Source of the DNA: an uncultured Bacilli bacterium
GTDB taxonomy: Bacteria > Bacillota_I > Bacilli_A > RF39 > UBA660
DNA length: 64,000 bases
Assembly: GCA_934097085.1 (NCBI GenBank)
Contig: CAKONK010000001.1
Location: forward strand, 4,221-68,220
Reading direction: 5' to 3'
Position 1 is the stretch's first letter. Every line of letters begins with the position of its first letter. Shown piece by piece: positions 1-64,000 of this stretch. A program made the translations under genes and the position numbers. Under the pieces are notes generated by a model. It searched no databases, was not told the DNA's origin, and saw only the letters and a program-made list of their open reading frames with translations.

Positions 1-392
1 ACGCTTTCTTTAAAACTATCTCTAATAAACATTGCATTTGCAAAAGAAACATTATTACTGTTAATATATTTTTTCGGAGTATATTTACCTAATACTGAAT
101 CAATTTGACTTTTACTATCACCTTTTGCAGCATCAGAAAGCATTGCAAGTGCATATTTTACTGAAATTGGACTATAAACCATATTACTTTCTTTATTTTC
201 TGCCTTTAAAAAATATAAATCTAGTAACTGCAAGTCATTATCAGTTAATTTATATTCTGAATCAAATGTTTTTCCATTTGTATTTATAGTATCTTTCTTA
301 TTTAATTTAGAGAGAACAATAATAGTAATACCAATAATTAAAACAACACTCAAAATTCCTATAATAATCTTTTTACCATTTTCACTTTTCAT
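1..392 (-). CDS. Serpin-family protease inhibitor, N-terminal ~130 aa only (gene runs off the left edge)
   Basis: Absent from the ORF track because it is open-ended. My translation from ATG at 392-390 reads MKSENGKKIIIGILSVVLIIGITIIVLSKL...NMVYSPISVKYALAMLSDAAKGDSKSQIDSVLG...SFANAMFIRDSFKES. It has a TM anchor followed by a serpin-like N-terminal signature (SP-S---AL-ML---A-G). There is no stop codon down to base 1. Confidence 0.6.
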   Translation of the reverse strand, partial: MKSENGKKIIIGILSVVLIIGITIIVLSKLNKKDTINTNGKTFDSEYKLTDNDLQLLDLYFLKAENKESNMVYSPISVKYALAMLSDAAKGDSKSQIDSVLGKYTPKKYINSNNVSFANAMFIRDSFKES

Positions 393-455
393 CACAAACC
401 TCTTTTCTATAATAAGGTTACCACACATATTCAAAATAATCAATTACATTTTTAC

Positions 456-484
456 TAAAAAAACTGCTACAACAAAGTAACAGT
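456..484 (-). terminator. Rho-independent terminator after the 375-aa surface protein gene
   Basis: Hairpin actgctac/gtaacagt at 463-484 (8 bp, one mismatch). It is followed by a T-run in the minus-strand sense (A-run 456-462 on the plus strand). Confidence 0.55.
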
Positions 485-492
485 TTTTCTTT

Positions 493-1620
493 TTAATTCA
501 TTATAATTTTACTATTTTTATTATTTTTCATTCTTATTAGTATTACTACTACAGCAATAACTAAAGCAATTATGATTACATTTAATAAACATATTAACCA
601 TATATTTGGTGTTTTATTTTTTATTATATTTATATAGTAACTTTCTGTTTCAGTTCCATCAGTAATTTTAATTTCAATTTTACTATCATTTTTAAGGTTT
701 TCATTACCAATTATTTCATATTTAATGTCTTCATTACCTTTATCAATTACTATATCTAATTTCTTTTCATTATTTATTTTTAACTCATAATTATAATTAT
801 TTTTATAATAATTTAATATGTAGTTTTTAATAGTTATATTTTTTAATGAAAGTCTTTCTTTATTTGGATCTACGATTTTCAATTTAATTTTGAATTCTTT
901 TGTTGTTCCATCTTCAGCGGTTACAATGACACTAATATCATTATCACCAATTTTTAAATTTTCATTACCTTTAATTTCGTAATTAGCATTCTTATCGTTT
1001 AATGATATTTCTATTTCTAATTTTTCAACAACCTTATCTAATTTTATATCATATTCAGTTATTGAATTACTAAAATTAAAATTTTCAACATCCTTTATTT
1101 CAAATTTTTGAATTGTAGTATCACTACTTTTAGGTTGTACTGGAGTTGTTGGTGTTGATGGTTGGGGATTTGAGGGTTTTGGACTTGGTGTAGGTGTAGG
1201 TGTCGGAGTTGGGGTTGGAGTTGGCGTAGGTGTTGGTGCTGGTTTATTTGTAACAGTTACAGATGCACTTCCAGAAACATTTACAGCATTTCCATCATTT
1301 GCACTTGTTACATCACCAGAAAGAGTAAGAGTTATTGTTCCTACTCCCGTTGATGTACAAGTTACTGGAAATGATTTACTTGTATCAAGTGCATCTAATG
1401 TTGCATCAGCAATATCAAGTTTACAACCACTTACAGGTCCTGAAGAAGCAACATGTAAGTTCCATGCTGCTGCTCCATTCATATTTACATATGCTGTAAA
1501 ACTTTCACCTGAATATATGCTACTTGAACTCACTGATAAACTAGCACTTGCAGCATTAACATTTAAAATTACTATTAAAAATGATAATATTCCAGTTAAA
1601 ATTAATTTTATTTTTTTCAT
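493..1620 (-). CDS. Membrane-anchored surface protein with signal peptide, ~110-aa Ig/cohesin-like module (tentative), Pro-Thr linker, two cadherin-like beta-sandwich repeats and a C-terminal TM helix
   Basis: Signal peptide MKKIKLILTGILSFLIVILNVNAASA. Linker PAPTPTPTPTPTPTPTPSPKPSNPQPSTPTTP. Two repeats of the type ITEYDIKL...YEIKGNENLKIGDNDISVIVTAEDGT and NYELKI...YEIIGNENLKNDSKIEIKITDGT. C-terminal helix IWLICLLNVIIIALVIAVVVILI. Confidence 0.85.
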   Translation of the reverse strand: MKKIKLILTGILSFLIVILNVNAASASLSVSSSSIYSGESFTAYVNMNGAAAWNLHVASSGPVSGCKLDIADATLDALDTSKSFPVTCTSTGVGTITLTLSGDVTSANDGNAVNVSGSASVTVTNKPAPTPTPTPTPTPTPTPTPSPKPSNPQPSTPTTPVQPKSSDTTIQKFEIKDVENFNFSNSITEYDIKLDKVVEKLEIEISLNDKNANYEIKGNENLKIGDNDISVIVTAEDGTTKEFKIKLKIVDPNKERLSLKNITIKNYILNYYKNNYNYELKINNEKKLDIVIDKGNEDIKYEIIGNENLKNDSKIEIKITDGTETESYYINIIKNKTPNIWLICLLNVIIIALVIAVVVILIRMKNNKNSKIIMN

Positions 1621-1633
1621 TTTTTTATCCTTT

Positions 1634-4600
1634 CTATCCTATAGTTTTTGTTCCTATCAAATGTTGTCTTATTCTTAATAAGTCTGCAGAATTTACTATG
1701 TTATCATAGTTTATGTCTGATGCTGTAAAATATATTCCATTAAGTGGTTTTACTCCAATTAGATGTTGCCTTATTTTAAGTAAATCTGCTGAATTTATTA
1801 ATGCATCGCCATTAATATCACCTGTAACTATATTTGTAAATTCCCTTACAACTGAACCATTATAATAAATTTTAGTTTTGCCTCCGGTATAGATTAAATT
1901 ATTTTTAACTTCAAAATTGGCACTACAATTATCTCCAAAAGTTATATTAGTTAAAATATCTGTTATTGATGTATTTGGTTTAATTTTTGAAATATAGTTT
2001 TCTTTTTCATTAACTTCATAATTATTAATTTTATATGTGAAATTTTGAGTATATATTGGGTATAATATTAAATCTTCATTTAAGACTATTTCATTATTTG
2101 CAAAATAATCTTTTCCATTACCATCCGCTAAAGTATTCCAACTTCTAAAAGTATAGCCAGCCAATTCAACATTATTATTAATTATTGCAATTTTACTGCC
2201 TAATTCATAATCATATTTTTCTTTATTAGTACAACTATCATCTAAACAATATGTAATTTTAACTTTAATTTTTTCCCATTGCGCATATAAAGTAATATCC
2301 TCGGTAATACTTATCAATTGTTCATCTTCATAAGACATACCAGTTCCATCTGATTTTGTATTCCAATTTTTAAATATATAATTTTCTCTTGTAAATGTAT
2401 TTTTAGATAAATTAGCGCTTACATTTTTAGTTAGTTCTAAATTAGGCATATTACCACTACCTTGATTTGAATTAAATGTAATTGTATATTTTTCTTCTTT
2501 CCATTGTGCATATAAGGTTATATTATTTTGTTCATCAAATGGAATATTATTAAAAATTATAGAATCACTTGATTTTGCAGAAAATTTTATTCCTGTTCCA
2601 TCTTGTTTAGTGTTCCAGTTATCAATATAATAATTTTCTTTTGTAAAATCCATATTTCCAAATGAAATAGTACCTTCACTAGGATAAGTCAAATTCAAAT
2701 CAACTGTTTTATTATTATTTGATGTCACACCATTTCCATCAAATGTTATTTTATATTGATTTTCACTCCAAATTGCATATAATTTCAAATCTTCATTTAT
2801 TCCACTCTCAATTAATTGCTCATCATAATATACTATTCCTGTACCATCTGATTTAGTATTCCATTCTTTAAATGTATGGCCTTTATATGTAAATAAGTTT
2901 TTAGTTAAATTAAACTTTCTATTAATAGCAACAATTTGTGAACTTTCTTCATTAGATGGATTGTTGCTATTAAATGTAATTGTTTTTGCTTCCAATATTG
3001 TTACTTGTATATCATCTTTATAACCATCATACAAACTAGATATATGAATTGTCGTTACACCAATTTTCTTTGGAGTAATGACACCCGATGAACTAATAGT
3101 TAAATACTCATCATCATATGTCCATTTAATGTTCTTTGCATTATCAGTATTTGGAGTAATTAAATCATATATACTCTTTGTTTCTGAAATTTTCATTTCA
3201 AAATCATCAATTGTTTTAGTAAAGTCAAACTTATCCAGTAATGTTGTTAACATAGGAAATCTCTTATAGCCATCAATTTCAGGTTTTGACCAATCTGATT
3301 TATGTTCAAAATAATTTGCGTAATTGTTTGCTATTAAATCATCCATTGTTACAGCAGTATTGTTATTAAATTTTTCAGTACCATTTGATGTAATTTCCCC
3401 ATATAATTTGATTTCATTTATATACCATACACCAGTTATATTTACAGAATTATTTTTATAAATGCGCCCAACAGTTACCCCAAGTCGACTTGTTGCTCGC
3501 GATTGATAACTACCCGCGCTTATAGCATTATTTATAGTAAAGTTATTTAATAAAGAACTATCACCAACAATGCCTCCAATGGAGCTATCTCCATTCGATC
3601 CATTACCACTTACTTTACTGAAACTTGCAGAGTCACTAATTGTTGCATTAAGTTTTTCACTTCCAACATAGCCAATTATTCCCCCAGCAAAAGTTGTATC
3701 CATACTACCGACATTTACATTAGAATATAAATTATGCATATTACAGTTTACATTTTCAGTAACTCCTCCAGGTACATTTATAATACCGATTAATCCCCCA
3801 TTAGAATACGATGAATTAACTTTACCACTAATAACCGACACATTGCTAATTTCTATTCCATCCACAACATGAACTATACCAGCCAATGCACCAGCATCAT
3901 AATTACCATTAATATTTACATCTTTTATTATCAGATTTTTTATATAATTATTTTTACCATATATTTTTTCAAATATTCCAACAGGAACATCACTTGTACC
4001 TTTTGGTCTATTAATGTATACACCACTTATCACATGATTATTTCCATTAAAACTTCCATAGAAATTGCTAATTGGTAACCATCCAGCACCTGAATTATAA
4101 AATAATCCCTTTGTATTAGTTGTATCATATGATAAATCTAAATCGTTATCTAATACATAATAACTTCCAGTTGTGTATAGGTTTCTTAGACTATTTAAAT
4201 CAAATGATGTTTTAATCTTATAAGGATTTTCTTCTGTTCCAATACCCAACATTTTATTATTATGTGTTGTTAGTTTCCATTCAATTTCATCGTATTTTTC
4301 ATTATTATAATAAACCTCAATTGTATATGTACCTAATTTCACATTTTCACTATTATATGATAAAAGTGCATTAATATAATTAGAAACTGAATAATTTCTA
4401 AAGACATGAAATAAATTTGTAACATCCTCATTATTTTGATTCAATATTTTAAATGTTAAATTATCATTTGATGATAAATTTCTGGAAACTCCTGAAACAA
4501 CAAATACATTATTATCATCAAAAGATACTGTATGTGGATCTGAAATACATTTGTTATCTTCTAAGGTACATTTAGTCAAGATTTTTTCACTTATTGAACT

Positions 4601-6274
4601 AATATTTGTTAAATCAATATATTTATTATCATCAGCATTACTTGTATGAATTGATCCATAATAACCATATTTAACATAGTCACCTTCAAATGTTAATTTA
4701 AATTTTTTGGTATTTTCATCTAAAACTATATTATTTTCTGAAATATCAATTGTATGAAGTCCTGGTTGATAATATGTTTGAGGTTTTAATAATTCATAAC
4801 TTGAATTATATTCATAATCTGAAACAATTATTTCATTATTTCGATAATAAACATATATAGTTTTATTATATGCATTAACATAAAATTTAACTTTTTTTAA
4901 TAATTCTTTTGTATTACCTTTTGTAAATGTAGTACTTTGTCCAGTTGCTCTATAAGAGTTATTATAATCTACTTCACTTACATCAGTTATACTACTATAA
5001 GAACTTTTCATAGTATTATAAGGTAAATATATAAAAGTATCATTATTTCCCCATGAATTTTGTATTATCCATGCCCCTTTTATTGTATATAAATCACCTT
5101 TAGTACAAGAATAGTCATTTCCTACCTTTGTAGCATCAGTTATTTCAAAATCCGTTTTATTTAAGCAAATATTATGCGTGTAATTGTCATCCCAACCAAT
5201 AACTGAAACTGCATGGTTCATTCCTGAACTAGGATTCCATTTATAAGGTATATAATATATAATGTTTTTTCCATTGGAGTTTAATGCTTTTTCTGATCCA
5301 GTTGGTATATATTCTACCGATAAATTTATATAAGCTCCAACAGAAACATATAAAGAACCATTATTAACAATTTGTTTCTTTATAAGACTTACTAAAGCAT
5401 CAACATCGGACTGATTATTGGTTGATAACGGATTAAAAAATAGAAATTCATTTAAACTATATTCAGTATTGTCTATATTTGTGATTTCAAATGGTGAAAG
5501 TTTAGAATTATAGTTATAATCATACTTCCAATATTTATTACTATTTATAATTTTATCACTATTGTAATTTGACCCATCACTGCAATTTCCATCACATAAA
5601 ATTGGGGAAATACCAATTGCTGTTGAATTAGCAAATCTTAGTATATTTCCACCTTCATTTAAATTGTCACCAATAACTTGACTATTATTATATAAAAAAG
5701 GGTTTTTTCCTATATCTATTGAATTTGAAGGTGAAGTAGTTGCATAATCTATTTGTTTTTCAGAAAAAGTTAACATTTTAGTTTTGTTACTTTTTATAGC
5801 TAAATGGCTTTCCAAAGAAGTCGCTGAAGAAAATGCCCAACATAACCCTTCAGAACCCTGATTATAAATATTTGTAATGTAGCCGTCATCCCTTAAATTA
5901 TAATATGATAATAATGTTTTTTCATTTGAAACACCTTGTTTAGCTAATAAATCATCCTTATATGAATGATCTATTATATATATTTCTGGAATATGGCCAT
6001 ATTCACTACTTTGACCACTTTTTAAGTATTCGACATAATCTGGATTTAAGTATGGTTCTTCATCTTCCTTATTCTTTTCAGTTAAAATAATTTCACCAGT
6101 TTCATTATAAATATCCTCAATATATTTTTTTGCCTCGGATGGTAAATAATTATAACTTTCTGATTTTAATACTCTTTCTATTTTATTAGAACTAAAATGT
6201 TTAAATAATATAAAAGTACCTATAAACAAAACCACACTAAAAACTAAAACGATTTTTTTAACACAACTTCTCAC
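1634..6274 (-). CDS. Giant (1546 aa) surface papain-like C1 cysteine protease with a GLUG-type region, four Listeria-Bacteroides repeats and a C-terminal type I dockerin
   Basis: N-terminal TM anchor. C1 catalytic motifs QGSEGLCWAFSS, NHAVSVIGWDD and IIQNSWG. GLUG-like GALAGIV/GGLIGI/AGGIIGY/IGGIVGD. Four repeats ending ...F-NWNTK-DGTG......LYAQW. Dockerin duplicated Ca-binding segments GDINGDALINSADLLKIRQHLIG and SDINYDNIVNSADLLRIRQHLIG. Confidence 0.9.
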   Translation of the reverse strand: MRSCVKKIVLVFSVVLFIGTFILFKHFSSNKIERVLKSESYNYLPSEAKKYIEDIYNETGEIILTEKNKEDEEPYLNPDYVEYLKSGQSSEYGHIPEIYIIDHSYKDDLLAKQGVSNEKTLLSYYNLRDDGYITNIYNQGSEGLCWAFSSATSLESHLAIKSNKTKMLTFSEKQIDYATTSPSNSIDIGKNPFLYNNSQVIGDNLNEGGNILRFANSTAIGISPILCDGNCSDGSNYNSDKIINSNKYWKYDYNYNSKLSPFEITNIDNTEYSLNEFLFFNPLSTNNQSDVDALVSLIKKQIVNNGSLYVSVGAYINLSVEYIPTGSEKALNSNGKNIIYYIPYKWNPSSGMNHAVSVIGWDDNYTHNICLNKTDFEITDATKVGNDYSCTKGDLYTIKGAWIIQNSWGNNDTFIYLPYNTMKSSYSSITDVSEVDYNNSYRATGQSTTFTKGNTKELLKKVKFYVNAYNKTIYVYYRNNEIIVSDYEYNSSYELLKPQTYYQPGLHTIDISENNIVLDENTKKFKLTFEGDYVKYGYYGSIHTSNADDNKYIDLTNISSISEKILTKCTLEDNKCISDPHTVSFDDNNVFVVSGVSRNLSSNDNLTFKILNQNNEDVTNLFHVFRNYSVSNYINALLSYNSENVKLGTYTIEVYYNNEKYDEIEWKLTTHNNKMLGIGTEENPYKIKTSFDLNSLRNLYTTGSYYVLDNDLDLSYDTTNTKGLFYNSGAGWLPISNFYGSFNGNNHVISGVYINRPKGTSDVPVGIFEKIYGKNNYIKNLIIKDVNINGNYDAGALAGIVHVVDGIEISNVSVISGKVNSSYSNGGLIGIINVPGGVTENVNCNMHNLYSNVNVGSMDTTFAGGIIGYVGSEKLNATISDSASFSKVSGNGSNGDSSIGGIVGDSSLLNNFTINNAISAGSYQSRATSRLGVTVGRIYKNNSVNITGVWYINEIKLYGEITSNGTEKFNNNTAVTMDDLIANNYANYFEHKSDWSKPEIDGYKRFPMLTTLLDKFDFTKTIDDFEMKISETKSIYDLITPNTDNAKNIKWTYDDEYLTISSSGVITPKKIGVTTIHISSLYDGYKDDIQVTILEAKTITFNSNNPSNEESSQIVAINRKFNLTKNLFTYKGHTFKEWNTKSDGTGIVYYDEQLIESGINEDLKLYAIWSENQYKITFDGNGVTSNNNKTVDLNLTYPSEGTISFGNMDFTKENYYIDNWNTKQDGTGIKFSAKSSDSIIFNNIPFDEQNNITLYAQWKEEKYTITFNSNQGSGNMPNLELTKNVSANLSKNTFTRENYIFKNWNTKSDGTGMSYEDEQLISITEDITLYAQWEKIKVKITYCLDDSCTNKEKYDYELGSKIAIINNNVELAGYTFRSWNTLADGNGKDYFANNEIVLNEDLILYPIYTQNFTYKINNYEVNEKENYISKIKPNTSITDILTNITFGDNCSANFEVKNNLIYTGGKTKIYYNGSVVREFTNIVTGDINGDALINSADLLKIRQHLIGVKPLNGIYFTASDINYDNIVNSADLLRIRQHLIGTKTIG

Positions 6275-6508
6275 AAACTACCTACTTCCTATTTTAAATA
6301 TTATCATATTTATAAGTTTAAGTCTATAACATTATTCAAAAAAATAGACTAAATAAAAATTTGTCTATCTATTTCCATAATTATTTAACCCCTTTTTAAA
6401 CTCGAAAGAATCCGCTAGTTTAAAACTTATTACAAATAAAGTATATCATAACGCTTACAGAAAACAAATATTTTTTAATTTTTTTACATATTAAATAATT
6501 CAATTTTA

Positions 6509-6537
6509 TTGTAAAAGAAAACTGGTTTTGATATAAT
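6509..6537 (+). promoter_or_regulatory. Sigma-A-type promoter for the HerA-like operon
   Basis: -35 TTGTAA at 6509-6514, a 17-nt spacer, then an extended -10 TGaTATAAT (TATAAT at 6532-6537), about 25 nt upstream of the ATG at 6563. Confidence 0.5.
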
Positions 6538-6562
6538 ATTTTTAGAGTAAAGAGGTATTGAT

Positions 6563-8305
6563 ATGATAGGAACTATTGAACAAATTATTAATAATCAAAT
6601 TGAGGTTAAACTTGCACTTGATGTAAAGAAAACTGCTAACTTAATAAACCTTTATGTTTTAATAAAGGATACTAATAAATCTTTTATTGGAGAAATAACT
6701 GAGCTTAGTCTAACAAAATGTAAGGTTAATATTTTAGGAAAATTAGAAAATAATGACTTTGTCTATGGATTTGATGAAAAGCCCTCTTTTGCAAGTGTCA
6801 TATATTTACTTAATTATGACTTTGTAAAAAATATTGTAGGTTTTAAAAATAACAACTTAATTATGGGTAAAAGTCCATTTTATGAAAATGCCTATATTAA
6901 TGCTGATATCAATAGTTTATTTGGTTCACACTTTGCTATATTTGGATCCTCTGGAAGTGGTAAAAGTTGTGGTTTTACAAGAATTATGCAAAATTTAATG
7001 AAAAGTGAAAATATGAATGATAAACCAAATATTATAATATTTGATGCTTATGGTGAATATGCAAGAGCTTTCAATTACTTAAATAATGAACCTACTTTTG
7101 CCTATAAAACATATAATACTGATTTAAATAGCAATGATGAAATACTTCTTTTACCTCCATGGCTTTTAGGAGTCGATGAATATGCACTACTTCTCGAAGC
7201 AAATGATAAATCGCAATTAAGTTTAATTGAAAAAACTCTTAGATATGTTAATCTATTTATAAAGGATGATGAAACTGTTAAGGCTTATAAAAATACAATT
7301 TTAGCAAAAGCCCTTCTTGATATACTAATAAGTGGTAAACCAGGACCTCAAATAAGAGATCAAGTTATTGGTGTTCTTACTAAAACTCATACTGATGAAA
7401 TAAATCTTGAAAGTGAAATTAGTGAACCTGGATATTATCGTACATTTAGACAATGTATGAGAGTTGATGACCATAATAAAATTAATGCTATTGAACAAGT
7501 AACTGACTTTTTACAAAAATTTATTGGTGAGGAAGTAACTTTTTCTCTTCCTGATGGAACTTTTCCATTTACTTTACAAGATGTATCAAATGCCTTAGAA
7601 TTTGCTCTTATTGATGAAGGTGTATGGAAAAATGATAGTGTATTTAATATGATGAATATTTTAAAAGTTAGACTTGATAGCATATTAAATAGTGATAATA
7701 AAAAATATTTTGAATATCCAGAGTATATAAGTTTGGAAAGTTATATTGATAGAATATTACATACTCAAAATGGTAAAAAAGCCCAAATAATTAACTTTAA
7801 CATTAATTATGTTACTGAAAGACTTGGTAAATCACTTGTAAAAATATATTCTAAATTAATATTTAATTATGTTACATCTTTAAAAGCAAGAGGTTCACAG
7901 CCATTTAATATCATTATTGAAGAGGCCCATAGATATGTTCAAAATGATATTGATAGCGAGGTACTTGGTTATAATATATTTGAAAGAATTGCTAAAGAAG
8001 GAAGAAAATATGGTATACTTTTAGGGCTTATTTCTCAAAGGCCATCAGAAATAAGTGAAACTACATTAAGTCAATGTAATAACTTTATAATATTTAAAAT
8101 GACTCACCCTACTGATATTGCTTATATTAAAAAGGTTGTTCCCTTTATGAGTGAGGAAAATACTGAAAAAATGAAATCAATTTTACCAGGTAATGCTTTA
8201 TGTTTTGGTACAGCATTTAAAATGCCTTTACTTGTAAAATTTGAATATCCTGATCCTGCTCCACAAAGTGATAATGTAAATTTAGGTAGTGTTTGGTTTA
8301 AATAA
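6563..8305 (+). CDS. HerA-like (DUF87) FtsK/HerA-superfamily ATPase
   Basis: N-terminal HAS-barrel-like segment. Walker A FGSSGSGKSCGF. Walker B NIIIEEAHRY. C-terminal EGRKYGILLGLISQRPSEISETTLSQCNNFIIFKM, typical of HerA. Confidence 0.75.
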   Translation: MIGTIEQIINNQIEVKLALDVKKTANLINLYVLIKDTNKSFIGEITELSLTKCKVNILGKLENNDFVYGFDEKPSFASVIYLLNYDFVKNIVGFKNNNLIMGKSPFYENAYINADINSLFGSHFAIFGSSGSGKSCGFTRIMQNLMKSENMNDKPNIIIFDAYGEYARAFNYLNNEPTFAYKTYNTDLNSNDEILLLPPWLLGVDEYALLLEANDKSQLSLIEKTLRYVNLFIKDDETVKAYKNTILAKALLDILISGKPGPQIRDQVIGVLTKTHTDEINLESEISEPGYYRTFRQCMRVDDHNKINAIEQVTDFLQKFIGEEVTFSLPDGTFPFTLQDVSNALEFALIDEGVWKNDSVFNMMNILKVRLDSILNSDNKKYFEYPEYISLESYIDRILHTQNGKKAQIINFNINYVTERLGKSLVKIYSKLIFNYVTSLKARGSQPFNIIIEEAHRYVQNDIDSEVLGYNIFERIAKEGRKYGILLGLISQRPSEISETTLSQCNNFIIFKMTHPTDIAYIKKVVPFMSEENTEKMKSILPGNALCFGTAFKMPLLVKFEYPDPAPQSDNVNLGSVWFK

Positions 8306-8334
8306 TTGATATAATAATTTTAACGGAGGTAATT

Positions 8335-8721
8335 ATGAATTGTTTATTTTGCAATATTGCACAAAATGAAAAAGAAAGAATGACTGTTTATGAAGATGAA
8401 AGTTTAGTACTTATTATGGATAAATTTCCTATTTGTGATGGACATGCTTTAGTTATTCCTAAAAAACATTTCGAAGATATTTATGAAGTTGATGAAAAAA
8501 CTTTATCTCATATGTTTGAGGTTGCTAAAAATTATGCTAAAGTTTTAATGGACGTTACAAATGAAAAAGGATGCACTTTTTCTATAAACTATGGTGATAA
8601 ACAAGAAATTAAACATTTACATTTACACATTATGCCAAATTATAAGGTTAAACCTTCTAAAAAGGTTGATGAAGTATATAATTTAGTAGTGAGTTATTAT
8701 GAAAAAGAAAAGAAGAATTAA
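8335..8721 (+). CDS. HIT-family (histidine triad) nucleotide hydrolase/transferase
   Basis: Histidine triad HLHLHIMP and the N-terminal C-FC motif (CLFCNI). Confidence 0.85.
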   Translation: MNCLFCNIAQNEKERMTVYEDESLVLIMDKFPICDGHALVIPKKHFEDIYEVDEKTLSHMFEVAKNYAKVLMDVTNEKGCTFSINYGDKQEIKHLHLHIMPNYKVKPSKKVDEVYNLVVSYYEKEKKN

Positions 8722-9937
8722 AAAAAGTATTAAAATTTGTTTTACATTTATATTTTTAATTGCTTTAGTGGTTGTTTCCTACTTAATAATCAATAATAAT
8801 GGTGGTAAAGATTTTAATTTTAATAAATTAGTTAATGAAAATAAGATTACTTACCCTATAGTTAATAAAATCTCTTTAGTGGCCACTGGTGATGCTCTTT
8901 TACATAATCCTGTTTATATTAGTGCTTATGATAATTCTACAGAAAGTTTTAATTTTGCACCACAACTTGAACTTGTTAAGGAAGAAATTAAAAATTATGA
9001 TATAAAATATTATAATCAAGAAACGGTTTTTGGTGGTAAACTAACTGATAGATTTAACTGTAAATATAATATGCCAGGTTATTGCTCTTACCCCTATTTT
9101 AACACTCCATCAGAATTTGGTGATGCAATGGTTGATGCTGGATTTAATATGGTATCTCTTGCCTCAAATCATAGCGCTGATTGTACTTATGCATCAGATA
9201 CTTGTATTACTAATTCATATAATTATTGGAAAAGTAAAGCCGTTGTATTTGATGGTTTTAATGAAGATGAAACTAAAGAAAACAAATATAATATTGGTGA
9301 AAAAAATGGAATTAAGTATGGTTTTTTAAATTATACAAATACTTTAAATGGTCTTGATAATTCAGTTAGTAATATTAAATATAAAATAGATTTATATGAT
9401 GAAGAAACCGCTAAAAAGGAAATTGAAGATTTAAAAACTAAAGTTGATGTTGTTATAGTGGCAATGCATTGGCATAAAGCAAGTGCTGAGTATGAAACAG
9501 TTCCTACACAAGCTAATAAAGAAATAGCAAATTATCTTGCCTCTTTAGGTGTTGATATCATTTTAGGAACTTATTCACATTGTTTGCAACCATTTGATAT
9601 AATTGGAAATACTGTAGTATTTTATTCACTTGGTAACTTCATTTCTAATCAAGGTGATTTAGTTTCCTCAATTGGATATAAAGGTGTTGTTGGAGTTCTT
9701 GCTTCAATGGATATAACAAAAACAACATATGAGGATGGAAGTACAGAAGTTAAAGTAGATAACTTAGGTGCTGATTTAACTTATACTTATAATAAAAATC
9801 ACCGTGATTATAAAGTAATACCATTTAGTAAAATGAGTGAAGAATATAACAAAGACTATAAAAATATTTATGAAGATTATAAAAATATTCTTACTTCACT
9901 TAATCAAAATATAAATATTAAACCTATAATGAACTAG
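8699..9937 (+). CDS. CapA/PgsA-family membrane-anchored metallophosphatase-like protein
   Basis: N-terminal TM anchor. Motifs VATGDALLH, NQETVF, ASNHSAD, VAMHWH, ILGTYSHCLQP and YSLGNFISNQ. The ORF overlaps the HIT gene by 23 nt. Confidence 0.75.
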   Translation: MKKKRRIKKSIKICFTFIFLIALVVVSYLIINNNGGKDFNFNKLVNENKITYPIVNKISLVATGDALLHNPVYISAYDNSTESFNFAPQLELVKEEIKNYDIKYYNQETVFGGKLTDRFNCKYNMPGYCSYPYFNTPSEFGDAMVDAGFNMVSLASNHSADCTYASDTCITNSYNYWKSKAVVFDGFNEDETKENKYNIGEKNGIKYGFLNYTNTLNGLDNSVSNIKYKIDLYDEETAKKEIEDLKTKVDVVIVAMHWHKASAEYETVPTQANKEIANYLASLGVDIILGTYSHCLQPFDIIGNTVVFYSLGNFISNQGDLVSSIGYKGVVGVLASMDITKTTYEDGSTEVKVDNLGADLTYTYNKNHRDYKVIPFSKMSEEYNKDYKNIYEDYKNILTSLNQNINIKPIMN

Positions 9938-9955
9938 AAATTAGTTCATTTTTTT
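9930..9955 (+). terminator. Rho-independent terminator of the HerA-HIT-CapA unit
   Basis: Hairpin tgaacta-gaaat-tagttca (9930-9948) followed by T7 (9949-9955). It overlaps the stop codon. Confidence 0.7.
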
Positions 9956-9971
9956 AAATCATTCTTAAACA

Positions 9972-9998
9972 TAAAAAAAAGAAAAGCATTTGCTTTTC
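9972..9998 (-). terminator. Rho-independent terminator after the tiny TM peptide genes
   Basis: Hairpin gaaaagc-attt-gcttttc (9981-9998) followed in the minus sense by T8 (A-run 9973-9980). Confidence 0.65.
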
Positions 9999-9999
9999 C

Positions 10000-10119
10000 T
10001 TAGAAAATTGGTCCCATTATTATTGCAAGTAAGATAAATAAAATTAATACTATGAAAAAATAATTATTAAATCCATTTAAACAGTTTTCTGTTGGATTTT
10101 TTTTATTACAACAACTCAT
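10000..10119 (-). CDS. Tiny transmembrane peptide (39 aa), YjcZ-like
   Basis: Not in the ORF track. My translation is MSCCNKKNPTENCLNGFNNYFFIVLILFILLAIIMGPIF. The upstream sequence is agaggtgtaat before the ATG at 10119-10117. Confidence 0.5.
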   Translation of the reverse strand: MSCCNKKNPTENCLNGFNNYFFIVLILFILLAIIMGPIF

Positions 10120-10128
10120 ATTACACCT

Positions 10129-10215
10129 CTAAATATAAGCACCGACTATGATTATAAGAAGTATAAATAATACTAATATAATCGCAGCTCCAAGACCATT
10201 TCCACAATGATTCAT
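10129..10215 (-). CDS. Tiny transmembrane peptide (28 aa), YjcZ-family sporulation-type peptide
   Basis: Internal Met of track ORF 10129..10314, preceded by a perfect RBS (aaaggaggaatttatATG). The peptide MNHCGNGLGAAIILVLFILLIIIVGAYI matches the G-G-(A/F)-ILVLFILLIIVG pattern of the tiny-TM family. Confidence 0.65.
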   Translation of the reverse strand: MNHCGNGLGAAIILVLFILLIIIVGAYI

Positions 10216-10374
10216 ATAAATTCCTCCTTTTTGTCTTTTCATAATATTAAATGCTAAATAATTAATTTTGACACTCATATTTAGTTTACTTTTACATATA
10301 ATAATTTCTAACAATAACCTATTTTTATTGTATTTTTCCCTTATAGTTGCTATAATTAACTTATGGAGGTAAAG

Positions 10375-11409
10375 ATGAAAAAGAAAATAGTATTAGCTAT
10401 GGCACTTACGCTTCTTTTAACAGGATGTGGAAAAGTACCAAAATTAGAAAATGGAAAGGATGCAGTAGTAAGTTTTAAAAATGGTGATAAAATCAGTGTA
10501 GATGATTTATATACACAAATGAAAGACAAATATGCCTTATCTATACTTGTAAATATGATAGATAAAAAAGTTTTAGAGGAAACTTTTAAAGATAATATTG
10601 AAAAAGCAAAAAAAGCTTCAGAAAGTTATTTAAGTGGATTAAAAGAAAGTTATGAAACTGAAGAAAAATTACTTGTGGCTATACAACAATATTATGGTTT
10701 CTCTACTTTAGATGAATATAAAGAACAAGTATATTTAAGTTATATGCAATCATATGCAGTAGAGGCTTATGCAAAAGAAAAAATAACTGACAAAGAAATT
10801 GAAAATTATTATAAAAATATGGAAAATGATATTGAAGTTAGTCATATTTTAATTACACCACAAGTTACTGATAAAATGACTGATGATGAAAAGAAAAAAG
10901 CTGAAACTGAAGCTGAAACAAAAGCAAAATCAATCATTACTGAACTTAAAGATGCAGTTAAAAAAGGTTCATCAGTTGCTGATGCTTTCTCAGAACTTGC
11001 TAAAAAATATAGTGAAGATGAATCAACAAAAGATAAAGGTGGTTCTTTAGGTGAAGTTAATAAAACCACTTTAGGAGACTCATACACAAATCTTGTAAAT
11101 AAAGCATATTCTTTAAAAGATGGAGCATATAGCACTGAAGTCCTTAAAACTGACAATGGATATCATGTTATAATGAGAAATAAAACTTATGATAAAAAAG
11201 AATTAAAAGATGTTAAACAGCAAATTATTGAAACTTTAGCAAAAGAAAAAATGAAAAATGATAATACAATTTCTGTAAATGCTCTTCAACATTACCGTAA
11301 AGAAAAAGGTATGGAAATCGAAGATTCTACACTTGCTACTCAATATTCAAATTATATTTCAAATACACTTGCATCTTTAACACAAGAAAAAAATAATACT
11401 ACAAAATAA
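10375..11409 (+). CDS. prsA: Foldase lipoprotein PrsA (parvulin-type peptidyl-prolyl isomerase)
   Basis: Lipobox LLLTGCGK. Parvulin core IEVSHILI...GGSLGEV...GYHVIM. I moved the start to the ATG at 10375 because GGAGG lies at 10366-10370, inside the track's N-terminal extension. Confidence 0.85.
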   Translation: MKKKIVLAMALTLLLTGCGKVPKLENGKDAVVSFKNGDKISVDDLYTQMKDKYALSILVNMIDKKVLEETFKDNIEKAKKASESYLSGLKESYETEEKLLVAIQQYYGFSTLDEYKEQVYLSYMQSYAVEAYAKEKITDKEIENYYKNMENDIEVSHILITPQVTDKMTDDEKKKAETEAETKAKSIITELKDAVKKGSSVADAFSELAKKYSEDESTKDKGGSLGEVNKTTLGDSYTNLVNKAYSLKDGAYSTEVLKTDNGYHVIMRNKTYDKKELKDVKQQIIETLAKEKMKNDNTISVNALQHYRKEKGMEIEDSTLATQYSNYISNTLASLTQEKNNTTK

Positions 11410-11464
11410 GGTATCTATAATGATATCTTTTTTTATGTAAGCATATTTTATAATATGGAGGTTT

Positions 11465-11956
11465 ATGAATACTGTTTTAAATAATTTTTTAGTTACTGGT
11501 AAAATTAATAATTTAGATACCACTATAACATCTAATATTATTTCTGTTGAGGTTCCAAGTTCACCACTTTCTATATCTAAATTAGCTAATAAAAATATTT
11601 GGTCAGATGGAATATTAAAATATTCAATTATAATCACAAATAATTCAAATTCAAATATTACAAATGGCATTTTCAAAGATGTTATTAATCCAAAATATGC
11701 AAATGTTATACCAAGTAGTGTTTTAGTAAACGGAAGTACTTTACCATTTACTTATAATAAAGCAACAGGTCAATTAGAAATTAATAATTTAAATATAAAT
11801 GCAAATGAAATAGTAACAGTTACCTACTCTGTTTCTAAAAAAGTAAATGAAGTTTTTGTATTAAATAATACAGCATATTTAAATGATATAGCAAGTAACA
11901 CTGTAAAAGTAACAAGTATCTTAATTAGAAATTGTAATAATTTTGCACGTAAATAG
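11465..11956 (+). CDS. DUF11 (conserved repeat domain) protein with no signal peptide
   Basis: GGAGG RBS. DUF11-like pattern SDGILKYSIIITNNSNSNITNGIFKDVINPKYANVIPSSVLVNG...VTVTYSV. Confidence 0.6.
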   Translation: MNTVLNNFLVTGKINNLDTTITSNIISVEVPSSPLSISKLANKNIWSDGILKYSIIITNNSNSNITNGIFKDVINPKYANVIPSSVLVNGSTLPFTYNKATGQLEINNLNINANEIVTVTYSVSKKVNEVFVLNNTAYLNDIASNTVKVTSILIRNCNNFARK

Positions 11957-12014
11957 GACTATTTAATTAATTAATATAATTTTAAAAACATATAATTATT
12001 ATGGAGGTAATAAA

Positions 12015-12407
12015 TTGATAAATGAATTAAATAATACAGCAAATGTATCGGGAACTATAAATGGACAAACTACTACTCTTACTTCGAATACACTGGAGGT
12101 GAATGTTATAAACGGTTTAACCGCAGTTAAAAGTGCTGATAAAACATCTTGGGCTGATGGTGAACTTACTTATACTTTAACTATTAATAACACTACTGGA
12201 CAAACTTATACATCACCAGTAATTACTGATACTCTTGATACTACGCTTGTTACATTTGTACCAGATAGTGTTACAATTAATGGTTCAGCAGCTACATCAA
12301 GTCAGTATACATATAATAATTCTAATGGACTACTTACTGTTAATCTTAGTGATATTGCAACTGATGGAACTGCCACTGTTACATTCAAAGTTACAAAAAA
12401 TAATTAA
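12015..12407 (+). CDS. DUF11 (conserved repeat domain) protein with no signal peptide, paralog of the preceding gene
   Basis: TTG start 7 nt after GGAGG (12003-12007). Pattern ADGELTYTLTINNTTGQTYTSPVITDTLDTTLVTFVPDSVTINGS...ATVTFKV. Confidence 0.6.
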   Translation: MINELNNTANVSGTINGQTTTLTSNTLEVNVINGLTAVKSADKTSWADGELTYTLTINNTTGQTYTSPVITDTLDTTLVTFVPDSVTINGSAATSSQYTYNNSNGLLTVNLSDIATDGTATVTFKVTKNN

Positions 12408-12411
12408 AATT

Positions 12412-12441
12412 AAAACATCAGCCAAAAAACTGATGTTTTTT
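12412..12441. terminator. Bidirectional terminator between the DUF11 gene and recX
   Basis: Hairpin aaaacatcag-ccaaaaaa-ctgatgtttt, flanked by A and T runs. Confidence 0.65.
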
Positions 12442-13159
12442 AAAAACCTTTTGTATATAGTTTTTGTTTAGTAAGAATATCTGCCTTTTCTGGTGGATAT
12501 TTTTTTATAAGTTTATTATATATTTTATCATATTCTTTTTGATAAATATCTTTATCATCAAATTCTACTTTTTCAAGTATTTCCCTATAATTGGTGTAAC
12601 CCAAATTTCTTAAATCATTACCTACTTTTGTAATAAACATTCTTTTAGATAATTTATGATTGGCTTTAAGTTTTTTATTAATAATTTTATTTATTCTTTC
12701 TTCATTAATACTATCAAATAAACATAAATATTTTAAAATGTCTTCTTCCTTAAAACCATTTTTTAAAAGCTCTCTTTTAACTTTTTCTGGTCCCTCTAAA
12801 GAAAGATTAATTTTATCATTTATATATGATTTTATATATAGTTCATCATTTAAGTAGCCTTGCTCTTTTAGTTTATCAATTATTTTATCTTGATCTTTTT
12901 TTAAAATAAATAAAGTATTAAGTTTATTTCTAATTTCATTTTCAGTTCGAAGACGAATACTTACAAATTTAATAATTTTATAATATGCATCATAGAAGTT
13001 ATTATCCTTTATAATATTTTCAAATAAAGTTTTGTCAATTTCTTTTTTAGAAAAAAGTAAGTATTTTAAAATAGTATCTTGATATAAATTATATTTTTCA
13101 TTATCAATTGTTACTACATACTTACCATTTTTATTTAATTTTATACTAGTAATTTTCAA
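12440..13159 (-). CDS. recX: RecA regulator RecX
   Basis: Three-repeat helical pattern, e.g. RLRTENEIRNKL...DKIIDKLKEQGYLNDELYIKSYINDK and KVKRELLKNGF. Size is 239 aa. Confidence 0.7.
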   Translation of the reverse strand: MKITSIKLNKNGKYVVTIDNEKYNLYQDTILKYLLFSKKEIDKTLFENIIKDNNFYDAYYKIIKFVSIRLRTENEIRNKLNTLFILKKDQDKIIDKLKEQGYLNDELYIKSYINDKINLSLEGPEKVKRELLKNGFKEEDILKYLCLFDSINEERINKIINKKLKANHKLSKRMFITKVGNDLRNLGYTNYREILEKVEFDDKDIYQKEYDKIYNKLIKKYPPEKADILTKQKLYTKGF

Positions 13160-13161
13160 GT

Positions 13162-14148
13162 TTAATTTTGTTCCTTTGCAAGATAATTTGATGCTACTTC
13201 ATCTAAATCTTTTATTAAAGCATCAACATCCTTCTTTTCACTTATTCTTGCTCCAGATGCATATTGATGTCCACCGCCATTATATTTAGAGGCAACTTCA
13301 TTTATAATTGGTCCTCTTGAACGAATATTTACTTTATATATTTCATTTCTTTCATCATAAGTGATAAAACACCATACATTTAATTCTTCGATAAAATTAA
13401 AATTATTTATTAGTACTGAAGCAGCAGATAAATCTACTTTATATTCTTCGACTACTTTATTATCAATTAAAATATATCCAAACTTATTATCAGTAATTAC
13501 TAAATTATTAATTATATAAGCCTCAAACTTACATTCATTAAAACTTTTTTGGTATAGATTTGCATAAAGATTTGTAAAATCAAGATTATAATCCTTACAT
13601 AATTTAGCAGCCATTTCAAATGTTCCTACAGTAGTATTTTTAAATAAAAATCTTTCACTATCAGAAACAATTCCTAAAAATAATTTTTCAGCAATATCTT
13701 TATCCATAACAAGTTTTGTTTCATAAATAAGATTTGCAACCATTTCACATGTTGAGGAATAATCACTTGATGTAAAATCCGCTGTACCTATAATATCCTC
13801 TTTAGGGTGATGATCTATTTTAACTATATCTTTATAATCTAAATCGTCAGCTCCATCTATTCTATAAAAGTTAGGTACATCAAGTACTATCAAAAGACTA
13901 TTTGTTAAACTATTAAAATCAGGTTTGTCTAAAGAGCCTAAGTACTTAAATTTACTTACACCCGCGCCGACTGCATATACTCTTTTATTTGGAAATGTAA
14001 GTCTAATAGAGTCACGAAGAGCAATTTGACTTGCAACGGCATCTGGATCTGGTCCAATATGTCTAGCAAGAACTATCTCATCATATTTTTTAATTAACTT
14101 AAATATCTTTTTGTATACATCCTTATTTATATTAATCACCCATTTCAA
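13162..14148 (-). CDS. nrnA: DHH/DHHA1 phosphoesterase (NrnA-like oligoribonuclease / pAp phosphatase)
   Basis: Motifs ARHIGPDPDAVAS, KIDHHP (DHH) and GGGHQYASGA (DHHA1). Confidence 0.8.
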   Translation of the reverse strand: MKWVININKDVYKKIFKLIKKYDEIVLARHIGPDPDAVASQIALRDSIRLTFPNKRVYAVGAGVSKFKYLGSLDKPDFNSLTNSLLIVLDVPNFYRIDGADDLDYKDIVKIDHHPKEDIIGTADFTSSDYSSTCEMVANLIYETKLVMDKDIAEKLFLGIVSDSERFLFKNTTVGTFEMAAKLCKDYNLDFTNLYANLYQKSFNECKFEAYIINNLVITDNKFGYILIDNKVVEEYKVDLSAASVLINNFNFIEELNVWCFITYDERNEIYKVNIRSRGPIINEVASKYNGGGHQYASGARISEKKDVDALIKDLDEVASNYLAKEQN

Positions 14149-15322
14149 TTTTTAACTTCATTGTATCTTGGGCAATTAAAAGTTCTTCATTAGTTGGTAA
14201 AATGTAAACTGGAATTGTAGAGTCTTCAGCAGAAATTTTCTTATATTCTCCACGAACATTATTTAAAGTGTCATCAAGTTTTACACCTAATGACTTGATT
14301 CTATCTACAACCATTTTTCTCATTCTTGCACTGTTTTCACCGACACCAGCAGTAAATACGATAGCATCCGCTCCACCAAGCATATTGTTATACACAGCAA
14401 TATAGTTAGCAATTTTTTGTGCATACATATTTTCCGCTAAAACAGCCATTTTATTTCCTTCCATTGCGGCATTTTCAACATCTCTTGCATCTGATGATAT
14501 TCCTGATACTCCTAAAAAACCACTCTTCTTATTTAAATCATTAGTAATTTCTGAAATAGTTTTACCAGTTTTGTTACATACATATTCTAAAATAGATGGA
14601 TCGATATCACCACATCTTGTTCCCATCATAACACCTGCAAGTGGAGTAAATCCCATTGAAGTATCTACTACTTTACCTTCATCAATAGCACAAAGTGATG
14701 CACCATTTCCAATATGACAAGTAATAACTTTTAATTCTTCATTTTCAAGTTTTTTACAAAGTTCTCCGTATACAAATCTATGACTTGTTCCGTGGAAACC
14801 ATATTTTCTTACACCATATTTTTCATACCATTCATAAGGTACTGGATATAAGAAATGTTCTTCATCCATTGTTTGATGGAATCCTGTATCAAATACACCA
14901 ACATTTATTACTCCAGGAAGGGCTTTCATAAATGCCTCAACTCCAAGAAGGTTTGCTGGATTATGAAGTGGTCCAAGTTCATTATATTTACTTATTCTTG
15001 CAACAACATCTTCATTTAAAACTACTGGATGAGTAAATTCTGCTCCTCCGTGTAGAATTCTATGACCTATTCCTTCGATTTCATTTAATGATGAAACAAT
15101 ATGCATATCTACTAAATCTTTAATTAAGCATTCAACAGCTACAGAATGATCTTTTAAATATACTTCTTTTCTGGTTTTTTCTCCATCATATTTAATTGTA
15201 TAGAAACTATCTTTTAGACCTATTTTTTCAAATACACCACTTGCAATAGCCTCAGTTTTTGGTAATTCAAATAAAGTAAATTTTAATGATGAACTACCTG
15301 CGTTTATTGATAATATTTTCAT
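14132..15322 (-). CDS. ackA: Acetate kinase
   Basis: ILSINAGSSSLKF at the N-terminus, plus HRILHGG, GFHGTSH and GVGENS. Confidence 0.95.
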   Translation of the reverse strand: MKILSINAGSSSLKFTLFELPKTEAIASGVFEKIGLKDSFYTIKYDGEKTRKEVYLKDHSVAVECLIKDLVDMHIVSSLNEIEGIGHRILHGGAEFTHPVVLNEDVVARISKYNELGPLHNPANLLGVEAFMKALPGVINVGVFDTGFHQTMDEEHFLYPVPYEWYEKYGVRKYGFHGTSHRFVYGELCKKLENEELKVITCHIGNGASLCAIDEGKVVDTSMGFTPLAGVMMGTRCGDIDPSILEYVCNKTGKTISEITNDLNKKSGFLGVSGISSDARDVENAAMEGNKMAVLAENMYAQKIANYIAVYNNMLGGADAIVFTAGVGENSARMRKMVVDRIKSLGVKLDDTLNNVRGEYKKISAEDSTIPVYILPTNEELLIAQDTMKLKIEMGD

Positions 15323-15521
15323 TTTCTTTCACCTCAAAATTATTATACAAAAAAAAAGCAACTTTTGCTACCTTTTTCTTTTCTTTTCCGTTATAATTAT
15401 ATGATTTTTCAAGTATTTATATATACTATTTCTAATTTGTTTGATTGACATTAATAAAATAGGAAGTACTAAGTAAAGTTATATGCTCGGTATAACAATA
15501 TTTAATCAAAAATAATGGATA

Positions 15522-18375
<2,854 letters not shown>

Positions 18376-18376
18376 A

Positions 18377-20470
18377 TTATTTCACCTTCCTAATTCCTTT
18401 ATAATTTTTTAAAAACTTTTTAACACCAAATCTTTGATGAAATGCAATTGTTATAAATTTATCATCAACACTTACTACTACACCTTTACCAAATGTTAAG
18501 TGGGTAACAATATCTCCATTTTTAAATTCTTCACTAGATGAATTATCATCTGAATATAATAATTTTGTTTTAAGTGAGTGCATTTCATTTTTAGCTTCCT
18601 CTTTATCAAGTAAATTATCACTAATCTCACTAATAAATCTACTCGGAGGATTCATCTGCATATTGCCATATAGCATCCTTCTTCCTGCGTTAAGTAAATA
18701 TAGTTTTTCTTTTGCACGAGTTATAGCTACATACATAAGTCTTCTTTCTTCTTCGAGTTCTTCATCATCATATAATGCTTTTGAAATTGGCATAATATTT
18801 TCTTCAAGACCGATAATAAAGACTATTTTAAATTCAAGACCTTTTGCAGAGTGTACTGTCATAAGAGTTACAGCATCAGCATCTAAAGAATACTCAGCGG
18901 CATCTGATACAAGAGAAACCTCCATTAAGAAATCAGATAAATTAACATTACCAGTTTCTTTTTCATAAGTTTCAGAAACGCTTCGAAATTCCATTAAGTT
19001 TTCAAGTCTAATATCACTTTCAAGACTTTTATCATTTTCATATGTTTCCTTCATTTTAGATAACTCTAAAGTTTTATCAATAAGACCAGTTATCGAAGTA
19101 TCTTTACTTATTTCAATTAAATTTAAAATTAAATTCTTAAATTCTAGTTCTTTACCACTATCAATTGCTTCAAACATTGATATATTTAAACTTCCTGCTT
19201 TTTCCCTTAAGTTTTCAATAGTTTTATCACCTATTTTTCTTTTAGGTTCATTAATAACTCTTTCTAGTGAAACATCATCACTAGGATTAGCAATAAGTTT
19301 TAAATATGCAAGTAAGTCTTTAATTTCTTTTCTTTTATAAAAATAAAATGAACCAAACACTTTATAAGGCATATTAGCTTTAACTAAAGCATCTTCGATT
19401 GAACGTGATTGAGCATTAGTTCTGTAGAAAATAGCCATATCTTTACGATTATAACCTTCTTCGCATAGTTTTTGGATTTCATCCACTACTCTTTTATTTT
19501 CCATAGAATCATTAAATGTTCTAATATATTTTATTTTTACTCCTTGACCTAAATCCGAAAATAAATCTAAATCTTTTCTTTGTTTATTATGTGATATTAC
19601 TTCATTAGCCGCATCAAGTATTGTTTGAGTACTACGATAATTCTGAGGAAGTTTTATTACTGTGCAACCTTTAAAGTCTTTTTCAAAATTTAAAATATTT
19701 TGATAATTTGCTCCCCTGAAAGCATAAATAGATTGAGATGGATCTCCGACTACAAAAAGATTTAAATATTTTTTAGAAAGTAGTTTTACAAGTTTATATT
19801 GTACTTCATTTGTATCTTGATATTCATCTATTAAAATATATTTAAATTTATCTTGATATTTTTCTAATACTTCTTTATTACTATTAAATAATTCTACTGG
19901 TTTTTTTAATAAATCATCAAAATCTAAAGTATTATTTCTTTTTAATATTTTTTCATATTCATAATATATTTTTACCGCTATTTTCTCATTTTCTGAAATT
20001 AAAAAGTTAGCTATTTCACTTTCTGAAAGCATATTATTTTTAATAAAGGAAATCTTACTTTTTATAAAAGCAGGACTTATCATTTTATCAGTGATATTTA
20101 AATCTTTCATTATTTTTTTAATAATACTAGTTTGATCTTCAGTATCTATTAAAGTAAATGCAGAAGTCAAATTAAACAAAGCACTATTTTCTCTAATTAT
20201 TTTTAAGCCAAATGAATGAAATGTTCCAATAAAGGCATCATGAGCATTTATAATGTTATTTACTCTTTCTCTCATTTCTCCAGCTGCTTTATTTGTAAAT
20301 GTGATAGCAAGTATATTGTAAGGTTTTACGCCATTTTCTATCAAATTTGCAATTCTTGTTGTTAATACTTTTGTTTTACCAGAACCCGCTCCAGCGATAA
20401 CTAAACACGGACCATCCTTGAATGTTGCCGCTTTTTTTTGTTCATTATTTAATTTTTCTATATAGTCCAT
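18377..20470 (-). CDS. pcrA: ATP-dependent DNA helicase PcrA (UvrD family)
   Basis: AGAGSGKT, DEYQDTN, NYRST, TVHSAKGLEF and VAITRAK. Confidence 0.95.
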   Translation of the reverse strand: MDYIEKLNNEQKKAATFKDGPCLVIAGAGSGKTKVLTTRIANLIENGVKPYNILAITFTNKAAGEMRERVNNIINAHDAFIGTFHSFGLKIIRENSALFNLTSAFTLIDTEDQTSIIKKIMKDLNITDKMISPAFIKSKISFIKNNMLSESEIANFLISENEKIAVKIYYEYEKILKRNNTLDFDDLLKKPVELFNSNKEVLEKYQDKFKYILIDEYQDTNEVQYKLVKLLSKKYLNLFVVGDPSQSIYAFRGANYQNILNFEKDFKGCTVIKLPQNYRSTQTILDAANEVISHNKQRKDLDLFSDLGQGVKIKYIRTFNDSMENKRVVDEIQKLCEEGYNRKDMAIFYRTNAQSRSIEDALVKANMPYKVFGSFYFYKRKEIKDLLAYLKLIANPSDDVSLERVINEPKRKIGDKTIENLREKAGSLNISMFEAIDSGKELEFKNLILNLIEISKDTSITGLIDKTLELSKMKETYENDKSLESDIRLENLMEFRSVSETYEKETGNVNLSDFLMEVSLVSDAAEYSLDADAVTLMTVHSAKGLEFKIVFIIGLEENIMPISKALYDDEELEEERRLMYVAITRAKEKLYLLNAGRRMLYGNMQMNPPSRFISEISDNLLDKEEAKNEMHSLKTKLLYSDDNSSSEEFKNGDIVTHLTFGKGVVVSVDDKFITIAFHQRFGVKKFLKNYKGIRKVK

Positions 20471-20557
20471 ATTTCACTCTCCGTAAAATAATTATATCAA
20501 ATTTAATTTAACTATAAAAGGTTATAGACACTTTTATTTATTTTTTGTATAATTTAA

Positions 20558-21178
20558 ATGGTGATAAAATTGAAAAAGAAAATATTATTATTAGGATTAT
20601 TAGTTTTTATGATATGTGGTTGTTCAAAAAATAATGAAAAACCTAAAGAAAATCCTATTGTAACAATGAGTATCAAAGACTTTGGGGATATTAAAATTGA
20701 ACTTTATCCAGATATTGCTGAAAATACCGTGGCAAATTTTGTAACTTTAGTCGAAGATAAATTTTATGATAATAATACTATTCATAGAGTTCAAAAAGGT
20801 TTTGTAATTCAAGGTGGAGATCCTACCGGTACAGGAACTGGTGGACCTGGTTATTCTATCAAAGGTGAGTTTACTCAAAATGGATATCGTAATAATTTAT
20901 CACATACTAAAGGTGTTATTTCAATGGCAAGAAGTTCTGACCCAGATTCTGCAGGAAGTCAATTTTTCATTGTTTTATCTGATGAAGCAGCACCATCACT
21001 TGATGGAATGTATGCTGGGTTTGGTAAAGTAATCGAAGGCATGGATGTTATTGAAAAAATAGAAAATACTGAATTTGAAATTGATAATGAAGTTTATGGA
21101 ACACTTAAAAAGCCTCTTACAATTGAAAAGGCTACAGTAGACACTAAGGGCTATACTTACAAAGTAACTAAAAAATAG
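20558..21178 (+). CDS. Cyclophilin-type peptidyl-prolyl isomerase lipoprotein
   Basis: Lipobox FMICGCSK. Cyclophilin motifs FHRV-like IHRVQKGFVIQGGDP and GSQFFIV. Confidence 0.9.
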   Translation: MVIKLKKKILLLGLLVFMICGCSKNNEKPKENPIVTMSIKDFGDIKIELYPDIAENTVANFVTLVEDKFYDNNTIHRVQKGFVIQGGDPTGTGTGGPGYSIKGEFTQNGYRNNLSHTKGVISMARSSDPDSAGSQFFIVLSDEAAPSLDGMYAGFGKVIEGMDVIEKIENTEFEIDNEVYGTLKKPLTIEKATVDTKGYTYKVTKK

Positions 21179-21668
21179 TTACTTTTTTATTTTGGGTAAT
21201 ACTATGAATATCACTTATACTAATATGAGCATTTTTATCTATTCTTTTTATATTTGTTAAAACCTTTTTAATACCTTTTTTACTGCACTCTATAATAAAC
21301 ATTTTATCTTTATTTTTTAAATTAATCTCAGTTATAAAGTCAGTACTTTCCTTTAAGAAATTTGAAAGAATTTCTCCCTCTTTAGTAACAATCATAATAT
21401 TTACTTTTCCCTTAATTAAATAATTTGTTATAGTGCCACCGATTAAATTACCTGTGCTATAACCAAGAGCATAACTTATAGGAATCCATATTGAATCAAT
21501 ATTTACATTAATTGCTTTTCTAGCTACAATAAACCAAATAAGAATTTCAAAAAAAGAAATGATAGTTGAAAATATAGTTTTACCTTTTAAAGTAAAAAAA
21601 GTTCTTATTGTATTAAGGGAAACATCAAATATACGAGCAAAAAATATTTCTATACAAATATTAATCAT
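21168..21668 (-). CDS. UPF0316/DUF2179 family membrane protein
   Basis: Three N-terminal TM segments followed by a soluble C-terminal domain. Its start overlaps the stop of the sigma factor gene. Confidence 0.55.
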   Translation of the reverse strand: MINICIEIFFARIFDVSLNTIRTFFTLKGKTIFSTIISFFEILIWFIVARKAINVNIDSIWIPISYALGYSTGNLIGGTITNYLIKGKVNIMIVTKEGEILSNFLKESTDFITEINLKNKDKMFIIECSKKGIKKVLTNIKRIDKNAHISISDIHSITQNKKVTIF

Positions 21669-22441
21669 TTTATAAGTCTTCTTACTTTAGATAGAGCACA
21701 CTTTTCAATTCTTGATACTTGAGCCTGTGATATATTTAAAGTTCCTGCGATTTCAGTTTGAGTTTTACCAATTACATATCTTTCTAATAAAATATTTTTT
21801 TCTCTGTCATTAATTTTGTTTAAGGCTTTATAAAGGCCTATCATTGTATCATTATCAATACTTCCTTTTTTATTATCCGCAAGGCGCTCTTCAAGATAAA
21901 TAGCATTATCACCATCATTATAAACTGGTTCAAATATACTAACTGGATCTTTTAAAGAATCTAGTGCAAATCCTACATCATATTCACTCATTGAAAGACT
22001 ACTTGCAATTTCATAACACTTTGGTTCCCTACCATTTTTATTAATAAAATCTTCCTTAAATCTTAATATTTTATAAGCATCATCTTTAATACTTCTTGCA
22101 ATACGCATTTGAGTATTATCTCTTAAATATTTTTTAATTTCACCAATGATAAGGGGAACAGCATAAGTTGATAACTTCAAATTATATGATAAATCAAAAT
22201 TATCTACAGCTTTTATTAAACCAATTACCCCTACTTGAAATAAATCATCTTGGTTAATACCTGTTTTACTAAAATTTTTAAGTACAGATAATACTAATTT
22301 TAAGTTTCCATTTACAATATCCTCTTTTGCATTTAAATCTCCTGCTTGATATAATTTAAATAATTTAATATTTTCTTCGTGGGTTAAACATTTAAGATTA
22401 CTTGTATTTATACCTGTAATATCTACTTTATAATTACTCAT
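21665..22441 (-). CDS. Sporulation-type sigma-70 family factor (SigF/SigG-like)
   Basis: The N-terminus ITGINTSNLKCLTHEENIKLFKLYQAGDLNAKEDIVNGNLKLVLSVLKNF resembles SigG. Region 4.2 HTH is TQTEIAGTLNISQAQVSRIEK. Confidence 0.75.
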   Translation of the reverse strand: MSNYKVDITGINTSNLKCLTHEENIKLFKLYQAGDLNAKEDIVNGNLKLVLSVLKNFSKTGINQDDLFQVGVIGLIKAVDNFDLSYNLKLSTYAVPLIIGEIKKYLRDNTQMRIARSIKDDAYKILRFKEDFINKNGREPKCYEIASSLSMSEYDVGFALDSLKDPVSIFEPVYNDGDNAIYLEERLADNKKGSIDNDTMIGLYKALNKINDREKNILLERYVIGKTQTEIAGTLNISQAQVSRIEKCALSKVRRLIK

Positions 22442-22546
22442 ATCTTTTTCCTTTCAAAGATATTTTGGTAAAAAACAAAGATTTTTATTCACAAATAAAA
22501 AATGTGAAGCTTTTTTGATATTTTTTTATTAAAAGTTTCACACTAA

Positions 22547-22861
22547 TTATCTTCGATATAAATTATATCTATATTCTCTTTCAGCCTCATGTTTTAAATA
22601 ATTTGCATCTTTACAAATATCTTGCATAATTTTTTCTTTACTACAAATTCTATCTTCGCTTGCCTTAAATTCGGCATAGATGTATATTCTTTTACAAGGA
22701 ACCTCTAAACTATTTAAGGCCTCTTTTATAAAATTTAACATTTCACCTGAATCTTCTTTTCTAACATTAAAATCAAATCCTAAATATTCAGGTCCACCGC
22801 ATCTTACATCAACTGGATCATTTAAAGTGCAATCAACACCAATTCTTACAATATCAATCAT
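22547..22861 (-). CDS. Hypothetical protein (104 aa)
   Basis: ORF with a GGAGG RBS. The track start at 22873 lies inside the RBS (catGGAGGtaaatATG), so I moved the start to 22861. No motif recognised. Confidence 0.5.
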   Translation of the reverse strand: MIDIVRIGVDCTLNDPVDVRCGGPEYLGFDFNVRKEDSGEMLNFIKEALNSLEVPCKRIYIYAEFKASEDRICSKEKIMQDICKDANYLKHEAEREYRYNLYRR

Positions 22862-22950
22862 ATTTACCTCCATGTGAGAAATATCTTACTAAAGTTTTAA
22901 TTTCATGTCAACTTTTTTGTTTCAATACTCCACATATGTTTTTATTAGAA

Positions 22951-24000
22951 TTATTTATTGTTCTGTATTATTAAAAGTAAACTAATAATGTCTTTTAGAT
23001 TACCTCCATTTAAAATAATTGAACCTTTCAAATCTATATTATATTTTTTTATTAATTGTTTATTACTTTCATCTTCAACATAAATTACATTTGATAGTTT
23101 AATATTGATTTTTTCAAAAAAATTATTAAAAAATATTTCATTTATTTTTGTCATATAACACTTGTTATATTCCATTTTTTCTAAAAGTTCTATTGCAATA
23201 AGTAACTCTTTACTATCAAATATTAAATTTTCTAAATATTCATCCACATATTTATCTAAAATACTATTAATTTCGTCACACTTCTTAAAATAACCCCATT
23301 TAATATTAAAGCCTAAATCAGTACTAATTAATTTTTTATATTTTTTAAAGAAATCTTTTTCATAGCTTTTTATTGAATCATCAATATTTATATAGATATT
23401 ATTTAATGAATTATTATTTACATGTTTATTATAAATATAATTAGCCACAACATCACGATATGGCCTTGTTTCCTCTTTTAGATGTAAACTTTCAAAATTA
23501 TTTACCAGTTTTCTTAACGCAATTTTAAGCTCGTCTTTTTTAGCATATTCTTGGTCCGCTAAAATTTCAAATTCTACAAAACCACCTAAATCAGTTAACT
23601 TATCAATCATAATACTATAGTTATAAATACCATCTTTCTTTTCGTAAACCAATCTTTCTTTTTCAACATTAACATAACTATAATATCCTAAAGACACAAA
23701 TAAGTTAACTATATTATCATACTCATTTATATCGGAATTTATATTATTTTCAAGCTTGCAATATAAACCTGATAATGAGGTTGATTTTCCTTTAAATGTA
23801 ATTTCCATTTTCTTATTATCAATTTTTCTAATTCTTAAACAAGTTCTATTTTTTATAAACTCACTATTTATATCGGTAAAATATTCGTCGCTTTCTATTA
23901 TATTTGACTTTTCAATAAATCCAATTTCTAGTACTTTCTCTATCATTTCTTTTGGATTTAAACAATAATACTTTTTTTCAGTTTCTACTCTAATTTTCAT
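22951..24000 (-). CDS. CYTH (triphosphate tunnel metalloenzyme) domain protein with an unknown C-terminal half
   Basis: N-terminal E-x-E-x-K signature (VETEKKY) and later FVEFEI strand motifs. Confidence 0.55.
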   Translation of the reverse strand: MKIRVETEKKYYCLNPKEMIEKVLEIGFIEKSNIIESDEYFTDINSEFIKNRTCLRIRKIDNKKMEITFKGKSTSLSGLYCKLENNINSDINEYDNIVNLFVSLGYYSYVNVEKERLVYEKKDGIYNYSIMIDKLTDLGGFVEFEILADQEYAKKDELKIALRKLVNNFESLHLKEETRPYRDVVANYIYNKHVNNNSLNNIYINIDDSIKSYEKDFFKKYKKLISTDLGFNIKWGYFKKCDEINSILDKYVDEYLENLIFDSKELLIAIELLEKMEYNKCYMTKINEIFFNNFFEKINIKLSNVIYVEDESNKQLIKKYNIDLKGSIILNGGNLKDIISLLLIIQNNK

Positions 24001-25031
24001 TTAATCTCCTTCTTTATTACAGCAATCATATAAACTCCTAATATATTACTGAACGTATCAAAATTAATACTATAATTTTTAAATGTATTTTTTATAATAT
24101 TTTTAAATTGATTTTCGTTCAAAAAGCAATCGCCAACATCTTTTAAATACTTTACATACAACCATTTATTGAAAAATTTTGGTAAACCGCCTTGCTCTTT
24201 AGGATTGCAAATTTCCACGATTATAATTTCTTTTGACGTTATTTGATCTAAAAACTTTAGCATACCTTTTATTTTTGATTTATTGTTCATATGGTGAAGA
24301 GTATTTCTACAAAAAGTTACGTCATACACCCTACTATTTATATTGTTTACTTGTACATCATCATTAGTATAAATAACTCCCTCTAAAATTTTATTATTCA
24401 AATAATTAATACAAACATCATTTCCAACTATAACATCATATTTTTTACTTTTTGCAATTTGTAAAACATCAAAGTTATCACCACAAGATACATCCATAAT
24501 TGATTTATAATTTGGAATAATATCATTTAAAATGCTTTTAAATTCGTCTTTTTTTCTTAATTTATCGGTTAAAATATATTTTTTTATAAATTTTTCATGA
24601 AATTTATATCTGTTTATATATCTTTGTGACATTTGAATTTCAGTATTAACGTTTTTTGATAAATATGATTTTTCAAAATTATTTTTATGATAATCTATTA
24701 TTTTTTTATATTTATTTGGGGCTTTTTTATAATTAACTTTGTTCAAGCATGATTGATTAGTACTCAAAATTCTAAATGCAATTACCAAAGTTTCTTCACA
24801 AAAACATACTGGGTAAAAATTTATAATAACTAAATTAAATTCTTTATTTAATATCTTGATTGTTTCTAAAACATTGACTGAATAGTCAGTATCCAATAAA
24901 TCGCTATTTTTTAAATAATAGTAATAATTATCATCATATATTAAGAATGCAACACTTTTACTTGATACTTTTATTTTTAAAGTTTTTAAATTATAAAATT
25001 TTTTATAAAAATCATTAATACCGTTATTCAT
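23997..25031 (-). CDS. SAM-dependent methyltransferase (C-terminal) with an unknown N-terminal domain
   Basis: Motif I-like IMDVSCGDNFDVLQIA, then VIVGNDV and FCRNTLHHM. 4-nt overlap with the CYTH gene. Confidence 0.6.
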   Translation of the reverse strand: MNNGINDFYKKFYNLKTLKIKVSSKSVAFLIYDDNYYYYLKNSDLLDTDYSVNVLETIKILNKEFNLVIINFYPVCFCEETLVIAFRILSTNQSCLNKVNYKKAPNKYKKIIDYHKNNFEKSYLSKNVNTEIQMSQRYINRYKFHEKFIKKYILTDKLRKKDEFKSILNDIIPNYKSIMDVSCGDNFDVLQIAKSKKYDVIVGNDVCINYLNNKILEGVIYTNDDVQVNNINSRVYDVTFCRNTLHHMNNKSKIKGMLKFLDQITSKEIIIVEICNPKEQGGLPKFFNKWLYVKYLKDVGDCFLNENQFKNIIKNTFKNYSINFDTFSNILGVYMIAVIKKEIK

Positions 25032-25911
25032 TTACTATTTCCTCATTTATAAATAATGACGCAGTTTTTGTTAAATTACTATCTATTTTTACAATATTAA
25101 TTTCCATTTTCGGTAAATCATTTTCAATATTAACTTTTTTTAAAATATTTGATTTAACTAAATATGCAATAGCTGGTTCAACTACATAACCAATGCCTAA
25201 ATTTCTACGTACAGAATCAATTATTAATTCTTCAGTTCCAAATTCTAGAACAGTTTTAATATCATAATTATTTTCATCAAATACTCTATTAATGTTTTTT
25301 CTTAAAGAACTCTTGGCAATTGGTAAAATTATATTTTCATCTTGAAGATCGCTTATCGATTTTATATTGTCTACATTGTAATCATAACCTGCGATAAAAC
25401 AAGTATTCAAAGAGCATATTGGTTCAATTGTAATATTATTATAAATTGAATTTATCGGCGATGCATCAATTACAAAGTCTAACTTTCTTGCCTCTAACTG
25501 TTCAATAAGTTGGTTAGTGGACAAATCAATTAATTCTATTTGAATCTTTGGATGTACTAATCTAAAATGATCAATTTTGTCCATTAAATAATTTCTAACT
25601 ATATGAGATTGAACACCAATTATTACATTTCCTTCTTCCACATCATCTATTGCGGCTAATTCTCTTTTACAAGTATACATTAAATCTTTTGCTTCTTTTA
25701 CAAAATTATACAATATTTCTCCCGCTGGTGAAAGAGTTATTCCCTTATTAGCTCGATAAAACAGAGTGGTATTTAATTCAGCTTCGAGATTAGACATACT
25801 TTTACTAATCGCCGGTTGAGAAATAAATAGTTTATTCGAAGCCTCCAAAAAGCTGTTTGAAGTAGCAACCTCATAAAAAATCTTCAAAGAATTTAAATTA
25901 ATATCTTTCAT
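25024..25911 (-). CDS. LysR-family transcriptional regulator
   Basis: HTH SFLEASNKLFISQPAISKSMSNLE followed by a substrate-binding domain of typical length. Confidence 0.9.
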   Translation of the reverse strand: MKDINLNSLKIFYEVATSNSFLEASNKLFISQPAISKSMSNLEAELNTTLFYRANKGITLSPAGEILYNFVKEAKDLMYTCKRELAAIDDVEEGNVIIGVQSHIVRNYLMDKIDHFRLVHPKIQIELIDLSTNQLIEQLEARKLDFVIDASPINSIYNNITIEPICSLNTCFIAGYDYNVDNIKSISDLQDENIILPIAKSSLRKNINRVFDENNYDIKTVLEFGTEELIIDSVRRNLGIGYVVEPAIAYLVKSNILKKVNIENDLPKMEINIVKIDSNLTKTASLFINEEIVNE

Positions 25912-26007
25912 TATTCACCTCACATACTGCTATTATAAGTACGGTTTGTTATAATGTCAATTAATATATTTTTATATTTATTATAATTTTTAGTTATATG
26001 TACTTTC

Positions 26008-26033
26008 ATAAAAAAACAGCCAAGCTGTTTTTA
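26008..26033 (-). terminator. Rho-independent terminator ending the 33838-26031 operon
   Basis: Hairpin aaacagc-caa-gctgttt (26014-30) followed by a T-run in the minus sense. Confidence 0.6.
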
Positions 26034-26510
26034 TAAATCGTCTTCCTCAATAAAATCAAATGTTTCATTAATTGAAACTAATTTATTTTTTAAAAAATCA
26101 GGTTTAATTGGACTATTTTTTATTTTCTTCACATCTAACCATTTATAAACTATATTTTTACCTTTTTCTATACCGTCAAACATTTCTTCTTCTAAAAGTT
26201 TTGAGTCATCAGGAATATCAACTAAATACCCCAAAATATATTGATGTTGTTTTTTGCTATCAAAACTAAAGAAGTATTCAGAAAACCAAAGTGGTCTTAT
26301 TATTTTAGAATTTTTTTCACCCGTTTCTTCATAAATTTCTCTAGTTACTACATCCTTACCCCTCTCAAGAGTGGCAATAGCTCCTCCAGGTAAAGCCCAA
26401 AACTCATCATCTTTTCTTTTTTGAAAAAGAATCTTTCCTTTCTTTTGAATTACTGCAACTGCTCTTGTACTAAATTTCACATCACCAATCATTAATCTTA
26501 TATCTTCCAT
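26031..26510 (-). CDS. NUDIX hydrolase
   Basis: Nudix box GGAIATLERGKDVVTREIYEETGE. Confidence 0.9.
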   Translation of the reverse strand: MEDIRLMIGDVKFSTRAVAVIQKKGKILFQKRKDDEFWALPGGAIATLERGKDVVTREIYEETGEKNSKIIRPLWFSEYFFSFDSKKQHQYILGYLVDIPDDSKLLEEEMFDGIEKGKNIVYKWLDVKKIKNSPIKPDFLKNKLVSINETFDFIEEDDL

Positions 26511-26520
26511 TTTTCCTCCT

Positions 26521-27297
26521 TTAACTGATATATTCCTCTAATAATTTTTTTACTCCCTCTTCATTACTACTGCCTATTACTCTCGTTGCAATTTTTTTCA
26601 ATTCGTCACATGCATTTTCCACCGCCAATCCGTTACCAACAATTTTAAACATTGAAATATCATTATAGTCATTTCCTATTGCGATTAAATTATTTTCTTT
26701 ATATTTTAAATACTTTGCTAAAAAGCTAACAGCCTCCCCTTTCGAGGTATTTAATGGCAAAATACTAAACCAATAATACCCATTTTCATACTGATTATCA
26801 TCATACGGTATGTATATATTTTTGATTTTTTCAATTTGTTTTCTAATATTTAATAAACATTCATTGTCTCCTTTAAACATACATTGTTTAACTTCATCAT
26901 ACTCATTATAATATTTTTTATCTTTAATAACAACCTCATTATCATTAATAGCAAGTTTTATTTCCACATTATAGTGTTTTGCTAAATTAATTATTTTTTT
27001 TACTACTTGAGAGCTAATTATTTTGCTATATAAAACATTATCATTTTCATTATCGTAAATTTCAGATCCATTCGAAGAAATAAAATACTTTAGTTTTAAT
27101 TCATCACATATATTTTTTACATTATTTCTAGCTCTACCACTTGTAAGTATTATATTGTTATATTTTTCATTAACTATTTTTATTACATTTTTAGTATTCA
27201 AAGACATAGAACCATCATCTTTAGTTAATGTACCATCTATATCTATAAAAACTAACTTGTTATGTAAGCTTTCTATTTTTTTGATATTCTTTTTCAT
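26521..27297 (-). CDS. Cof-type HAD-IIB phosphatase
   Basis: FIDIDGTLT, SGR and a GNDYNDISM-like motif. Confidence 0.85.
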   Translation of the reverse strand: MKKNIKKIESLHNKLVFIDIDGTLTKDDGSMSLNTKNVIKIVNEKYNNIILTSGRARNNVKNICDELKLKYFISSNGSEIYDNENDNVLYSKIISSQVVKKIINLAKHYNVEIKLAINDNEVVIKDKKYYNEYDEVKQCMFKGDNECLLNIRKQIEKIKNIYIPYDDNQYENGYYWFSILPLNTSKGEAVSFLAKYLKYKENNLIAIGNDYNDISMFKIVGNGLAVENACDELKKIATRVIGSSNEEGVKKLLEEYIS

Positions 27298-27964
27298 ACT
27301 GTTTTAATTCTAACTTCCCTTCCATATAGTCTTGTAATAAAATACAATTTTCATTTTTCCTAAAATCAATTTCAATGCCAAATGTTTTATTGATTAATGA
27401 AATAAGTGTCATAAAAACTTCAATTAACCTTTTTCTATCAAGATATAACATAGAGCGTAAAACATAGTTGATTAAACCACACATTGCCAAATTCACCTCT
27501 AAATAAGATTCTAAATAATTAGAAATATGATTTAATTTTTTTATTTTTGATTTATAAATCGATGGTATAAAATCGATATACACTAAATCATTTTTTGAAA
27601 TTATGAAATTTTGCATATTTAAATCAATACAAACGTCTTCATTTAAAGTTTTTTTATAAATTAATAATAAGTTCTCAACTTTTTTAATTTTCTCTTTTAT
27701 TTTAACATTTGGATTTTCCATAAATTGTTGTAATGTTACACCTTTTACTTTTTTTACTATTTGAATATTTTTACCAAAAATATTTAAATTGATAAATAAG
27801 GGAGCAACATTAATACTTATCATTTTTAAATCTCGATAATACTTTTTATAATTTAAAGAATCTACTGTAGTTTTTATATTACTAGCAAAATTAGAATTAA
27901 TATTTTCTATTTTTATAACAATATGATTCAAAAGTATAACTTTGTTAAATGAACCAGTCTTCAT
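27260..27964 (-). CDS. Protein-kinase-like fold small-molecule kinase (divergent)
   Basis: Catalytic-loop-like CIDLNMQNFII...LVYIDFIP. Weak assignment. Confidence 0.4.
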   Translation of the reverse strand: MKTGSFNKVILLNHIVIKIENINSNFASNIKTTVDSLNYKKYYRDLKMISINVAPLFINLNIFGKNIQIVKKVKGVTLQQFMENPNVKIKEKIKKVENLLLIYKKTLNEDVCIDLNMQNFIISKNDLVYIDFIPSIYKSKIKKLNHISNYLESYLEVNLAMCGLINYVLRSMLYLDRKRLIEVFMTLISLINKTFGIEIDFRKNENCILLQDYMEGKLELKQYEKEYQKNRKLT

Positions 27965-28788
27965 TTAAATTTTCTTTCTAAAATTTTAATATTTTTATTA
28001 TAAAAATCACTATTTATAGTTTTTCTTTCATAACACCAATTTAACGATGTGTATGCATCAAATATATTGTAAAATTCTAGCCTCTCATTTAAATTTATTG
28101 GAATTTTTCTAATAGATTCATAACCCTTTAAAAATAATTTAAACTCCTTTTTATTTAAAATTCTATAAAGTTTTAAAAAATCAAAACACGAATCTCCATT
28201 TTTCATACTTTCAAAATCTATTAAATATGTCTCATCACCAAAAATAATATTGCCCAATCTAAAGTCCAAATGAAGTAACACATTATCATATTCATTTTTT
28301 TGTAATTCTACACATTTTATTAAATATTTATATACTTTGTCATTTAAAGAAACAAATTTTAAATTTTGGTATGTCTTTGATAAACTTTCAATTAGATACT
28401 TTTGCCAGCTATTTTCATTCTTATCAGGGACATCAACATTATGAAGTTTTCCTAATAAGCACCCAATATTATATATATTTTCAAAAGAAAGGGTATTTAC
28501 CATTTCATCACAAATACTTTTTCCTTCGACAAATGTCATAACATTAAAATATTTATCATCTAAATTACCACTAAATAAGAGTTTTGGAACATTTAATATA
28601 CTTTCTAAAAGTTCCAAATATTTAGCTTCCTCTTTTTGTTTAAATTCATTATAAAGAATTTTAAAAATAAATTTTTCATTATTTGAATAAACTATATAAA
28701 CATTCGAACTAAATGAATTAGTTACCCGATCTATTCTTGTTACATTAATACCATTTTTCTTCATTATTTCAACTATTTTGTCTTCCAT
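27961..28788 (-). CDS. Aminoglycoside/choline-kinase-family (APH) phosphotransferase
   Basis: Brenner motif LLHLDFRLGNIIF followed by YLIDFES. Confidence 0.75.
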   Translation of the reverse strand: MEDKIVEIMKKNGINVTRIDRVTNSFSSNVYIVYSNNEKFIFKILYNEFKQKEEAKYLELLESILNVPKLLFSGNLDDKYFNVMTFVEGKSICDEMVNTLSFENIYNIGCLLGKLHNVDVPDKNENSWQKYLIESLSKTYQNLKFVSLNDKVYKYLIKCVELQKNEYDNVLLHLDFRLGNIIFGDETYLIDFESMKNGDSCFDFLKLYRILNKKEFKLFLKGYESIRKIPINLNERLEFYNIFDAYTSLNWCYERKTINSDFYNKNIKILERKFK

Positions 28789-28791
28789 ATT

Positions 28792-30069
28792 TCACCTCTT
28801 TGTTTTTGCAAATTCCAACTCTTTTTTAAAAAACGTACTGGCAAATTTCTTTATTAAATATTTAAAGCTACCAACTGGTCTAAATATAAACCAAAACGGT
28901 GATAATAATATTGCTAATAAAGATATACACTTATTATCTTTTTTTATTTTATATGATTTTAATACAATATAAGAAGACAAAGAAAATAAAATTGGTGTTA
29001 ATAACATTATCATAAATATAATATTATAATTGTTTGTTAAAATAGTATATAGATAAAATGCTAAATACATAAACGGAATAAATGAAAACTCCAAAATATT
29101 AAATGTTCCAAATAACAACATATTAAATTTTCTAAAAATATTTCCTTTTGTATTTTTTATTTCTGATAAATATGTTAAAATACCCTTAAAAATTAAAGTT
29201 GCACTTCCAAAATACCCTGTTAAATCATTAGGAATTAAAGAAAAATTGTATGATGGTAAATAAGAAAAATTATAACCCTTAATAGAATAACGATAGCCTA
29301 AAGTTAAGTCATCAACAAATATTGGAAATAATTCATTTTTTAATAAAGTGTCTAATCTAATATGCATACAAGCTCCCATTAAATATTGGGGAATCTTTAC
29401 TTTAGTTAAAGAACATAATAACAATTTATATTTTTCAATAGCTATCGATCTAACTAAATGTTGTAATGCATACATTGTCATTAATACACTTTTTTTACTT
29501 GTTTGAACATAATTTTTTATATTCATTGGAACCTGCTGAATGACTTGTGGATTATTTTTATATGCTGCGACTTTATTTAATTGTTCAAAAACATCTAAAT
29601 TAGGCTGTGAATCAAAGTCAAAAACCGATATATAAGTATTCTTTTTATCTTTAATATTTTTAGACAATATGTTAACCGCATAGTTCATTTGAGAAGATTT
29701 ATTTCCTTTTATTTCAGGATAATGTAAATGCATAAATCTTTTATCTTTTTTTATTTTTAAATATTCATTTACCATTGAATTTGTTGTAAGTTCTTCCAAC
29801 CCTTTTTTTCTATATTCCTCTTCTTCCTTTTCGGTAGTAATAATAACGTATTTAATTTTCCCTTTATATTTAATATTACTAAACCAATCGATTGTTTCCT
29901 TAACTATTTTTTGTTCTTTTAAAGCTGGTAATAAAACATAAATATCAACATATTTTTTTACTTTCACTTTATTTATTTTTTTTACATAAATTTTTTCAAG
30001 GAGAATCGTGGAAATAGAAATTAAAGGAGCAAGAAAATATATAAATGCAATAACCTTAACTATAACCAT
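28792..30069 (-). CDS. Integral-membrane family-2 glycosyltransferase (synthase-like)
   Basis: N-terminal TM segment, GT-A core with VFDFDSQP and VDDLTLGYR acidic motifs, and several C-terminal TM helices. Confidence 0.65.
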   Translation of the reverse strand: MVIVKVIAFIYFLAPLISISTILLEKIYVKKINKVKVKKYVDIYVLLPALKEQKIVKETIDWFSNIKYKGKIKYVIITTEKEEEEYRKKGLEELTTNSMVNEYLKIKKDKRFMHLHYPEIKGNKSSQMNYAVNILSKNIKDKKNTYISVFDFDSQPNLDVFEQLNKVAAYKNNPQVIQQVPMNIKNYVQTSKKSVLMTMYALQHLVRSIAIEKYKLLLCSLTKVKIPQYLMGACMHIRLDTLLKNELFPIFVDDLTLGYRYSIKGYNFSYLPSYNFSLIPNDLTGYFGSATLIFKGILTYLSEIKNTKGNIFRKFNMLLFGTFNILEFSFIPFMYLAFYLYTILTNNYNIIFMIMLLTPILFSLSSYIVLKSYKIKKDNKCISLLAILLSPFWFIFRPVGSFKYLIKKFASTFFKKELEFAKTKR

Positions 30070-30070
30070 A

Positions 30071-31696
30071 TTATTTCACTCCTAACTGATTATTTAACAT
30101 TTTTATACCTTGAATAAAGAAAGCTAACTGTCTTTCAGGGTAATCCGAATGTAAAGATATCATAGAAATAAATAATAATCCCTCGATTAATTCAATATCG
30201 TTTATGTTAATATTATTTTTTTCCATTATTCTGTCCATTATACTATAATTAGGTTCTTTCTTAAAATAAGAAATATTTATAGCATTTTTATTTTCACTGA
30301 CGTTAAATAAATCATTAATTATTTCGTCATATCTTCCATGATAACAATGTCTAAGTTTTGCTAAATCATATCTATAATCTCCATATATTGTGTCTACAAC
30401 AAAGTTTCCTCTCGGATCAATAAATTTATAAATCATATTTTTCGGAGAAAATAAAATGTTTGAAAAAGCCAAATCACCATGAACAATTGAAACATAATCT
30501 ATTGCTTCACTACATATTTTTTCTATACGATTCGTAAGTTTCTCTAATAAAAGATATAATCCAACATATTTTTTCCCATTAATTATTAATTCCTTTTTAT
30601 TAACTAAATCTTTACGATTCCATTTTTCAATTCTATTATAAGTTTTGCGTATTAACATTTCATGCATATATTCGTTAAAAGACAATGAAATATTTTTGTT
30701 TTTCAAATAAACTTTATTCAAATTATTGAATAACTTTTCAAAAATATACTCTTTATTAAAATCATATAATGGGTAAAATGTAAAATATTCAGCTAAAGTT
30801 AAATAATCATAATATTCAATTGCATATTCATTATCAAGCTGACTATTATTATAAAATTTAGGTGTCATTTTTTCAAAATCGGTTTTAATAATCTCTTTAT
30901 ACCATTTCATTTCTGAACCAATTTTCTCCCATGAACTTTTTTTATGTAAAACTGAAATATCATCTAGATATAAAGAATTAAACTCACGACAATTAAAGCT
31001 TTTTTTATTAGTTTTCATATAATTTTCCAAAGTCCCTATATCATTCCATTTTGTTGTTTCATAAACGTATAGATTTTCTTGCTCCATATACTTGTAAAAA
31101 TAAGATGAAAGTTGATATTCATTTTTTATTTTTTTCACAGGTTCAGATAGTATTTTTCTTAATAATTTATAATTTTTAAAAAAGTATAATCCAATCGCAG
31201 CATCAACTGGCTCTTTCATACCTATAGGTTTATCAATAATATTTAATATCTTTTTATCTTTATCACTTTCTATTACACAATATAAATGAGCATCTTTACT
31301 TTCTACTTTTTGAACTGTTATAAAGCTTCTATCATAATTATTAGGATATGGGCATATTGTATCTCCTAAAAGTAAAATAGTTTCCTTTTTTATTATATCT
31401 TTAGTAAGTTTTAGGGCAGCTCCCGGTCCAGAAAAATCATCTTGAATAACATAATTAAATTTAACATCGGTATTTTCAAATGATGTTTCAATAAATTTTT
31501 TGATTACATTAACATTCTCATCATTTACAACAAATGTAATATCTTTAAGACCCTCTCTTATAAGCGGTACAATCATATTATATATTGCTGGTTTTTGACG
31601 GACACTTATTAAAGATTTTGGCATAGTTAAAGTAAGAGGGTATAACCTTGTAGCATGACCTGCCATTAATATTATTAATTGTTTATTTTTATACAT
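30071..31696 (-). CDS. Bifunctional nucleotidyltransferase / APH-family kinase
   Basis: N-terminal LMAGHATRLYPLTLTMPKSL (NTP-transferase loop). C-terminal VHGDLAFSNILF...FIDPRG (kinase catalytic loop). Confidence 0.7.
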   Translation of the reverse strand: MYKNKQLIILMAGHATRLYPLTLTMPKSLISVRQKPAIYNMIVPLIREGLKDITFVVNDENVNVIKKFIETSFENTDVKFNYVIQDDFSGPGAALKLTKDIIKKETILLLGDTICPYPNNYDRSFITVQKVESKDAHLYCVIESDKDKKILNIIDKPIGMKEPVDAAIGLYFFKNYKLLRKILSEPVKKIKNEYQLSSYFYKYMEQENLYVYETTKWNDIGTLENYMKTNKKSFNCREFNSLYLDDISVLHKKSSWEKIGSEMKWYKEIIKTDFEKMTPKFYNNSQLDNEYAIEYYDYLTLAEYFTFYPLYDFNKEYIFEKLFNNLNKVYLKNKNISLSFNEYMHEMLIRKTYNRIEKWNRKDLVNKKELIINGKKYVGLYLLLEKLTNRIEKICSEAIDYVSIVHGDLAFSNILFSPKNMIYKFIDPRGNFVVDTIYGDYRYDLAKLRHCYHGRYDEIINDLFNVSENKNAINISYFKKEPNYSIMDRIMEKNNININDIELIEGLLFISMISLHSDYPERQLAFFIQGIKMLNNQLGVK

Positions 31697-31698
31697 AT

Positions 31699-32517
31699 TT
31701 ACATCTCCTTTATCTTTCTAATTAATTTTTTACTTTTTTCGTTATCTACACCGAAAATAGGTGTACTTTTTTCGTTATGAAAATCACTACCACATGACAT
31801 TAATAAATCATATTTCTTGGCTAAATATTCATAGTACTCTGCTTGAACTTGAGTAGTTTTTGATTGATTTAATATTTCAATGCCTTCTAAACCAATGTCT
31901 TTTAATTTTTTTATTAATAAGTCTAATTCATTATTTTCTAATTTTAATATAGATGGATGTGCTAAAACAGATATTCCTTTTGATAATTTTATTAAAGAAA
32001 TAACTTGCCATATTTTTAAAGCACGAGTCTTTTCATAGAATTTTGAATTTATTCCTGTATAAAGATCACCAGCAATTTTTAAATTTTCCACAATATTTTT
32101 ATCTACAAGCATTTGACGAATTAACCCTTTTGATAAATTATAATTAGAATAATCATTTAAATTTAAATCAAATCCATAATAACTATTTAAATTATATATT
32201 AGTCGTTTGCATATATTTACGTTTTCATCTTTAATCTGTTCTAAATTATGAATAATTAAATCCTTGTCTTTTATTCCATAACCTAAAATATGCATATTTT
32301 TATAATCCTCAATCGTAAACTCAATACCATCGATAAGCTCTACTTCACAGTTTCCATAAATCTGTTCATATTCTTTCTTTACATTTTCTTTATCAAGATA
32401 ATCGTGATCCGTAAAACTTAAATATTTCATATGTAAATCATTTGCTTTTTTCAAAAGGTCAACTCTAGAATATTTTCCATCAGATTTATTTGTGTGTGTG
32501 TGTAAATCGTAAAACAT
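31699..32517 (-). CDS. PHP-domain phosphoesterase
   Basis: FYDLHTHTNKSDG...SFTDHD and later LAHP and GSDFH metal ligand motifs. Confidence 0.8.
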   Translation of the reverse strand: MFYDLHTHTNKSDGKYSRVDLLKKANDLHMKYLSFTDHDYLDKENVKKEYEQIYGNCEVELIDGIEFTIEDYKNMHILGYGIKDKDLIIHNLEQIKDENVNICKRLIYNLNSYYGFDLNLNDYSNYNLSKGLIRQMLVDKNIVENLKIAGDLYTGINSKFYEKTRALKIWQVISLIKLSKGISVLAHPSILKLENNELDLLIKKLKDIGLEGIEILNQSKTTQVQAEYYEYLAKKYDLLMSCGSDFHNEKSTPIFGVDNEKSKKLIRKIKEM

Positions 32518-33838
32518 TTTGTTTTTCCTCCATTAAAACATAGTCTGAAATAAATTTATCTAATTCATCAAACGTATACGCTGATTGTTCAACATAATAA
32601 GCTGGAATTTCATTTAAGAAGTCACTATTTGAATAACTAACTTTAAAAAGTTCATTTAAAAAATTCTTTTCAGCTGGTATAGCATTATCTGTCATTACAT
32701 TTTCTGGTCCAATAAATTCTTTTATATTTTTTATCATGTATGGATTAATATTTTTAACATAAGGATTATACTTCGGAACAATGATAGATTTAATATTTAC
32801 CATAGATTTAACATTTACATCAAATAAATCTGCAACTTGATTATTTTCAATATATACCTTACTTTCATCAAAATCTTTATCAATATGAAATTTTGACTTA
32901 TCAAATAATTTGCTTGTATCTTTTAAAATTATTCCCATAGAAAATGGAATACCAATTGCAACATATTTATCATTGACTTTCTTTATTGCAATTCTGTCAT
33001 TACATATATAATCATACCCTTTATTAAGTAAATTTAACATAGTGGTTGTTTTGCCTGCTCTTTTATTTCCAGAAATTATTATTCCTTCATCATTTTTAGC
33101 TATACAAGCACCATGAATAATAGTATATTGTTTTTCTTGTAATACCTTTATTAAAGTCGTTGTAAATATTCTTTTGATAAAATTTATGTCATTTTCTGTA
33201 AATTTCTTTATGAAAACATGCAATTCATTACCATTCTTATTTATATAAACTGGATCTTTCTGATCTTTTTCTTTATATGAAAATCCTAACTTACTATAAT
33301 CTGTAACACTATAATTAATAGTAAAGTCCACTGGTTCTATTCCCATTTCATAGTAATCAGCGTATTTATCAACTAAACTTTCTATTATTCTAATATCATT
33401 TGATCTAATCTTTAAATTAACATCGTTAATTTTAAAAATATATTCATACGAATTCATTATTTTGCAATCATTTTCACATATCTTGTTTATTTCATTAATG
33501 TCGTTTTTTATAAATTCTAAAGGTCTAATTGCTCTATCATCAATATAAAAGCCATTTTTTCCAGGCCAAGGTTTACCAAAAATAAGATCATCATAAGGTA
33601 TATTCCATTTTTTCAACCACCTTTCTAGAATTGGTTTTGTATTTTCTAGTATCTTATTAATATCACCATTATAAGTTCTCATATTTCTCGAAGTAAATAG
33701 CGTAATTTTATATCCTCTTTTTTTATACTCTCTAATTTTATTTACCATTTGAAAATATGGCACCAATTCTTCATAATTCTCATTTACTTTTTTAATAGGA
33801 CATATAGTCCCATCAATATCAATTACTAAATTATCCAT
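32486..33838 (-). CDS. Fusion of a HAD-like phosphatase with an HPr-kinase-like P-loop domain
   Basis: N-terminal LVIDIDGTICP...TSR...YIDDR. C-terminal HGACIAKNDEGIIISGNKRAGKTTT. I moved the start to the ATG at 33838, behind GGGAGGG; the track start at 33859 lies upstream of the RBS. Confidence 0.6.
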   Translation of the reverse strand: MDNLVIDIDGTICPIKKVNENYEELVPYFQMVNKIREYKKRGYKITLFTSRNMRTYNGDINKILENTKPILERWLKKWNIPYDDLIFGKPWPGKNGFYIDDRAIRPLEFIKNDINEINKICENDCKIMNSYEYIFKINDVNLKIRSNDIRIIESLVDKYADYYEMGIEPVDFTINYSVTDYSKLGFSYKEKDQKDPVYINKNGNELHVFIKKFTENDINFIKRIFTTTLIKVLQEKQYTIIHGACIAKNDEGIIISGNKRAGKTTTMLNLLNKGYDYICNDRIAIKKVNDKYVAIGIPFSMGIILKDTSKLFDKSKFHIDKDFDESKVYIENNQVADLFDVNVKSMVNIKSIIVPKYNPYVKNINPYMIKNIKEFIGPENVMTDNAIPAEKNFLNELFKVSYSNSDFLNEIPAYYVEQSAYTFDELDKFISDYVLMEEKQNVLRFTHTHK

Positions 33839-34526
33839 TTTTCCCTCCCATGACACCATGATAATTTAAGTAATGAAATTAGTAAAATATCAATTTTTTA
33901 TAAATGAAATGAATATATTTTAGTATAATTTTTTATTGCATTATAAATAATTTAATAATTTATTAAAAGTATTTTTTACTTTTTAAATTTAAATTTTTTA
34001 AAACTAAAAATTATACCTTACAAAAAAATAATTATAGTTTTTTTGATATGTTTTATATATATAACATATTTTTCTTAATAATTATAAAATACAAAATATT
34101 TTTATAGCAAATACTATTTTTTTATATAAAAATATTTTTATTGTTTATTAAAAAAAATTATATTCACTAAAAATAACATTCTATAAATTTTAAATAAAAA
34201 GAAAAATATTATATAAAAAAATAATTATTATTTTTCTTAATAGTCCTATTATTATTACTATTTAAAGATATTTTAAATATTTTTTTATAAATTTATTACT
34301 TTCTCTAAAGCATTTTTTTAAAAGAGTCTTGTCATTCTTTGACAATTATTTTTTGCCAAATTTTTCCATATTTTTATCGATATTACTTGATAATTATTAA
34401 ATACTTATATTTCATTTTGTTTTACTTTAACAAGTATGAATTTTTAGGACAATAAAAAAATAATATAATGATTAATAACAATGCTATATGATAATTTAAT
34501 ATCTTGTTTAAATAAGTTTTGTACAA

Positions 34527-34557
34527 AACAAAAAACTTAGACATTTCTATCTAAGTT
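34527..34557 (-). terminator. Rho-independent terminator of ppdK
   Basis: Hairpin acttag-acatttctat-ctaagt followed by a T-run in the minus sense. Confidence 0.55.
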
Positions 34558-34563
34558 TATAAA

Positions 34564-37185
34564 TTATTTTTCACTTTTAATTGCAGCTTGTGCAGCAGCA
34601 AGTCTAGCAATAGGAACTCTATAAGGTGAACATGATACATAATCAAGTCCAACATTGTGACAGAATTCAACACTTGATGGATCTCCACCGTGTTCTCCAC
34701 AGATACCTAAATGGATATTTGGATTAGTTTCTCTTCCTAATGTTGCAGCCATCTTAACAAGTTTACCTACACCTTTTTGATCAAGTTTTGCAAATGGATC
34801 ATTTTCATATATTTTCTTATCATAGTAGGCTCCTAAGAATTTACCAGCATCATCTCTTGAGAAACCAAATGTCATTTGTGTTAAGTCATTTGTTCCGAAT
34901 GAGAAGAAATCTGCTTCTTTAGCTATTTCATCTGCAGTAAGTGCTGCTCTTGGAATTTCAATCATTGTTCCAACATGATAAGTCATATCAATATTTTCAT
35001 TTTTAATTATTTCATCAGCTGTTTCACAAACTATATTTTTAACATATTTTAACTCTTTTACTTCACCAACAAGTGGGATCATAATTTCTGGAGTTATTTT
35101 AGTATTTAGTCTTCTTGATACAGCAATTGCTGCTTTAATAACTGCTCTTGTTTGCATCTTTGCAATTTCAGGGAACGTAACAGCAAGTCTACAACCTCTA
35201 TGGCCCATCATTGGGTTAAATTCATGAAGTGATGCAATTATATTTTTAATTTGTTCAACTGTCTTACCTTGAGAATCTGCAAGAAGTTTAATATCGGCTT
35301 CCTCAGTTGGTACGAATTCATGAAGTGGTGGATCCAAATATCTAATTGTAACACCATAACCTTCCATTGCTTCATATAATGCTTCAAAGTCTTTTTGTTG
35401 CATTGGTTCGATTTTAGCAAGGGCATTTTCTCTTTCTTCAACTGTATCAGAACAAATCATTTCCCTAATAGCGGCAATTCTATCTTTTTCAAAGAACATA
35501 TGCTCAGTTCTACAAAGTCCAATACCTTCAGCACCTAACTCTCTTGCTTTTGCAGCATCTTTTGGAGTATCCGCATTTGTTCTTACAGCTAGTCTTCTAT
35601 ACTTATCAGCCCAAGCCATAATTCTTTCAAATTCACCAGTAATTGCAGCATCAGTTTTTGGAATTAATCCTTTATAGATTCTACCAGTTGAACCATCTAT
35701 AGAAATTTCACTACCTTCAGTAAATGTTTCACCACCTAAAGTGAAACGTTTATTTTCTTCATCCATTACTATTTCTTGACAACCAGAAACGCAGCAAGTT
35801 CCCATACCACGAGCAACAACAGCAGCGTGTGATGTCATTCCACCACGAACAGTAAGAATTCCTTCACTAGCTTTCATTCCTTCGATATCCTCTGGAGAAG
35901 TTTCAAGTCTAACAAGTACAACTTTTTCACCTTTTTCATGAGCTTTTTTAGCATCTTCAGCAGTAAATACTACTTTACCTGCAGCAGCCCCTGGAGATGC
36001 AGCAAGACCTTTACCAATTTCGTGAGCTTCTTTTAAAGCATTTGCATCAAATGTTGGATGTAAAAGTGTATCAAGATTTCTTGGATCAATCATAAGTACT
36101 GCTTCTTTATCAGTAATTTTACCTTCATCAACTAAATCACAAGCAATTTTTAAAGCTGCTTTTGCAGTTCTTTTACCATTTCTTGTCTGAAGCATATAAA
36201 GTTTTTCATTTTCAATTGTAAATTCCATATCTTGCATATCATGATAATGATTCTCTAAAGTAGCACAAATATTAGTAAATTCTTCATAAACTTTTGGCAT
36301 AACTTCTTTTAAATGAGAAATAGGTTGTGGAGTTCTAACACCAGCAACTACATCTTCGCCTTGAGCATTCATTAAGAATTCACCCATTAAATGTTTTTCT
36401 CCAGTCGCAGGATCTCTTGTAAATGCAACACCAGTTCCTGAAGTTTCTCCCATATTACCAAATGCCATCATTTGAACGTTTACTGCAGTTCCCCAAGAAT
36501 AAGGAATATCATTATCTCTACGATAAACATTTGCTCTTGGATTATCCCATGATCTAAATACTGCTTTAATAGCTCCCATTAATTGATCAACTGGATTATT
36601 TGGAAAATCTTCACCAACTTTAGATTTATATTCTTCTTTAAACTCTCTAGCAAGCTCTTTTAAATCTTCTGCAGTAAGTTCAACATCTAAAGTTACTCCT
36701 TTTTCGGTTTTCATTTTATCAATTAAAGTTTCAAAGTATTTTTTACCAACTTCCATTACTACATCAGAATACATTTGAATGAATCTTCTATAGCAATCCC
36801 AAGCCCATCTTGGATTACCACTTTTTTGTGCTAAAACTTCAACAACTTCTTCATTTAAACCTAAATTTAAAATTGTATCCATCATACCTGGCATTGAGGC
36901 TCTTGCACCACTTCTTACTGAAACTAAAAGTGGATTTTCTTTATCACCAAACTTTTTACCAGTTATTTCTTCCATTTTTTTGATATTTTCAAAAATTTCA
37001 TTTTCAATATCTTCACTTATTTTTTTACCATCTTCATAATATCTTGTACAAGCCTCAGTTGTAATAGTAAATCCTTGAGGTACAGGTAAACCTAATTTTG
37101 TCATTTCTGCAAGATTTGCACCTTTACCACCAAGTAAATTTCTCATATCTTTATTTCCTTCAGAAAATAAATATACATATTTCAT
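34564..37185 (-). CDS. ppdK: Pyruvate, phosphate dikinase
   Basis: GGKGANLAEM, phosphohistidine loop GGMTSHAAVVARGMG and C-terminal GICGEHGGDP. I moved the start to the ATG at 37185, behind aaaGGTGGGaattat. Confidence 0.95.
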   Translation of the reverse strand: MKYVYLFSEGNKDMRNLLGGKGANLAEMTKLGLPVPQGFTITTEACTRYYEDGKKISEDIENEIFENIKKMEEITGKKFGDKENPLLVSVRSGARASMPGMMDTILNLGLNEEVVEVLAQKSGNPRWAWDCYRRFIQMYSDVVMEVGKKYFETLIDKMKTEKGVTLDVELTAEDLKELAREFKEEYKSKVGEDFPNNPVDQLMGAIKAVFRSWDNPRANVYRRDNDIPYSWGTAVNVQMMAFGNMGETSGTGVAFTRDPATGEKHLMGEFLMNAQGEDVVAGVRTPQPISHLKEVMPKVYEEFTNICATLENHYHDMQDMEFTIENEKLYMLQTRNGKRTAKAALKIACDLVDEGKITDKEAVLMIDPRNLDTLLHPTFDANALKEAHEIGKGLAASPGAAAGKVVFTAEDAKKAHEKGEKVVLVRLETSPEDIEGMKASEGILTVRGGMTSHAAVVARGMGTCCVSGCQEIVMDEENKRFTLGGETFTEGSEISIDGSTGRIYKGLIPKTDAAITGEFERIMAWADKYRRLAVRTNADTPKDAAKARELGAEGIGLCRTEHMFFEKDRIAAIREMICSDTVEERENALAKIEPMQQKDFEALYEAMEGYGVTIRYLDPPLHEFVPTEEADIKLLADSQGKTVEQIKNIIASLHEFNPMMGHRGCRLAVTFPEIAKMQTRAVIKAAIAVSRRLNTKITPEIMIPLVGEVKELKYVKNIVCETADEIIKNENIDMTYHVGTMIEIPRAALTADEIAKEADFFSFGTNDLTQMTFGFSRDDAGKFLGAYYDKKIYENDPFAKLDQKGVGKLVKMAATLGRETNPNIHLGICGEHGGDPSSVEFCHNVGLDYVSCSPYRVPIARLAAAQAAIKSEK

Positions 37186-37246
37186 ATAATTCCCACCTTT
37201 CACAAACCTTATTATATCAATTTTTGGTATAAATATATATAAATAT

Positions 37247-37281
37247 TTTAAAAAGTGTAAAGTTACTTTACACTTTTTTTA
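37247..37281. terminator. Bidirectional terminator between rel and ppdK
   Basis: 12-bp stem aaaagtgtaaag / ctttacactttt with loop tta, flanked by A and T runs. Confidence 0.65.
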
Positions 37282-37440
37282 ACATTTTTGGTTCTAATTT
37301 TGTCTTGTTTTGTCGAATCGCTTGCAATTATATAAAAAATAATATTTAATAACTTATCGAGGCGAAAGATTATTATTTATAAATAACATACTCCTTACAC
37401 ATGTTAATTGAAAACCTAATCCTTTCTTAATATTTTCGCC

Positions 37441-38820
37441 TCATTTTTTTAATGATAAACTTTTATTTTTATTATATAAAAGAGATACTCTATCATTATT
37501 TGTAAGAATATGATTTGGACCCACTAAATTATTATTTACATATGCTCCTAAAACAACATTAATAAATTCCCTTTTAGTTTTATAAGCAAAATCAATTATT
37601 GTTGAACCCTTAGCAAGTTCTATAGCATTACCATTTTCATCAAAAACATAGATAATATTACTAAATAATTCTTTTTGAATATGTTCAATAAAATCTTTAT
37701 TATCTGGATATTCATCATTTAAATCACAAATAGTATTAAAAAATTGATAATGAGTTTTTAAGTCTGTAAGCATATTGTCTTTTACATTTCTATCATCTTT
37801 ATCCCAATAACCAGTAAGTCCATAAGAATTTGCTTTATCCATTTCAAATGTTCTTATTTGACATTGAATTAATCTATTAAATGGTCCAAAAATACTTGTA
37901 TGCAAACTTTGATACATATTAGTTTTAGGACTAGAAATATAATCTTTGAACTTATAATTAAGCGGATGATATTTACTATGAATTAAACCTAAAGATTTAT
38001 AGCAATCCATAACCTGCCTTACCACTACTTTAAGAGCCACTAAATCGTGCATTTCATCAAGAGTAAAACCCTTTTTCATTTTTCGATAAATACCATATAT
38101 ATTTTTAGTTCTAACTTTCATATCATTAGGAATATTATTATCTAAAAGAAAATTATGAATTACTTTCTCAAGTTCAAATATATTATTAGATTCATATTTT
38201 TCAAAATTATATTTTTGCTCTAATATATTATGATATTTATCTGGCTCTAAATATTTAAATGATAAATCCTCAAGTTCAGTTTTTATATGATATGCTCCAA
38301 TATAACTTGCAAGAGGAACATAAATATTCATAGTCTCTTTTGCTTTTTCTATTTGTTTTTCAGGTGTTTTAAAATCTAGTGTACGCATATTATGAAGACG
38401 ATCAGCAAGTTTAATAATTAGTATTCTTGGATCATTAATTATGCTAGTAATAATTTTACGCATATTTGCAAGATTTTCTTCCTCTTTTGTTTGAAAATTC
38501 ATTTTAGTAAATTTAGTTACTCCTTCGACTAAAGAACAAACATCTTGTCCAAATAAAGTAATTATTTCCTCTTTTGAGGCATTTGTATCCTCTAAAGTGT
38601 CGTGTAAAAGTCCAGCACATACTGTATCACTATCTGCGTGCATCTCCGCTAAAATATAAGCAACTATTAAAGGATGAATTATATAATCTTCCCCACTTTG
38701 TCTTTTTTGACCTTTATGTTTTTCATATGCAAAAGCATAGGCTTTCTCTACCTTACTTACATCTTCAGATTTATAATTACTAAATAGTTTATATATTAAA
38801 TCTAAATAAATTCTTTTCAT
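37441..38820 (-). CDS. Short bifunctional (p)ppGpp synthetase/hydrolase (HD + RelA_SpoT + TGS, no C-terminal regulatory domains)
   Basis: HD HPLIVAYILAEMHADSDTVCAGLLHDTLEDT. Synthetase YQSLHTSIFGP. TGS-like GSTIIDFAYK. The likely start is the ATG at 38820, behind GAGGTGGG. Confidence 0.85.
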   Translation of the reverse strand: MKRIYLDLIYKLFSNYKSEDVSKVEKAYAFAYEKHKGQKRQSGEDYIIHPLIVAYILAEMHADSDTVCAGLLHDTLEDTNASKEEIITLFGQDVCSLVEGVTKFTKMNFQTKEEENLANMRKIITSIINDPRILIIKLADRLHNMRTLDFKTPEKQIEKAKETMNIYVPLASYIGAYHIKTELEDLSFKYLEPDKYHNILEQKYNFEKYESNNIFELEKVIHNFLLDNNIPNDMKVRTKNIYGIYRKMKKGFTLDEMHDLVALKVVVRQVMDCYKSLGLIHSKYHPLNYKFKDYISSPKTNMYQSLHTSIFGPFNRLIQCQIRTFEMDKANSYGLTGYWDKDDRNVKDNMLTDLKTHYQFFNTICDLNDEYPDNKDFIEHIQKELFSNIIYVFDENGNAIELAKGSTIIDFAYKTKREFINVVLGAYVNNNLVGPNHILTNNDRVSLLYNKNKSLSLKK

Positions 38821-38886
38821 ACCCACCTCACAAAAAACTTAAGACTATCATAACAAAAAATATGCTATTTTGTAAATAAAAAGAAG

Positions 38887-39930
38887 TTATTTTTCTTTTT
38901 TAACTTCTTCTTTTTTAGGTTCATCAATTTTGAAACCATAATGTTTTCTAATTTTATTTTCAATTTCAGTTTTAAGTTCAACATTATTTCTTAAAAATGC
39001 TTTAACATTTTCTTTTCCTTGACCAATCTTTTCTCCATTATATGAATACCAAGCACCACTTTTATCAATGATATCAATATCACTTGCAAGGTCAACTATT
39101 TCACCCTCTCTTGATATTCCTTCACCATACATTATGTCAACACTTGCAGTTCTAAATGGTGGAGATACTTTATTTTTAACTACTTTAATGTTTACTTTAT
39201 TTCCTACAACTGTATCACCAGATTTAATTTGTTCTCCTTTTCTTATATCAAGTCTAACACTTGAATAAAATTTAAGAGCTCTTCCGCCTGGAGTAGTTTC
39301 CGGATTACCAAACATTATACCAACTTTTTCTCTTAATTGATTGATAAAGATACATGTAGTCTTACTCTTATTCATATTTCCCGATAATTTTCTAAGAGCT
39401 TGACTCATAAGCCTTGCCTGAAGGCCAACGTGTGAATCTCCCATTTCTCCATCAATTTCCGCTTGAGGTACCAAAGCCGCAACAGAGTCAATTACAATTA
39501 AATCAACAGCTTCACTTTTAACTAGTGCATCACATATTTCAAGTGCTTGCTCACCAGTATCTGGTTGACTTAACAATAAATCATTAATATTTACACCTAA
39601 ATTTCTGGCATACACAGGATCAAGAGCATGTTCAGCATCGATAAACGCTGCTCTTCCACCTTTCTTTTGGACTTCAGCAATCGCTTGTAAGGCAATAGTA
39701 GTTTTACCACTACTTTCAGGTCCAAATATTTCAATGATTCTTCCAACTGGAAACCCGCCAACTCCTAAAGCAATATCAAGAGCAAGTGACCCAGATGAAG
39801 TAGTATCAATTTCGATATGTTCTTCATTACCAAGTCTCATTATGGCACCTTTTCCAAATTGTTTTTCAATATCAGCTAAAACCCCTTCTAAGATTTTATC
39901 CTTGTCTTTTTCATCTTTTGTTATTTTCAT
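38887..39930 (-). CDS. recA: Recombinase RecA
   Basis: [20 protein letters not shown] and [16 protein letters not shown]. Confidence 0.97.
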
Positions 39931-40011
39931 TTTTTACCTTTCTAAAACTCTGACATTTTCATTGTAACTTAATATTAAAAATATATCAAGTTATTTTGTC
40001 ATCACATATTA

Positions 40012-40040
40012 ATTATATTATACCAATTTTTATTTGTCAA
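40012..40040 (-). promoter_or_regulatory. recA promoter
   Basis: In the minus sense: TTGACA (40040-40035), 17-nt spacer, TATAAT (40017-40012). Confidence 0.55.
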
Positions 40041-40053
40041 GTACATTTGTTCG
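40040..40053 (-). promoter_or_regulatory. Candidate LexA (Cheo) box abutting the recA -35
   Basis: The minus-sense sequence CGAACAAATGTACT matches CGAAC-N4-GTTCG at 8 of the 10 specified positions. Confidence 0.45.
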
Positions 40054-40087
40054 ATTTAATAAAAAAACAAAAAATAGTAAATTAATA

Positions 40088-40513
40088 CTATTTATTTTGA
40101 AGCATATTTAATAAATCGATTTTAAACATTTCTTTTGAGGCATTTTGTTTAGAAATCATAATACCTTTATAAGTTGTAAGTTCACTTCTATGACCTTCTA
40201 AAAGTATATCTTCTGGTGTTAAAGTTTCAAGCATTACAATACCTTCTTTTTTATGAACTGTATATAAAAGTTTAACTTCACCATGAATTTGAGTAAATAT
40301 TTTATCACTAGGAAGCTTTAATTCATAACTTTCAGTACCATTTTTCTTATTTTCAGATACTTTCTCACCTACTAAATTACCATTTCTTAAAGATGGATAA
40401 TAATCAAAAGTAAGTTTTTTAAAAGCTATCATATTATATTTCTTTAAAGCTCTTTCTAGTTTTCTAAACTCATTTTCATTAATATAATCTAAAACATATC
40501 CTTTCATTTCCAT
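40088..40513 (-). CDS. Hypothetical protein (141 aa)
   Basis: ORF with an RBS. No motif recognised. Confidence 0.5.
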   Translation of the reverse strand: MEMKGYVLDYINENEFRKLERALKKYNMIAFKKLTFDYYPSLRNGNLVGEKVSENKKNGTESYELKLPSDKIFTQIHGEVKLLYTVHKKEGIVMLETLTPEDILLEGHRSELTTYKGIMISKQNASKEMFKIDLLNMLQNK

Positions 40514-40660
40514 TTCCCCCTTATTACGCTATAATTATAGCATAGTTATCAAATAATGTCAAGTTTACACCTCATTATTATTATTTACCCAATGGAACCT
40601 AATTATACAATGATTTTTATTTACTGTCAAATAAAAAGTGAAAATAATATTTATTTTCAC

Positions 40661-41539
40661 TTAATTTCTACGATTTACCGATATTAAAGCCATATCTATC
40701 GTTAATTGTTTTATTCTTTCAATAATTCTACGTGCTTTAACATTATCAACATTATCTTTAGAGCAAGATAGATGTTTTTCAAGTTCATTTATATCTAAAT
40801 TGCTTGTAAAAAATGTTGTTTTATGTTTATTCATTCTTTCTTGTAAAATAGTACCAAGAATCTCATCTCTTCCCCAATTAGTTACATTTTCAGCACCAAT
40901 ATCATCAAGTACAAGTATTTCTACATTTGAATAGTAACTTACCTTACTTTCTACCAAAGATAAATCCTCTTTTAAAGTTCGAAGTAATTCAGGGTAATAT
41001 ACAATTTCATATGAAATATGTTTTTTTATTTCAAGTTCATTTAAAAGGCAAGCAAGTAAAAATGTTTTACCACTTCCAAAACTTCCATGTAAATATAAAC
41101 CTTTTGGACTAGATTTTATATTATATTCATCATAAAATTTCTTTAAGAATTTAATTAATTCTATTCTATTTTTATCAGATACATCAATATCTTTCATTCT
41201 AGCATTTTTAAGTTCATTATTTTCATCTTTTTCATTTAAAATATTTTCATATTCTTTTAACTTTTTACATTTTGCGTAACCAAAGCATAGAAAACTTTCT
41301 TTATTTTCTGGGTAATATACATAACCTTTAATTTTATTTTTACACTCACTTAAACCTGGACATTTTTTACAATTATATAATTCATTTAAAGTGTCCTCTA
41401 AAGAAGATAAATTATTTTTAGCTTCGGTTTCATTTATCTTAAATTTATTGACAAGTGCTATAAAATCAGGGTTATTTTTAAGTTCATTATATTTATCATT
41501 TAAAATATTTTCATTATAATCGCTTTTTATTTTTTCCAT
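40661..41539 (-). CDS. dnaI: Primosomal helicase loader DnaI
   Basis: N-terminal Cys cluster CKKCPGLSEC, Walker A GSFGSGKTF and Walker B LVLDDIGAE. It lies directly downstream of dnaB, as in Bacillus. Confidence 0.85.
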   Translation of the reverse strand: MEKIKSDYNENILNDKYNELKNNPDFIALVNKFKINETEAKNNLSSLEDTLNELYNCKKCPGLSECKNKIKGYVYYPENKESFLCFGYAKCKKLKEYENILNEKDENNELKNARMKDIDVSDKNRIELIKFLKKFYDEYNIKSSPKGLYLHGSFGSGKTFLLACLLNELEIKKHISYEIVYYPELLRTLKEDLSLVESKVSYYSNVEILVLDDIGAENVTNWGRDEILGTILQERMNKHKTTFFTSNLDINELEKHLSCSKDNVDNVKARRIIERIKQLTIDMALISVNRRN

Positions 41540-42795
41540 TACTTAAACTCCTTTAATAAATCAGTTAGTTCTTTTTGTTCTTCTTCGGTTGCATCATTTC
41601 TTTCAATTTTTGTATTAAACCAAGCAGGTTCACTAATCTTCTTACTTGTAACAGTTATCTTCTTATTTAACTTTTTATGTTCTTTTTCTGCAAATTTCAT
41701 AGCTTCTTCCGCAGTTTTTAAATCAGCCCTTTTCCACTGACCAGCAATAGTTTCCACATATGCAGTTGTAAGACGATTATTATTTTTACGAAGACAATAA
41801 TCAAGTAATACATTAACAACCGCTGGAGTAAGTTCTAGATCAACTAAAAGGTTTTCTACAAGTTTTAGGTCTTTAGCCGTAGGACTTGCACCTTTATTTT
41901 TATATTTTAAAAAGTCATAAGGACTAATGCTTTCAAACATTTGAACAATTTGAGCATGAAGTGAGTTATCGCCACTTGCCTTTTTTAAATATTCAGGTTG
42001 AGTTCTATAAACAAGTGTTGGCATACTATTTGACGATAAATTATATTTCTTTCGAGCATTAATTCTAAGTTCATTTTTATCAATCATTCCAAATTCATTT
42101 AAACTATTACGCAAAAGTTCAATCATTTGTAAAGTATCAAAATCATATATAAATGATAAATTATCAATTAATTCTCTAGCCTTTTTATTAAGAGCTTTTT
42201 CAGATAAAACACTTTTAGGTATCGATGAGGTAATTAAATCATAATCAATTTTACTATTTAAACTAACAGCATTTGAGCATCTTTCTTTAGCACCATCTTT
42301 CGGAGCATATGAAGAAGAAATAAATACTTCATCCATCTTTTTAGTGATTTCCTCATAACCTGAATAATCGCTTCTTTTCTTTTGAAAATATTTAAATAAT
42401 TTATCATATTCATCTGGTCCAATATTGCTATAAAGAACCATATTAAGTATTGGATGATTAAAAAATTCTGATGGTAAAAGTGGACTATAAAGTTCATAAA
42501 TATAAGATTTTACATCACCAGGTTTTACATATGTTTTTAAAAGTCCTACAGCCTCAAGGCAGTAAAATGCACTTTGAACATTTTCTTTTGTATCATTTAA
42601 AAGTGAAATTAAATGTTGATGAATTTCTTCCTCACTTTCTTCCTCTTTTAAAGATAAATCTTGCCACAAAATAAGGTATAAAGAAACTGCTAAACTTCCT
42701 ATTATAGGCATATAAAAAGAAATTAAGTTTTTCTTGTCTACATCACTTAAAATAGTCTTATTTATTACTTTATACTTATCTGCAGGTAAAAACAT
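41539..42795 (-). CDS. dnaB: Replication initiation/membrane attachment protein DnaB (DnaD-like domains)
   Basis: DnaD/DnaB C-terminal motif YVETIAGQWKRADLKTAEEA, plus position immediately upstream of dnaI. Confidence 0.7.
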   Translation of the reverse strand: MFLPADKYKVINKTILSDVDKKNLISFYMPIIGSLAVSLYLILWQDLSLKEEESEEEIHQHLISLLNDTKENVQSAFYCLEAVGLLKTYVKPGDVKSYIYELYSPLLPSEFFNHPILNMVLYSNIGPDEYDKLFKYFQKKRSDYSGYEEITKKMDEVFISSSYAPKDGAKERCSNAVSLNSKIDYDLITSSIPKSVLSEKALNKKARELIDNLSFIYDFDTLQMIELLRNSLNEFGMIDKNELRINARKKYNLSSNSMPTLVYRTQPEYLKKASGDNSLHAQIVQMFESISPYDFLKYKNKGASPTAKDLKLVENLLVDLELTPAVVNVLLDYCLRKNNNRLTTAYVETIAGQWKRADLKTAEEAMKFAEKEHKKLNKKITVTSKKISEPAWFNTKIERNDATEEEQKELTDLLKEFK

Positions 42796-42863
42796 ATTTT
42801 CCTCCTACAAATATTATAAGATATAAAAATTAAAATCACAATAAAAAAAGATAACCAATTTGA

Positions 42864-43361
42864 TTATCTTCCTAGAGTTTCTTCAACTTCTTCTTTAAGA
42901 ACTTTTCCTCTTATTTCAATTTTAATATTACCATATGGAGCTTGACAATCAACGATAGATCCAATTTCTTTTCCATAAATAGCCATACCAATTGGAGATG
43001 AAGTGCTTAATAAATTTGGATTGTACTCTTCAATATGATTTACAATAGTTACTGTACTTGGAAATTGTGTTCCATCTGGATTAGTAATTACCAAATCAAG
43101 TGTATCTCCATCATTTACTAAATTCTCATTAGCAAGTGTAGGATCTACTATTTCAGCAGTAGCTAATTCTTGATTAATTTGCATTATCTCTTTATTTGTA
43201 GTTTCTTCCATTTGAGAAAGTAAACCAAAATATGGTTCATTTGCATCATATCCAGCACTACCTTGGAATTCATTTCTTTCACTTCTGATTTTTTCTAATC
43301 TACCCTTTAAAAAGTCAATTCTTTCATTCTTCTTTTGAGCTTCTTCAATTGTTAATCTCAT
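42864..43361 (-). CDS. GreA/GreB-family transcript cleavage factor-like protein
   Basis: C-terminal SPIGMAIYGKEIGSIV motif and an N-terminal coiled coil. Confidence 0.65.
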   Translation of the reverse strand: MRLTIEEAQKKNERIDFLKGRLEKIRSERNEFQGSAGYDANEPYFGLLSQMEETTNKEIMQINQELATAEIVDPTLANENLVNDGDTLDLVITNPDGTQFPSTVTIVNHIEEYNPNLLSTSSPIGMAIYGKEIGSIVDCQAPYGNIKIEIRGKVLKEEVEETLGR

Positions 43362-43400
43362 TTTTACCTTCCTTTCACTATTATAAATATAGCATAAATT

Positions 43401-44597
43401 TTAAGAATTTTCAACAACAAGTTTTCTTGTCATTTGCATATTTGAATCAATATAAATTGCATTAGTTTCTCCATTCCACTCTACGCTGTGTCCTAAAAGT
43501 TCTAAAACTTTGCGAAGTGGTACAAAAAATTCACCATTATTTTCAAAAATCGTCCCTTTTAAATCATAAATATTATTAATTGTTTGCATAATGCTAGTTC
43601 CTGGTATAAAGGTCAAATATTCATAATTATTTTTCAAAACAACTTTACCATCTTCATAAAATATATCAAATTCTAGCATTCTAGCAATATCAGTAAGTGA
43701 ATAATAATTAGAATTATCCACTTTAATTGAGCTTCTGTAAGGATAATAAACCCGGTTATTTACAATTAAATTACATTCATTATTTTCTAATTTTTGTTGT
43801 TCAGCTAATGTTTCAGAGGTTACTCCATTAATTAAATCAATCATCTTACTACTGTAAGTTTCTACGAATTTATCATGATCATTTGAGGGCCAAGGAAATT
43901 CTAAAAGTGTTCCTTCCGCTCCTAAAGTTGTAACCCACGAAGAATAGTAACCACTTCCATAACCTCCTGAATAAGGTAAATAAAAATTCTTACTAAATTT
44001 TTGATATAAATTATAACTTCCATAATAACCATTTAACCAGCCATGACAATCAATTACAATATCAGGTTTTATCTTAATTGTTACATCTCTTAAAGCTTGC
44101 GATTCAACAGCACTAAATGGCGCTTGTGTATAATACCTTGCACTATCCCTTTTTTGATGATAATAATCAAAGTCTCTATTTAAATCTACACCAGTACTTG
44201 TGCATCTTCCATAGCCATTATTTGTAATCCCTTCATAAGTACCATCAGGATTAGAGCATTTAATTACATAAAGTTCATAAGAACCTAATTTATCATAATT
44301 TTCCTCATAGTAAGCTATTATTTTTTCAGCTATACTTACTAGTAACTGGCCATCATACGCAAAAGCATCCTCAAAACCATGAATTGCAAAATTCAAAAGA
44401 ATTTTTTTACTATTTAAATTTTGTTTTTCATTTTCAATATGATAGTAATTTAAATCTCTACCAAGCTGGCTTTCCCCATATTTTTCTTCTGCATAAATGT
44501 ATGGTACATCAAGAGTCTTAGCATTAGCCTTAATTGTAAATGCTGTAAGAAGTGTATTAAATGCAAGAGCACTTGCTACCAATCTTTCTTTTTTCAT
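43401..44597 (-). CDS. Secreted M14 zinc carboxypeptidase with a C-terminal copper-amine-oxidase-N-like (stalk) domain
   Basis: Signal peptide, HGFEDA, CSNPDG, DLNRDF and IDCHGW. C-terminal VPLRKVLELLGHSVEWNGETNAIYI. Confidence 0.8.
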   Translation of the reverse strand: MKKERLVASALAFNTLLTAFTIKANAKTLDVPYIYAEEKYGESQLGRDLNYYHIENEKQNLNSKKILLNFAIHGFEDAFAYDGQLLVSIAEKIIAYYEENYDKLGSYELYVIKCSNPDGTYEGITNNGYGRCTSTGVDLNRDFDYYHQKRDSARYYTQAPFSAVESQALRDVTIKIKPDIVIDCHGWLNGYYGSYNLYQKFSKNFYLPYSGGYGSGYYSSWVTTLGAEGTLLEFPWPSNDHDKFVETYSSKMIDLINGVTSETLAEQQKLENNECNLIVNNRVYYPYRSSIKVDNSNYYSLTDIARMLEFDIFYEDGKVVLKNNYEYLTFIPGTSIMQTINNIYDLKGTIFENNGEFFVPLRKVLELLGHSVEWNGETNAIYIDSNMQMTRKLVVENS

Positions 44598-44651
44598 TGT
44601 ATTCTCCTTACCATAAAAATATCAAAGAATTTTCAGTTTGTAAAGAAAAAA

Positions 44652-45170
44652 TTAACAATTAGTCTGTTTTACTAAATATGTAAAGTTTATTGGATTATTT
44701 ACAAGGGCTGTTTGATCAAGATTATTTACATAAAAATTAGTTATAATATTATATTCTTCATCCGTATTCGGCTTAACTTTAAATGTATAAAGCACTATTT
44801 CATCTCCATTTTTAAATGAAGGAATTTCTTTTTCCTCACACAACCCTTCGATTAAAAAAGTAAGCTCTTTATTACTTTCATCAACACCTTTAGTTTTATC
44901 ATAATTTCCATCTGCTTTTAAAATATAATCAAGACATACATCATTATTACCATTTGTTTCATAAGTTATATATGCTTTTGATTTTAAAATAGTTTTTTTA
45001 TCTAAAAAATCAATGTTTGAATTAATATAATTATTATCATAATTAATAAACAAAAATGAATTTACTGGTGCTTTAACCTCATTAATTTCAAGTTTCTTTT
45101 TATAACAAAAATACGCTCCAATAGAAAGAAATACAAAAGTTAATAATGTTAATAGAATTTCTTTTTTCAT
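44652..45170 (-). CDS. Membrane-anchored hypothetical protein
   Basis: N-terminal TM helix. No other motif. Confidence 0.5.
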   Translation of the reverse strand: MKKEILLTLLTFVFLSIGAYFCYKKKLEINEVKAPVNSFLFINYDNNYINSNIDFLDKKTILKSKAYITYETNGNNDVCLDYILKADGNYDKTKGVDESNKELTFLIEGLCEEKEIPSFKNGDEIVLYTFKVKPNTDEEYNIITNFYVNNLDQTALVNNPINFTYLVKQTNC

Positions 45171-45979
45171 TTTACACCTTGACAGTTTTTACAATAATAG
45201 GTACTTCTTCCATCAATTTTAGCTTTTAATATTTTTTCATTACATATTTTGCAAGGTTTGCCCTCATTTTTATGAACAAGTAAATAGTCTTGATAACTAC
45301 CAGCATGATTTAAAGAAAATGTATAACTTTTTATAGTGGTTCCTTTATGTTTGATTGAATCATCAAGTATTTCTTTAGAATATTTTATGATATTTTCTAA
45401 ATCTTTTTTATTAATATCTTTCCCCTTCATAAAGGGGTTAATTTTTGATTTAAACAAGATTTCATCAGCATAAATATTACCAATACCAGATAGTATACTT
45501 TGATCGAGCAAAATAGTTTTAATGCATTTATTAGATTTATTTATTTTGTATAGTATTTCATCACTATACTCTACATTATTAGCATCAGGACCTACATTTT
45601 TTAAATAATCATTTATTTCATCTTTATTAATTAATTTCATTCTTCCAAACTTACGAGTATCATTATATCTTAAAGTAAAATTTTCAAAATAAAATATTAC
45701 ATGTTCATGTTTAGATATTTCTTCATTTAAGGGTTTAATATTAAATTTACCTTCCATACGAAGATGTGATATTAAATAGTATTTATCAAGTACAAATATT
45801 AAATATTTTCCTTTTCTTTGAATATCAATAAAGAAGTTATTAATAAGCTTTTGTTTGAATTCATTTATATCATTTTCAATCATTTTAGGGTATAAAATAT
45901 CTATATTAATAATCTTTTTATTCAAAATATTTTCTTTTAAATAATTTCTAACTGTTTCTACCTCTGGAAGTTCTGGCAT
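45167..45979 (-). CDS. mutM: Formamidopyrimidine-DNA glycosylase
   Basis: MPELPEVE N-terminus and C-terminal zinc finger CKICNEK...YYCKNCQ. Confidence 0.93.
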   Translation of the reverse strand: MPELPEVETVRNYLKENILNKKIINIDILYPKMIENDINEFKQKLINNFFIDIQRKGKYLIFVLDKYYLISHLRMEGKFNIKPLNEEISKHEHVIFYFENFTLRYNDTRKFGRMKLINKDEINDYLKNVGPDANNVEYSDEILYKINKSNKCIKTILLDQSILSGIGNIYADEILFKSKINPFMKGKDINKKDLENIIKYSKEILDDSIKHKGTTIKSYTFSLNHAGSYQDYLLVHKNEGKPCKICNEKILKAKIDGRSTYYCKNCQGVK

Positions 45980-45991
45980 AAAAATTCCTCC

Positions 45992-48538
45992 TTACTTCAA
46001 ATCATACCAGTTAGTTCCAACATCAGTGCTTACCTTAAGTGGTACAGCTAAACTAACTACATTTTCCATTGCATCTTTTACAATGTTTTCAACTTTTTCA
46101 AGTTCTTCATTTTTAACATCAAATATAAGTTCATCGTGAATTTGTAATACTAATTTACTTTGAATATTTTCTTTTGTAAAAATTTCATCAATTTTAATCA
46201 TTGCCATTTTAATAATATCGGCAGCACTCCCTTGAATTGGCGTATTAATAGCCATTCTTTCGCCAGATTTTCTAACCATAAAATTAGCATCATTTATTTC
46301 ACTTATTACTCTTTTTCTTCCATAATTTGTATAAACGAAACCATTTTCTTTAGCAAATGCAATCATTTTTTCCATATATTCTTTTACTTCAGGATAAAGA
46401 TGATAATACTTTTCAATAAACTCATCAGCCTCTTTTTTAGATATATGAAGATTTTCACCTAAACCAAAGCCACTTATTCCATATACAATTCCAAATATTA
46501 CCGCTTTAGCAGCACTTCTTTCAGCTTTTGTAACATCCTTTATATCTTTATTATGTATATCGGCAGCCACTCTTGCATGAATGTCGCCACCAGCATTAAA
46601 TGTATCAATCATAGGCTTAGAATTTATTGTTGAAGCAAGAATTCTTAACTCTATTTGTGAATAATCTAAACTTAAAAATACATCATTACTTGGTATAAAG
46701 GCTTTTCTAATTTGTTTACCCTCCTCAGTTTTAACAGGAATGTTCTGAAGATTTGGATGAATCGAAGAAAGTCTTCCAGTTCTTGCTACAGTTTGTTTAA
46801 ATATTGTATGAATTTTACCGTCAACTATATATTCCTTTAGGCCATCAATATATGTTGATTTAAGTTTAGATAGTCCACGATACTCTAAAATTAAATTAAT
46901 AATTGGATGAACATTTGCAAGTTTTTCTAAAGATGCTTCATCTGTTTTATAACTTGTTTTATTTTTTTTACCTTTACCCACCTGCATCTTTTCAAATAAG
47001 ATTTCGCCAAGTTGTTTCGGGGAAGAAATATTAAAATTCTCACCTGCATATTCATAAATCTTTGCAGTAATTTCCTCGAGTTTTTTAGAAATAATTTCTT
47101 TTTGATTATCTAAAACTTCACTTGATACTTTAATTCCCTCTTTTTCCATTTTAAGAAGTACCTTTGAAAGTGGAAGTTCTATTTTTTCATAAATATTATC
47201 TTGTTTATTTTCTTTCAAAAGATTATAATTATTCTCATAATTTTCAAATAAGAATTTTACTTTTAATAGTTCGTATTGAATATATTCAGGTGATTCATTC
47301 ATTTTAAGTAAATTATTAATCGTTGGAATTTCAAATCCATATTTTATTGCGGTAAATGAAATATCATCCTTGATATTATCTCCGTTTAAATATGAACAAA
47401 GTGAATAATCAAGTAATACATCAAAATTACTATTTAATAAATACTGGCATTTTTTACTATCAAAACATACTACTTTTTTATTGGTTAAATTTAAATACTT
47501 GATATTTTCTTTGGAAAAATAATAGAAAAATTTACCATCATATAATGAAGCACTTACTATACTTGCATTTGTATAGTCATCATTATCACACTCAATATAT
47601 AAAGAAACTATATCATTTGTTACAACATTAATGTTTTCATTTACTAAAATAAAATCTATTTTTTCATTCTTTTTTTCTTTTGTAAGATTACTTAAAAGTG
47701 AAGTAAATTCTAGTTTAGAAAATACATCATATAAAAGTTCATTATCAGGTCCTTCATATTTTAAATCATTTAAAGATATTTCAAGAGGAACATCACAGTA
47801 TATGGTTGCAAGTTTTTTTGACATAAAAGCATCCTCTTTGAAGGTAACAAGTTTATCGTGAATACTACCTTTTATTTCATCAATATGTTCATATAAATTT
47901 TCAATTGTTTGATAATTCTTTAAAAGTTTGATAGCGCCTTTTTCACCTATACCTTTAACACCAGGAATATTATCGGAACTATCACCCATTAAAGCTTTTA
48001 AATCAATCATATTAATAGGATCTACCCCATATTCCTCTTTAAAAGTTTTTTCATTAAATCGAATAAACCCTGTTTGCTTAAGAAGTTTAACATCAGTTTC
48101 AAAATTTATAAGTTGCAGTAAATCTTTATCCGATGATATTATTGTAGCATCAAAATCAGCATCTTTAACACACATTTTAACTAAAGTTCCAATGATATCA
48201 TCTGCTTCATAAGGTTCAAGTTCTAAATATTTTATACCCATTGCCGTAAGAATTTGCCTTGCATAAGGCATTTGCATTTTAAGTTCATCTGGTGTATTTT
48301 GTCTTCCCTCTTTATAAAAAGAAAACTCTTTTTTACGAAAATTTTTACCTACATCAAAAGCCACTGCTACATAAGATGGATTTTCTTCCTTAATTATTTT
48401 ATTAATCATATTTACAAAAGAAAATAATGCGTTTGTCGGAAGTCCTGTACTGGTTTTCATATTTGCTCCACTGTAAAAAGTTGCATAATAACTTCTAAAC
48501 ATTAAATTATTTCCATCAATTAAGATTATTTTTTTCAT
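45992..48538 (-). CDS. polA: DNA polymerase I
   Basis: 5' nuclease domain; polymerase motifs DYSQIELR, RSAAKAVIFGIVYG and LQIHDELIF. Confidence 0.97.
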   Translation of the reverse strand: MKKIILIDGNNLMFRSYYATFYSGANMKTSTGLPTNALFSFVNMINKIIKEENPSYVAVAFDVGKNFRKKEFSFYKEGRQNTPDELKMQMPYARQILTAMGIKYLELEPYEADDIIGTLVKMCVKDADFDATIISSDKDLLQLINFETDVKLLKQTGFIRFNEKTFKEEYGVDPINMIDLKALMGDSSDNIPGVKGIGEKGAIKLLKNYQTIENLYEHIDEIKGSIHDKLVTFKEDAFMSKKLATIYCDVPLEISLNDLKYEGPDNELLYDVFSKLEFTSLLSNLTKEKKNEKIDFILVNENINVVTNDIVSLYIECDNDDYTNASIVSASLYDGKFFYYFSKENIKYLNLTNKKVVCFDSKKCQYLLNSNFDVLLDYSLCSYLNGDNIKDDISFTAIKYGFEIPTINNLLKMNESPEYIQYELLKVKFLFENYENNYNLLKENKQDNIYEKIELPLSKVLLKMEKEGIKVSSEVLDNQKEIISKKLEEITAKIYEYAGENFNISSPKQLGEILFEKMQVGKGKKNKTSYKTDEASLEKLANVHPIINLILEYRGLSKLKSTYIDGLKEYIVDGKIHTIFKQTVARTGRLSSIHPNLQNIPVKTEEGKQIRKAFIPSNDVFLSLDYSQIELRILASTINSKPMIDTFNAGGDIHARVAADIHNKDIKDVTKAERSAAKAVIFGIVYGISGFGLGENLHISKKEADEFIEKYYHLYPEVKEYMEKMIAFAKENGFVYTNYGRKRVISEINDANFMVRKSGERMAINTPIQGSAADIIKMAMIKIDEIFTKENIQSKLVLQIHDELIFDVKNEELEKVENIVKDAMENVVSLAVPLKVSTDVGTNWYDLK

Positions 48539-48540
48539 TT

Positions 48541-49053
48541 TTACCTCCTAAGACTTTTATCATTTGTAAATTCTTTTGCACTTACATATATTGGATCAAT
48601 ATTTGGATTATATCTATTTTCTAAAGTATAGCCAAAATATTTTACATAATCTTTAGCTATAACAAGCATAAAGGTTGTATCAATTATTTTGCCTTCATCC
48701 TCAATCCAAGTATGTCTTCCATCTGGAGAATTCACCGTTCCAATTAAAAATTTATTTGTACCTCCACATAAATAAGGATTATCAAGTGAATAACTTACTT
48801 GTTTAGAACATACTGTGCAGTAGCCTAAATTAGCACCATCTCTAAATACTTCGCAAAATGAATTTACTCCTCTTGATCTTATATTTTGCATATCAAGTTT
48901 CTCCCATAATTCTTGTGAAAATCCAGTTACTTTTCCACTTTTAATACCTTCATCCACTATCTTTTTAAATTCAAGATTACTTGCATATAAATTCTTTAAT
49001 ATATCATAACATTTATAATTTTCAGTTCCATTTATTATTAATTTATCTAGCAT
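48541..49053 (-). CDS. Hypothetical protein, possibly a transglutaminase-like Cys-His-Asp fold
   Basis: The spacing of GYCTVCS ... GRHTWIEDEGKIIDTT resembles a transglutaminase-core Cys / His-x-W-x-E / Asp arrangement. Own promoter with extended -10 TGgTATACT and a GGGAG RBS. Confidence 0.4.
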   Translation of the reverse strand: MLDKLIINGTENYKCYDILKNLYASNLEFKKIVDEGIKSGKVTGFSQELWEKLDMQNIRSRGVNSFCEVFRDGANLGYCTVCSKQVSYSLDNPYLCGGTNKFLIGTVNSPDGRHTWIEDEGKIIDTTFMLVIAKDYVKYFGYTLENRYNPNIDPIYVSAKEFTNDKSLRR

Positions 49054-49191
49054 ATCTTACTCCCATATATATAGTATACCATAGATTTTAACTTTTAATA
49101 GAAAGAATATAACTTAGCTAAATTATTTTTTATAGTTTTAATTTATATTAAAATATAATAGCATGATTACTAATATTATACTATCCTCCAA

Positions 49192-49221
49192 TTGACACAT
49201 TATAGTTTTTTATGCTACAAT
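49192..49221 (+). promoter_or_regulatory. Near-consensus orphan sigma-A promoter on the plus strand
   Basis: TTGACA (49192-49197), 18-nt spacer, extended -10 TGcTACAAT (TACAAT at 49216-49221). Confidence 0.55.
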
Positions 49222-49227
49222 GTAGTC

Positions 49228-49277
49228 ATTAAAGAGGCAAAAGCGTTGACTTCACAACAAGGTTGTCTCTTTTTTTC
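49228..49277 (+). ncRNA. Candidate ~50-nt small RNA (promoter-proximal stem-loop plus U-tract)
   Basis: Outer stem agaggcaa (49233-40) / ttgtctct (49263-70) with one G-U pair, inner stem gttg/caac, then T6-7 (49270-76). No plus-strand ORF follows. Confidence 0.35.
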
Positions 49278-49435
49278 TTTGATATATTTTTATAAAATTA
49301 TTTTTGCCAACTAAAATTACTTCATTTTCTAATTTTTTAAGTATATTTTAAATTTCTCCCCTTCATATATATTTATTACCGGAAAATTTCTCATTTCCTC
49401 CTTTTTTTGATAAATTCCTAAAAAAGAATTAAAGT

Positions 49436-49485
49436 TTTACATTTTATTTACATAATTTCGTCATTTGTTTTACATTACTTTACAC
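49436..49485 (+). promoter_or_regulatory. Array of four phased TTTACA(T/C) direct repeats (array B)
   Basis: Copies start at 49436, 49447, 49469 and 49479, giving spacings of 11, 22 and 10 bp. Confidence 0.4.
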
Positions 49486-49500
49486 AATAAAATTAAGCAT

Positions 49501-49524
49501 TAAAAAAACTGGATTAATTCCAGT
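49501..49524 (-). terminator. Rho-independent terminator of truB
   Basis: Hairpin actgga-ttaat-tccagt followed by T6-7 in the minus sense, immediately after the stop codon. Confidence 0.7.
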
Positions 49525-50369
49525 TAAATAAGCATTATATCGCAAGCGTAAAAATCATCTTTTCTTTTATAAATTGCGATTTCTTCATTATTATAATATA
49601 GAAGTAATATATCTTCATTACTATCGACTTTTATATGAGAACCATTTTTTACTTTATTAAATTCTTCTTCGGTTAAATTATATGTTTTATAGTCAAATAA
49701 ATCTTTCACAGATAAAGCTTTATAATTACCATTTGCAATATCTTCGACAGTATATGAATCAGAAATATCAAAGTTTCCTTGTTTAGTTCTTACTAAATCA
49801 GACATTGTTCCAATAACATTTAATTTATCACATATAGTTTGTATTAAACTTCTTATATAGGTTCCTTTAGAGCAATTACACTTAAATACTATTTTATTTT
49901 TTTCATATGATATTAACTCTAAATTATAAATGTCAACTTCATTTGTAGGTAGTTTTACTTCTTCACCATTTCTTGCATATTCATATAGTTTTTTTCCATT
50001 TACTTTCTTTGCACTATAAATTGGTACTACTTGTTTATACTTACCAATTAATGAAGAAAATACTTTTTCAATATCCTCTTTAGAAACACTTACATCTTTT
50101 TGTTCTAAAACTTTACCAGTTATATCATATGTATCAGTTTTAATTCCTAAAGTAATTGTACCAATATACTCTTTATCTAAACTCATTAAACTATTTACAA
50201 GTTTTGTATATTTATTTATACATATAACAAGTACGCCTTGAGCTATTGGATCTAAAGTTCCGGTATGACCAATTCTCTTAGTATTAAATACTTTTGTTAA
50301 ATTATTTACTATATCCCTACTTGTTTTGCCTTTATCTTTGTTTACTAAAATTACTGCGTTCATAATCAT
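49524..50369 (-). CDS. truB: tRNA pseudouridine-55 synthase
   Basis: GHTGTLDPIAQGVL catalytic Asp motif and GTYIRSL. Confidence 0.93.
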   Translation of the reverse strand: MIMNAVILVNKDKGKTSRDIVNNLTKVFNTKRIGHTGTLDPIAQGVLVICINKYTKLVNSLMSLDKEYIGTITLGIKTDTYDITGKVLEQKDVSVSKEDIEKVFSSLIGKYKQVVPIYSAKKVNGKKLYEYARNGEEVKLPTNEVDIYNLELISYEKNKIVFKCNCSKGTYIRSLIQTICDKLNVIGTMSDLVRTKQGNFDISDSYTVEDIANGNYKALSVKDLFDYKTYNLTEEEFNKVKNGSHIKVDSNEDILLLYYNNEEIAIYKRKDDFYACDIMLI

Positions 50370-50928
50370 CTATATAAATAATACCTTTCTTTCTTTTTTC
50401 TTTTGGTACATAGATAAAATTTTTTAAACCATCAGTATCTGAAATATAACCTCTTTTAGATAAAACATCATTTAATAATTCATTATTAAAATAAGGATTT
50501 ATATATACTATTGATGGATAAATTGATTCTGAATAATTTTCTACTTCACTAATTAAGTAATTATAAAAACTTTTTTTTAATAGTTCCATATATTCTAAAT
50601 AATCTACAATAACAATATTATCTATTACCAATCCATTTTCTCTATGAAAAAGTAAATAAGCAATTAAATTATAATCATTTGAAATAGAAATTATTTTTTC
50701 ATCTTCCCTAGCAAGATTTTCCTTTACTAGACACGAAAAAAGATAGTTAGGATCATATTTTTGCAATATTAAACTATTACTATTTAATAAATTTCTTTTA
50801 CTAATTAATTCTAATCTATTTTTTCCATTAAAACACTTTGCATACTCATAAGCATTATTTAAAAGAGTACCCTTAAATCTCTTATCTATACTACCAACAT
50901 ATAACTTCATACCAAAACCCCATATCAT
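50332..50928 (-). CDS. Hypothetical protein (198 aa) between rbfA and truB
   Basis: ORF coupled to both neighbours by overlaps. No confident motif. Confidence 0.5.
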   Translation of the reverse strand: MIWGFGMKLYVGSIDKRFKGTLLNNAYEYAKCFNGKNRLELISKRNLLNSNSLILQKYDPNYLFSCLVKENLAREDEKIISISNDYNLIAYLLFHRENGLVIDNIVIVDYLEYMELLKKSFYNYLISEVENYSESIYPSIVYINPYFNNELLNDVLSKRGYISDTDGLKNFIYVPKEKRKKGIIYIDDYERSNFSKQR

Positions 50929-51272
50929 TAATCATTTTGATGTATTTTTTTAATTATATCATCAATTTTATTACCATATTCAATTGACTCATCATAAGTA
51001 AATTTTAAAAATGGTATATTTCTTGCATCAATTAATGAGGCAAGTTTACCTCTTATAAAAGGACTTGCTTCATTTACTTCTTTTTCAATTTCTTTTTTAG
51101 AAAGTGAAGAAAGTGATGTAAAATATACTTTACAATAACTAAAATCTTTTGCAAGTGAGCATCCAGTTATTGTAATACTTTTAAGTAATTCATCATGACA
51201 TTCTCTTTGAATAATCATTGGAATATATTTTTCAATATCACTTTCAATTCTTTTTACATTTAAACTAGGCAT
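50928..51272 (-). CDS. rbfA: Ribosome-binding factor A
   Basis: KRIESDIEKYIPMIIQRE...ITITGCSLAKDFSYCKVYF pattern, plus position after infB. Confidence 0.9.
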   Translation of the reverse strand: MPSLNVKRIESDIEKYIPMIIQRECHDELLKSITITGCSLAKDFSYCKVYFTSLSSLSKKEIEKEVNEASPFIRGKLASLIDARNIPFLKFTYDESIEYGNKIDDIIKKIHQND

Positions 51273-53367
51273 TTTTTACCTGCTCCATTACATAAACTTC
51301 AAAAGTATCTCCCTCTTTGAAGTCATCATATTTTTCTAATGTAATACCACATTCAAAGCCTTTTTTAACTTCTTTAGCTTGATCTTTACCTCTTTGAATT
51401 GAGGAAATCTTTGTATCAATAAGAATCTTTCCATCACGAATAACTCTTACATTTGCATTATTTTTAACTATTCCATCAGTTATATATACACCTGCAATAT
51501 TACCAACTTTAGAAAATTTAAATATTTGTCTTACAGTAGCACTACCAATTACTTTTTCTTCATATTCTGGATCAAGCATACCATTAAGTGCTGCTTCAAC
51601 ATCTTCGACAAGTTTATAAATAATTGTATAACATCTAATTTCAATACCATATTCTTTTGCCATTGCTTTAGCATCCGAAGATGATACAACATTAAATCCT
51701 ATTACGATTGCTTTTGATGCACTAGCAAGAACTATATCACTTTCAGATATTGGTCCTATACCACTGCGGATAACTTTTACTCTTACATCTTTAACTTTAA
51801 TATTTTCAAGAGCACTTTTAACTGCTTCTTCAGAACCTCTTACATCAGCTTTTAAGACAACAGCGACTTCTTTTTGACCTGAATTAACGCTTTCAAATAA
51901 TTCATCTAGTGATAAAGTTTTCTTAACATTACTCTTTTCTTTTTCAATATTTTTTCTTTTTTCTGCAACTTCTTTAGCTTCCTCAATTGTTTCAAAAGCC
52001 ATAAACTTATCACCTGCTTTAGGTGTATCATTAAGTCCTGTTATTTCTACTGGAGTAGATGGTCCAGCCTCAACTATACTTTCTCCACGATCATTTTTCA
52101 TTGTACGAACCTTACCATAAGTTGTTCCTACAACCACTGGATCTCCTAGTCTAAGTGTTCCATTAAGAATAAGGAATGATGATAGTCCTCCGATATTTTT
52201 ATCTAGTTTTTCTTCGATAACAGCCCCTAAAGCATATCTATTTGGATTAGCTTTAAGTTCTTTAACTTCGGCAATTGCAAGAATTGTTTCAAGAAGGTTA
52301 TCAACACCTTCTCCAGTCTTCGCAGAAAGATTAATAAATGGGTATTCTCCTCCCCAACTTTCTGGAGTAATACCATTTTCACTCATTTCAGTATAAACTC
52401 TTTCAATATTTATATTTGGTTTATCAATTTTATTAACCGCTACAATGATTGGTACACCAGCACTTTTAGCATGGTCGATTGCTTCTTTAGTCTGAGGCAT
52501 AACACCATCATCGGCAGCAACAATAATAACTACGATATCAGTTACACTTGCTCCTCTTGCACGCATTTGTGTAAAGGCAGCGTGACCTGGAGTATCAATA
52601 AATGTAATTTTATGACCATCTTTTTCAGTTTGATATGCACCAATTGCTTGCGTAATACCTCCGGCTTCCCCTTCGGCTACTCTAGTGGATCTAATGTAAT
52701 CTAAAAGTGTAGTTTTACCATGGTCTACATGTCCCATTATTGTAACAATTGCCGGTCTTTCTTTTAAATCTTTTTCATCATCAATTACTTCATAATGATC
52801 AAAATCAGCAATATCTTGACTTTCTTTTTTCTTTAAGGTTTTATTGTAATCTAAAGCTACGATTTCAGCATTTTCAAAATCAATAACTTCATTCATAGAT
52901 AGCATTAATCCTAAACTCATAAGTTTTTTAATAATATCATTTAGAGAAACTCCAAGTGCATCGGCAAAAGCTTTAACACTCATTCCATCTTCATATAAAA
53001 CAATATTATCCTCTTTTACATTACTCATTAGTTTGCTTTTGTTTTTATACATTTGTTTTTTTAAGTTTTTGAAATCAGCATTACTGCTATCTTTTTTCTT
53101 AAGTTTTTGTTTGCTATTAGCAACCATATCTTTTTTTACAATATTTTCACTTTGTAATACTTTTTCAACTACATCATCAATTTGGTCTTCTTCTTCATAT
53201 GTTGTTTCTTTATCAGTACTAATTAAATTAATTGTATTATCAATCATAATAATATCATCATCAGATAAAATGCTGTTACCATCTGCTTTAATTCCAAGTT
53301 CACTACATTTTCTTAAAACCTCTGCTACTGATAAATTTACATCTTTTGCATAATCTTTAATATTCAT
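51265..53367 (-). CDS. infB: Translation initiation factor IF-2
   Basis: GHVDHGKTTLLD, DTPGH and NKID G-domain motifs. Confidence 0.97.
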   Translation of the reverse strand: MNIKDYAKDVNLSVAEVLRKCSELGIKADGNSILSDDDIIMIDNTINLISTDKETTYEEEDQIDDVVEKVLQSENIVKKDMVANSKQKLKKKDSSNADFKNLKKQMYKNKSKLMSNVKEDNIVLYEDGMSVKAFADALGVSLNDIIKKLMSLGLMLSMNEVIDFENAEIVALDYNKTLKKKESQDIADFDHYEVIDDEKDLKERPAIVTIMGHVDHGKTTLLDYIRSTRVAEGEAGGITQAIGAYQTEKDGHKITFIDTPGHAAFTQMRARGASVTDIVVIIVAADDGVMPQTKEAIDHAKSAGVPIIVAVNKIDKPNINIERVYTEMSENGITPESWGGEYPFINLSAKTGEGVDNLLETILAIAEVKELKANPNRYALGAVIEEKLDKNIGGLSSFLILNGTLRLGDPVVVGTTYGKVRTMKNDRGESIVEAGPSTPVEITGLNDTPKAGDKFMAFETIEEAKEVAEKRKNIEKEKSNVKKTLSLDELFESVNSGQKEVAVVLKADVRGSEEAVKSALENIKVKDVRVKVIRSGIGPISESDIVLASASKAIVIGFNVVSSSDAKAMAKEYGIEIRCYTIIYKLVEDVEAALNGMLDPEYEEKVIGSATVRQIFKFSKVGNIAGVYITDGIVKNNANVRVIRDGKILIDTKISSIQRGKDQAKEVKKGFECGITLEKYDDFKEGDTFEVYVMEQVKNA

Positions 53368-53394
53368 AAAACCATCCTTTCTTAATTTAATTTT

Positions 53395-53901
53395 TTATCT
53401 ACTTTTTCCCTTTTCTATATATCCAAAATCATATAATAGTGTTTCTAAATCTCTACCCTCATATTTAATAATTTCAATATTTGCATTATTTGCAATTGAT
53501 TTAGAAAGATTTGCATCATATTCACTATTATATACAACCTTTGTTATTCCACTATTAATAATAGAATTCATACAGTCCTTACAAGGAAAAGTATTTACAT
53601 AAATTGTTGCCCCTACTGTAGATATTCCATGTCTTGCAGCAAAAGCAATTGCATTTTGTTCAGCATGAGAAGCAGGACATAGTTCTAAATATTTACCAGA
53701 TGCATAATCACTCATTGCTCTTCTTCTGCATCCACCTAAATCTTCACAATGTTCAACACCTCTTGCTGGTCCATTAAATCCAAAACTAATTGGATTATCA
53801 TCTTTAACAATGACTGCCCCAACTTTTCTTGATAAACAAGTACTTCTTAATGAAGCAATTTGGGAAATAGCCATATAATATTCTTCTTTAGTTGGTCTCA
53901 T
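53395..53901 (-). CDS. dCMP deaminase (ComEB-type cytidine/deoxycytidylate deaminase)
   Basis: Zinc motifs HAEQNAI and PCKDC. Confidence 0.85.
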   Translation of the reverse strand: MRPTKEEYYMAISQIASLRSTCLSRKVGAVIVKDDNPISFGFNGPARGVEHCEDLGGCRRRAMSDYASGKYLELCPASHAEQNAIAFAARHGISTVGATIYVNTFPCKDCMNSIINSGITKVVYNSEYDANLSKSIANNANIEIIKYEGRDLETLLYDFGYIEKGKSR

Positions 53902-54151
53902 TAATAATCCTTTCTAAATTATCATATACTTCATCACTAATGCTTACCCCTAAAGCTTTCTCTAATATTTTAGTCTTTTTTGCTTTATTTATTACTTCTA
54001 TAGATTTTTTTAAGTATGCACCTTTTCCATTAAGTTTACCAGTACTATCATATACCACCTCTCCTAAGGGAGTTCTTACTACTCTTAATAAATCTTTTTT
54101 TTCACATTTTTCATGTGATACAACACAAGTTCTTAAAGGAACTTTTTTCAT
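53888..54151 (-). CDS. ylxR: YlxR/RnpM family RNA-binding protein (DUF448)
   Basis: PLRTCVVSHEKCEKKDLLRVV and GKGAYL motifs, plus position after nusA. Confidence 0.88.
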   Translation of the reverse strand: MKKVPLRTCVVSHEKCEKKDLLRVVRTPLGEVVYDSTGKLNGKGAYLKKSIEVINKAKKTKILEKALGVSISDEVYDNLERIINETN

Positions 54152-55263
54152 TATCTATTACCTTCTTCAGTAATTTCTTTCATTGTTTTAATTTCTAAAT
54201 AGTATTTAGTAAGTCTTGAAGCAAGTCTAATATTACTTCCTTTTTTACCAATTGCTTTACTAAATTCATCATCAGGTACAACTACTAAAGCTTTTCTTTC
54301 TTTTTCATCTAAAATATTAACTATAGCATCTTTTGCAGGAACAATTGCATTTTTAATAAATACAGCTGGATCTTCATCATATAGTACTAAATCTATTTTT
54401 TCATTACCAAGTTCTTTTAAAATGCCTGCTATTCTACTACCTTTTTCTCCTATACAAGAACCAATTGCATCAACTTTTGGATTATTAGATATAAGAGCAA
54501 CTTTACATCTTATACCTGGTTCTCTTACTACTTGGTATATATCAATTGTTCCATTAATAATCTCTGGAATTTCTTGTTCAAATAATCTTCGAACAAAACC
54601 ATAATGTTTTCTAGAAAGCATAATAACTGGTCCTTTAGCTCCTAAAGTAACTTTAGTTAAATATACTTTAATATTTGAACCCATAACAATTTTTTCATCA
54701 GGTATAATTTCACTTTTAGGAAGCATACCACGAGTTCTACCTAAATCAATGTAATAATTTTTTTGGTCTTCCATAGCAACCATACCAATCATTACTTCGC
54801 CTTCTTTATCACTAAACTCATTAATAACACTTTCTTTTTCAGCTTCTCTAATTTTTTGTGTTAATACTTGTTTAGCAGTCCCGGCAGCAACTCTTCCAAA
54901 ATCTTTTGGAGTTACTTCTTTTTCAATAGTATCTCCTACTTTAGCATTAGGATCTATTTTAACAGCATCCTCTAAAAGAATTTGTGCATCAATATTTATC
55001 TCTGGTGGAGTTGTAACAATATTACCTTCTTCATCTTCAGTTTCAGTTCCATAATCAATTTCCGGTACTACTACTAAATAAGAATATACTTTTATATCGC
55101 CACTTTCTCTATCAATTCTTACAATTACATTAGTTTTAGAATTAAAATTCTTTTTATATGCAGTTGTAAGAGCAAGTGTTAAGCCCTCAAAAATAACATC
55201 CTCACTAATATTTTTTTCTTTTGCCACTAATTTAACAGCCTTAATTAATTCATTTGCATTCAT
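54151..55263 (-). CDS. nusA: Transcription termination/antitermination factor NusA
   Basis: N-terminal domain, S1 and two KH domains (DAIGSCIGEKGSRI; AIGKKGSNIRLAS). Confidence 0.96.
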   Translation of the reverse strand: MNANELIKAVKLVAKEKNISEDVIFEGLTLALTTAYKKNFNSKTNVIVRIDRESGDIKVYSYLVVVPEIDYGTETEDEEGNIVTTPPEINIDAQILLEDAVKIDPNAKVGDTIEKEVTPKDFGRVAAGTAKQVLTQKIREAEKESVINEFSDKEGEVMIGMVAMEDQKNYYIDLGRTRGMLPKSEIIPDEKIVMGSNIKVYLTKVTLGAKGPVIMLSRKHYGFVRRLFEQEIPEIINGTIDIYQVVREPGIRCKVALISNNPKVDAIGSCIGEKGSRIAGILKELGNEKIDLVLYDEDPAVFIKNAIVPAKDAIVNILDEKERKALVVVPDDEFSKAIGKKGSNIRLASRLTKYYLEIKTMKEITEEGNR

Positions 55264-55265
55264 CT

Positions 55266-55514
55266 TTAATTACCTCTTTCCTTACTAGATATATCTAAAA
55301 TATAGCTATCATCAATATCACAGTACTTATCCACTATTGGATTAATTATATGAGTAGCAGTAACTATCTCATCAATATCAATTCCTCCAACCTTATCTAG
55401 GATAACCTCTAAAAAGGAATATTTTCCTTTCTTTTTAAAAGATATACTATCTACAAATATATCCATATCCTTAATTGCAATATTAATTTTTTCAGTCAAT
55501 TTACTAAAATCCAA
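55266..55514 (-). CDS. rimP: Ribosome maturation factor RimP, N-terminal domain only (~82 aa)
   Basis: FVDSISFKKKGKYSFLEVILDK.GGIDIDEIVTATHIINPIVD...YILDISS matches the RimP N-domain. The likely start is the TTG at 55514, 8 nt after GAGGG. The track's longer N-terminus covers the leader hairpin. Confidence 0.7.
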   Translation of the reverse strand: MDFSKLTEKINIAIKDMDIFVDSISFKKKGKYSFLEVILDKVGGIDIDEIVTATHIINPIVDKYCDIDDSYILDISSKERGN

Positions 55515-55537
55515 ATATATCACCCTCTTATTAATAA

Positions 55538-55559
55538 AAGTGGGATTGCAGGCCCACTT
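55538..55559 (-). promoter_or_regulatory. Leader stem-loop plus U-tract directly upstream of the rimP RBS (candidate attenuator)
   Basis: 7-bp GC-rich stem aagtggg/cccactt with an 8-nt loop. In the minus sense it is followed by TTTTATTAAT and then the RBS. Confidence 0.4.
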
Positions 55560-55788
55560 CAAATGTCAAACTTATTTTATCATTATTTATTTAATATGTC
55601 TATAAAAAAATATGAAGAAAATAAAAAAAATTTTAAAAAACCTATTTACAAATAAAAAAAATTATAATATAATTTAATGGTTGTTGAAGAAAACAACAAT
55701 TTTGATTAATTATCTAAGTAATTTATAAAAGAGAATCACAATAGTGATTCTTTTTTATTTATTATATAAAAAGAAATAAAAAAAAAAA

Positions 55789-55814
55789 ATCGGCTTCACA
55801 AAGCGAAGCACGAT
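55789..55814 (-). terminator. Conserved hairpin after target-1 (copy 1 of a 34-nt element), here followed by T13
   Basis: atcg-gcttc-acaaagc-gaagc-a-cgat. The 34-mer at 55787-55820 is identical to 59354-59387 except for one loop base. The A13 run at 55777-55789 is a T-run in the minus sense. Confidence 0.65.
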
Positions 55815-55817
55815 TTA

Positions 55818-56945
55818 TTATCCAAGCATTATTTTATATGGATTACCCTCAGAACCATCTCCTGATATAACATATACATTAGATTTTAGATATAAGACTG
55901 GCCTAACTGCATAACCGACATACGCATTGCCGTAGTCGAGCCCGCCAGCGGAGTAGACGTAAACAGGGTAGGAAGCATTAGATGCAGTCATTGTCCATTC
56001 ATAACCTTTTGTAAATAACCAATTATTTTTATAACCATTATTCATTGCATAGCCATAATCACTTGCATACATTAAACCTATCTTTAAAGTAGTACTAGTT
56101 TGGCTTGATTTTTCTTTATCATATTGCGTTTTTCCCACAGTTGATGATGAACCAGTAACCCCAATATTCCAATATACACCATTATATATCATATTATCAT
56201 AGTCTCCACTTGAGGCTATACCATTTTGCGTATAATCACACTTTGCAACTGGTTTTCTTGAACTGGCATAATATGAATAACAGTAGGATGCACAGGCACT
56301 ATCATTTCTACTGTTAATTTGCTCTAGAAAGCATTCATTTAGATTTTTTTGAATTGTACTTCCTACCCAAGTTGAACTAGATGTAGTATTTGCATTATAT
56401 GAAAGGCCTCCAATTGAATCATTTCTTATTATTTTAACAAGACCATTATTATTCCAAGTTGAACAAGTACCATCTGTATTTACTGCTGTACATACTGGTG
56501 TTTTACCAATTATTCTATAAAGCTCTTTATTATACCAAATATAATTATTAGGATTATTTCCTTTATATCTAACTCCATAATCAGATTTATATAAAAGTCC
56601 ATTTCCACTTACTACTCCTGAAGTACTTGTTGTATTAACTACATTAGAAAGAAGTTTAGGATTACTTATAAATGATACATTACAAGAAACATTTCCAGTT
56701 ATATTTTTAATATCTAATTTCCAATTATCTATATCCCATACTCCATCAGCATTATCACAAGTTATATCTACTTGATATAAACCTTTACTAGGAAATGTAT
56801 TAGATACTTTACCATTTACAAGTAATGCAATTGTACTTCCATTATAATTAAATGTTTTTTTAGGTTTATTACTAATTACTAATAAAGTGCATATCATTAT
56901 AACAATTAATGATATACATGTAACAATCTTTTTATTATTTTTCAT
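55818..56945 (-). CDS. DGR target protein 1 (375 aa): N-terminal TM anchor, C-terminal variable module
   Basis: TM segment IVTCISLIVIMICTLLVI. The C-terminal ~150 aa are homologous to target-2 (NNPNNYIWYNKELYRIIG, IGLMYASDYGYA, NNWLFTKGYEWTMTA, AVRPVLYL). VR1 lies at the 3' end. Confidence 0.9.
   Translation of the reverse strand: MKNNKKIVTCISLIVIMICTLLVISNKPKKTFNYNGSTIALLVNGKVSNTFPSKGLYQVDITCDNADGVWDIDNWKLDIKNITGNVSCNVSFISNPKLLSNVVNTTSTSGVVSGNGLLYKSDYGVRYKGNNPNNYIWYNKELYRIIGKTPVCTAVNTDGTCSTWNNNGLVKIIRNDSIGGLSYNANTTSSSTWVGSTIQKNLNECFLEQINSRNDSACASYCYSYYASSRKPVAKCDYTQNGIASSGDYDNMIYNGVYWNIGVTGSSSTVGKTQYDKEKSSQTSTTLKIGLMYASDYGYAMNNGYKNNWLFTKGYEWTMTASNASYPVYVYSAGGLDYGNAYVGYAVRPVLYLKSNVYVISGDGSEGNPYKIMLG
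55905..55975 (-). repeat. DGR variable repeat VR1
   Basis: Aligns with TR 57364-57434. All 14 mismatches are at TR adenines (sense strand). It encodes SYPVYVYSAGGLDYGNAYVGYAV. Confidence 0.9.
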
Positions 56946-57204
56946 TTAATAACCTTCTTTCTAATATATTAATTAAATTTACTTTGAAATAATAATTTAA
57001 ATAATTATTATTTTCATATTCTTTTTTTACTATAATATCTAAATTATCTAATATTATATAATTAATTTCAAACTTATTTAAATTTCTATTTATATAATTA
57101 AATATTATTTTATCTTCATCAAAAGTATAATATTTATTATTTTTAATTATTAATATTAAATAATTTTGATAAATATGTTTTAAAACATTATATCTTTCTT
57201 TCAT
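56935..57204 (-). CDS. Small ORF (89 aa) between TR and target-1, weakly MutS-domain-I-like
   Basis: LILIIKNNKYYTFDEDKIIFNYI loosely resembles the MutS domain I core (F-R-G-FYE-F--DA). There is no Shine-Dalgarno sequence, and it overlaps the target-1 start by 11 nt. Confidence 0.35.
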   Translation of the reverse strand: MKERYNVLKHIYQNYLILIIKNNKYYTFDEDKIIFNYINRNLNKFEINYIILDNLDIIVKKEYENNNYLNYYFKVNLINILERRLLNEK

Positions 57205-57363
57205 ATTGTTTTATTAGATGTCGATAGAAAGAGTACGTATACTCTTTCGTCCATCTATTATCTTTTAAAAGTATAATACTTTTAAGGAAAGTTTATGTTT
57301 CTTATGCTTAACACTTTATAGCCATAACCATAAAACCTAAACCAAACATAAGAAGCTATAAAA
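57205..57363 (-). ncRNA. Structured non-coding segment immediately 3' of TR (probably part of the DGR RNA)
   Basis: Hairpin gaaagagta-cgta-tactctttc (57227-57248; 9 bp, 4-nt loop). Hairpin aaaagta-taa-tactttt (57267-57283). Neither is followed by a U-tract in the sense strand. Confidence 0.45.
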
Positions 57364-57438
57364 AACTGCATAACCGTTATACGCATTGTTGTTGTTGAGC
57401 CCGCCATTGTTGTTGACGTTAACAGGGTTTGAAGAACT
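57364..57438 (-). repeat. DGR template repeat (TR)
   Basis: The sense strand is AGTTCTTCAAACCCTGTTAACGTCAACAACAATGGCGGGCTCAACAACAACAATGCGTATAACGGTTATGCAGTT. In the target reading frame this gives 8 AAC and 2 AAT codons. It lies 30 nt downstream of the RT stop. Confidence 0.9.
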
Positions 57439-57468
57439 GTTTTTCTAAAAAAATTCCCTATATTTATA

Positions 57469-58530
57469 TTAATAGTATCTTTCAATAATGTGCTTTATTT
57501 TATCCTTATTTACAAAATTATAACTATGTAAATAATTTTCTAAAGAATAAAAATATTTTTCAAATGTAATCATATTATTTTGATACCTATAAATACCTTT
57601 CTTAATACCTTTTTTTATATTATTTCTTGCATTTTCACTCAAATTAATAATAGTTTTATTATTAATAATTCTAAAATTATAACCTAAAAAATTAAAACCA
57701 TTTTTTAAATTTACAATATAAGTTTTCTTTTCATTTATTTCTAAATTGTAAGAATGAATAAAATCTATAATTTTATTTTTACATATTTTTAAATAATCTA
57801 AATCATTTGAAAATATTACATAATCATCCATATATGAAAGCATATATTTTAAATGTAAATTATGAATTATATAATGATGTAATTTACATAAATAAAATAT
57901 AGCAAAAAACTGTTGAACTTGTCCTCCCAAAGAAAGTCCTACACCATTTTTATATCTAGGTAATTTTTCATTAACTTCTTTTTCTAATATATCTATTTTA
58001 TCATTAATATAATCATAATTAGTACTATCAATTATTTTACAAACTAAATTATATTCTTCATTAGTTAAAACATTTATTATTAAAGATTTTAAAATATTAT
58101 GATCAATAGAATAAAAATATTTTTTTATATCAATTTTTAAAACATAAATATCTGTATTAAAATGTTTTAACTTTTCAATATCAGAAAGAAGTAATTTAAT
58201 AGCATATGTAAGTCCCATACCTTTCCTTGTTGCAGTAATTTCTTTACATAGATATTTTGAAAGTTTTGGTATTAAAATATATTTTGCTACATAATGATTA
58301 ATAATTTTGTTAATTATACTTTCACTCATAACAACCCTAATTTTAGGCTCTCTAACTAAAAATATATTATAACTACTACCTTGATATAAACCATTTTCTA
58401 AAATATATTTTATATAAACTAAATACTCTATTTTACATTTTTCAAATGCAAGAATTTTCTTTCTATTTTTCACTCCTTTCAATATCTCATTATTATATAT
58501 ATCTAATAAATCACTTATTTTTACTATCAT
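57469..58530 (-). CDS. DGR reverse transcriptase
   Basis: RT motifs IDIKKYFYSIDH, GLSLGGQVQQFFAIFYL and SYMDDYVIFS (YMDD). Size is 353 aa. Confidence 0.92.
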   Translation of the reverse strand: MIVKISDLLDIYNNEILKGVKNRKKILAFEKCKIEYLVYIKYILENGLYQGSSYNIFLVREPKIRVVMSESIINKIINHYVAKYILIPKLSKYLCKEITATRKGMGLTYAIKLLLSDIEKLKHFNTDIYVLKIDIKKYFYSIDHNILKSLIINVLTNEEYNLVCKIIDSTNYDYINDKIDILEKEVNEKLPRYKNGVGLSLGGQVQQFFAIFYLCKLHHYIIHNLHLKYMLSYMDDYVIFSNDLDYLKICKNKIIDFIHSYNLEINEKKTYIVNLKNGFNFLGYNFRIINNKTIINLSENARNNIKKGIKKGIYRYQNNMITFEKYFYSLENYLHSYNFVNKDKIKHIIERYY

Positions 58531-58894
58531 AATCTATCTTATTATCCAACCATTTATTACTCATTCTATTTATTTCAGATAACTTATATGAAACTTTTTT
58601 TAATGAAGTTTCTGCAATATAACCTTTAATAAATAATCTTTCTATAATGTAATCTATAGTATTTATAAGTGAATTTATTTCTACTTTATATGAATTTATA
58701 AATTTATAATTATCTTCATTATTAGTTTTATTTATAGAATATAATAATTCTATTGATAATTCTTTTAACTTATTTTTATAAAAATAATCTTTTTTAGGAA
58801 TATTTTCTATTATCTTATCAAGTATATTCATAAAATCTTTATACTTACTAAGTATTAAAAATTCTTTTGATGATGCATTATTTTCTAAGTTCAT
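58511..58894 (-). CDS. avd: Avd-like accessory variability determinant (four-helix-bundle family)
   Basis: About 127 aa and helical. IPKKDYFYKNKLKELSIELLYSINKTN and LSEINRMSNKWL resemble Avd/23S-IVS family motifs. It overlaps the RT start by 20 nt. The track start at 58900 is TTG; the first ATG is at 58894. Confidence 0.7.
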   Translation of the reverse strand: MNLENNASSKEFLILSKYKDFMNILDKIIENIPKKDYFYKNKLKELSIELLYSINKTNNEDNYKFINSYKVEINSLINTIDYIIERLFIKGYIAETSLKKVSYKLSEINRMSNKWLDNKIDYDSKNK

Positions 58895-59243
58895 TTTCAA
58901 TTAAACCTATTATTTGTTCAAGTTTTTCATCACAGCATTTATTTAAATTGTCAATTAAATAATCTAATTTTTTTCTTTTATCTAAATTTTTTAATGCTAG
59001 ATCTAAATATTTTGGATAATTATTAAGTTTATCAAAATCCTTAATAATAGGATTTTTATCTACCTCAATAATTTGATAAGATATTTTAGCATCTTCCAAA
59101 GTATTTAATACTTTGGATAAACTATTATCAGGAAATCCACATAAACCATCTTTGAGTACTTTATAACCAAAAAGTAAATTCATAATATAAGCATCAGTAT
59201 TTTTACACTGATAAAATTTACCACGATTTTTATAAAATATCAA
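58878..59243 (-). CDS. MutS-domain-I-like small protein (MSL-type DGR accessory ORF)
   Basis: IFYKNRGKFYQCKNTDAYIMNLLFGYKVLKDGLCGFPDNSLSKVLNTLEDAKISYQIIE aligns by eye with the MutS mismatch-binding domain ([17 protein letters not shown]...LL...MAGIP...YL..L...G..V.I.EQ). TTG start with no obvious Shine-Dalgarno sequence. Confidence 0.55.
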   Translation of the reverse strand: MIFYKNRGKFYQCKNTDAYIMNLLFGYKVLKDGLCGFPDNSLSKVLNTLEDAKISYQIIEVDKNPIIKDFDKLNNYPKYLDLALKNLDKRKKLDYLIDNLNKCCDEKLEQIIGLIENELRK

Positions 59244-59250
59244 AAATGAC

Positions 59251-59300
59251 TTTACATTAGTAACCCCCCGGTTTTACATTACCTTTACATGCATTTACAT
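59251..59300 (+). promoter_or_regulatory. Array of four phased TTTACAT direct repeats (array A) between target-2 and the MSL-avd-RT operon
   Basis: Copies start at 59251, 59273, 59284 and 59294 (spacings 22, 11, 10 bp). A C6G2 tract at 59265-59272 lies inside the array. Confidence 0.4.
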
Positions 59301-59355
59301 TTTTAAATAATTTTATTTTTTCCTTCCTTTCTAATTATTTAATTATTTATTTTAA

Positions 59356-59381
59356 ATCGGCTTCACAATGCGAAGCACGAT
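59356..59381 (-). other. Conserved hairpin after target-2 (copy 2 of the 34-nt element)
   Basis: Same stem as 55789-55814, with a single loop difference (acaatgc vs acaaagc). In the sense strand it is followed only by ATTTAAAAT, so it would be a weak terminator at best. Confidence 0.5.
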
Positions 59382-59388
59382 TTATTAT

Positions 59389-61107
59389 TTACATTCCTAA
59401 AGTATATGGACTTGCTATTGAGCCATCACCAGATAATTTGTTAACATTAGATTGTAGATATAAGACTGGCCTAACTGCAAAACCGTGAAACGCACCGTAG
59501 TAGTCGAGCCCGCCATAGTTGTTGACGCTAACAAGGTTTGAAGAACTATTGGCTGTCATTGTCCACTCATAACCTTGACCGAATAGCCAATTATTAACCA
59601 TTTGACTATTAGCACTTGAATAGCCTAAATTCCCTGTGTAACCACTTATAGCATAGCCAAAATCACTTGCATACATAAGTCCTATCGAAGTATTTTCTGA
59701 AGTTTGTTTAATTATCTCTTTGGCATAAAAATTACTTGATGACAAACTATATGAACCAGCAATTCCAGTATTATAATAAACGCTTTCTACCATATTACCA
59801 TAACTATCATTTTCATTAATGCCATTTTGTGAATAATTACATACACCTTGAGTAGTTTGATAAGCATAACAGTATTTATCACAACCATCTTTTTTACCTA
59901 AATAACAAGTATTTAAAAGGCCTTGAATAGTGCTACCAATCCACACTATAGGATTTGATGAACTATAATTTGATTTATTATAAGCGTATGCTCCAATTGG
60001 GTCTGCTTTAATAATCTTTACTCTGTTTTCCCATTTAGTACACTGTGCTTCACCTTGCTTAAATGATGTTCCATTAATAGTAGTATCCTCTGTTATAGGA
60101 GTTACCTCTAAACAAACTGGTACATAACCTATTATTCTCCATAACTCATTATTAAAGGATACATAGTTATTAGGATTATTACCCTGATATCTATATTGCA
60201 GTGTATTATTATCTGTTACTTTTGTTATTACTCCATCTCCTGAAGTACCTTCACCTGCTGTTATAACACTTGATAAAAGTGTACCTGTAGTATTAGTTGT
60301 TTTAGTTAGAGTTGCACTAGCACCATCATTAACTCCATTTTTAATAGATATCATTCTATTAATATTATCCCAAGAAATATTCGAAGAAGTTATACCATTT
60401 AAATTAGATAATGAATAATTACTATTGGGATTATTATATGGTAAATCTGTTACATTTATATTTATTTGATTAATAGCCTCTGTTTGATAACATGTTACAT
60501 TTGTTACATTAAATTTACCAGAATAAGTTTTATTAATTAAATTTGATTGATCAAATGCTAAGTTATAAAATTTTGTATTAATAGTCCAATTATGTACTGA
60601 AGGATTACCTTTTTTAGAATTAGATATTTTAGCATTTTTTACAACAATCATATTTGCAGATGGAAAATCATCTTCACTCATAAATTCATTTTTACCTACT
60701 TCAGGTCCTATTACTTGTAAAGTAAATTCTCTAAAAGTACCTGCTGTTTTAGTGGTATATTTATCAGATGAACTATCATAAGTAAAATTAATATCGTAAG
60801 TACATGTTACTCCCGTTTTAGTGGTATTTGCATCTAAACTTACAGTTAATGTACTTGTATTACTAGCAATATAAGTAGTACTTGCTTCCTCAGTCATATT
60901 GTATGGATCTACAGTTATAGAAAAATTTGTTGTATTAGTATCTAGCACTGCATTATCTATTTTATTTGCATATATATTTACATTCATAATATTATTTGTA
61001 TTTATATCAAATACTCCTAAATATCCAAAAGATATTGCTATAGCAAGTACTAAAGTAACTACTACTGATAATATAATAATTTTCTTTTTTTTCTCTATTT
61101 TATCCAT
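59389..61107 (-). CDS. DGR target protein 2 (572 aa): N-terminal TM anchor, long Thr/Asn-rich ectodomain, C-terminal variable module
   Basis: TM segment IIILSVVVTLVLAIAISFGYL. The C-terminal module is homologous to target-1 (NNPNNYVSFNNELWRIIG, IGLMYASDFGYA, NNWLFGQGYEWTMTA, AVRPVLYL). VR2 lies at the 3' end. Confidence 0.9.
   Translation of the reverse strand: MDKIEKKKKIIILSVVVTLVLAIAISFGYLGVFDINTNNIMNVNIYANKIDNAVLDTNTTNFSITVDPYNMTEEASTTYIASNTSTLTVSLDANTTKTGVTCTYDINFTYDSSSDKYTTKTAGTFREFTLQVIGPEVGKNEFMSEDDFPSANMIVVKNAKISNSKKGNPSVHNWTINTKFYNLAFDQSNLINKTYSGKFNVTNVTCYQTEAINQININVTDLPYNNPNSNYSLSNLNGITSSNISWDNINRMISIKNGVNDGASATLTKTTNTTGTLLSSVITAGEGTSGDGVITKVTDNNTLQYRYQGNNPNNYVSFNNELWRIIGYVPVCLEVTPITEDTTINGTSFKQGEAQCTKWENRVKIIKADPIGAYAYNKSNYSSSNPIVWIGSTIQGLLNTCYLGKKDGCDKYCYAYQTTQGVCNYSQNGINENDSYGNMVESVYYNTGIAGSYSLSSSNFYAKEIIKQTSENTSIGLMYASDFGYAISGYTGNLGYSSANSQMVNNWLFGQGYEWTMTANSSSNLVSVNNYGGLDYYGAFHGFAVRPVLYLQSNVNKLSGDGSIASPYTLGM
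59473..59547 (-). repeat. DGR variable repeat VR2
   Basis: Aligns with TR 57364-57438. There are 11 mismatches, 10 of them at TR adenines (sense strand). It encodes SSSNLVSVNNYGGLDYYGAFHGFAV. Confidence 0.9.
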
Positions 61108-61195
61108 ATCTTTACATTCCTATCTTTACTAATTTATCATACCATAATAAAACTACTTTTCCAAGTAGTTAATCTATAAAAAATAAAAATTTAAG

Positions 61196-61226
61196 ATGAA
61201 AATTAAAAAGGGATAGTTAGTCTACC
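61196..61226 (-). terminator. Rho-independent terminator of ileS
   Basis: In the minus sense: agggtag-actaa-ctatccct followed by TTTTAATTTT. It overlaps the last codons of ileS. Confidence 0.6.
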
Positions 61227-64000
61227 CTTTTTAATTTTATACCCACACTATAATCATTTAATGTTAAATCTTTTTCTATAGTATCATCAAAATTAATTTC
61301 TATAGCAAGAACTTCATTTTTAACATAATCAAGATTATCTTTAATAGAACTTGCAAACTCTTCATCTGCATTAACATCAATAATAATTCTATTATCAATA
61401 TCAAAATTATTTTCCTTTCTAATTGCTTGTACTTTAGAAACAAATTCCCTAGCATTACCCTCTTTTTTAAGTGGCTCTGTAATAACTGCATTAAGTATTA
61501 CAAACTTACCATTATCCATACCAATATCAAAGCCCTCTTTTGCATTATATCTAATATCAACTAAAGATGGATTAATTTCATATGTTTTATCATTAATATC
61601 TAAAGTAATATTTTCACCTTTTTGAATACTTTCAAGTTCTTTATCAGTTAAATTTAATAATTTTTCTTGATAAGCTTTCATGTCTTTACCAAATATTTTA
61701 CCAGCTTCTTTAAAATTAGGTTTTACCTCAAAGTTCATATAAGTATTAATATCGTTTATAAATTTAACCTCTTTAACATTTAATTCCTCTTTGATAAGTG
61801 ATGTTAAATTATCAATAACGCTTTCATATTTACCATCAATTAACACTTCACTAAGTGGTTGTCTTACTTTAATTTTATTTTCTTCTCTAGCGTATCTACC
61901 TATAGAAATAAGATCTCTTACTAAATCCATTTTTTCCTCTAAAGAATGGTCTATTAAGCTTTCATTACAAACTGGATAATCTGCTAAATGAACTGATTTT
62001 TCACTTGTTAAATTAGTATAGATTTCTTCGGAAACAAATGGTGCAATCGGAGCAATTAATTTACATAGTCCACTTAAAACTTCATAAGTAGTTATATAAA
62101 CACTCTTCTTTGAATTATTAAATTCACTTCCCCAGAATCTATTACGATTACGTCTAATATACCAATTTGATAAATCATCTGATACAAATGATGTAATATA
62201 TTTAGTAACTTTATTTAAATCATATTCAGAAAAAGCATTTCTTACATTTCTAACTAAATTATTATATTTTGATAAAAGCCATTTATCAATTTCCTCTCTA
62301 TCTATATAATCTACATTACATTCATTTATATTAATATTATCTACATTAGCATACATTTGAAAGAATGAATATGTATTTTTTAAAGGATTTACAAACTTAG
62401 AATATACCTCTTTTACACCATCTTCATCAAATTTAAGTGGTGTCCATACTGGAGATGCATAAAGCATATACCATCTAATAGAATCTGCTCCGTATTTTTC
62501 AATAATAGCAATTGGGTCAATAATATTACCTGTGGATTTACTCATCTTCTTACCATTTTTATCAAGCATCATATCATTTACTACAACATTTTTAAATGAT
62601 GAAGTTCCACTTATAATAGTACTTATTACAAGTAGTACATAAAACCATCCTCTTGTTTGGTCTACTCCCTCAGCAATAAAATCTGCAGGAAATTGACTTT
62701 CAAAAAGCTTTTTATTTTCAAATGGATAATGATACTGTGCATAAGGCATTGAACCTGAATCAAACCATACATCTAAAACATCTTTAACTCTATGCATTGT
62801 GCCACCACATGAACAAGTCATTGTAATATTATCTACATATGGTCTATGAAGTTCCATATTTTTAATATCAATATCTTTTTCATTTGCTCTAGAATTAAGT
62901 TCCTCTACGCTACCAATTACATCAAAATGATTACATTCATCACATACCCAAATAGGAAGAGGACAACCCCAATATCTATTTCTTGAAATACCCCAATCTA
63001 TCATATTTTCAAGCCAGTTATTAAATCTTTTTTGGCCTACATAATCAGGATACCAATTAATAGCTTTATTAGCCTCAATAATTTTATCTTTATAAGCAGT
63101 TGTTTTTATATACCAAGCTGGTTTTGCATAATAGATAAGTGGACTTTTACATCTCCAACAATGAGGATAATCGTGAACCATTTTTATTTTCTTAAATAAT
63201 TTATCATTTTCCTTTAAATATTTAATAATATCTATCTCAAGGTCTTTATCAGTTACAAGAGTTCCTTTCCAAGGACCAATTTTATATTTACCATCACTAC
63301 CAACACTTTGAACAAATGAAATACCATTTTGAGTACATACTCTATTATCATCAGCACCATACGCAGGAGCAATATGAACGATTCCTGTACCATCTTCAGC
63401 AGTAACATAAGAGTCCGCAACAACAACAAAGGCTTTACCATCAACTTTTGCAAAAGGCATTAATTGTTCATACTCTGTTCCAACTAAATCAGTACCTTTA
63501 AATGATTCAAGAACTTTTACATCGTCTCCTAAAACTTTTCCTACTAAACTTTCACATAAAATGAATTTATAACCCATACTTTCAACTTTTACATAAGTTA
63601 AATTGGGATTTACGCATGCAGCAACATTATCAATTAATGTCCAAGGAGTTGTAGTCCATACAAGCATATATTCATCTTTATCCTTTATTTTGAAAGGAAC
63701 AATAACTGTATTTACGCTATCTTCTTCATAACCTTGACTTACTTCATGTGATGCAAGTTCTGTTCCACATCTAGGACAATACGGAAGCACTTTAGAACCA
63801 TAATAAATAAGTCCTTTTTCATGCATAGTTTTTAAAATCCACCACTCAGATTCAATATAGTCATTACTACATGTAATATAAGGATTTTTAGTGTCAATAA
63901 ATTGCCCCATCATTTGAGTTACTTTATCTACTTCATCAATATTTGTAGCGGTTTCTTTATTACACTCTTTACAGAAATTTTCTACACCAAACTTTTCAAT
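61217..64000 (-). CDS. ileS: Isoleucyl-tRNA synthetase, partial (N-terminus beyond the right edge); probably the long type-2 form
   Basis: KMSKSTGN, DWGISRNRYWGCPLPIW, and CPRCGT / CWRCKS editing and zinc motifs. The reading frame stays open from 63913 to base 64000 (IEKFGVENFCKECNKETATNIDEVDKVTQMM...). Confidence 0.95.
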   Translation of the reverse strand: MEKFGVENFCKECNKETATNIDEVDKVTQMMGQFIDTKNPYITCSNDYIESEWWILKTMHEKGLIYYGSKVLPYCPRCGTELASHEVSQGYEEDSVNTVIVPFKIKDKDEYMLVWTTTPWTLIDNVAACVNPNLTYVKVESMGYKFILCESLVGKVLGDDVKVLESFKGTDLVGTEYEQLMPFAKVDGKAFVVVADSYVTAEDGTGIVHIAPAYGADDNRVCTQNGISFVQSVGSDGKYKIGPWKGTLVTDKDLEIDIIKYLKENDKLFKKIKMVHDYPHCWRCKSPLIYYAKPAWYIKTTAYKDKIIEANKAINWYPDYVGQKRFNNWLENMIDWGISRNRYWGCPLPIWVCDECNHFDVIGSVEELNSRANEKDIDIKNMELHRPYVDNITMTCSCGGTMHRVKDVLDVWFDSGSMPYAQYHYPFENKKLFESQFPADFIAEGVDQTRGWFYVLLVISTIISGTSSFKNVVVNDMMLDKNGKKMSKSTGNIIDPIAIIEKYGADSIRWYMLYASPVWTPLKFDEDGVKEVYSKFVNPLKNTYSFFQMYANVDNININECNVDYIDREEIDKWLLSKYNNLVRNVRNAFSEYDLNKVTKYITSFVSDDLSNWYIRRNRNRFWGSEFNNSKKSVYITTYEVLSGLCKLIAPIAPFVSEEIYTNLTSEKSVHLADYPVCNESLIDHSLEEKMDLVRDLISIGRYAREENKIKVRQPLSEVLIDGKYESVIDNLTSLIKEELNVKEVKFINDINTYMNFEVKPNFKEAGKIFGKDMKAYQEKLLNLTDKELESIQKGENITLDINDKTYEINPSLVDIRYNAKEGFDIGMDNGKFVILNAVITEPLKKEGNAREFVSKVQAIRKENNFDIDNRIIIDVNADEEFASSIKDNLDYVKNEVLAIEINFDDTIEKDLTLNDYSVGIKLKRVD

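What the first reader, a model, noticed from the sequence alone, without database searches (positions are those of the whole stretch)
57364..57438. The TR-VR mismatch pattern is almost purely adenine-specific, and the two VRs have diversified independently
Direct alignment gave these results:
- TR 57364-57434 vs VR1 55905-55975: 14 mismatches in 71 nt, all at plus-strand T, which is A in the coding (minus) sense.
- TR 57364-57438 vs VR2 59473-59547: 11 mismatches in 75 nt, 10 at A positions. The exception is TR G57425 against A59534 on the plus strand.
- Overall, 24 of 25 differences hit the 25 TR adenines, and all four replacement outcomes occur.

In the target reading frame TR reads S S S N P V N V N N N G G L N N N N A Y N G Y A V, with 8 AAC and 2 AAT codons, the classic DGR design. 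VR1 encodes ..SYPVYVYSAGGLDYGNAYVGYAV and VR2 encodes SSSNLVSVNNYGGLDYYGAFHGFAV. The invariant GGL and the G-(Y/F)-A-V scaffold are kept while about 10-12 residues vary. The two VRs differ from each other at most variable sites, which argues for separate homing events. The three repeats are also local GC-rich islands in very AT-rich DNA.
Basis: seen in the sequence. Interest (0 to 1): 0.85.

Follow-up and report, generated by a model that had tools for sequence, protein, structure and literature searches.

The report
Two-target diversity-generating retroelement, gut Bacilli
The repeat is the template of a genuine diversity-generating retroelement that rewrites about ten codons in each of two surface-protein genes of an uncultured human-gut bacterium; it is a clean new member of a well-known kind of system, not a new kind.

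Summary
TR (57364-57441, minus strand) differs from VR1 at 14 of 71 positions, all at template adenines (P=8e-9). It differs from VR2 at 11 of 75 positions, 10 at adenines (P=3e-5). All adenine changes fall in codon positions 1 or 2. The two VRs changed independently.

The repeats lie in a 5.4-kb chromosomal cassette between ileS and rimP-nusA. Its order is target2(VR2), MutS-domain-I-like gene, avd, RT, TR, about 160 nt of structured RNA, orf89, target1(VR1).

Public data support the interpretation:
- In 23 same-contig TR/VR pairs, 46% of TR adenines are substituted, against 4-7% of C, G or T.
- In 120 target1 orthologues, exactly ten positions carry 3.0-3.4 bits of entropy, and these are the AAY codons. 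The mean elsewhere is 0.27 bits.

The targets are membrane-anchored proteins with a DUF6273-like (C-type-lectin-like) domain. The closest named genome is 'Mycoplasma sp. CAG:472'.

One caveat applies. In the window's own strain lineage both VRs are identical in all assemblies examined. The MutS-like gene also looks switched off there, with a shortened poly-G tract and ATG changed to ATA. Past activity is therefore shown, but present activity is not.

Verdict: a known kind of system and a new member of it.

The parts
55783..61193 (-). Whole DGR cassette (5.4 kb). This is the only stretch shared with CAG:472-type strains.
   Evidence: blastn homology to L001, L009 and L103 (92-94% identity) runs to these ends (L011: 55783-61180, 89%). 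The flanks are unrelated.
59389..61107 (-). Target gene 2 (572 aa): N-terminal membrane anchor and a C-terminal DUF6273-like domain.
   Evidence: ORF. Residues 289-572 are 45% identical to target 1 residues 113-375.
59473..59550 (-). VR2 (codons 520-545 of target 2)
59443..59472 (-). VR-specific 3' flank of VR2 (AGGCCAGTCTTATATCT...), an IMH-like candidate
   Evidence: 28/30 identical to the flank of VR1, against 60% for the next 40 nt. It is present after every VR and absent after the TR.
59354..59388 (-). GC-rich hairpin just after the stop codon of target 2
   Evidence: 34/35 identical to the hairpin after target 1. Folds shown. It has no T-run and was not called as a minus-strand terminator.
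58878..59243 (-). orf121, a MutS-domain-I-like (MSL) accessory gene. In this lineage its 5' part is disrupted.
   Evidence: A jackhmmer family is found in more than 50 DGR loci. Family members hit Pfam MutS_I above its threshold, while the window copy reaches only E=0.1. The family profile hits MSH6/MutS domain I.
59264..59269 (-). Poly-G tract (CCCCCC on the plus strand) in the 5' part of the MSL gene
   Evidence: Tract length is 4 to 11 in other strains and is reproducible for the same strain. G6 here breaks the frame of the 146-aa ORF seen in L001.
58511..58900 (-). avd-like accessory gene (127-129 aa)
   Evidence: Pfam bAvd 9.3e-7, NCBIfam DivGenRetAVD 5e-7 and PHROG 'Avd protein of DGR' 5.3e-9. 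The Pfam and NCBIfam hits are below their curated cut-offs.
57469..58530 (-). DGR reverse transcriptase (353 aa, YMDD present)
   Evidence: RVT_1 5.6e-16. PHROG RT 5.5e-49. The best PDB match is 8ub7, E 3.5e-13.
57364..57441 (-). Template repeat (TR): 9 AAC and 2 AAT codons in the target frame. The mutagenised span is 57371-57441.
57205..57363 (-). Structured spacer RNA 3' of the TR (Sp-like)
   Evidence: RNA fold z=-2.96. Nearly invariant among strains. Alignable with the spacers of DGRs whose RT is about 50% identical.
57227..57248 (-). 9-bp stem capped by a UACG tetraloop. An outer helix GAUG/CAUC extends it to 57217-57255.
   Evidence: 8 of 9 pairs show compensatory changes in 17 DGRs. 90.8% of cells are paired against 63% in shuffles, and 0 of 500 shuffles reach the observed value.
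56935..57204 (-). orf89, a conserved small ORF. It directly follows the TR-spacer here and in the RT-TR type relatives, and lies elsewhere in the cassette in TR-RT type relatives. Possibly a degenerate MSL paralogue.
   Evidence: The family is found in all DGR loci with RT identity of 46% or more. hhalign against the MSL family gives probability 57%, E 1e-4.
55818..56945 (-). Target gene 1 (375 aa): membrane anchor, beta-sandwich and a DUF6273-like domain.
   Evidence: ORF. AF2 model with pLDDT 79 and pTM 0.81. Foldseek matches.
55905..55982 (-). VR1 (codons 322-347 of target 1). Clean TR homology covers 55905-55975.
55875..55904 (-). VR-specific 3' flank of VR1 (IMH-like candidate)
55787..55821 (-). 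GC-rich hairpin plus T-run after target 1. It looks like a terminator and marks the cassette end.

Best explanation
The element is a diversity-generating retroelement (DGR) on the chromosome of an uncultured, low-GC human-gut Bacilli bacterium. It serves two paralogous surface-protein genes.

Shown:
- The gene set and order on the minus strand: target2/VR2, MutS-like gene, avd, RT, TR, structured spacer RNA, orf89, target1/VR1.
- The adenine-specific TR-to-VR differences.
- The independence of the two VRs.
- The restriction of natural variation to the AAY codons.
- TR polymorphisms at non-A sites that reappear in the cognate VRs.

Inferred by analogy with the Bordetella phage BPP-1 DGR: an RNA spanning the TR and its 3' spacer binds RT and Avd through stem-loops, including the 9-bp UACG-capped one. 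It is reverse transcribed with random misincorporation opposite adenines. The cDNA then replaces the VR. Targeting would use the VR-specific 30-nt 3' flank and possibly the conserved hairpin after the stop codon.

The outcome is up to about 1e13-1e14 variants of a ligand-binding face on a membrane-anchored DUF6273 (C-type-lectin-like) domain. In the window's own lineage the element appears quiescent at present.
For: TR/VR statistics:
- 14 of 14 and 10 of 11 mismatches fall at TR adenines (P=8e-9 and 3e-5). All are at codon positions 1 or 2.

Reverse transcriptase:
- Pfam RVT_1 5.6e-16 and PHROG RT 5.5e-49.
- The best PDB hit is 8ub7_A (328 aa), E 3.5e-13. Its I181, G182, Q187, R74 and F66 match the residues named for bRT in 10.1101/2023.10.23.563531. 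They align to L201, G202, Q207, R65 and F57 here.

Avd: weak but concordant hits in three libraries.

Relatives: of the 76 RT relatives in GTDB genomes, 50 loci carry A-biased (T-biased in 2) TR/VR pairs, including 20 of the 25 with RT identity of 46% or more.

Population data:
- 11 distinct TRs and 37 distinct VR alleles among 44 copies.
- In 23 same-contig pairs, 46% of TR adenines are substituted against 4-7% of other bases, Fisher P=3e-87.
- In the per-site profile, every TR adenine from 57371 to 57430 varies. A57367 and A57438 never do.
- The non-A sites that vary (57412, 57406, 57400) are exactly those polymorphic among TRs.
- In 120 target1 orthologues, entropy is 3.0-3.4 bits at ten positions and averages 0.27 bits elsewhere.

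Spacer RNA: the UACG hairpin shows 8 of 9 compensatory pairs. It fits the published description of 9-bp tetraloop-capped stem-loops downstream of TR in Avd-containing DGRs.

Target fold:
- The AF2 model has pLDDT 79.
- It matches the T. ramosa IgA peptidase chain (9qa6), E 3.5e-8. The authors assign that protein's N-terminal domain to DUF6273.
- It also matches phage 'DUF6273 domain-containing' proteins, E 7e-5 to 2e-3.
- DUF6273 is described as a C-type-lectin-like DGR target domain with the VR at its C-terminus.
Against: No direct evidence of current activity exists.
- VR1 and VR2 are identical in seven assemblies that are 99.87-100% identical to the window over 7-20 kb.
- The exact target1 protein is on 22 contigs.
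- The MutS-like gene has lost its ATG and is out of frame in this lineage.

The Pfam and NCBIfam Avd hits are below their curated thresholds. The hairpin after each VR lies about 85-90 nt from the VR end, outside the 4-34 bp range reported for phage DGRs, and may simply be a terminator. VR2 carries one non-A difference.
Confidence: 0.94

Rival explanations
1. The DGR is real but is now a quiescent or decaying element in this lineage. On this reading the A-specific pattern is a historical record and no diversification occurs today. A possible cause is that the MutS-like accessory gene is off or defective.
For: - VR1 and VR2 are identical across seven near-identical assemblies from several samples, while the backbone has accumulated 0 to 23 substitutions.
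- The exact target1 protein is on 22 contigs.
- In this lineage the MSL gene has ATG changed to ATA and a G6 tract that breaks the 146-aa frame.
- VR2 has a non-A change, and the 5' end of VR1 has drifted from the TR.
- Related strains have lost the whole RT-TR core yet kept both targets (L100, L104, L106).
Against: - RT, avd, TR and the spacer are intact. They are identical or nearly so to those of strains with other VR alleles.
- Assemblies report only the consensus allele.
- Most of the samples seem to come from one human population, so strain sharing could explain the identity.
- Whether MSL is needed at all is unknown. Most DGRs lack it.
Confidence: 0.35
2. The three repeats are ordinary paralogous coding sequence, with differences that come from drift or gene conversion.
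For: The two target genes are true paralogues, 45% identical over about 280 aa.
Against: - The TR lies in an intergenic stretch directly after the RT gene, not in a paralogue.
- 24 of 25 differences fall at one template base. All are non-synonymous codon position 1 or 2 changes in AAY codons.
- The same rule holds in 23 further TR/VR pairs, P=3e-87.
Confidence: 0.01
3. The pattern is an assembly or sequencing artefact, for example a chimeric contig or collapsed repeats.
For: None specific. The window comes from an uncultured organism, so an assembly origin is likely.
Against: The same 20-kb arrangement, with the same TR and VRs, recurs in independent assemblies from different samples and assemblers. 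Related cassettes occur in dozens of other contigs.
Confidence: 0.01

Closest known systems
Bordetella phage BPP-1 DGR (mtd-avd-TR-brt), the prototype
   Same: - An RT related to bRT, with the R74, I181, G182 and Q187 equivalents kept.
- An Avd-like protein.
- Adenine-specific TR-to-VR transfer.
- An AAY-rich TR.
- A VR at the 3' end of a C-type-lectin-fold receptor gene.
- A structured spacer RNA 3' of the TR that includes a UNCG-capped stem-loop.
   Different: - The order is avd-RT-TR rather than avd-TR-RT.
- The TR is 78 nt rather than 134 nt.
- There are two targets flanking the core.
- It is chromosomal rather than phage-borne.
- The tetraloop stem-loop lies about 115 nt 3' of the TR rather than directly after it.
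- No GC-rich (G/C)14 element is present.
- The post-VR hairpin lies about 88 nt away rather than 4 nt.
- Extra MutS-like genes are present.
Architecture B2 (avd-RT-TR) and architecture D (MSL-containing) DGRs of Wu et al. 2018 (PMC5758913), including the Legionella DGR with an MSL gene
   Same: An avd-RT-TR core. A small MutS-like accessory gene together with avd, and no HRDC gene.
   Different: A second, shorter conserved ORF (orf89) follows the TR-spacer and may be a degenerate MSL paralogue. The MSL gene carries a poly-G tract that varies in length.
Gut phage and prophage DGRs with DUF6273 targets (phages nd4 and nd12, PMC10743442; Faecalibacterium prophages, PMC11792537)
   Same: The target domain is of DUF6273 / C-type-lectin-like type with the VR at its C-terminal end. 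Two targets per DGR occur. Phage nd12 carries the closest phage RT.
   Different: - The RT is only about 32% identical to that of nd12.
- No phage record contains a target1 homologue at E<=1e-5.
- The targets here are membrane-anchored cellular proteins lying between housekeeping genes.
N-terminal DUF6273 domain of Thomasclavelia ramosa IgA peptidase (PDB 9qa6; PMC12402451)
   Same: It is the best solved structural match to the target1 model (Foldseek E 3.5e-8, 308 aligned columns).
   Different: It is not DGR-diversified and is fused to an M64 peptidase. TM-score (TMq) is only 0.40 and sequence identity 17%. Its function is not established.

Membership tests
Diversity-generating retroelement (DGR) | A reverse transcriptase of the DGR clade encoded next to the template repeat | tested here: met
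   The RT is 57469-58530 and the TR starts 28 nt after its stop codon. RVT_1 5.6e-16. The best PDB relative is the 328-aa RT 8ub7, E 3.5e-13, with the catalytic and fidelity residues aligned. Of its 76 relatives, 50 loci carry A-biased (T-biased in 2) TR/VR pairs. No DGR-specific RT profile or phylogeny was run.
Diversity-generating retroelement (DGR) | A TR/VR pair whose differences fall almost only at TR adenines | tested here: met
   14 of 14 and 10 of 11 mismatches are at A, P=8e-9 and 3e-5. In the population, 46% of A is substituted against 4-7% of other bases, P=3e-87.
Diversity-generating retroelement (DGR) | The VR lies in the 3' part of a protein-coding target, the TR is non-coding, and the design is AAY-rich | tested here: met
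   VR1 covers codons 322-347 of 375 and VR2 codons 520-545 of 572. The TR lies between the RT gene and orf89. It has 9 AAC and 2 AAT codons.
Diversity-generating retroelement (DGR) | Accessory variability determinant (Avd) | tested here: inconclusive
   The 129-aa ORF directly upstream of the RT gene, overlapping it, hits bAvd (29.8 bits, cut-off 40), DivGenRetAVD (30 bits, cut-off 80) and the PHROG Avd family (5.3e-9). The hits are concordant, but the Pfam and NCBIfam scores are below their curated cut-offs. There is no PDB sequence hit.
Diversity-generating retroelement (DGR) | Structured RNA flanking the TR (spacer with protein-binding stem-loops) | tested here: met
   A 9-bp UACG-capped stem lies 3' of the TR. 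8 of 9 pairs are compensatory across 17 DGRs, and 0 of 500 shuffles reach the observed value. It fits the published description. The position differs from BPP-1, and binding was not tested.
Diversity-generating retroelement (DGR) | IMH/IMH* asymmetry and a hairpin or cruciform 3' of the VR | tested here: inconclusive
   The VR-specific 30-nt flank is 93% identical between the two targets and differs from the TR flank. A GC-rich hairpin follows every target in this clade. It lies about 88 nt from the VR and has no GRNA loop, against the reported 4-34 bp spacing and 4-nt loop.
Diversity-generating retroelement (DGR) | RT-dependent mutagenic retrohoming observed | not testable with these tools
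   There is only indirect population evidence. Within the window's own lineage the VRs are invariant.
DUF6273 / C-type-lectin-fold DGR target proteins | A match to Pfam PF19789 above its gathering score | tested here: not met
   Target1 scores 21.2 bits against a cut-off of 23.5, E 2.8e-4, on residues 301-355. Target2 has no hit. Some orthologues and homologues carry a precomputed PF19789 hit.
DUF6273 / C-type-lectin-fold DGR target proteins | The fold matches DUF6273 domains, with the VR at the C-terminal end of the domain | tested here: met
   The AF2 model has pLDDT 79. Foldseek matches 9qa6 (E 3.5e-8) and several phage DUF6273 proteins (E 7e-5 to 2e-3). Weak hits to DUF1566 (Lcl) and to C-type lectins follow. 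The VR residues lie in three short strands at 326-346 near the C-terminus.
MSL (MutS-like) DGR accessory proteins (Wu et al. 2018) | A small protein with MutS domain I similarity, encoded in a DGR that also has avd | tested here: inconclusive
   Window orf121 alone reaches only E=0.1 against MutS_I. Its jackhmmer family members score 42.1, 38.3 and 26.5 bits, above the cut-off of 20.6. The family profile hits MSH6/MutS domain I at E 0.011-0.3. The window copy lacks the ATG start and is frame-broken.

The most novel reading that the evidence does not exclude
The MutS-domain-I-like accessory gene of this DGR clade may be a contingency gene. A poly-G tract of 4 to 11 G in its 5' coding part would switch the 146-aa protein on and off by slippage, and so gate retrohoming.

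On this reading the window lineage is locked OFF (G6 plus ATG changed to ATA). That would explain why its two VRs are frozen, while lineages with other tract lengths carry different VR alleles. A second, degenerate MutS-like ORF (orf89), which follows the TR-spacer here, would be a further dedicated component.

If true, this would be a built-in on/off switch for targeted hypermutation. It would also give a handle on what MutS-like proteins do in cDNA integration.
Probability: 0.15. Interest if true: 0.65.

Novelty: new member of a known kind. Interest (0 to 1): 0.33.

Why it matters
The locus is a very clean natural example of a DGR. It has a short 78-nt template, two independently diversified surface receptors and a large public allele series: 37 DNA alleles and more than 120 protein clusters. 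These define the mutagenised span to the nucleotide.

That makes it a useful reference for DGR annotation in reduced-genome gut Bacilli, and for studying what such bacteria bind with a hypervariable lectin-like domain.

It does not change what is known about DGRs. The leads that go beyond the textbook are all side observations that need experiments:
- the variable poly-G tract in the MutS-like gene;
- the conserved orf89;
- presence or absence of the RT-TR core between the two targets;
- the different genomic locations of the 5.4-kb cassette.

Tried and rejected
- Rfam at gathering thresholds and ARAGORN found nothing in the window.
- The first AlphaFold job used a shallow alignment of orthologues 86-96% identical plus target2. 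It failed with pLDDT 35. A second job with 132 more diverse sequences was needed.
- RNAalifold on the 183-column spacer alignment recovered only 4 pairs because indels put the stems out of register. I therefore re-aligned the hairpin anchored on its loop.
- Sequence searches of PDB with target2 and with the target-family profile gave no hit. Avd gave no meaningful PDB hit.
- The sigma-70 promoter scan is uninformative in this AT-rich DNA: 61 hits against 54 expected.
- tblastn of the target1 domain against phage records gave no match. This, with the housekeeping flanks, led me to reject a prophage origin.
- I considered a non-standard genetic code because of the 'Mycoplasma' label and the truncated-looking IleRS. 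I rejected it because IleRS simply runs off the window end (1030 aa in the identical contigs L111/L112) and it and PolA (848 aa) are read as uninterrupted ORFs under code 11.
- I looked for a function for the DUF6273 domain of the IgA peptidase, but the paper assigns none.
- A literature search for poly-G or phase-variable control of a DGR found nothing relevant.
Full report
**1. The observation**

The repeat finder returns a three-copy family at 55905-55982, 57364-57441 and 59473-59550. All comparisons below are in coding (minus) sense.
- TR 57364-57434 vs VR1: 14 differences in 71 nt, all at TR adenines.
- TR 57364-57438 vs VR2: 11 differences in 75 nt, 10 at adenines. The exception is C>T (CCT>CTT), which is plus-strand G57425 against A59534.
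- Given 24 or 25 adenines in the compared stretch, the hypergeometric probabilities are 8.2e-9 and 3.4e-5.

In the target frame the TR reads N S S S N P V N V N N N G G L N N N N A Y N G Y A V, with 9 AAC and 2 AAT codons.

The two VRs behave independently. Of 24 shared adenine sites, 14 changed in VR1, 10 in VR2 and 5 in both (5.8 expected). Only 2 of the 5 changed to the same base.

The repeats are GC islands: 42%, 53% and 46% GC against 26% for the window.

The only refinements are that the TR is best drawn as 57364-57441 and that the mutagenised span is 57371-57441.

**2. What surrounds it**

All genes here are on the minus strand. The order is:

| Feature | Coordinates |
|---|---|
| ileS (runs off the window end) | 61217 onward |
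| target2, 572 aa | 59389-61107 |
| orf121 | 58878-59243 |
| avd-like ORF | 58511-58900 |
| reverse transcriptase | 57469-58530 |
| TR | 57364-57441 |
| non-coding spacer, about 160 nt | 57205-57363 |
| orf89 | 56935-57204 |
| target1, 375 aa | 55818-56945 |
| rimP, nusA, then infB | 55562 downward |

The rest of the window encodes LigA, a UvrD/PcrA helicase, PPDK and PolA. This is a bacterial chromosome, not a phage.

Evidence for the RT:
- It hits RVT_1 (5.6e-16) and a PHROG RT family (5.5e-49).
- Its best solved relative is the 328-aa RT of entry 8ub7 (E 3.5e-13).
- In that alignment the chain's F66, R74, I181, G182 and Q187 are the residues named for the Bordetella phage bRT active site in 10.1101/2023.10.23.563531. 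They pair with F57, R65, L201, G202 and Q207 here.

The avd-like ORF gets concordant hits in three libraries. The Pfam and NCBIfam hits are below their curated cut-offs.

**3. Host**

The closest genome record is 'Mycoplasma sp. CAG:472' (RT 97% identical). Next come MAGs labelled Bacilli, Bacillales or Mollicutes from human, rabbit and ruminant guts. NCBI files CAG:472 under Mycoplasma. However, IleRS (1030 aa in the identical contigs L111/L112) and PolA (848 aa) are read as uninterrupted ORFs with code 11, so TGA is a stop. From my own knowledge such 'CAG' Mollicutes-like gut genomes are placed in Bacilli order RF39 by GTDB. I did not test that.

**4. Evidence from elsewhere**

I scanned metagenome contigs with a degenerate VR/TR pattern, fetched contigs encoding close RT relatives, and scanned GTDB genomes with the RT protein.

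Across these loci there are 11 distinct TRs and 37 distinct VR alleles among 44 VR copies. Every VR is followed by AGGCCAGTCTTATATCT. Every TR is followed by TTTTA(T/G)AGCTTCTTATG.

In 23 distinct TR/VR pairs taken from the same contig, 250 of 541 TR adenines (46%) are substituted. The figures for C, G and T are 4.5%, 7.1% and 3.9%. Fisher P=3e-87.

The site-by-site profile shows three things:
- Every TR adenine from 57371 to 57430 varies, in 27-78% of alleles.
- A57367 (the GCA codon) and A57438 (the AGT codon) never vary.
- The three non-adenine sites that vary often (57412, 57406, 57400) are exactly the sites that are polymorphic among TRs. This is what TR-to-VR information flow predicts.

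At protein level, 120 database clusters of target1 orthologues (85-96% identical) have 3.0-3.4 bits of entropy and 12-14 residue types at positions 326, 329, 331, 332, 333, 337, 338, 339, 340 and 343. These are the AAY codons. The mean elsewhere is 0.27 bits.

In 50 of the 76 RT-relative loci in genomes I found a TR/VR pair with adenine-biased mismatches (thymine-biased in 2).

**5. The RNA next to the TR**

The spacer 3' of the TR folds better than shuffles, z=-2.96. It is almost invariant among strains whose coding sequences differ by several percent.

A 9-bp stem capped by UACG (window 27-48 of 572xx, that is 57227-57248) lies about 90-120 nt 3' of the TR. With one exception (L029, whose homologous stem carries a UUUA loop) it is present in the DGR loci with RT identity of 46% or more in which a TR was located, whether the TR lies after or before the RT gene.
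- On a loop-anchored alignment of 17 elements, 8 of 9 pairs show compensatory changes.
- 90.8% of cells are paired against 63% in shuffles, and 0 of 500 shuffles reach the observed value.
- The slid controls fall to 35-57% paired.
- An outer helix also co-varies by eye: GAUG/CAUC here, UAUAG/CUAUA or GAAG/CUUC elsewhere.

Handa et al. report that 207 of 278 Avd-containing DGRs have stem-loops downstream of TR, most often of 9 bp and capped by GNRA or UNCG tetraloops. In BPP-1 that stem-loop binds the Avd pentamer. The element here fits that description. It sits at the 3' end of the spacer rather than directly after the TR, so I cannot say which protein it binds.

**6. The targets**

Target1 residues 113-375 and target2 residues 289-572 are 45% identical. 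Both start with a hydrophobic helix, so I infer a membrane anchor or signal.
- Pfam gives only a sub-threshold DUF6273 hit on target1 residues 301-355. Some orthologues carry the hit.
- With a diverse alignment AlphaFold gave pLDDT 79 and pTM 0.81.
- Foldseek's only strong PDB match is the T. ramosa IgA peptidase chain (9qa6, E 3.5e-8). The authors call that protein's N-terminal domain DUF6273.
- The strongest BFVD matches are dominated by phage 'DUF6273 domain-containing' proteins, with DUF1566 and C-type lectins further down.
- Two papers describe DUF6273 as a C-type-lectin-like DGR target domain with the VR at its C-terminal end.

The VR residues fall in three short strands (326-330, 336-338, 343-346) with pLDDT 82-88.

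The theoretical repertoire is 15^10 x 16 = 9e12 for VR1 and 15^11 x 16 = 1.4e14 for VR2.

**7. Possible target-recognition elements**

Between the two targets, the 30 nt directly 3' of the VR are 93% identical. The next 40 nt are 60% identical and the domain upstream is 73% identical. The 35-nt hairpin after the stop codon is 34/35 identical.

GC-rich hairpins follow the targets of the 11 more distant relatives examined, except L032, and some lack a T-run. In BPP-1 an IMH and a hairpin 4 bp after the VR are required for homing, and spacings of 4-34 bp are reported. Here the spacing is about 88 nt and the hairpin after target1 also looks like a terminator. I regard the flank as a good IMH-like candidate and the hairpin as undecided.

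**8. Accessory genes**

orf121 belongs to a family present in more than 50 of the fetched DGR loci.
- Several members hit Pfam MutS_I above threshold (42.1, 38.3 and 26.5 bits). The window copy reaches only E=0.1.
- The family profile finds MSH6 and MutS domain I in PDB at E 0.011-0.3.
- This is the 'MSL' accessory class of Wu et al. 2018, found with avd and without HRDC.

orf89 is conserved in all relatives with RT identity of 46% or more. It lies directly after the TR-spacer here and in the RT-TR type relatives, but elsewhere in the cassette in TR-RT type relatives. A profile comparison with the MSL family gives 57% probability, E 1e-4, with the central GFP segment missing. It is possibly a degenerate paralogue, but this is not established.

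**9. Is it active now?**

Looking up the window's exact NusA protein returned seven assemblies that are 99.87-100% identical to the window over 7-20 kb. Their TR, and whichever of VR1 and VR2 the contig covers, are identical to the window's, although the backbones differ by up to 23 substitutions. The exact target1 protein is on 22 contigs. Most sample names point to one human population, so strain sharing is possible, and assemblies show only the consensus. Still, there is no sign of recent change.

In addition, the MSL gene of this lineage lacks the ATG that in other strains follows a strong RBS (ATG changed to ATA). Its poly-G tract has 6 G, which breaks the 146-aa frame seen in L001.

I therefore keep 'real but currently quiescent' as a live sub-hypothesis, at about one in three.

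**10. Side observations**

*The poly-G tract.* It is the only G/C run of 6 or more in the window.
- It has 4 to 11 G in different strains.
- The same strain gives the same length in independent assemblies.
- Only about a quarter of lineages are in frame.
- L089 and L090 are 99.88% identical over 1.7 kb and carry the same VR2 allele, yet they differ by one G.

This looks like slipped-strand phase variation. The tract could instead lie in an untranslated leader.

*Loss of the core.* In L100, L104 and L106 target2 is followed directly by target1, and the whole MSL-avd-RT-TR-orf89 core (window 56956-59342) is absent.

*Location of the cassette.* Homology to CAG:472-type strains is confined to 55783-61193, and those strains share different flanks. 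Strains L114 and L119 have the same NusA protein but no cassette upstream of rimP. The cassette, or its surroundings, has therefore moved. No integrase or transposase lies inside it.

*A second TR-like copy.* L005 (RT 83% identical) has a second TR-like copy with both flanks.

*Codon-length differences.* Some VRs differ from their own TR by one codon in the AAC repeats.

**11. Comparison with known systems, and verdict**

The system works like the BPP-1 DGR and belongs to the avd-RT-TR and MSL-containing architectures already catalogued. Its targets are of the DUF6273 type known from gut phage DGRs. The nearest phage RT is only 32% identical (phage nd12), and no phage record holds a target1 homologue.

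It is a new member of a known kind. What is least expected is the possible phase-variable MutS-like gene, which needs read-level and experimental tests.

Noticed in passing
window 59264-59269 (plus-strand CCCCCC) and the ATG>ATA change about 45 nt upstream in coding sense (around 59312-59314): A poly-G tract lies in the 5' part of the MutS-like accessory gene. It has 6 G here and 4 to 11 G in other strains, and is in frame only with 8 or 11. The near-identical contigs L089 and L090 differ by one G. The window lineage has also lost the start codon. This may be a phase-variation switch.
   Followed up: partly
L100:5717-8729, L106:688-3716, L104: In some strains target2 is followed directly by target1. 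The whole MSL-avd-RT-TR-spacer-orf89 core (window 56956-59342) is missing, yet both VRs still look diversified. The breakpoints lie just after the target2 hairpin and at the target1 ribosome-binding site.
   Followed up: partly
window 55783 and 61193 (cassette ends); L001, L009, L103, L011, L114, L119: The 5.4-kb cassette is 89-94% identical to that of CAG:472-type strains, but homology stops sharply at both ends and the flanks are unrelated. Strains with the same NusA protein (L114, L119) have no cassette upstream of rimP. No integrase or transposase lies within the cassette.
   Followed up: partly
L111-L118, L120-L124 compared with window 44151-64000: Seven assemblies that are 99.87-100% identical to the window carry the same TR and the same VR1/VR2 wherever covered. 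Twenty-two contigs encode the exact target1 protein. There is no VR change within this strain lineage.
   Followed up: yes
window 56935-57204 (orf89): This small ORF directly follows the TR-spacer here and is conserved in all DGRs with RT identity of 46% or more. It has a weak profile similarity to the MutS-like family (hhalign probability 57%). Its function is unknown.
   Followed up: partly
L005:2152-2278: A related DGR (RT 83% identical) has a second TR-like copy, with both the upstream and downstream spacer flanks conserved, located after another target-like gene. Its MSL gene is split into two ORFs.
   Followed up: no
L001:4980-5056, L002:3316-3394: Some VRs are one codon shorter than their own TR within the AAC/AAT repeats. 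This suggests slippage during cDNA synthesis, or a later change in TR length.
   Followed up: no
window 55787-55821 and 59354-59388: A 35-nt hairpin element after each target stop codon is 34/35 identical between the two targets, although the coding sequence just upstream is only 60% identical. GC-rich hairpins follow the targets of nearly all the distant relatives examined as well.
   Followed up: partly
window 1634-6274 and 493-1620 (minus strand): A 1546-aa protein combines a papain-like peptidase, Listeria-Bacteroides repeats and a dockerin domain. Next to it lies a 375-aa protein with a cadherin-like domain. They are probably surface proteins and are unrelated to the DGR as far as was checked.
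   Followed up: no
window 57469-58530: The RT gene is only 17% GC, far below even the window mean of 26%. The TR that follows it directly is 42% GC.
   Followed up: no
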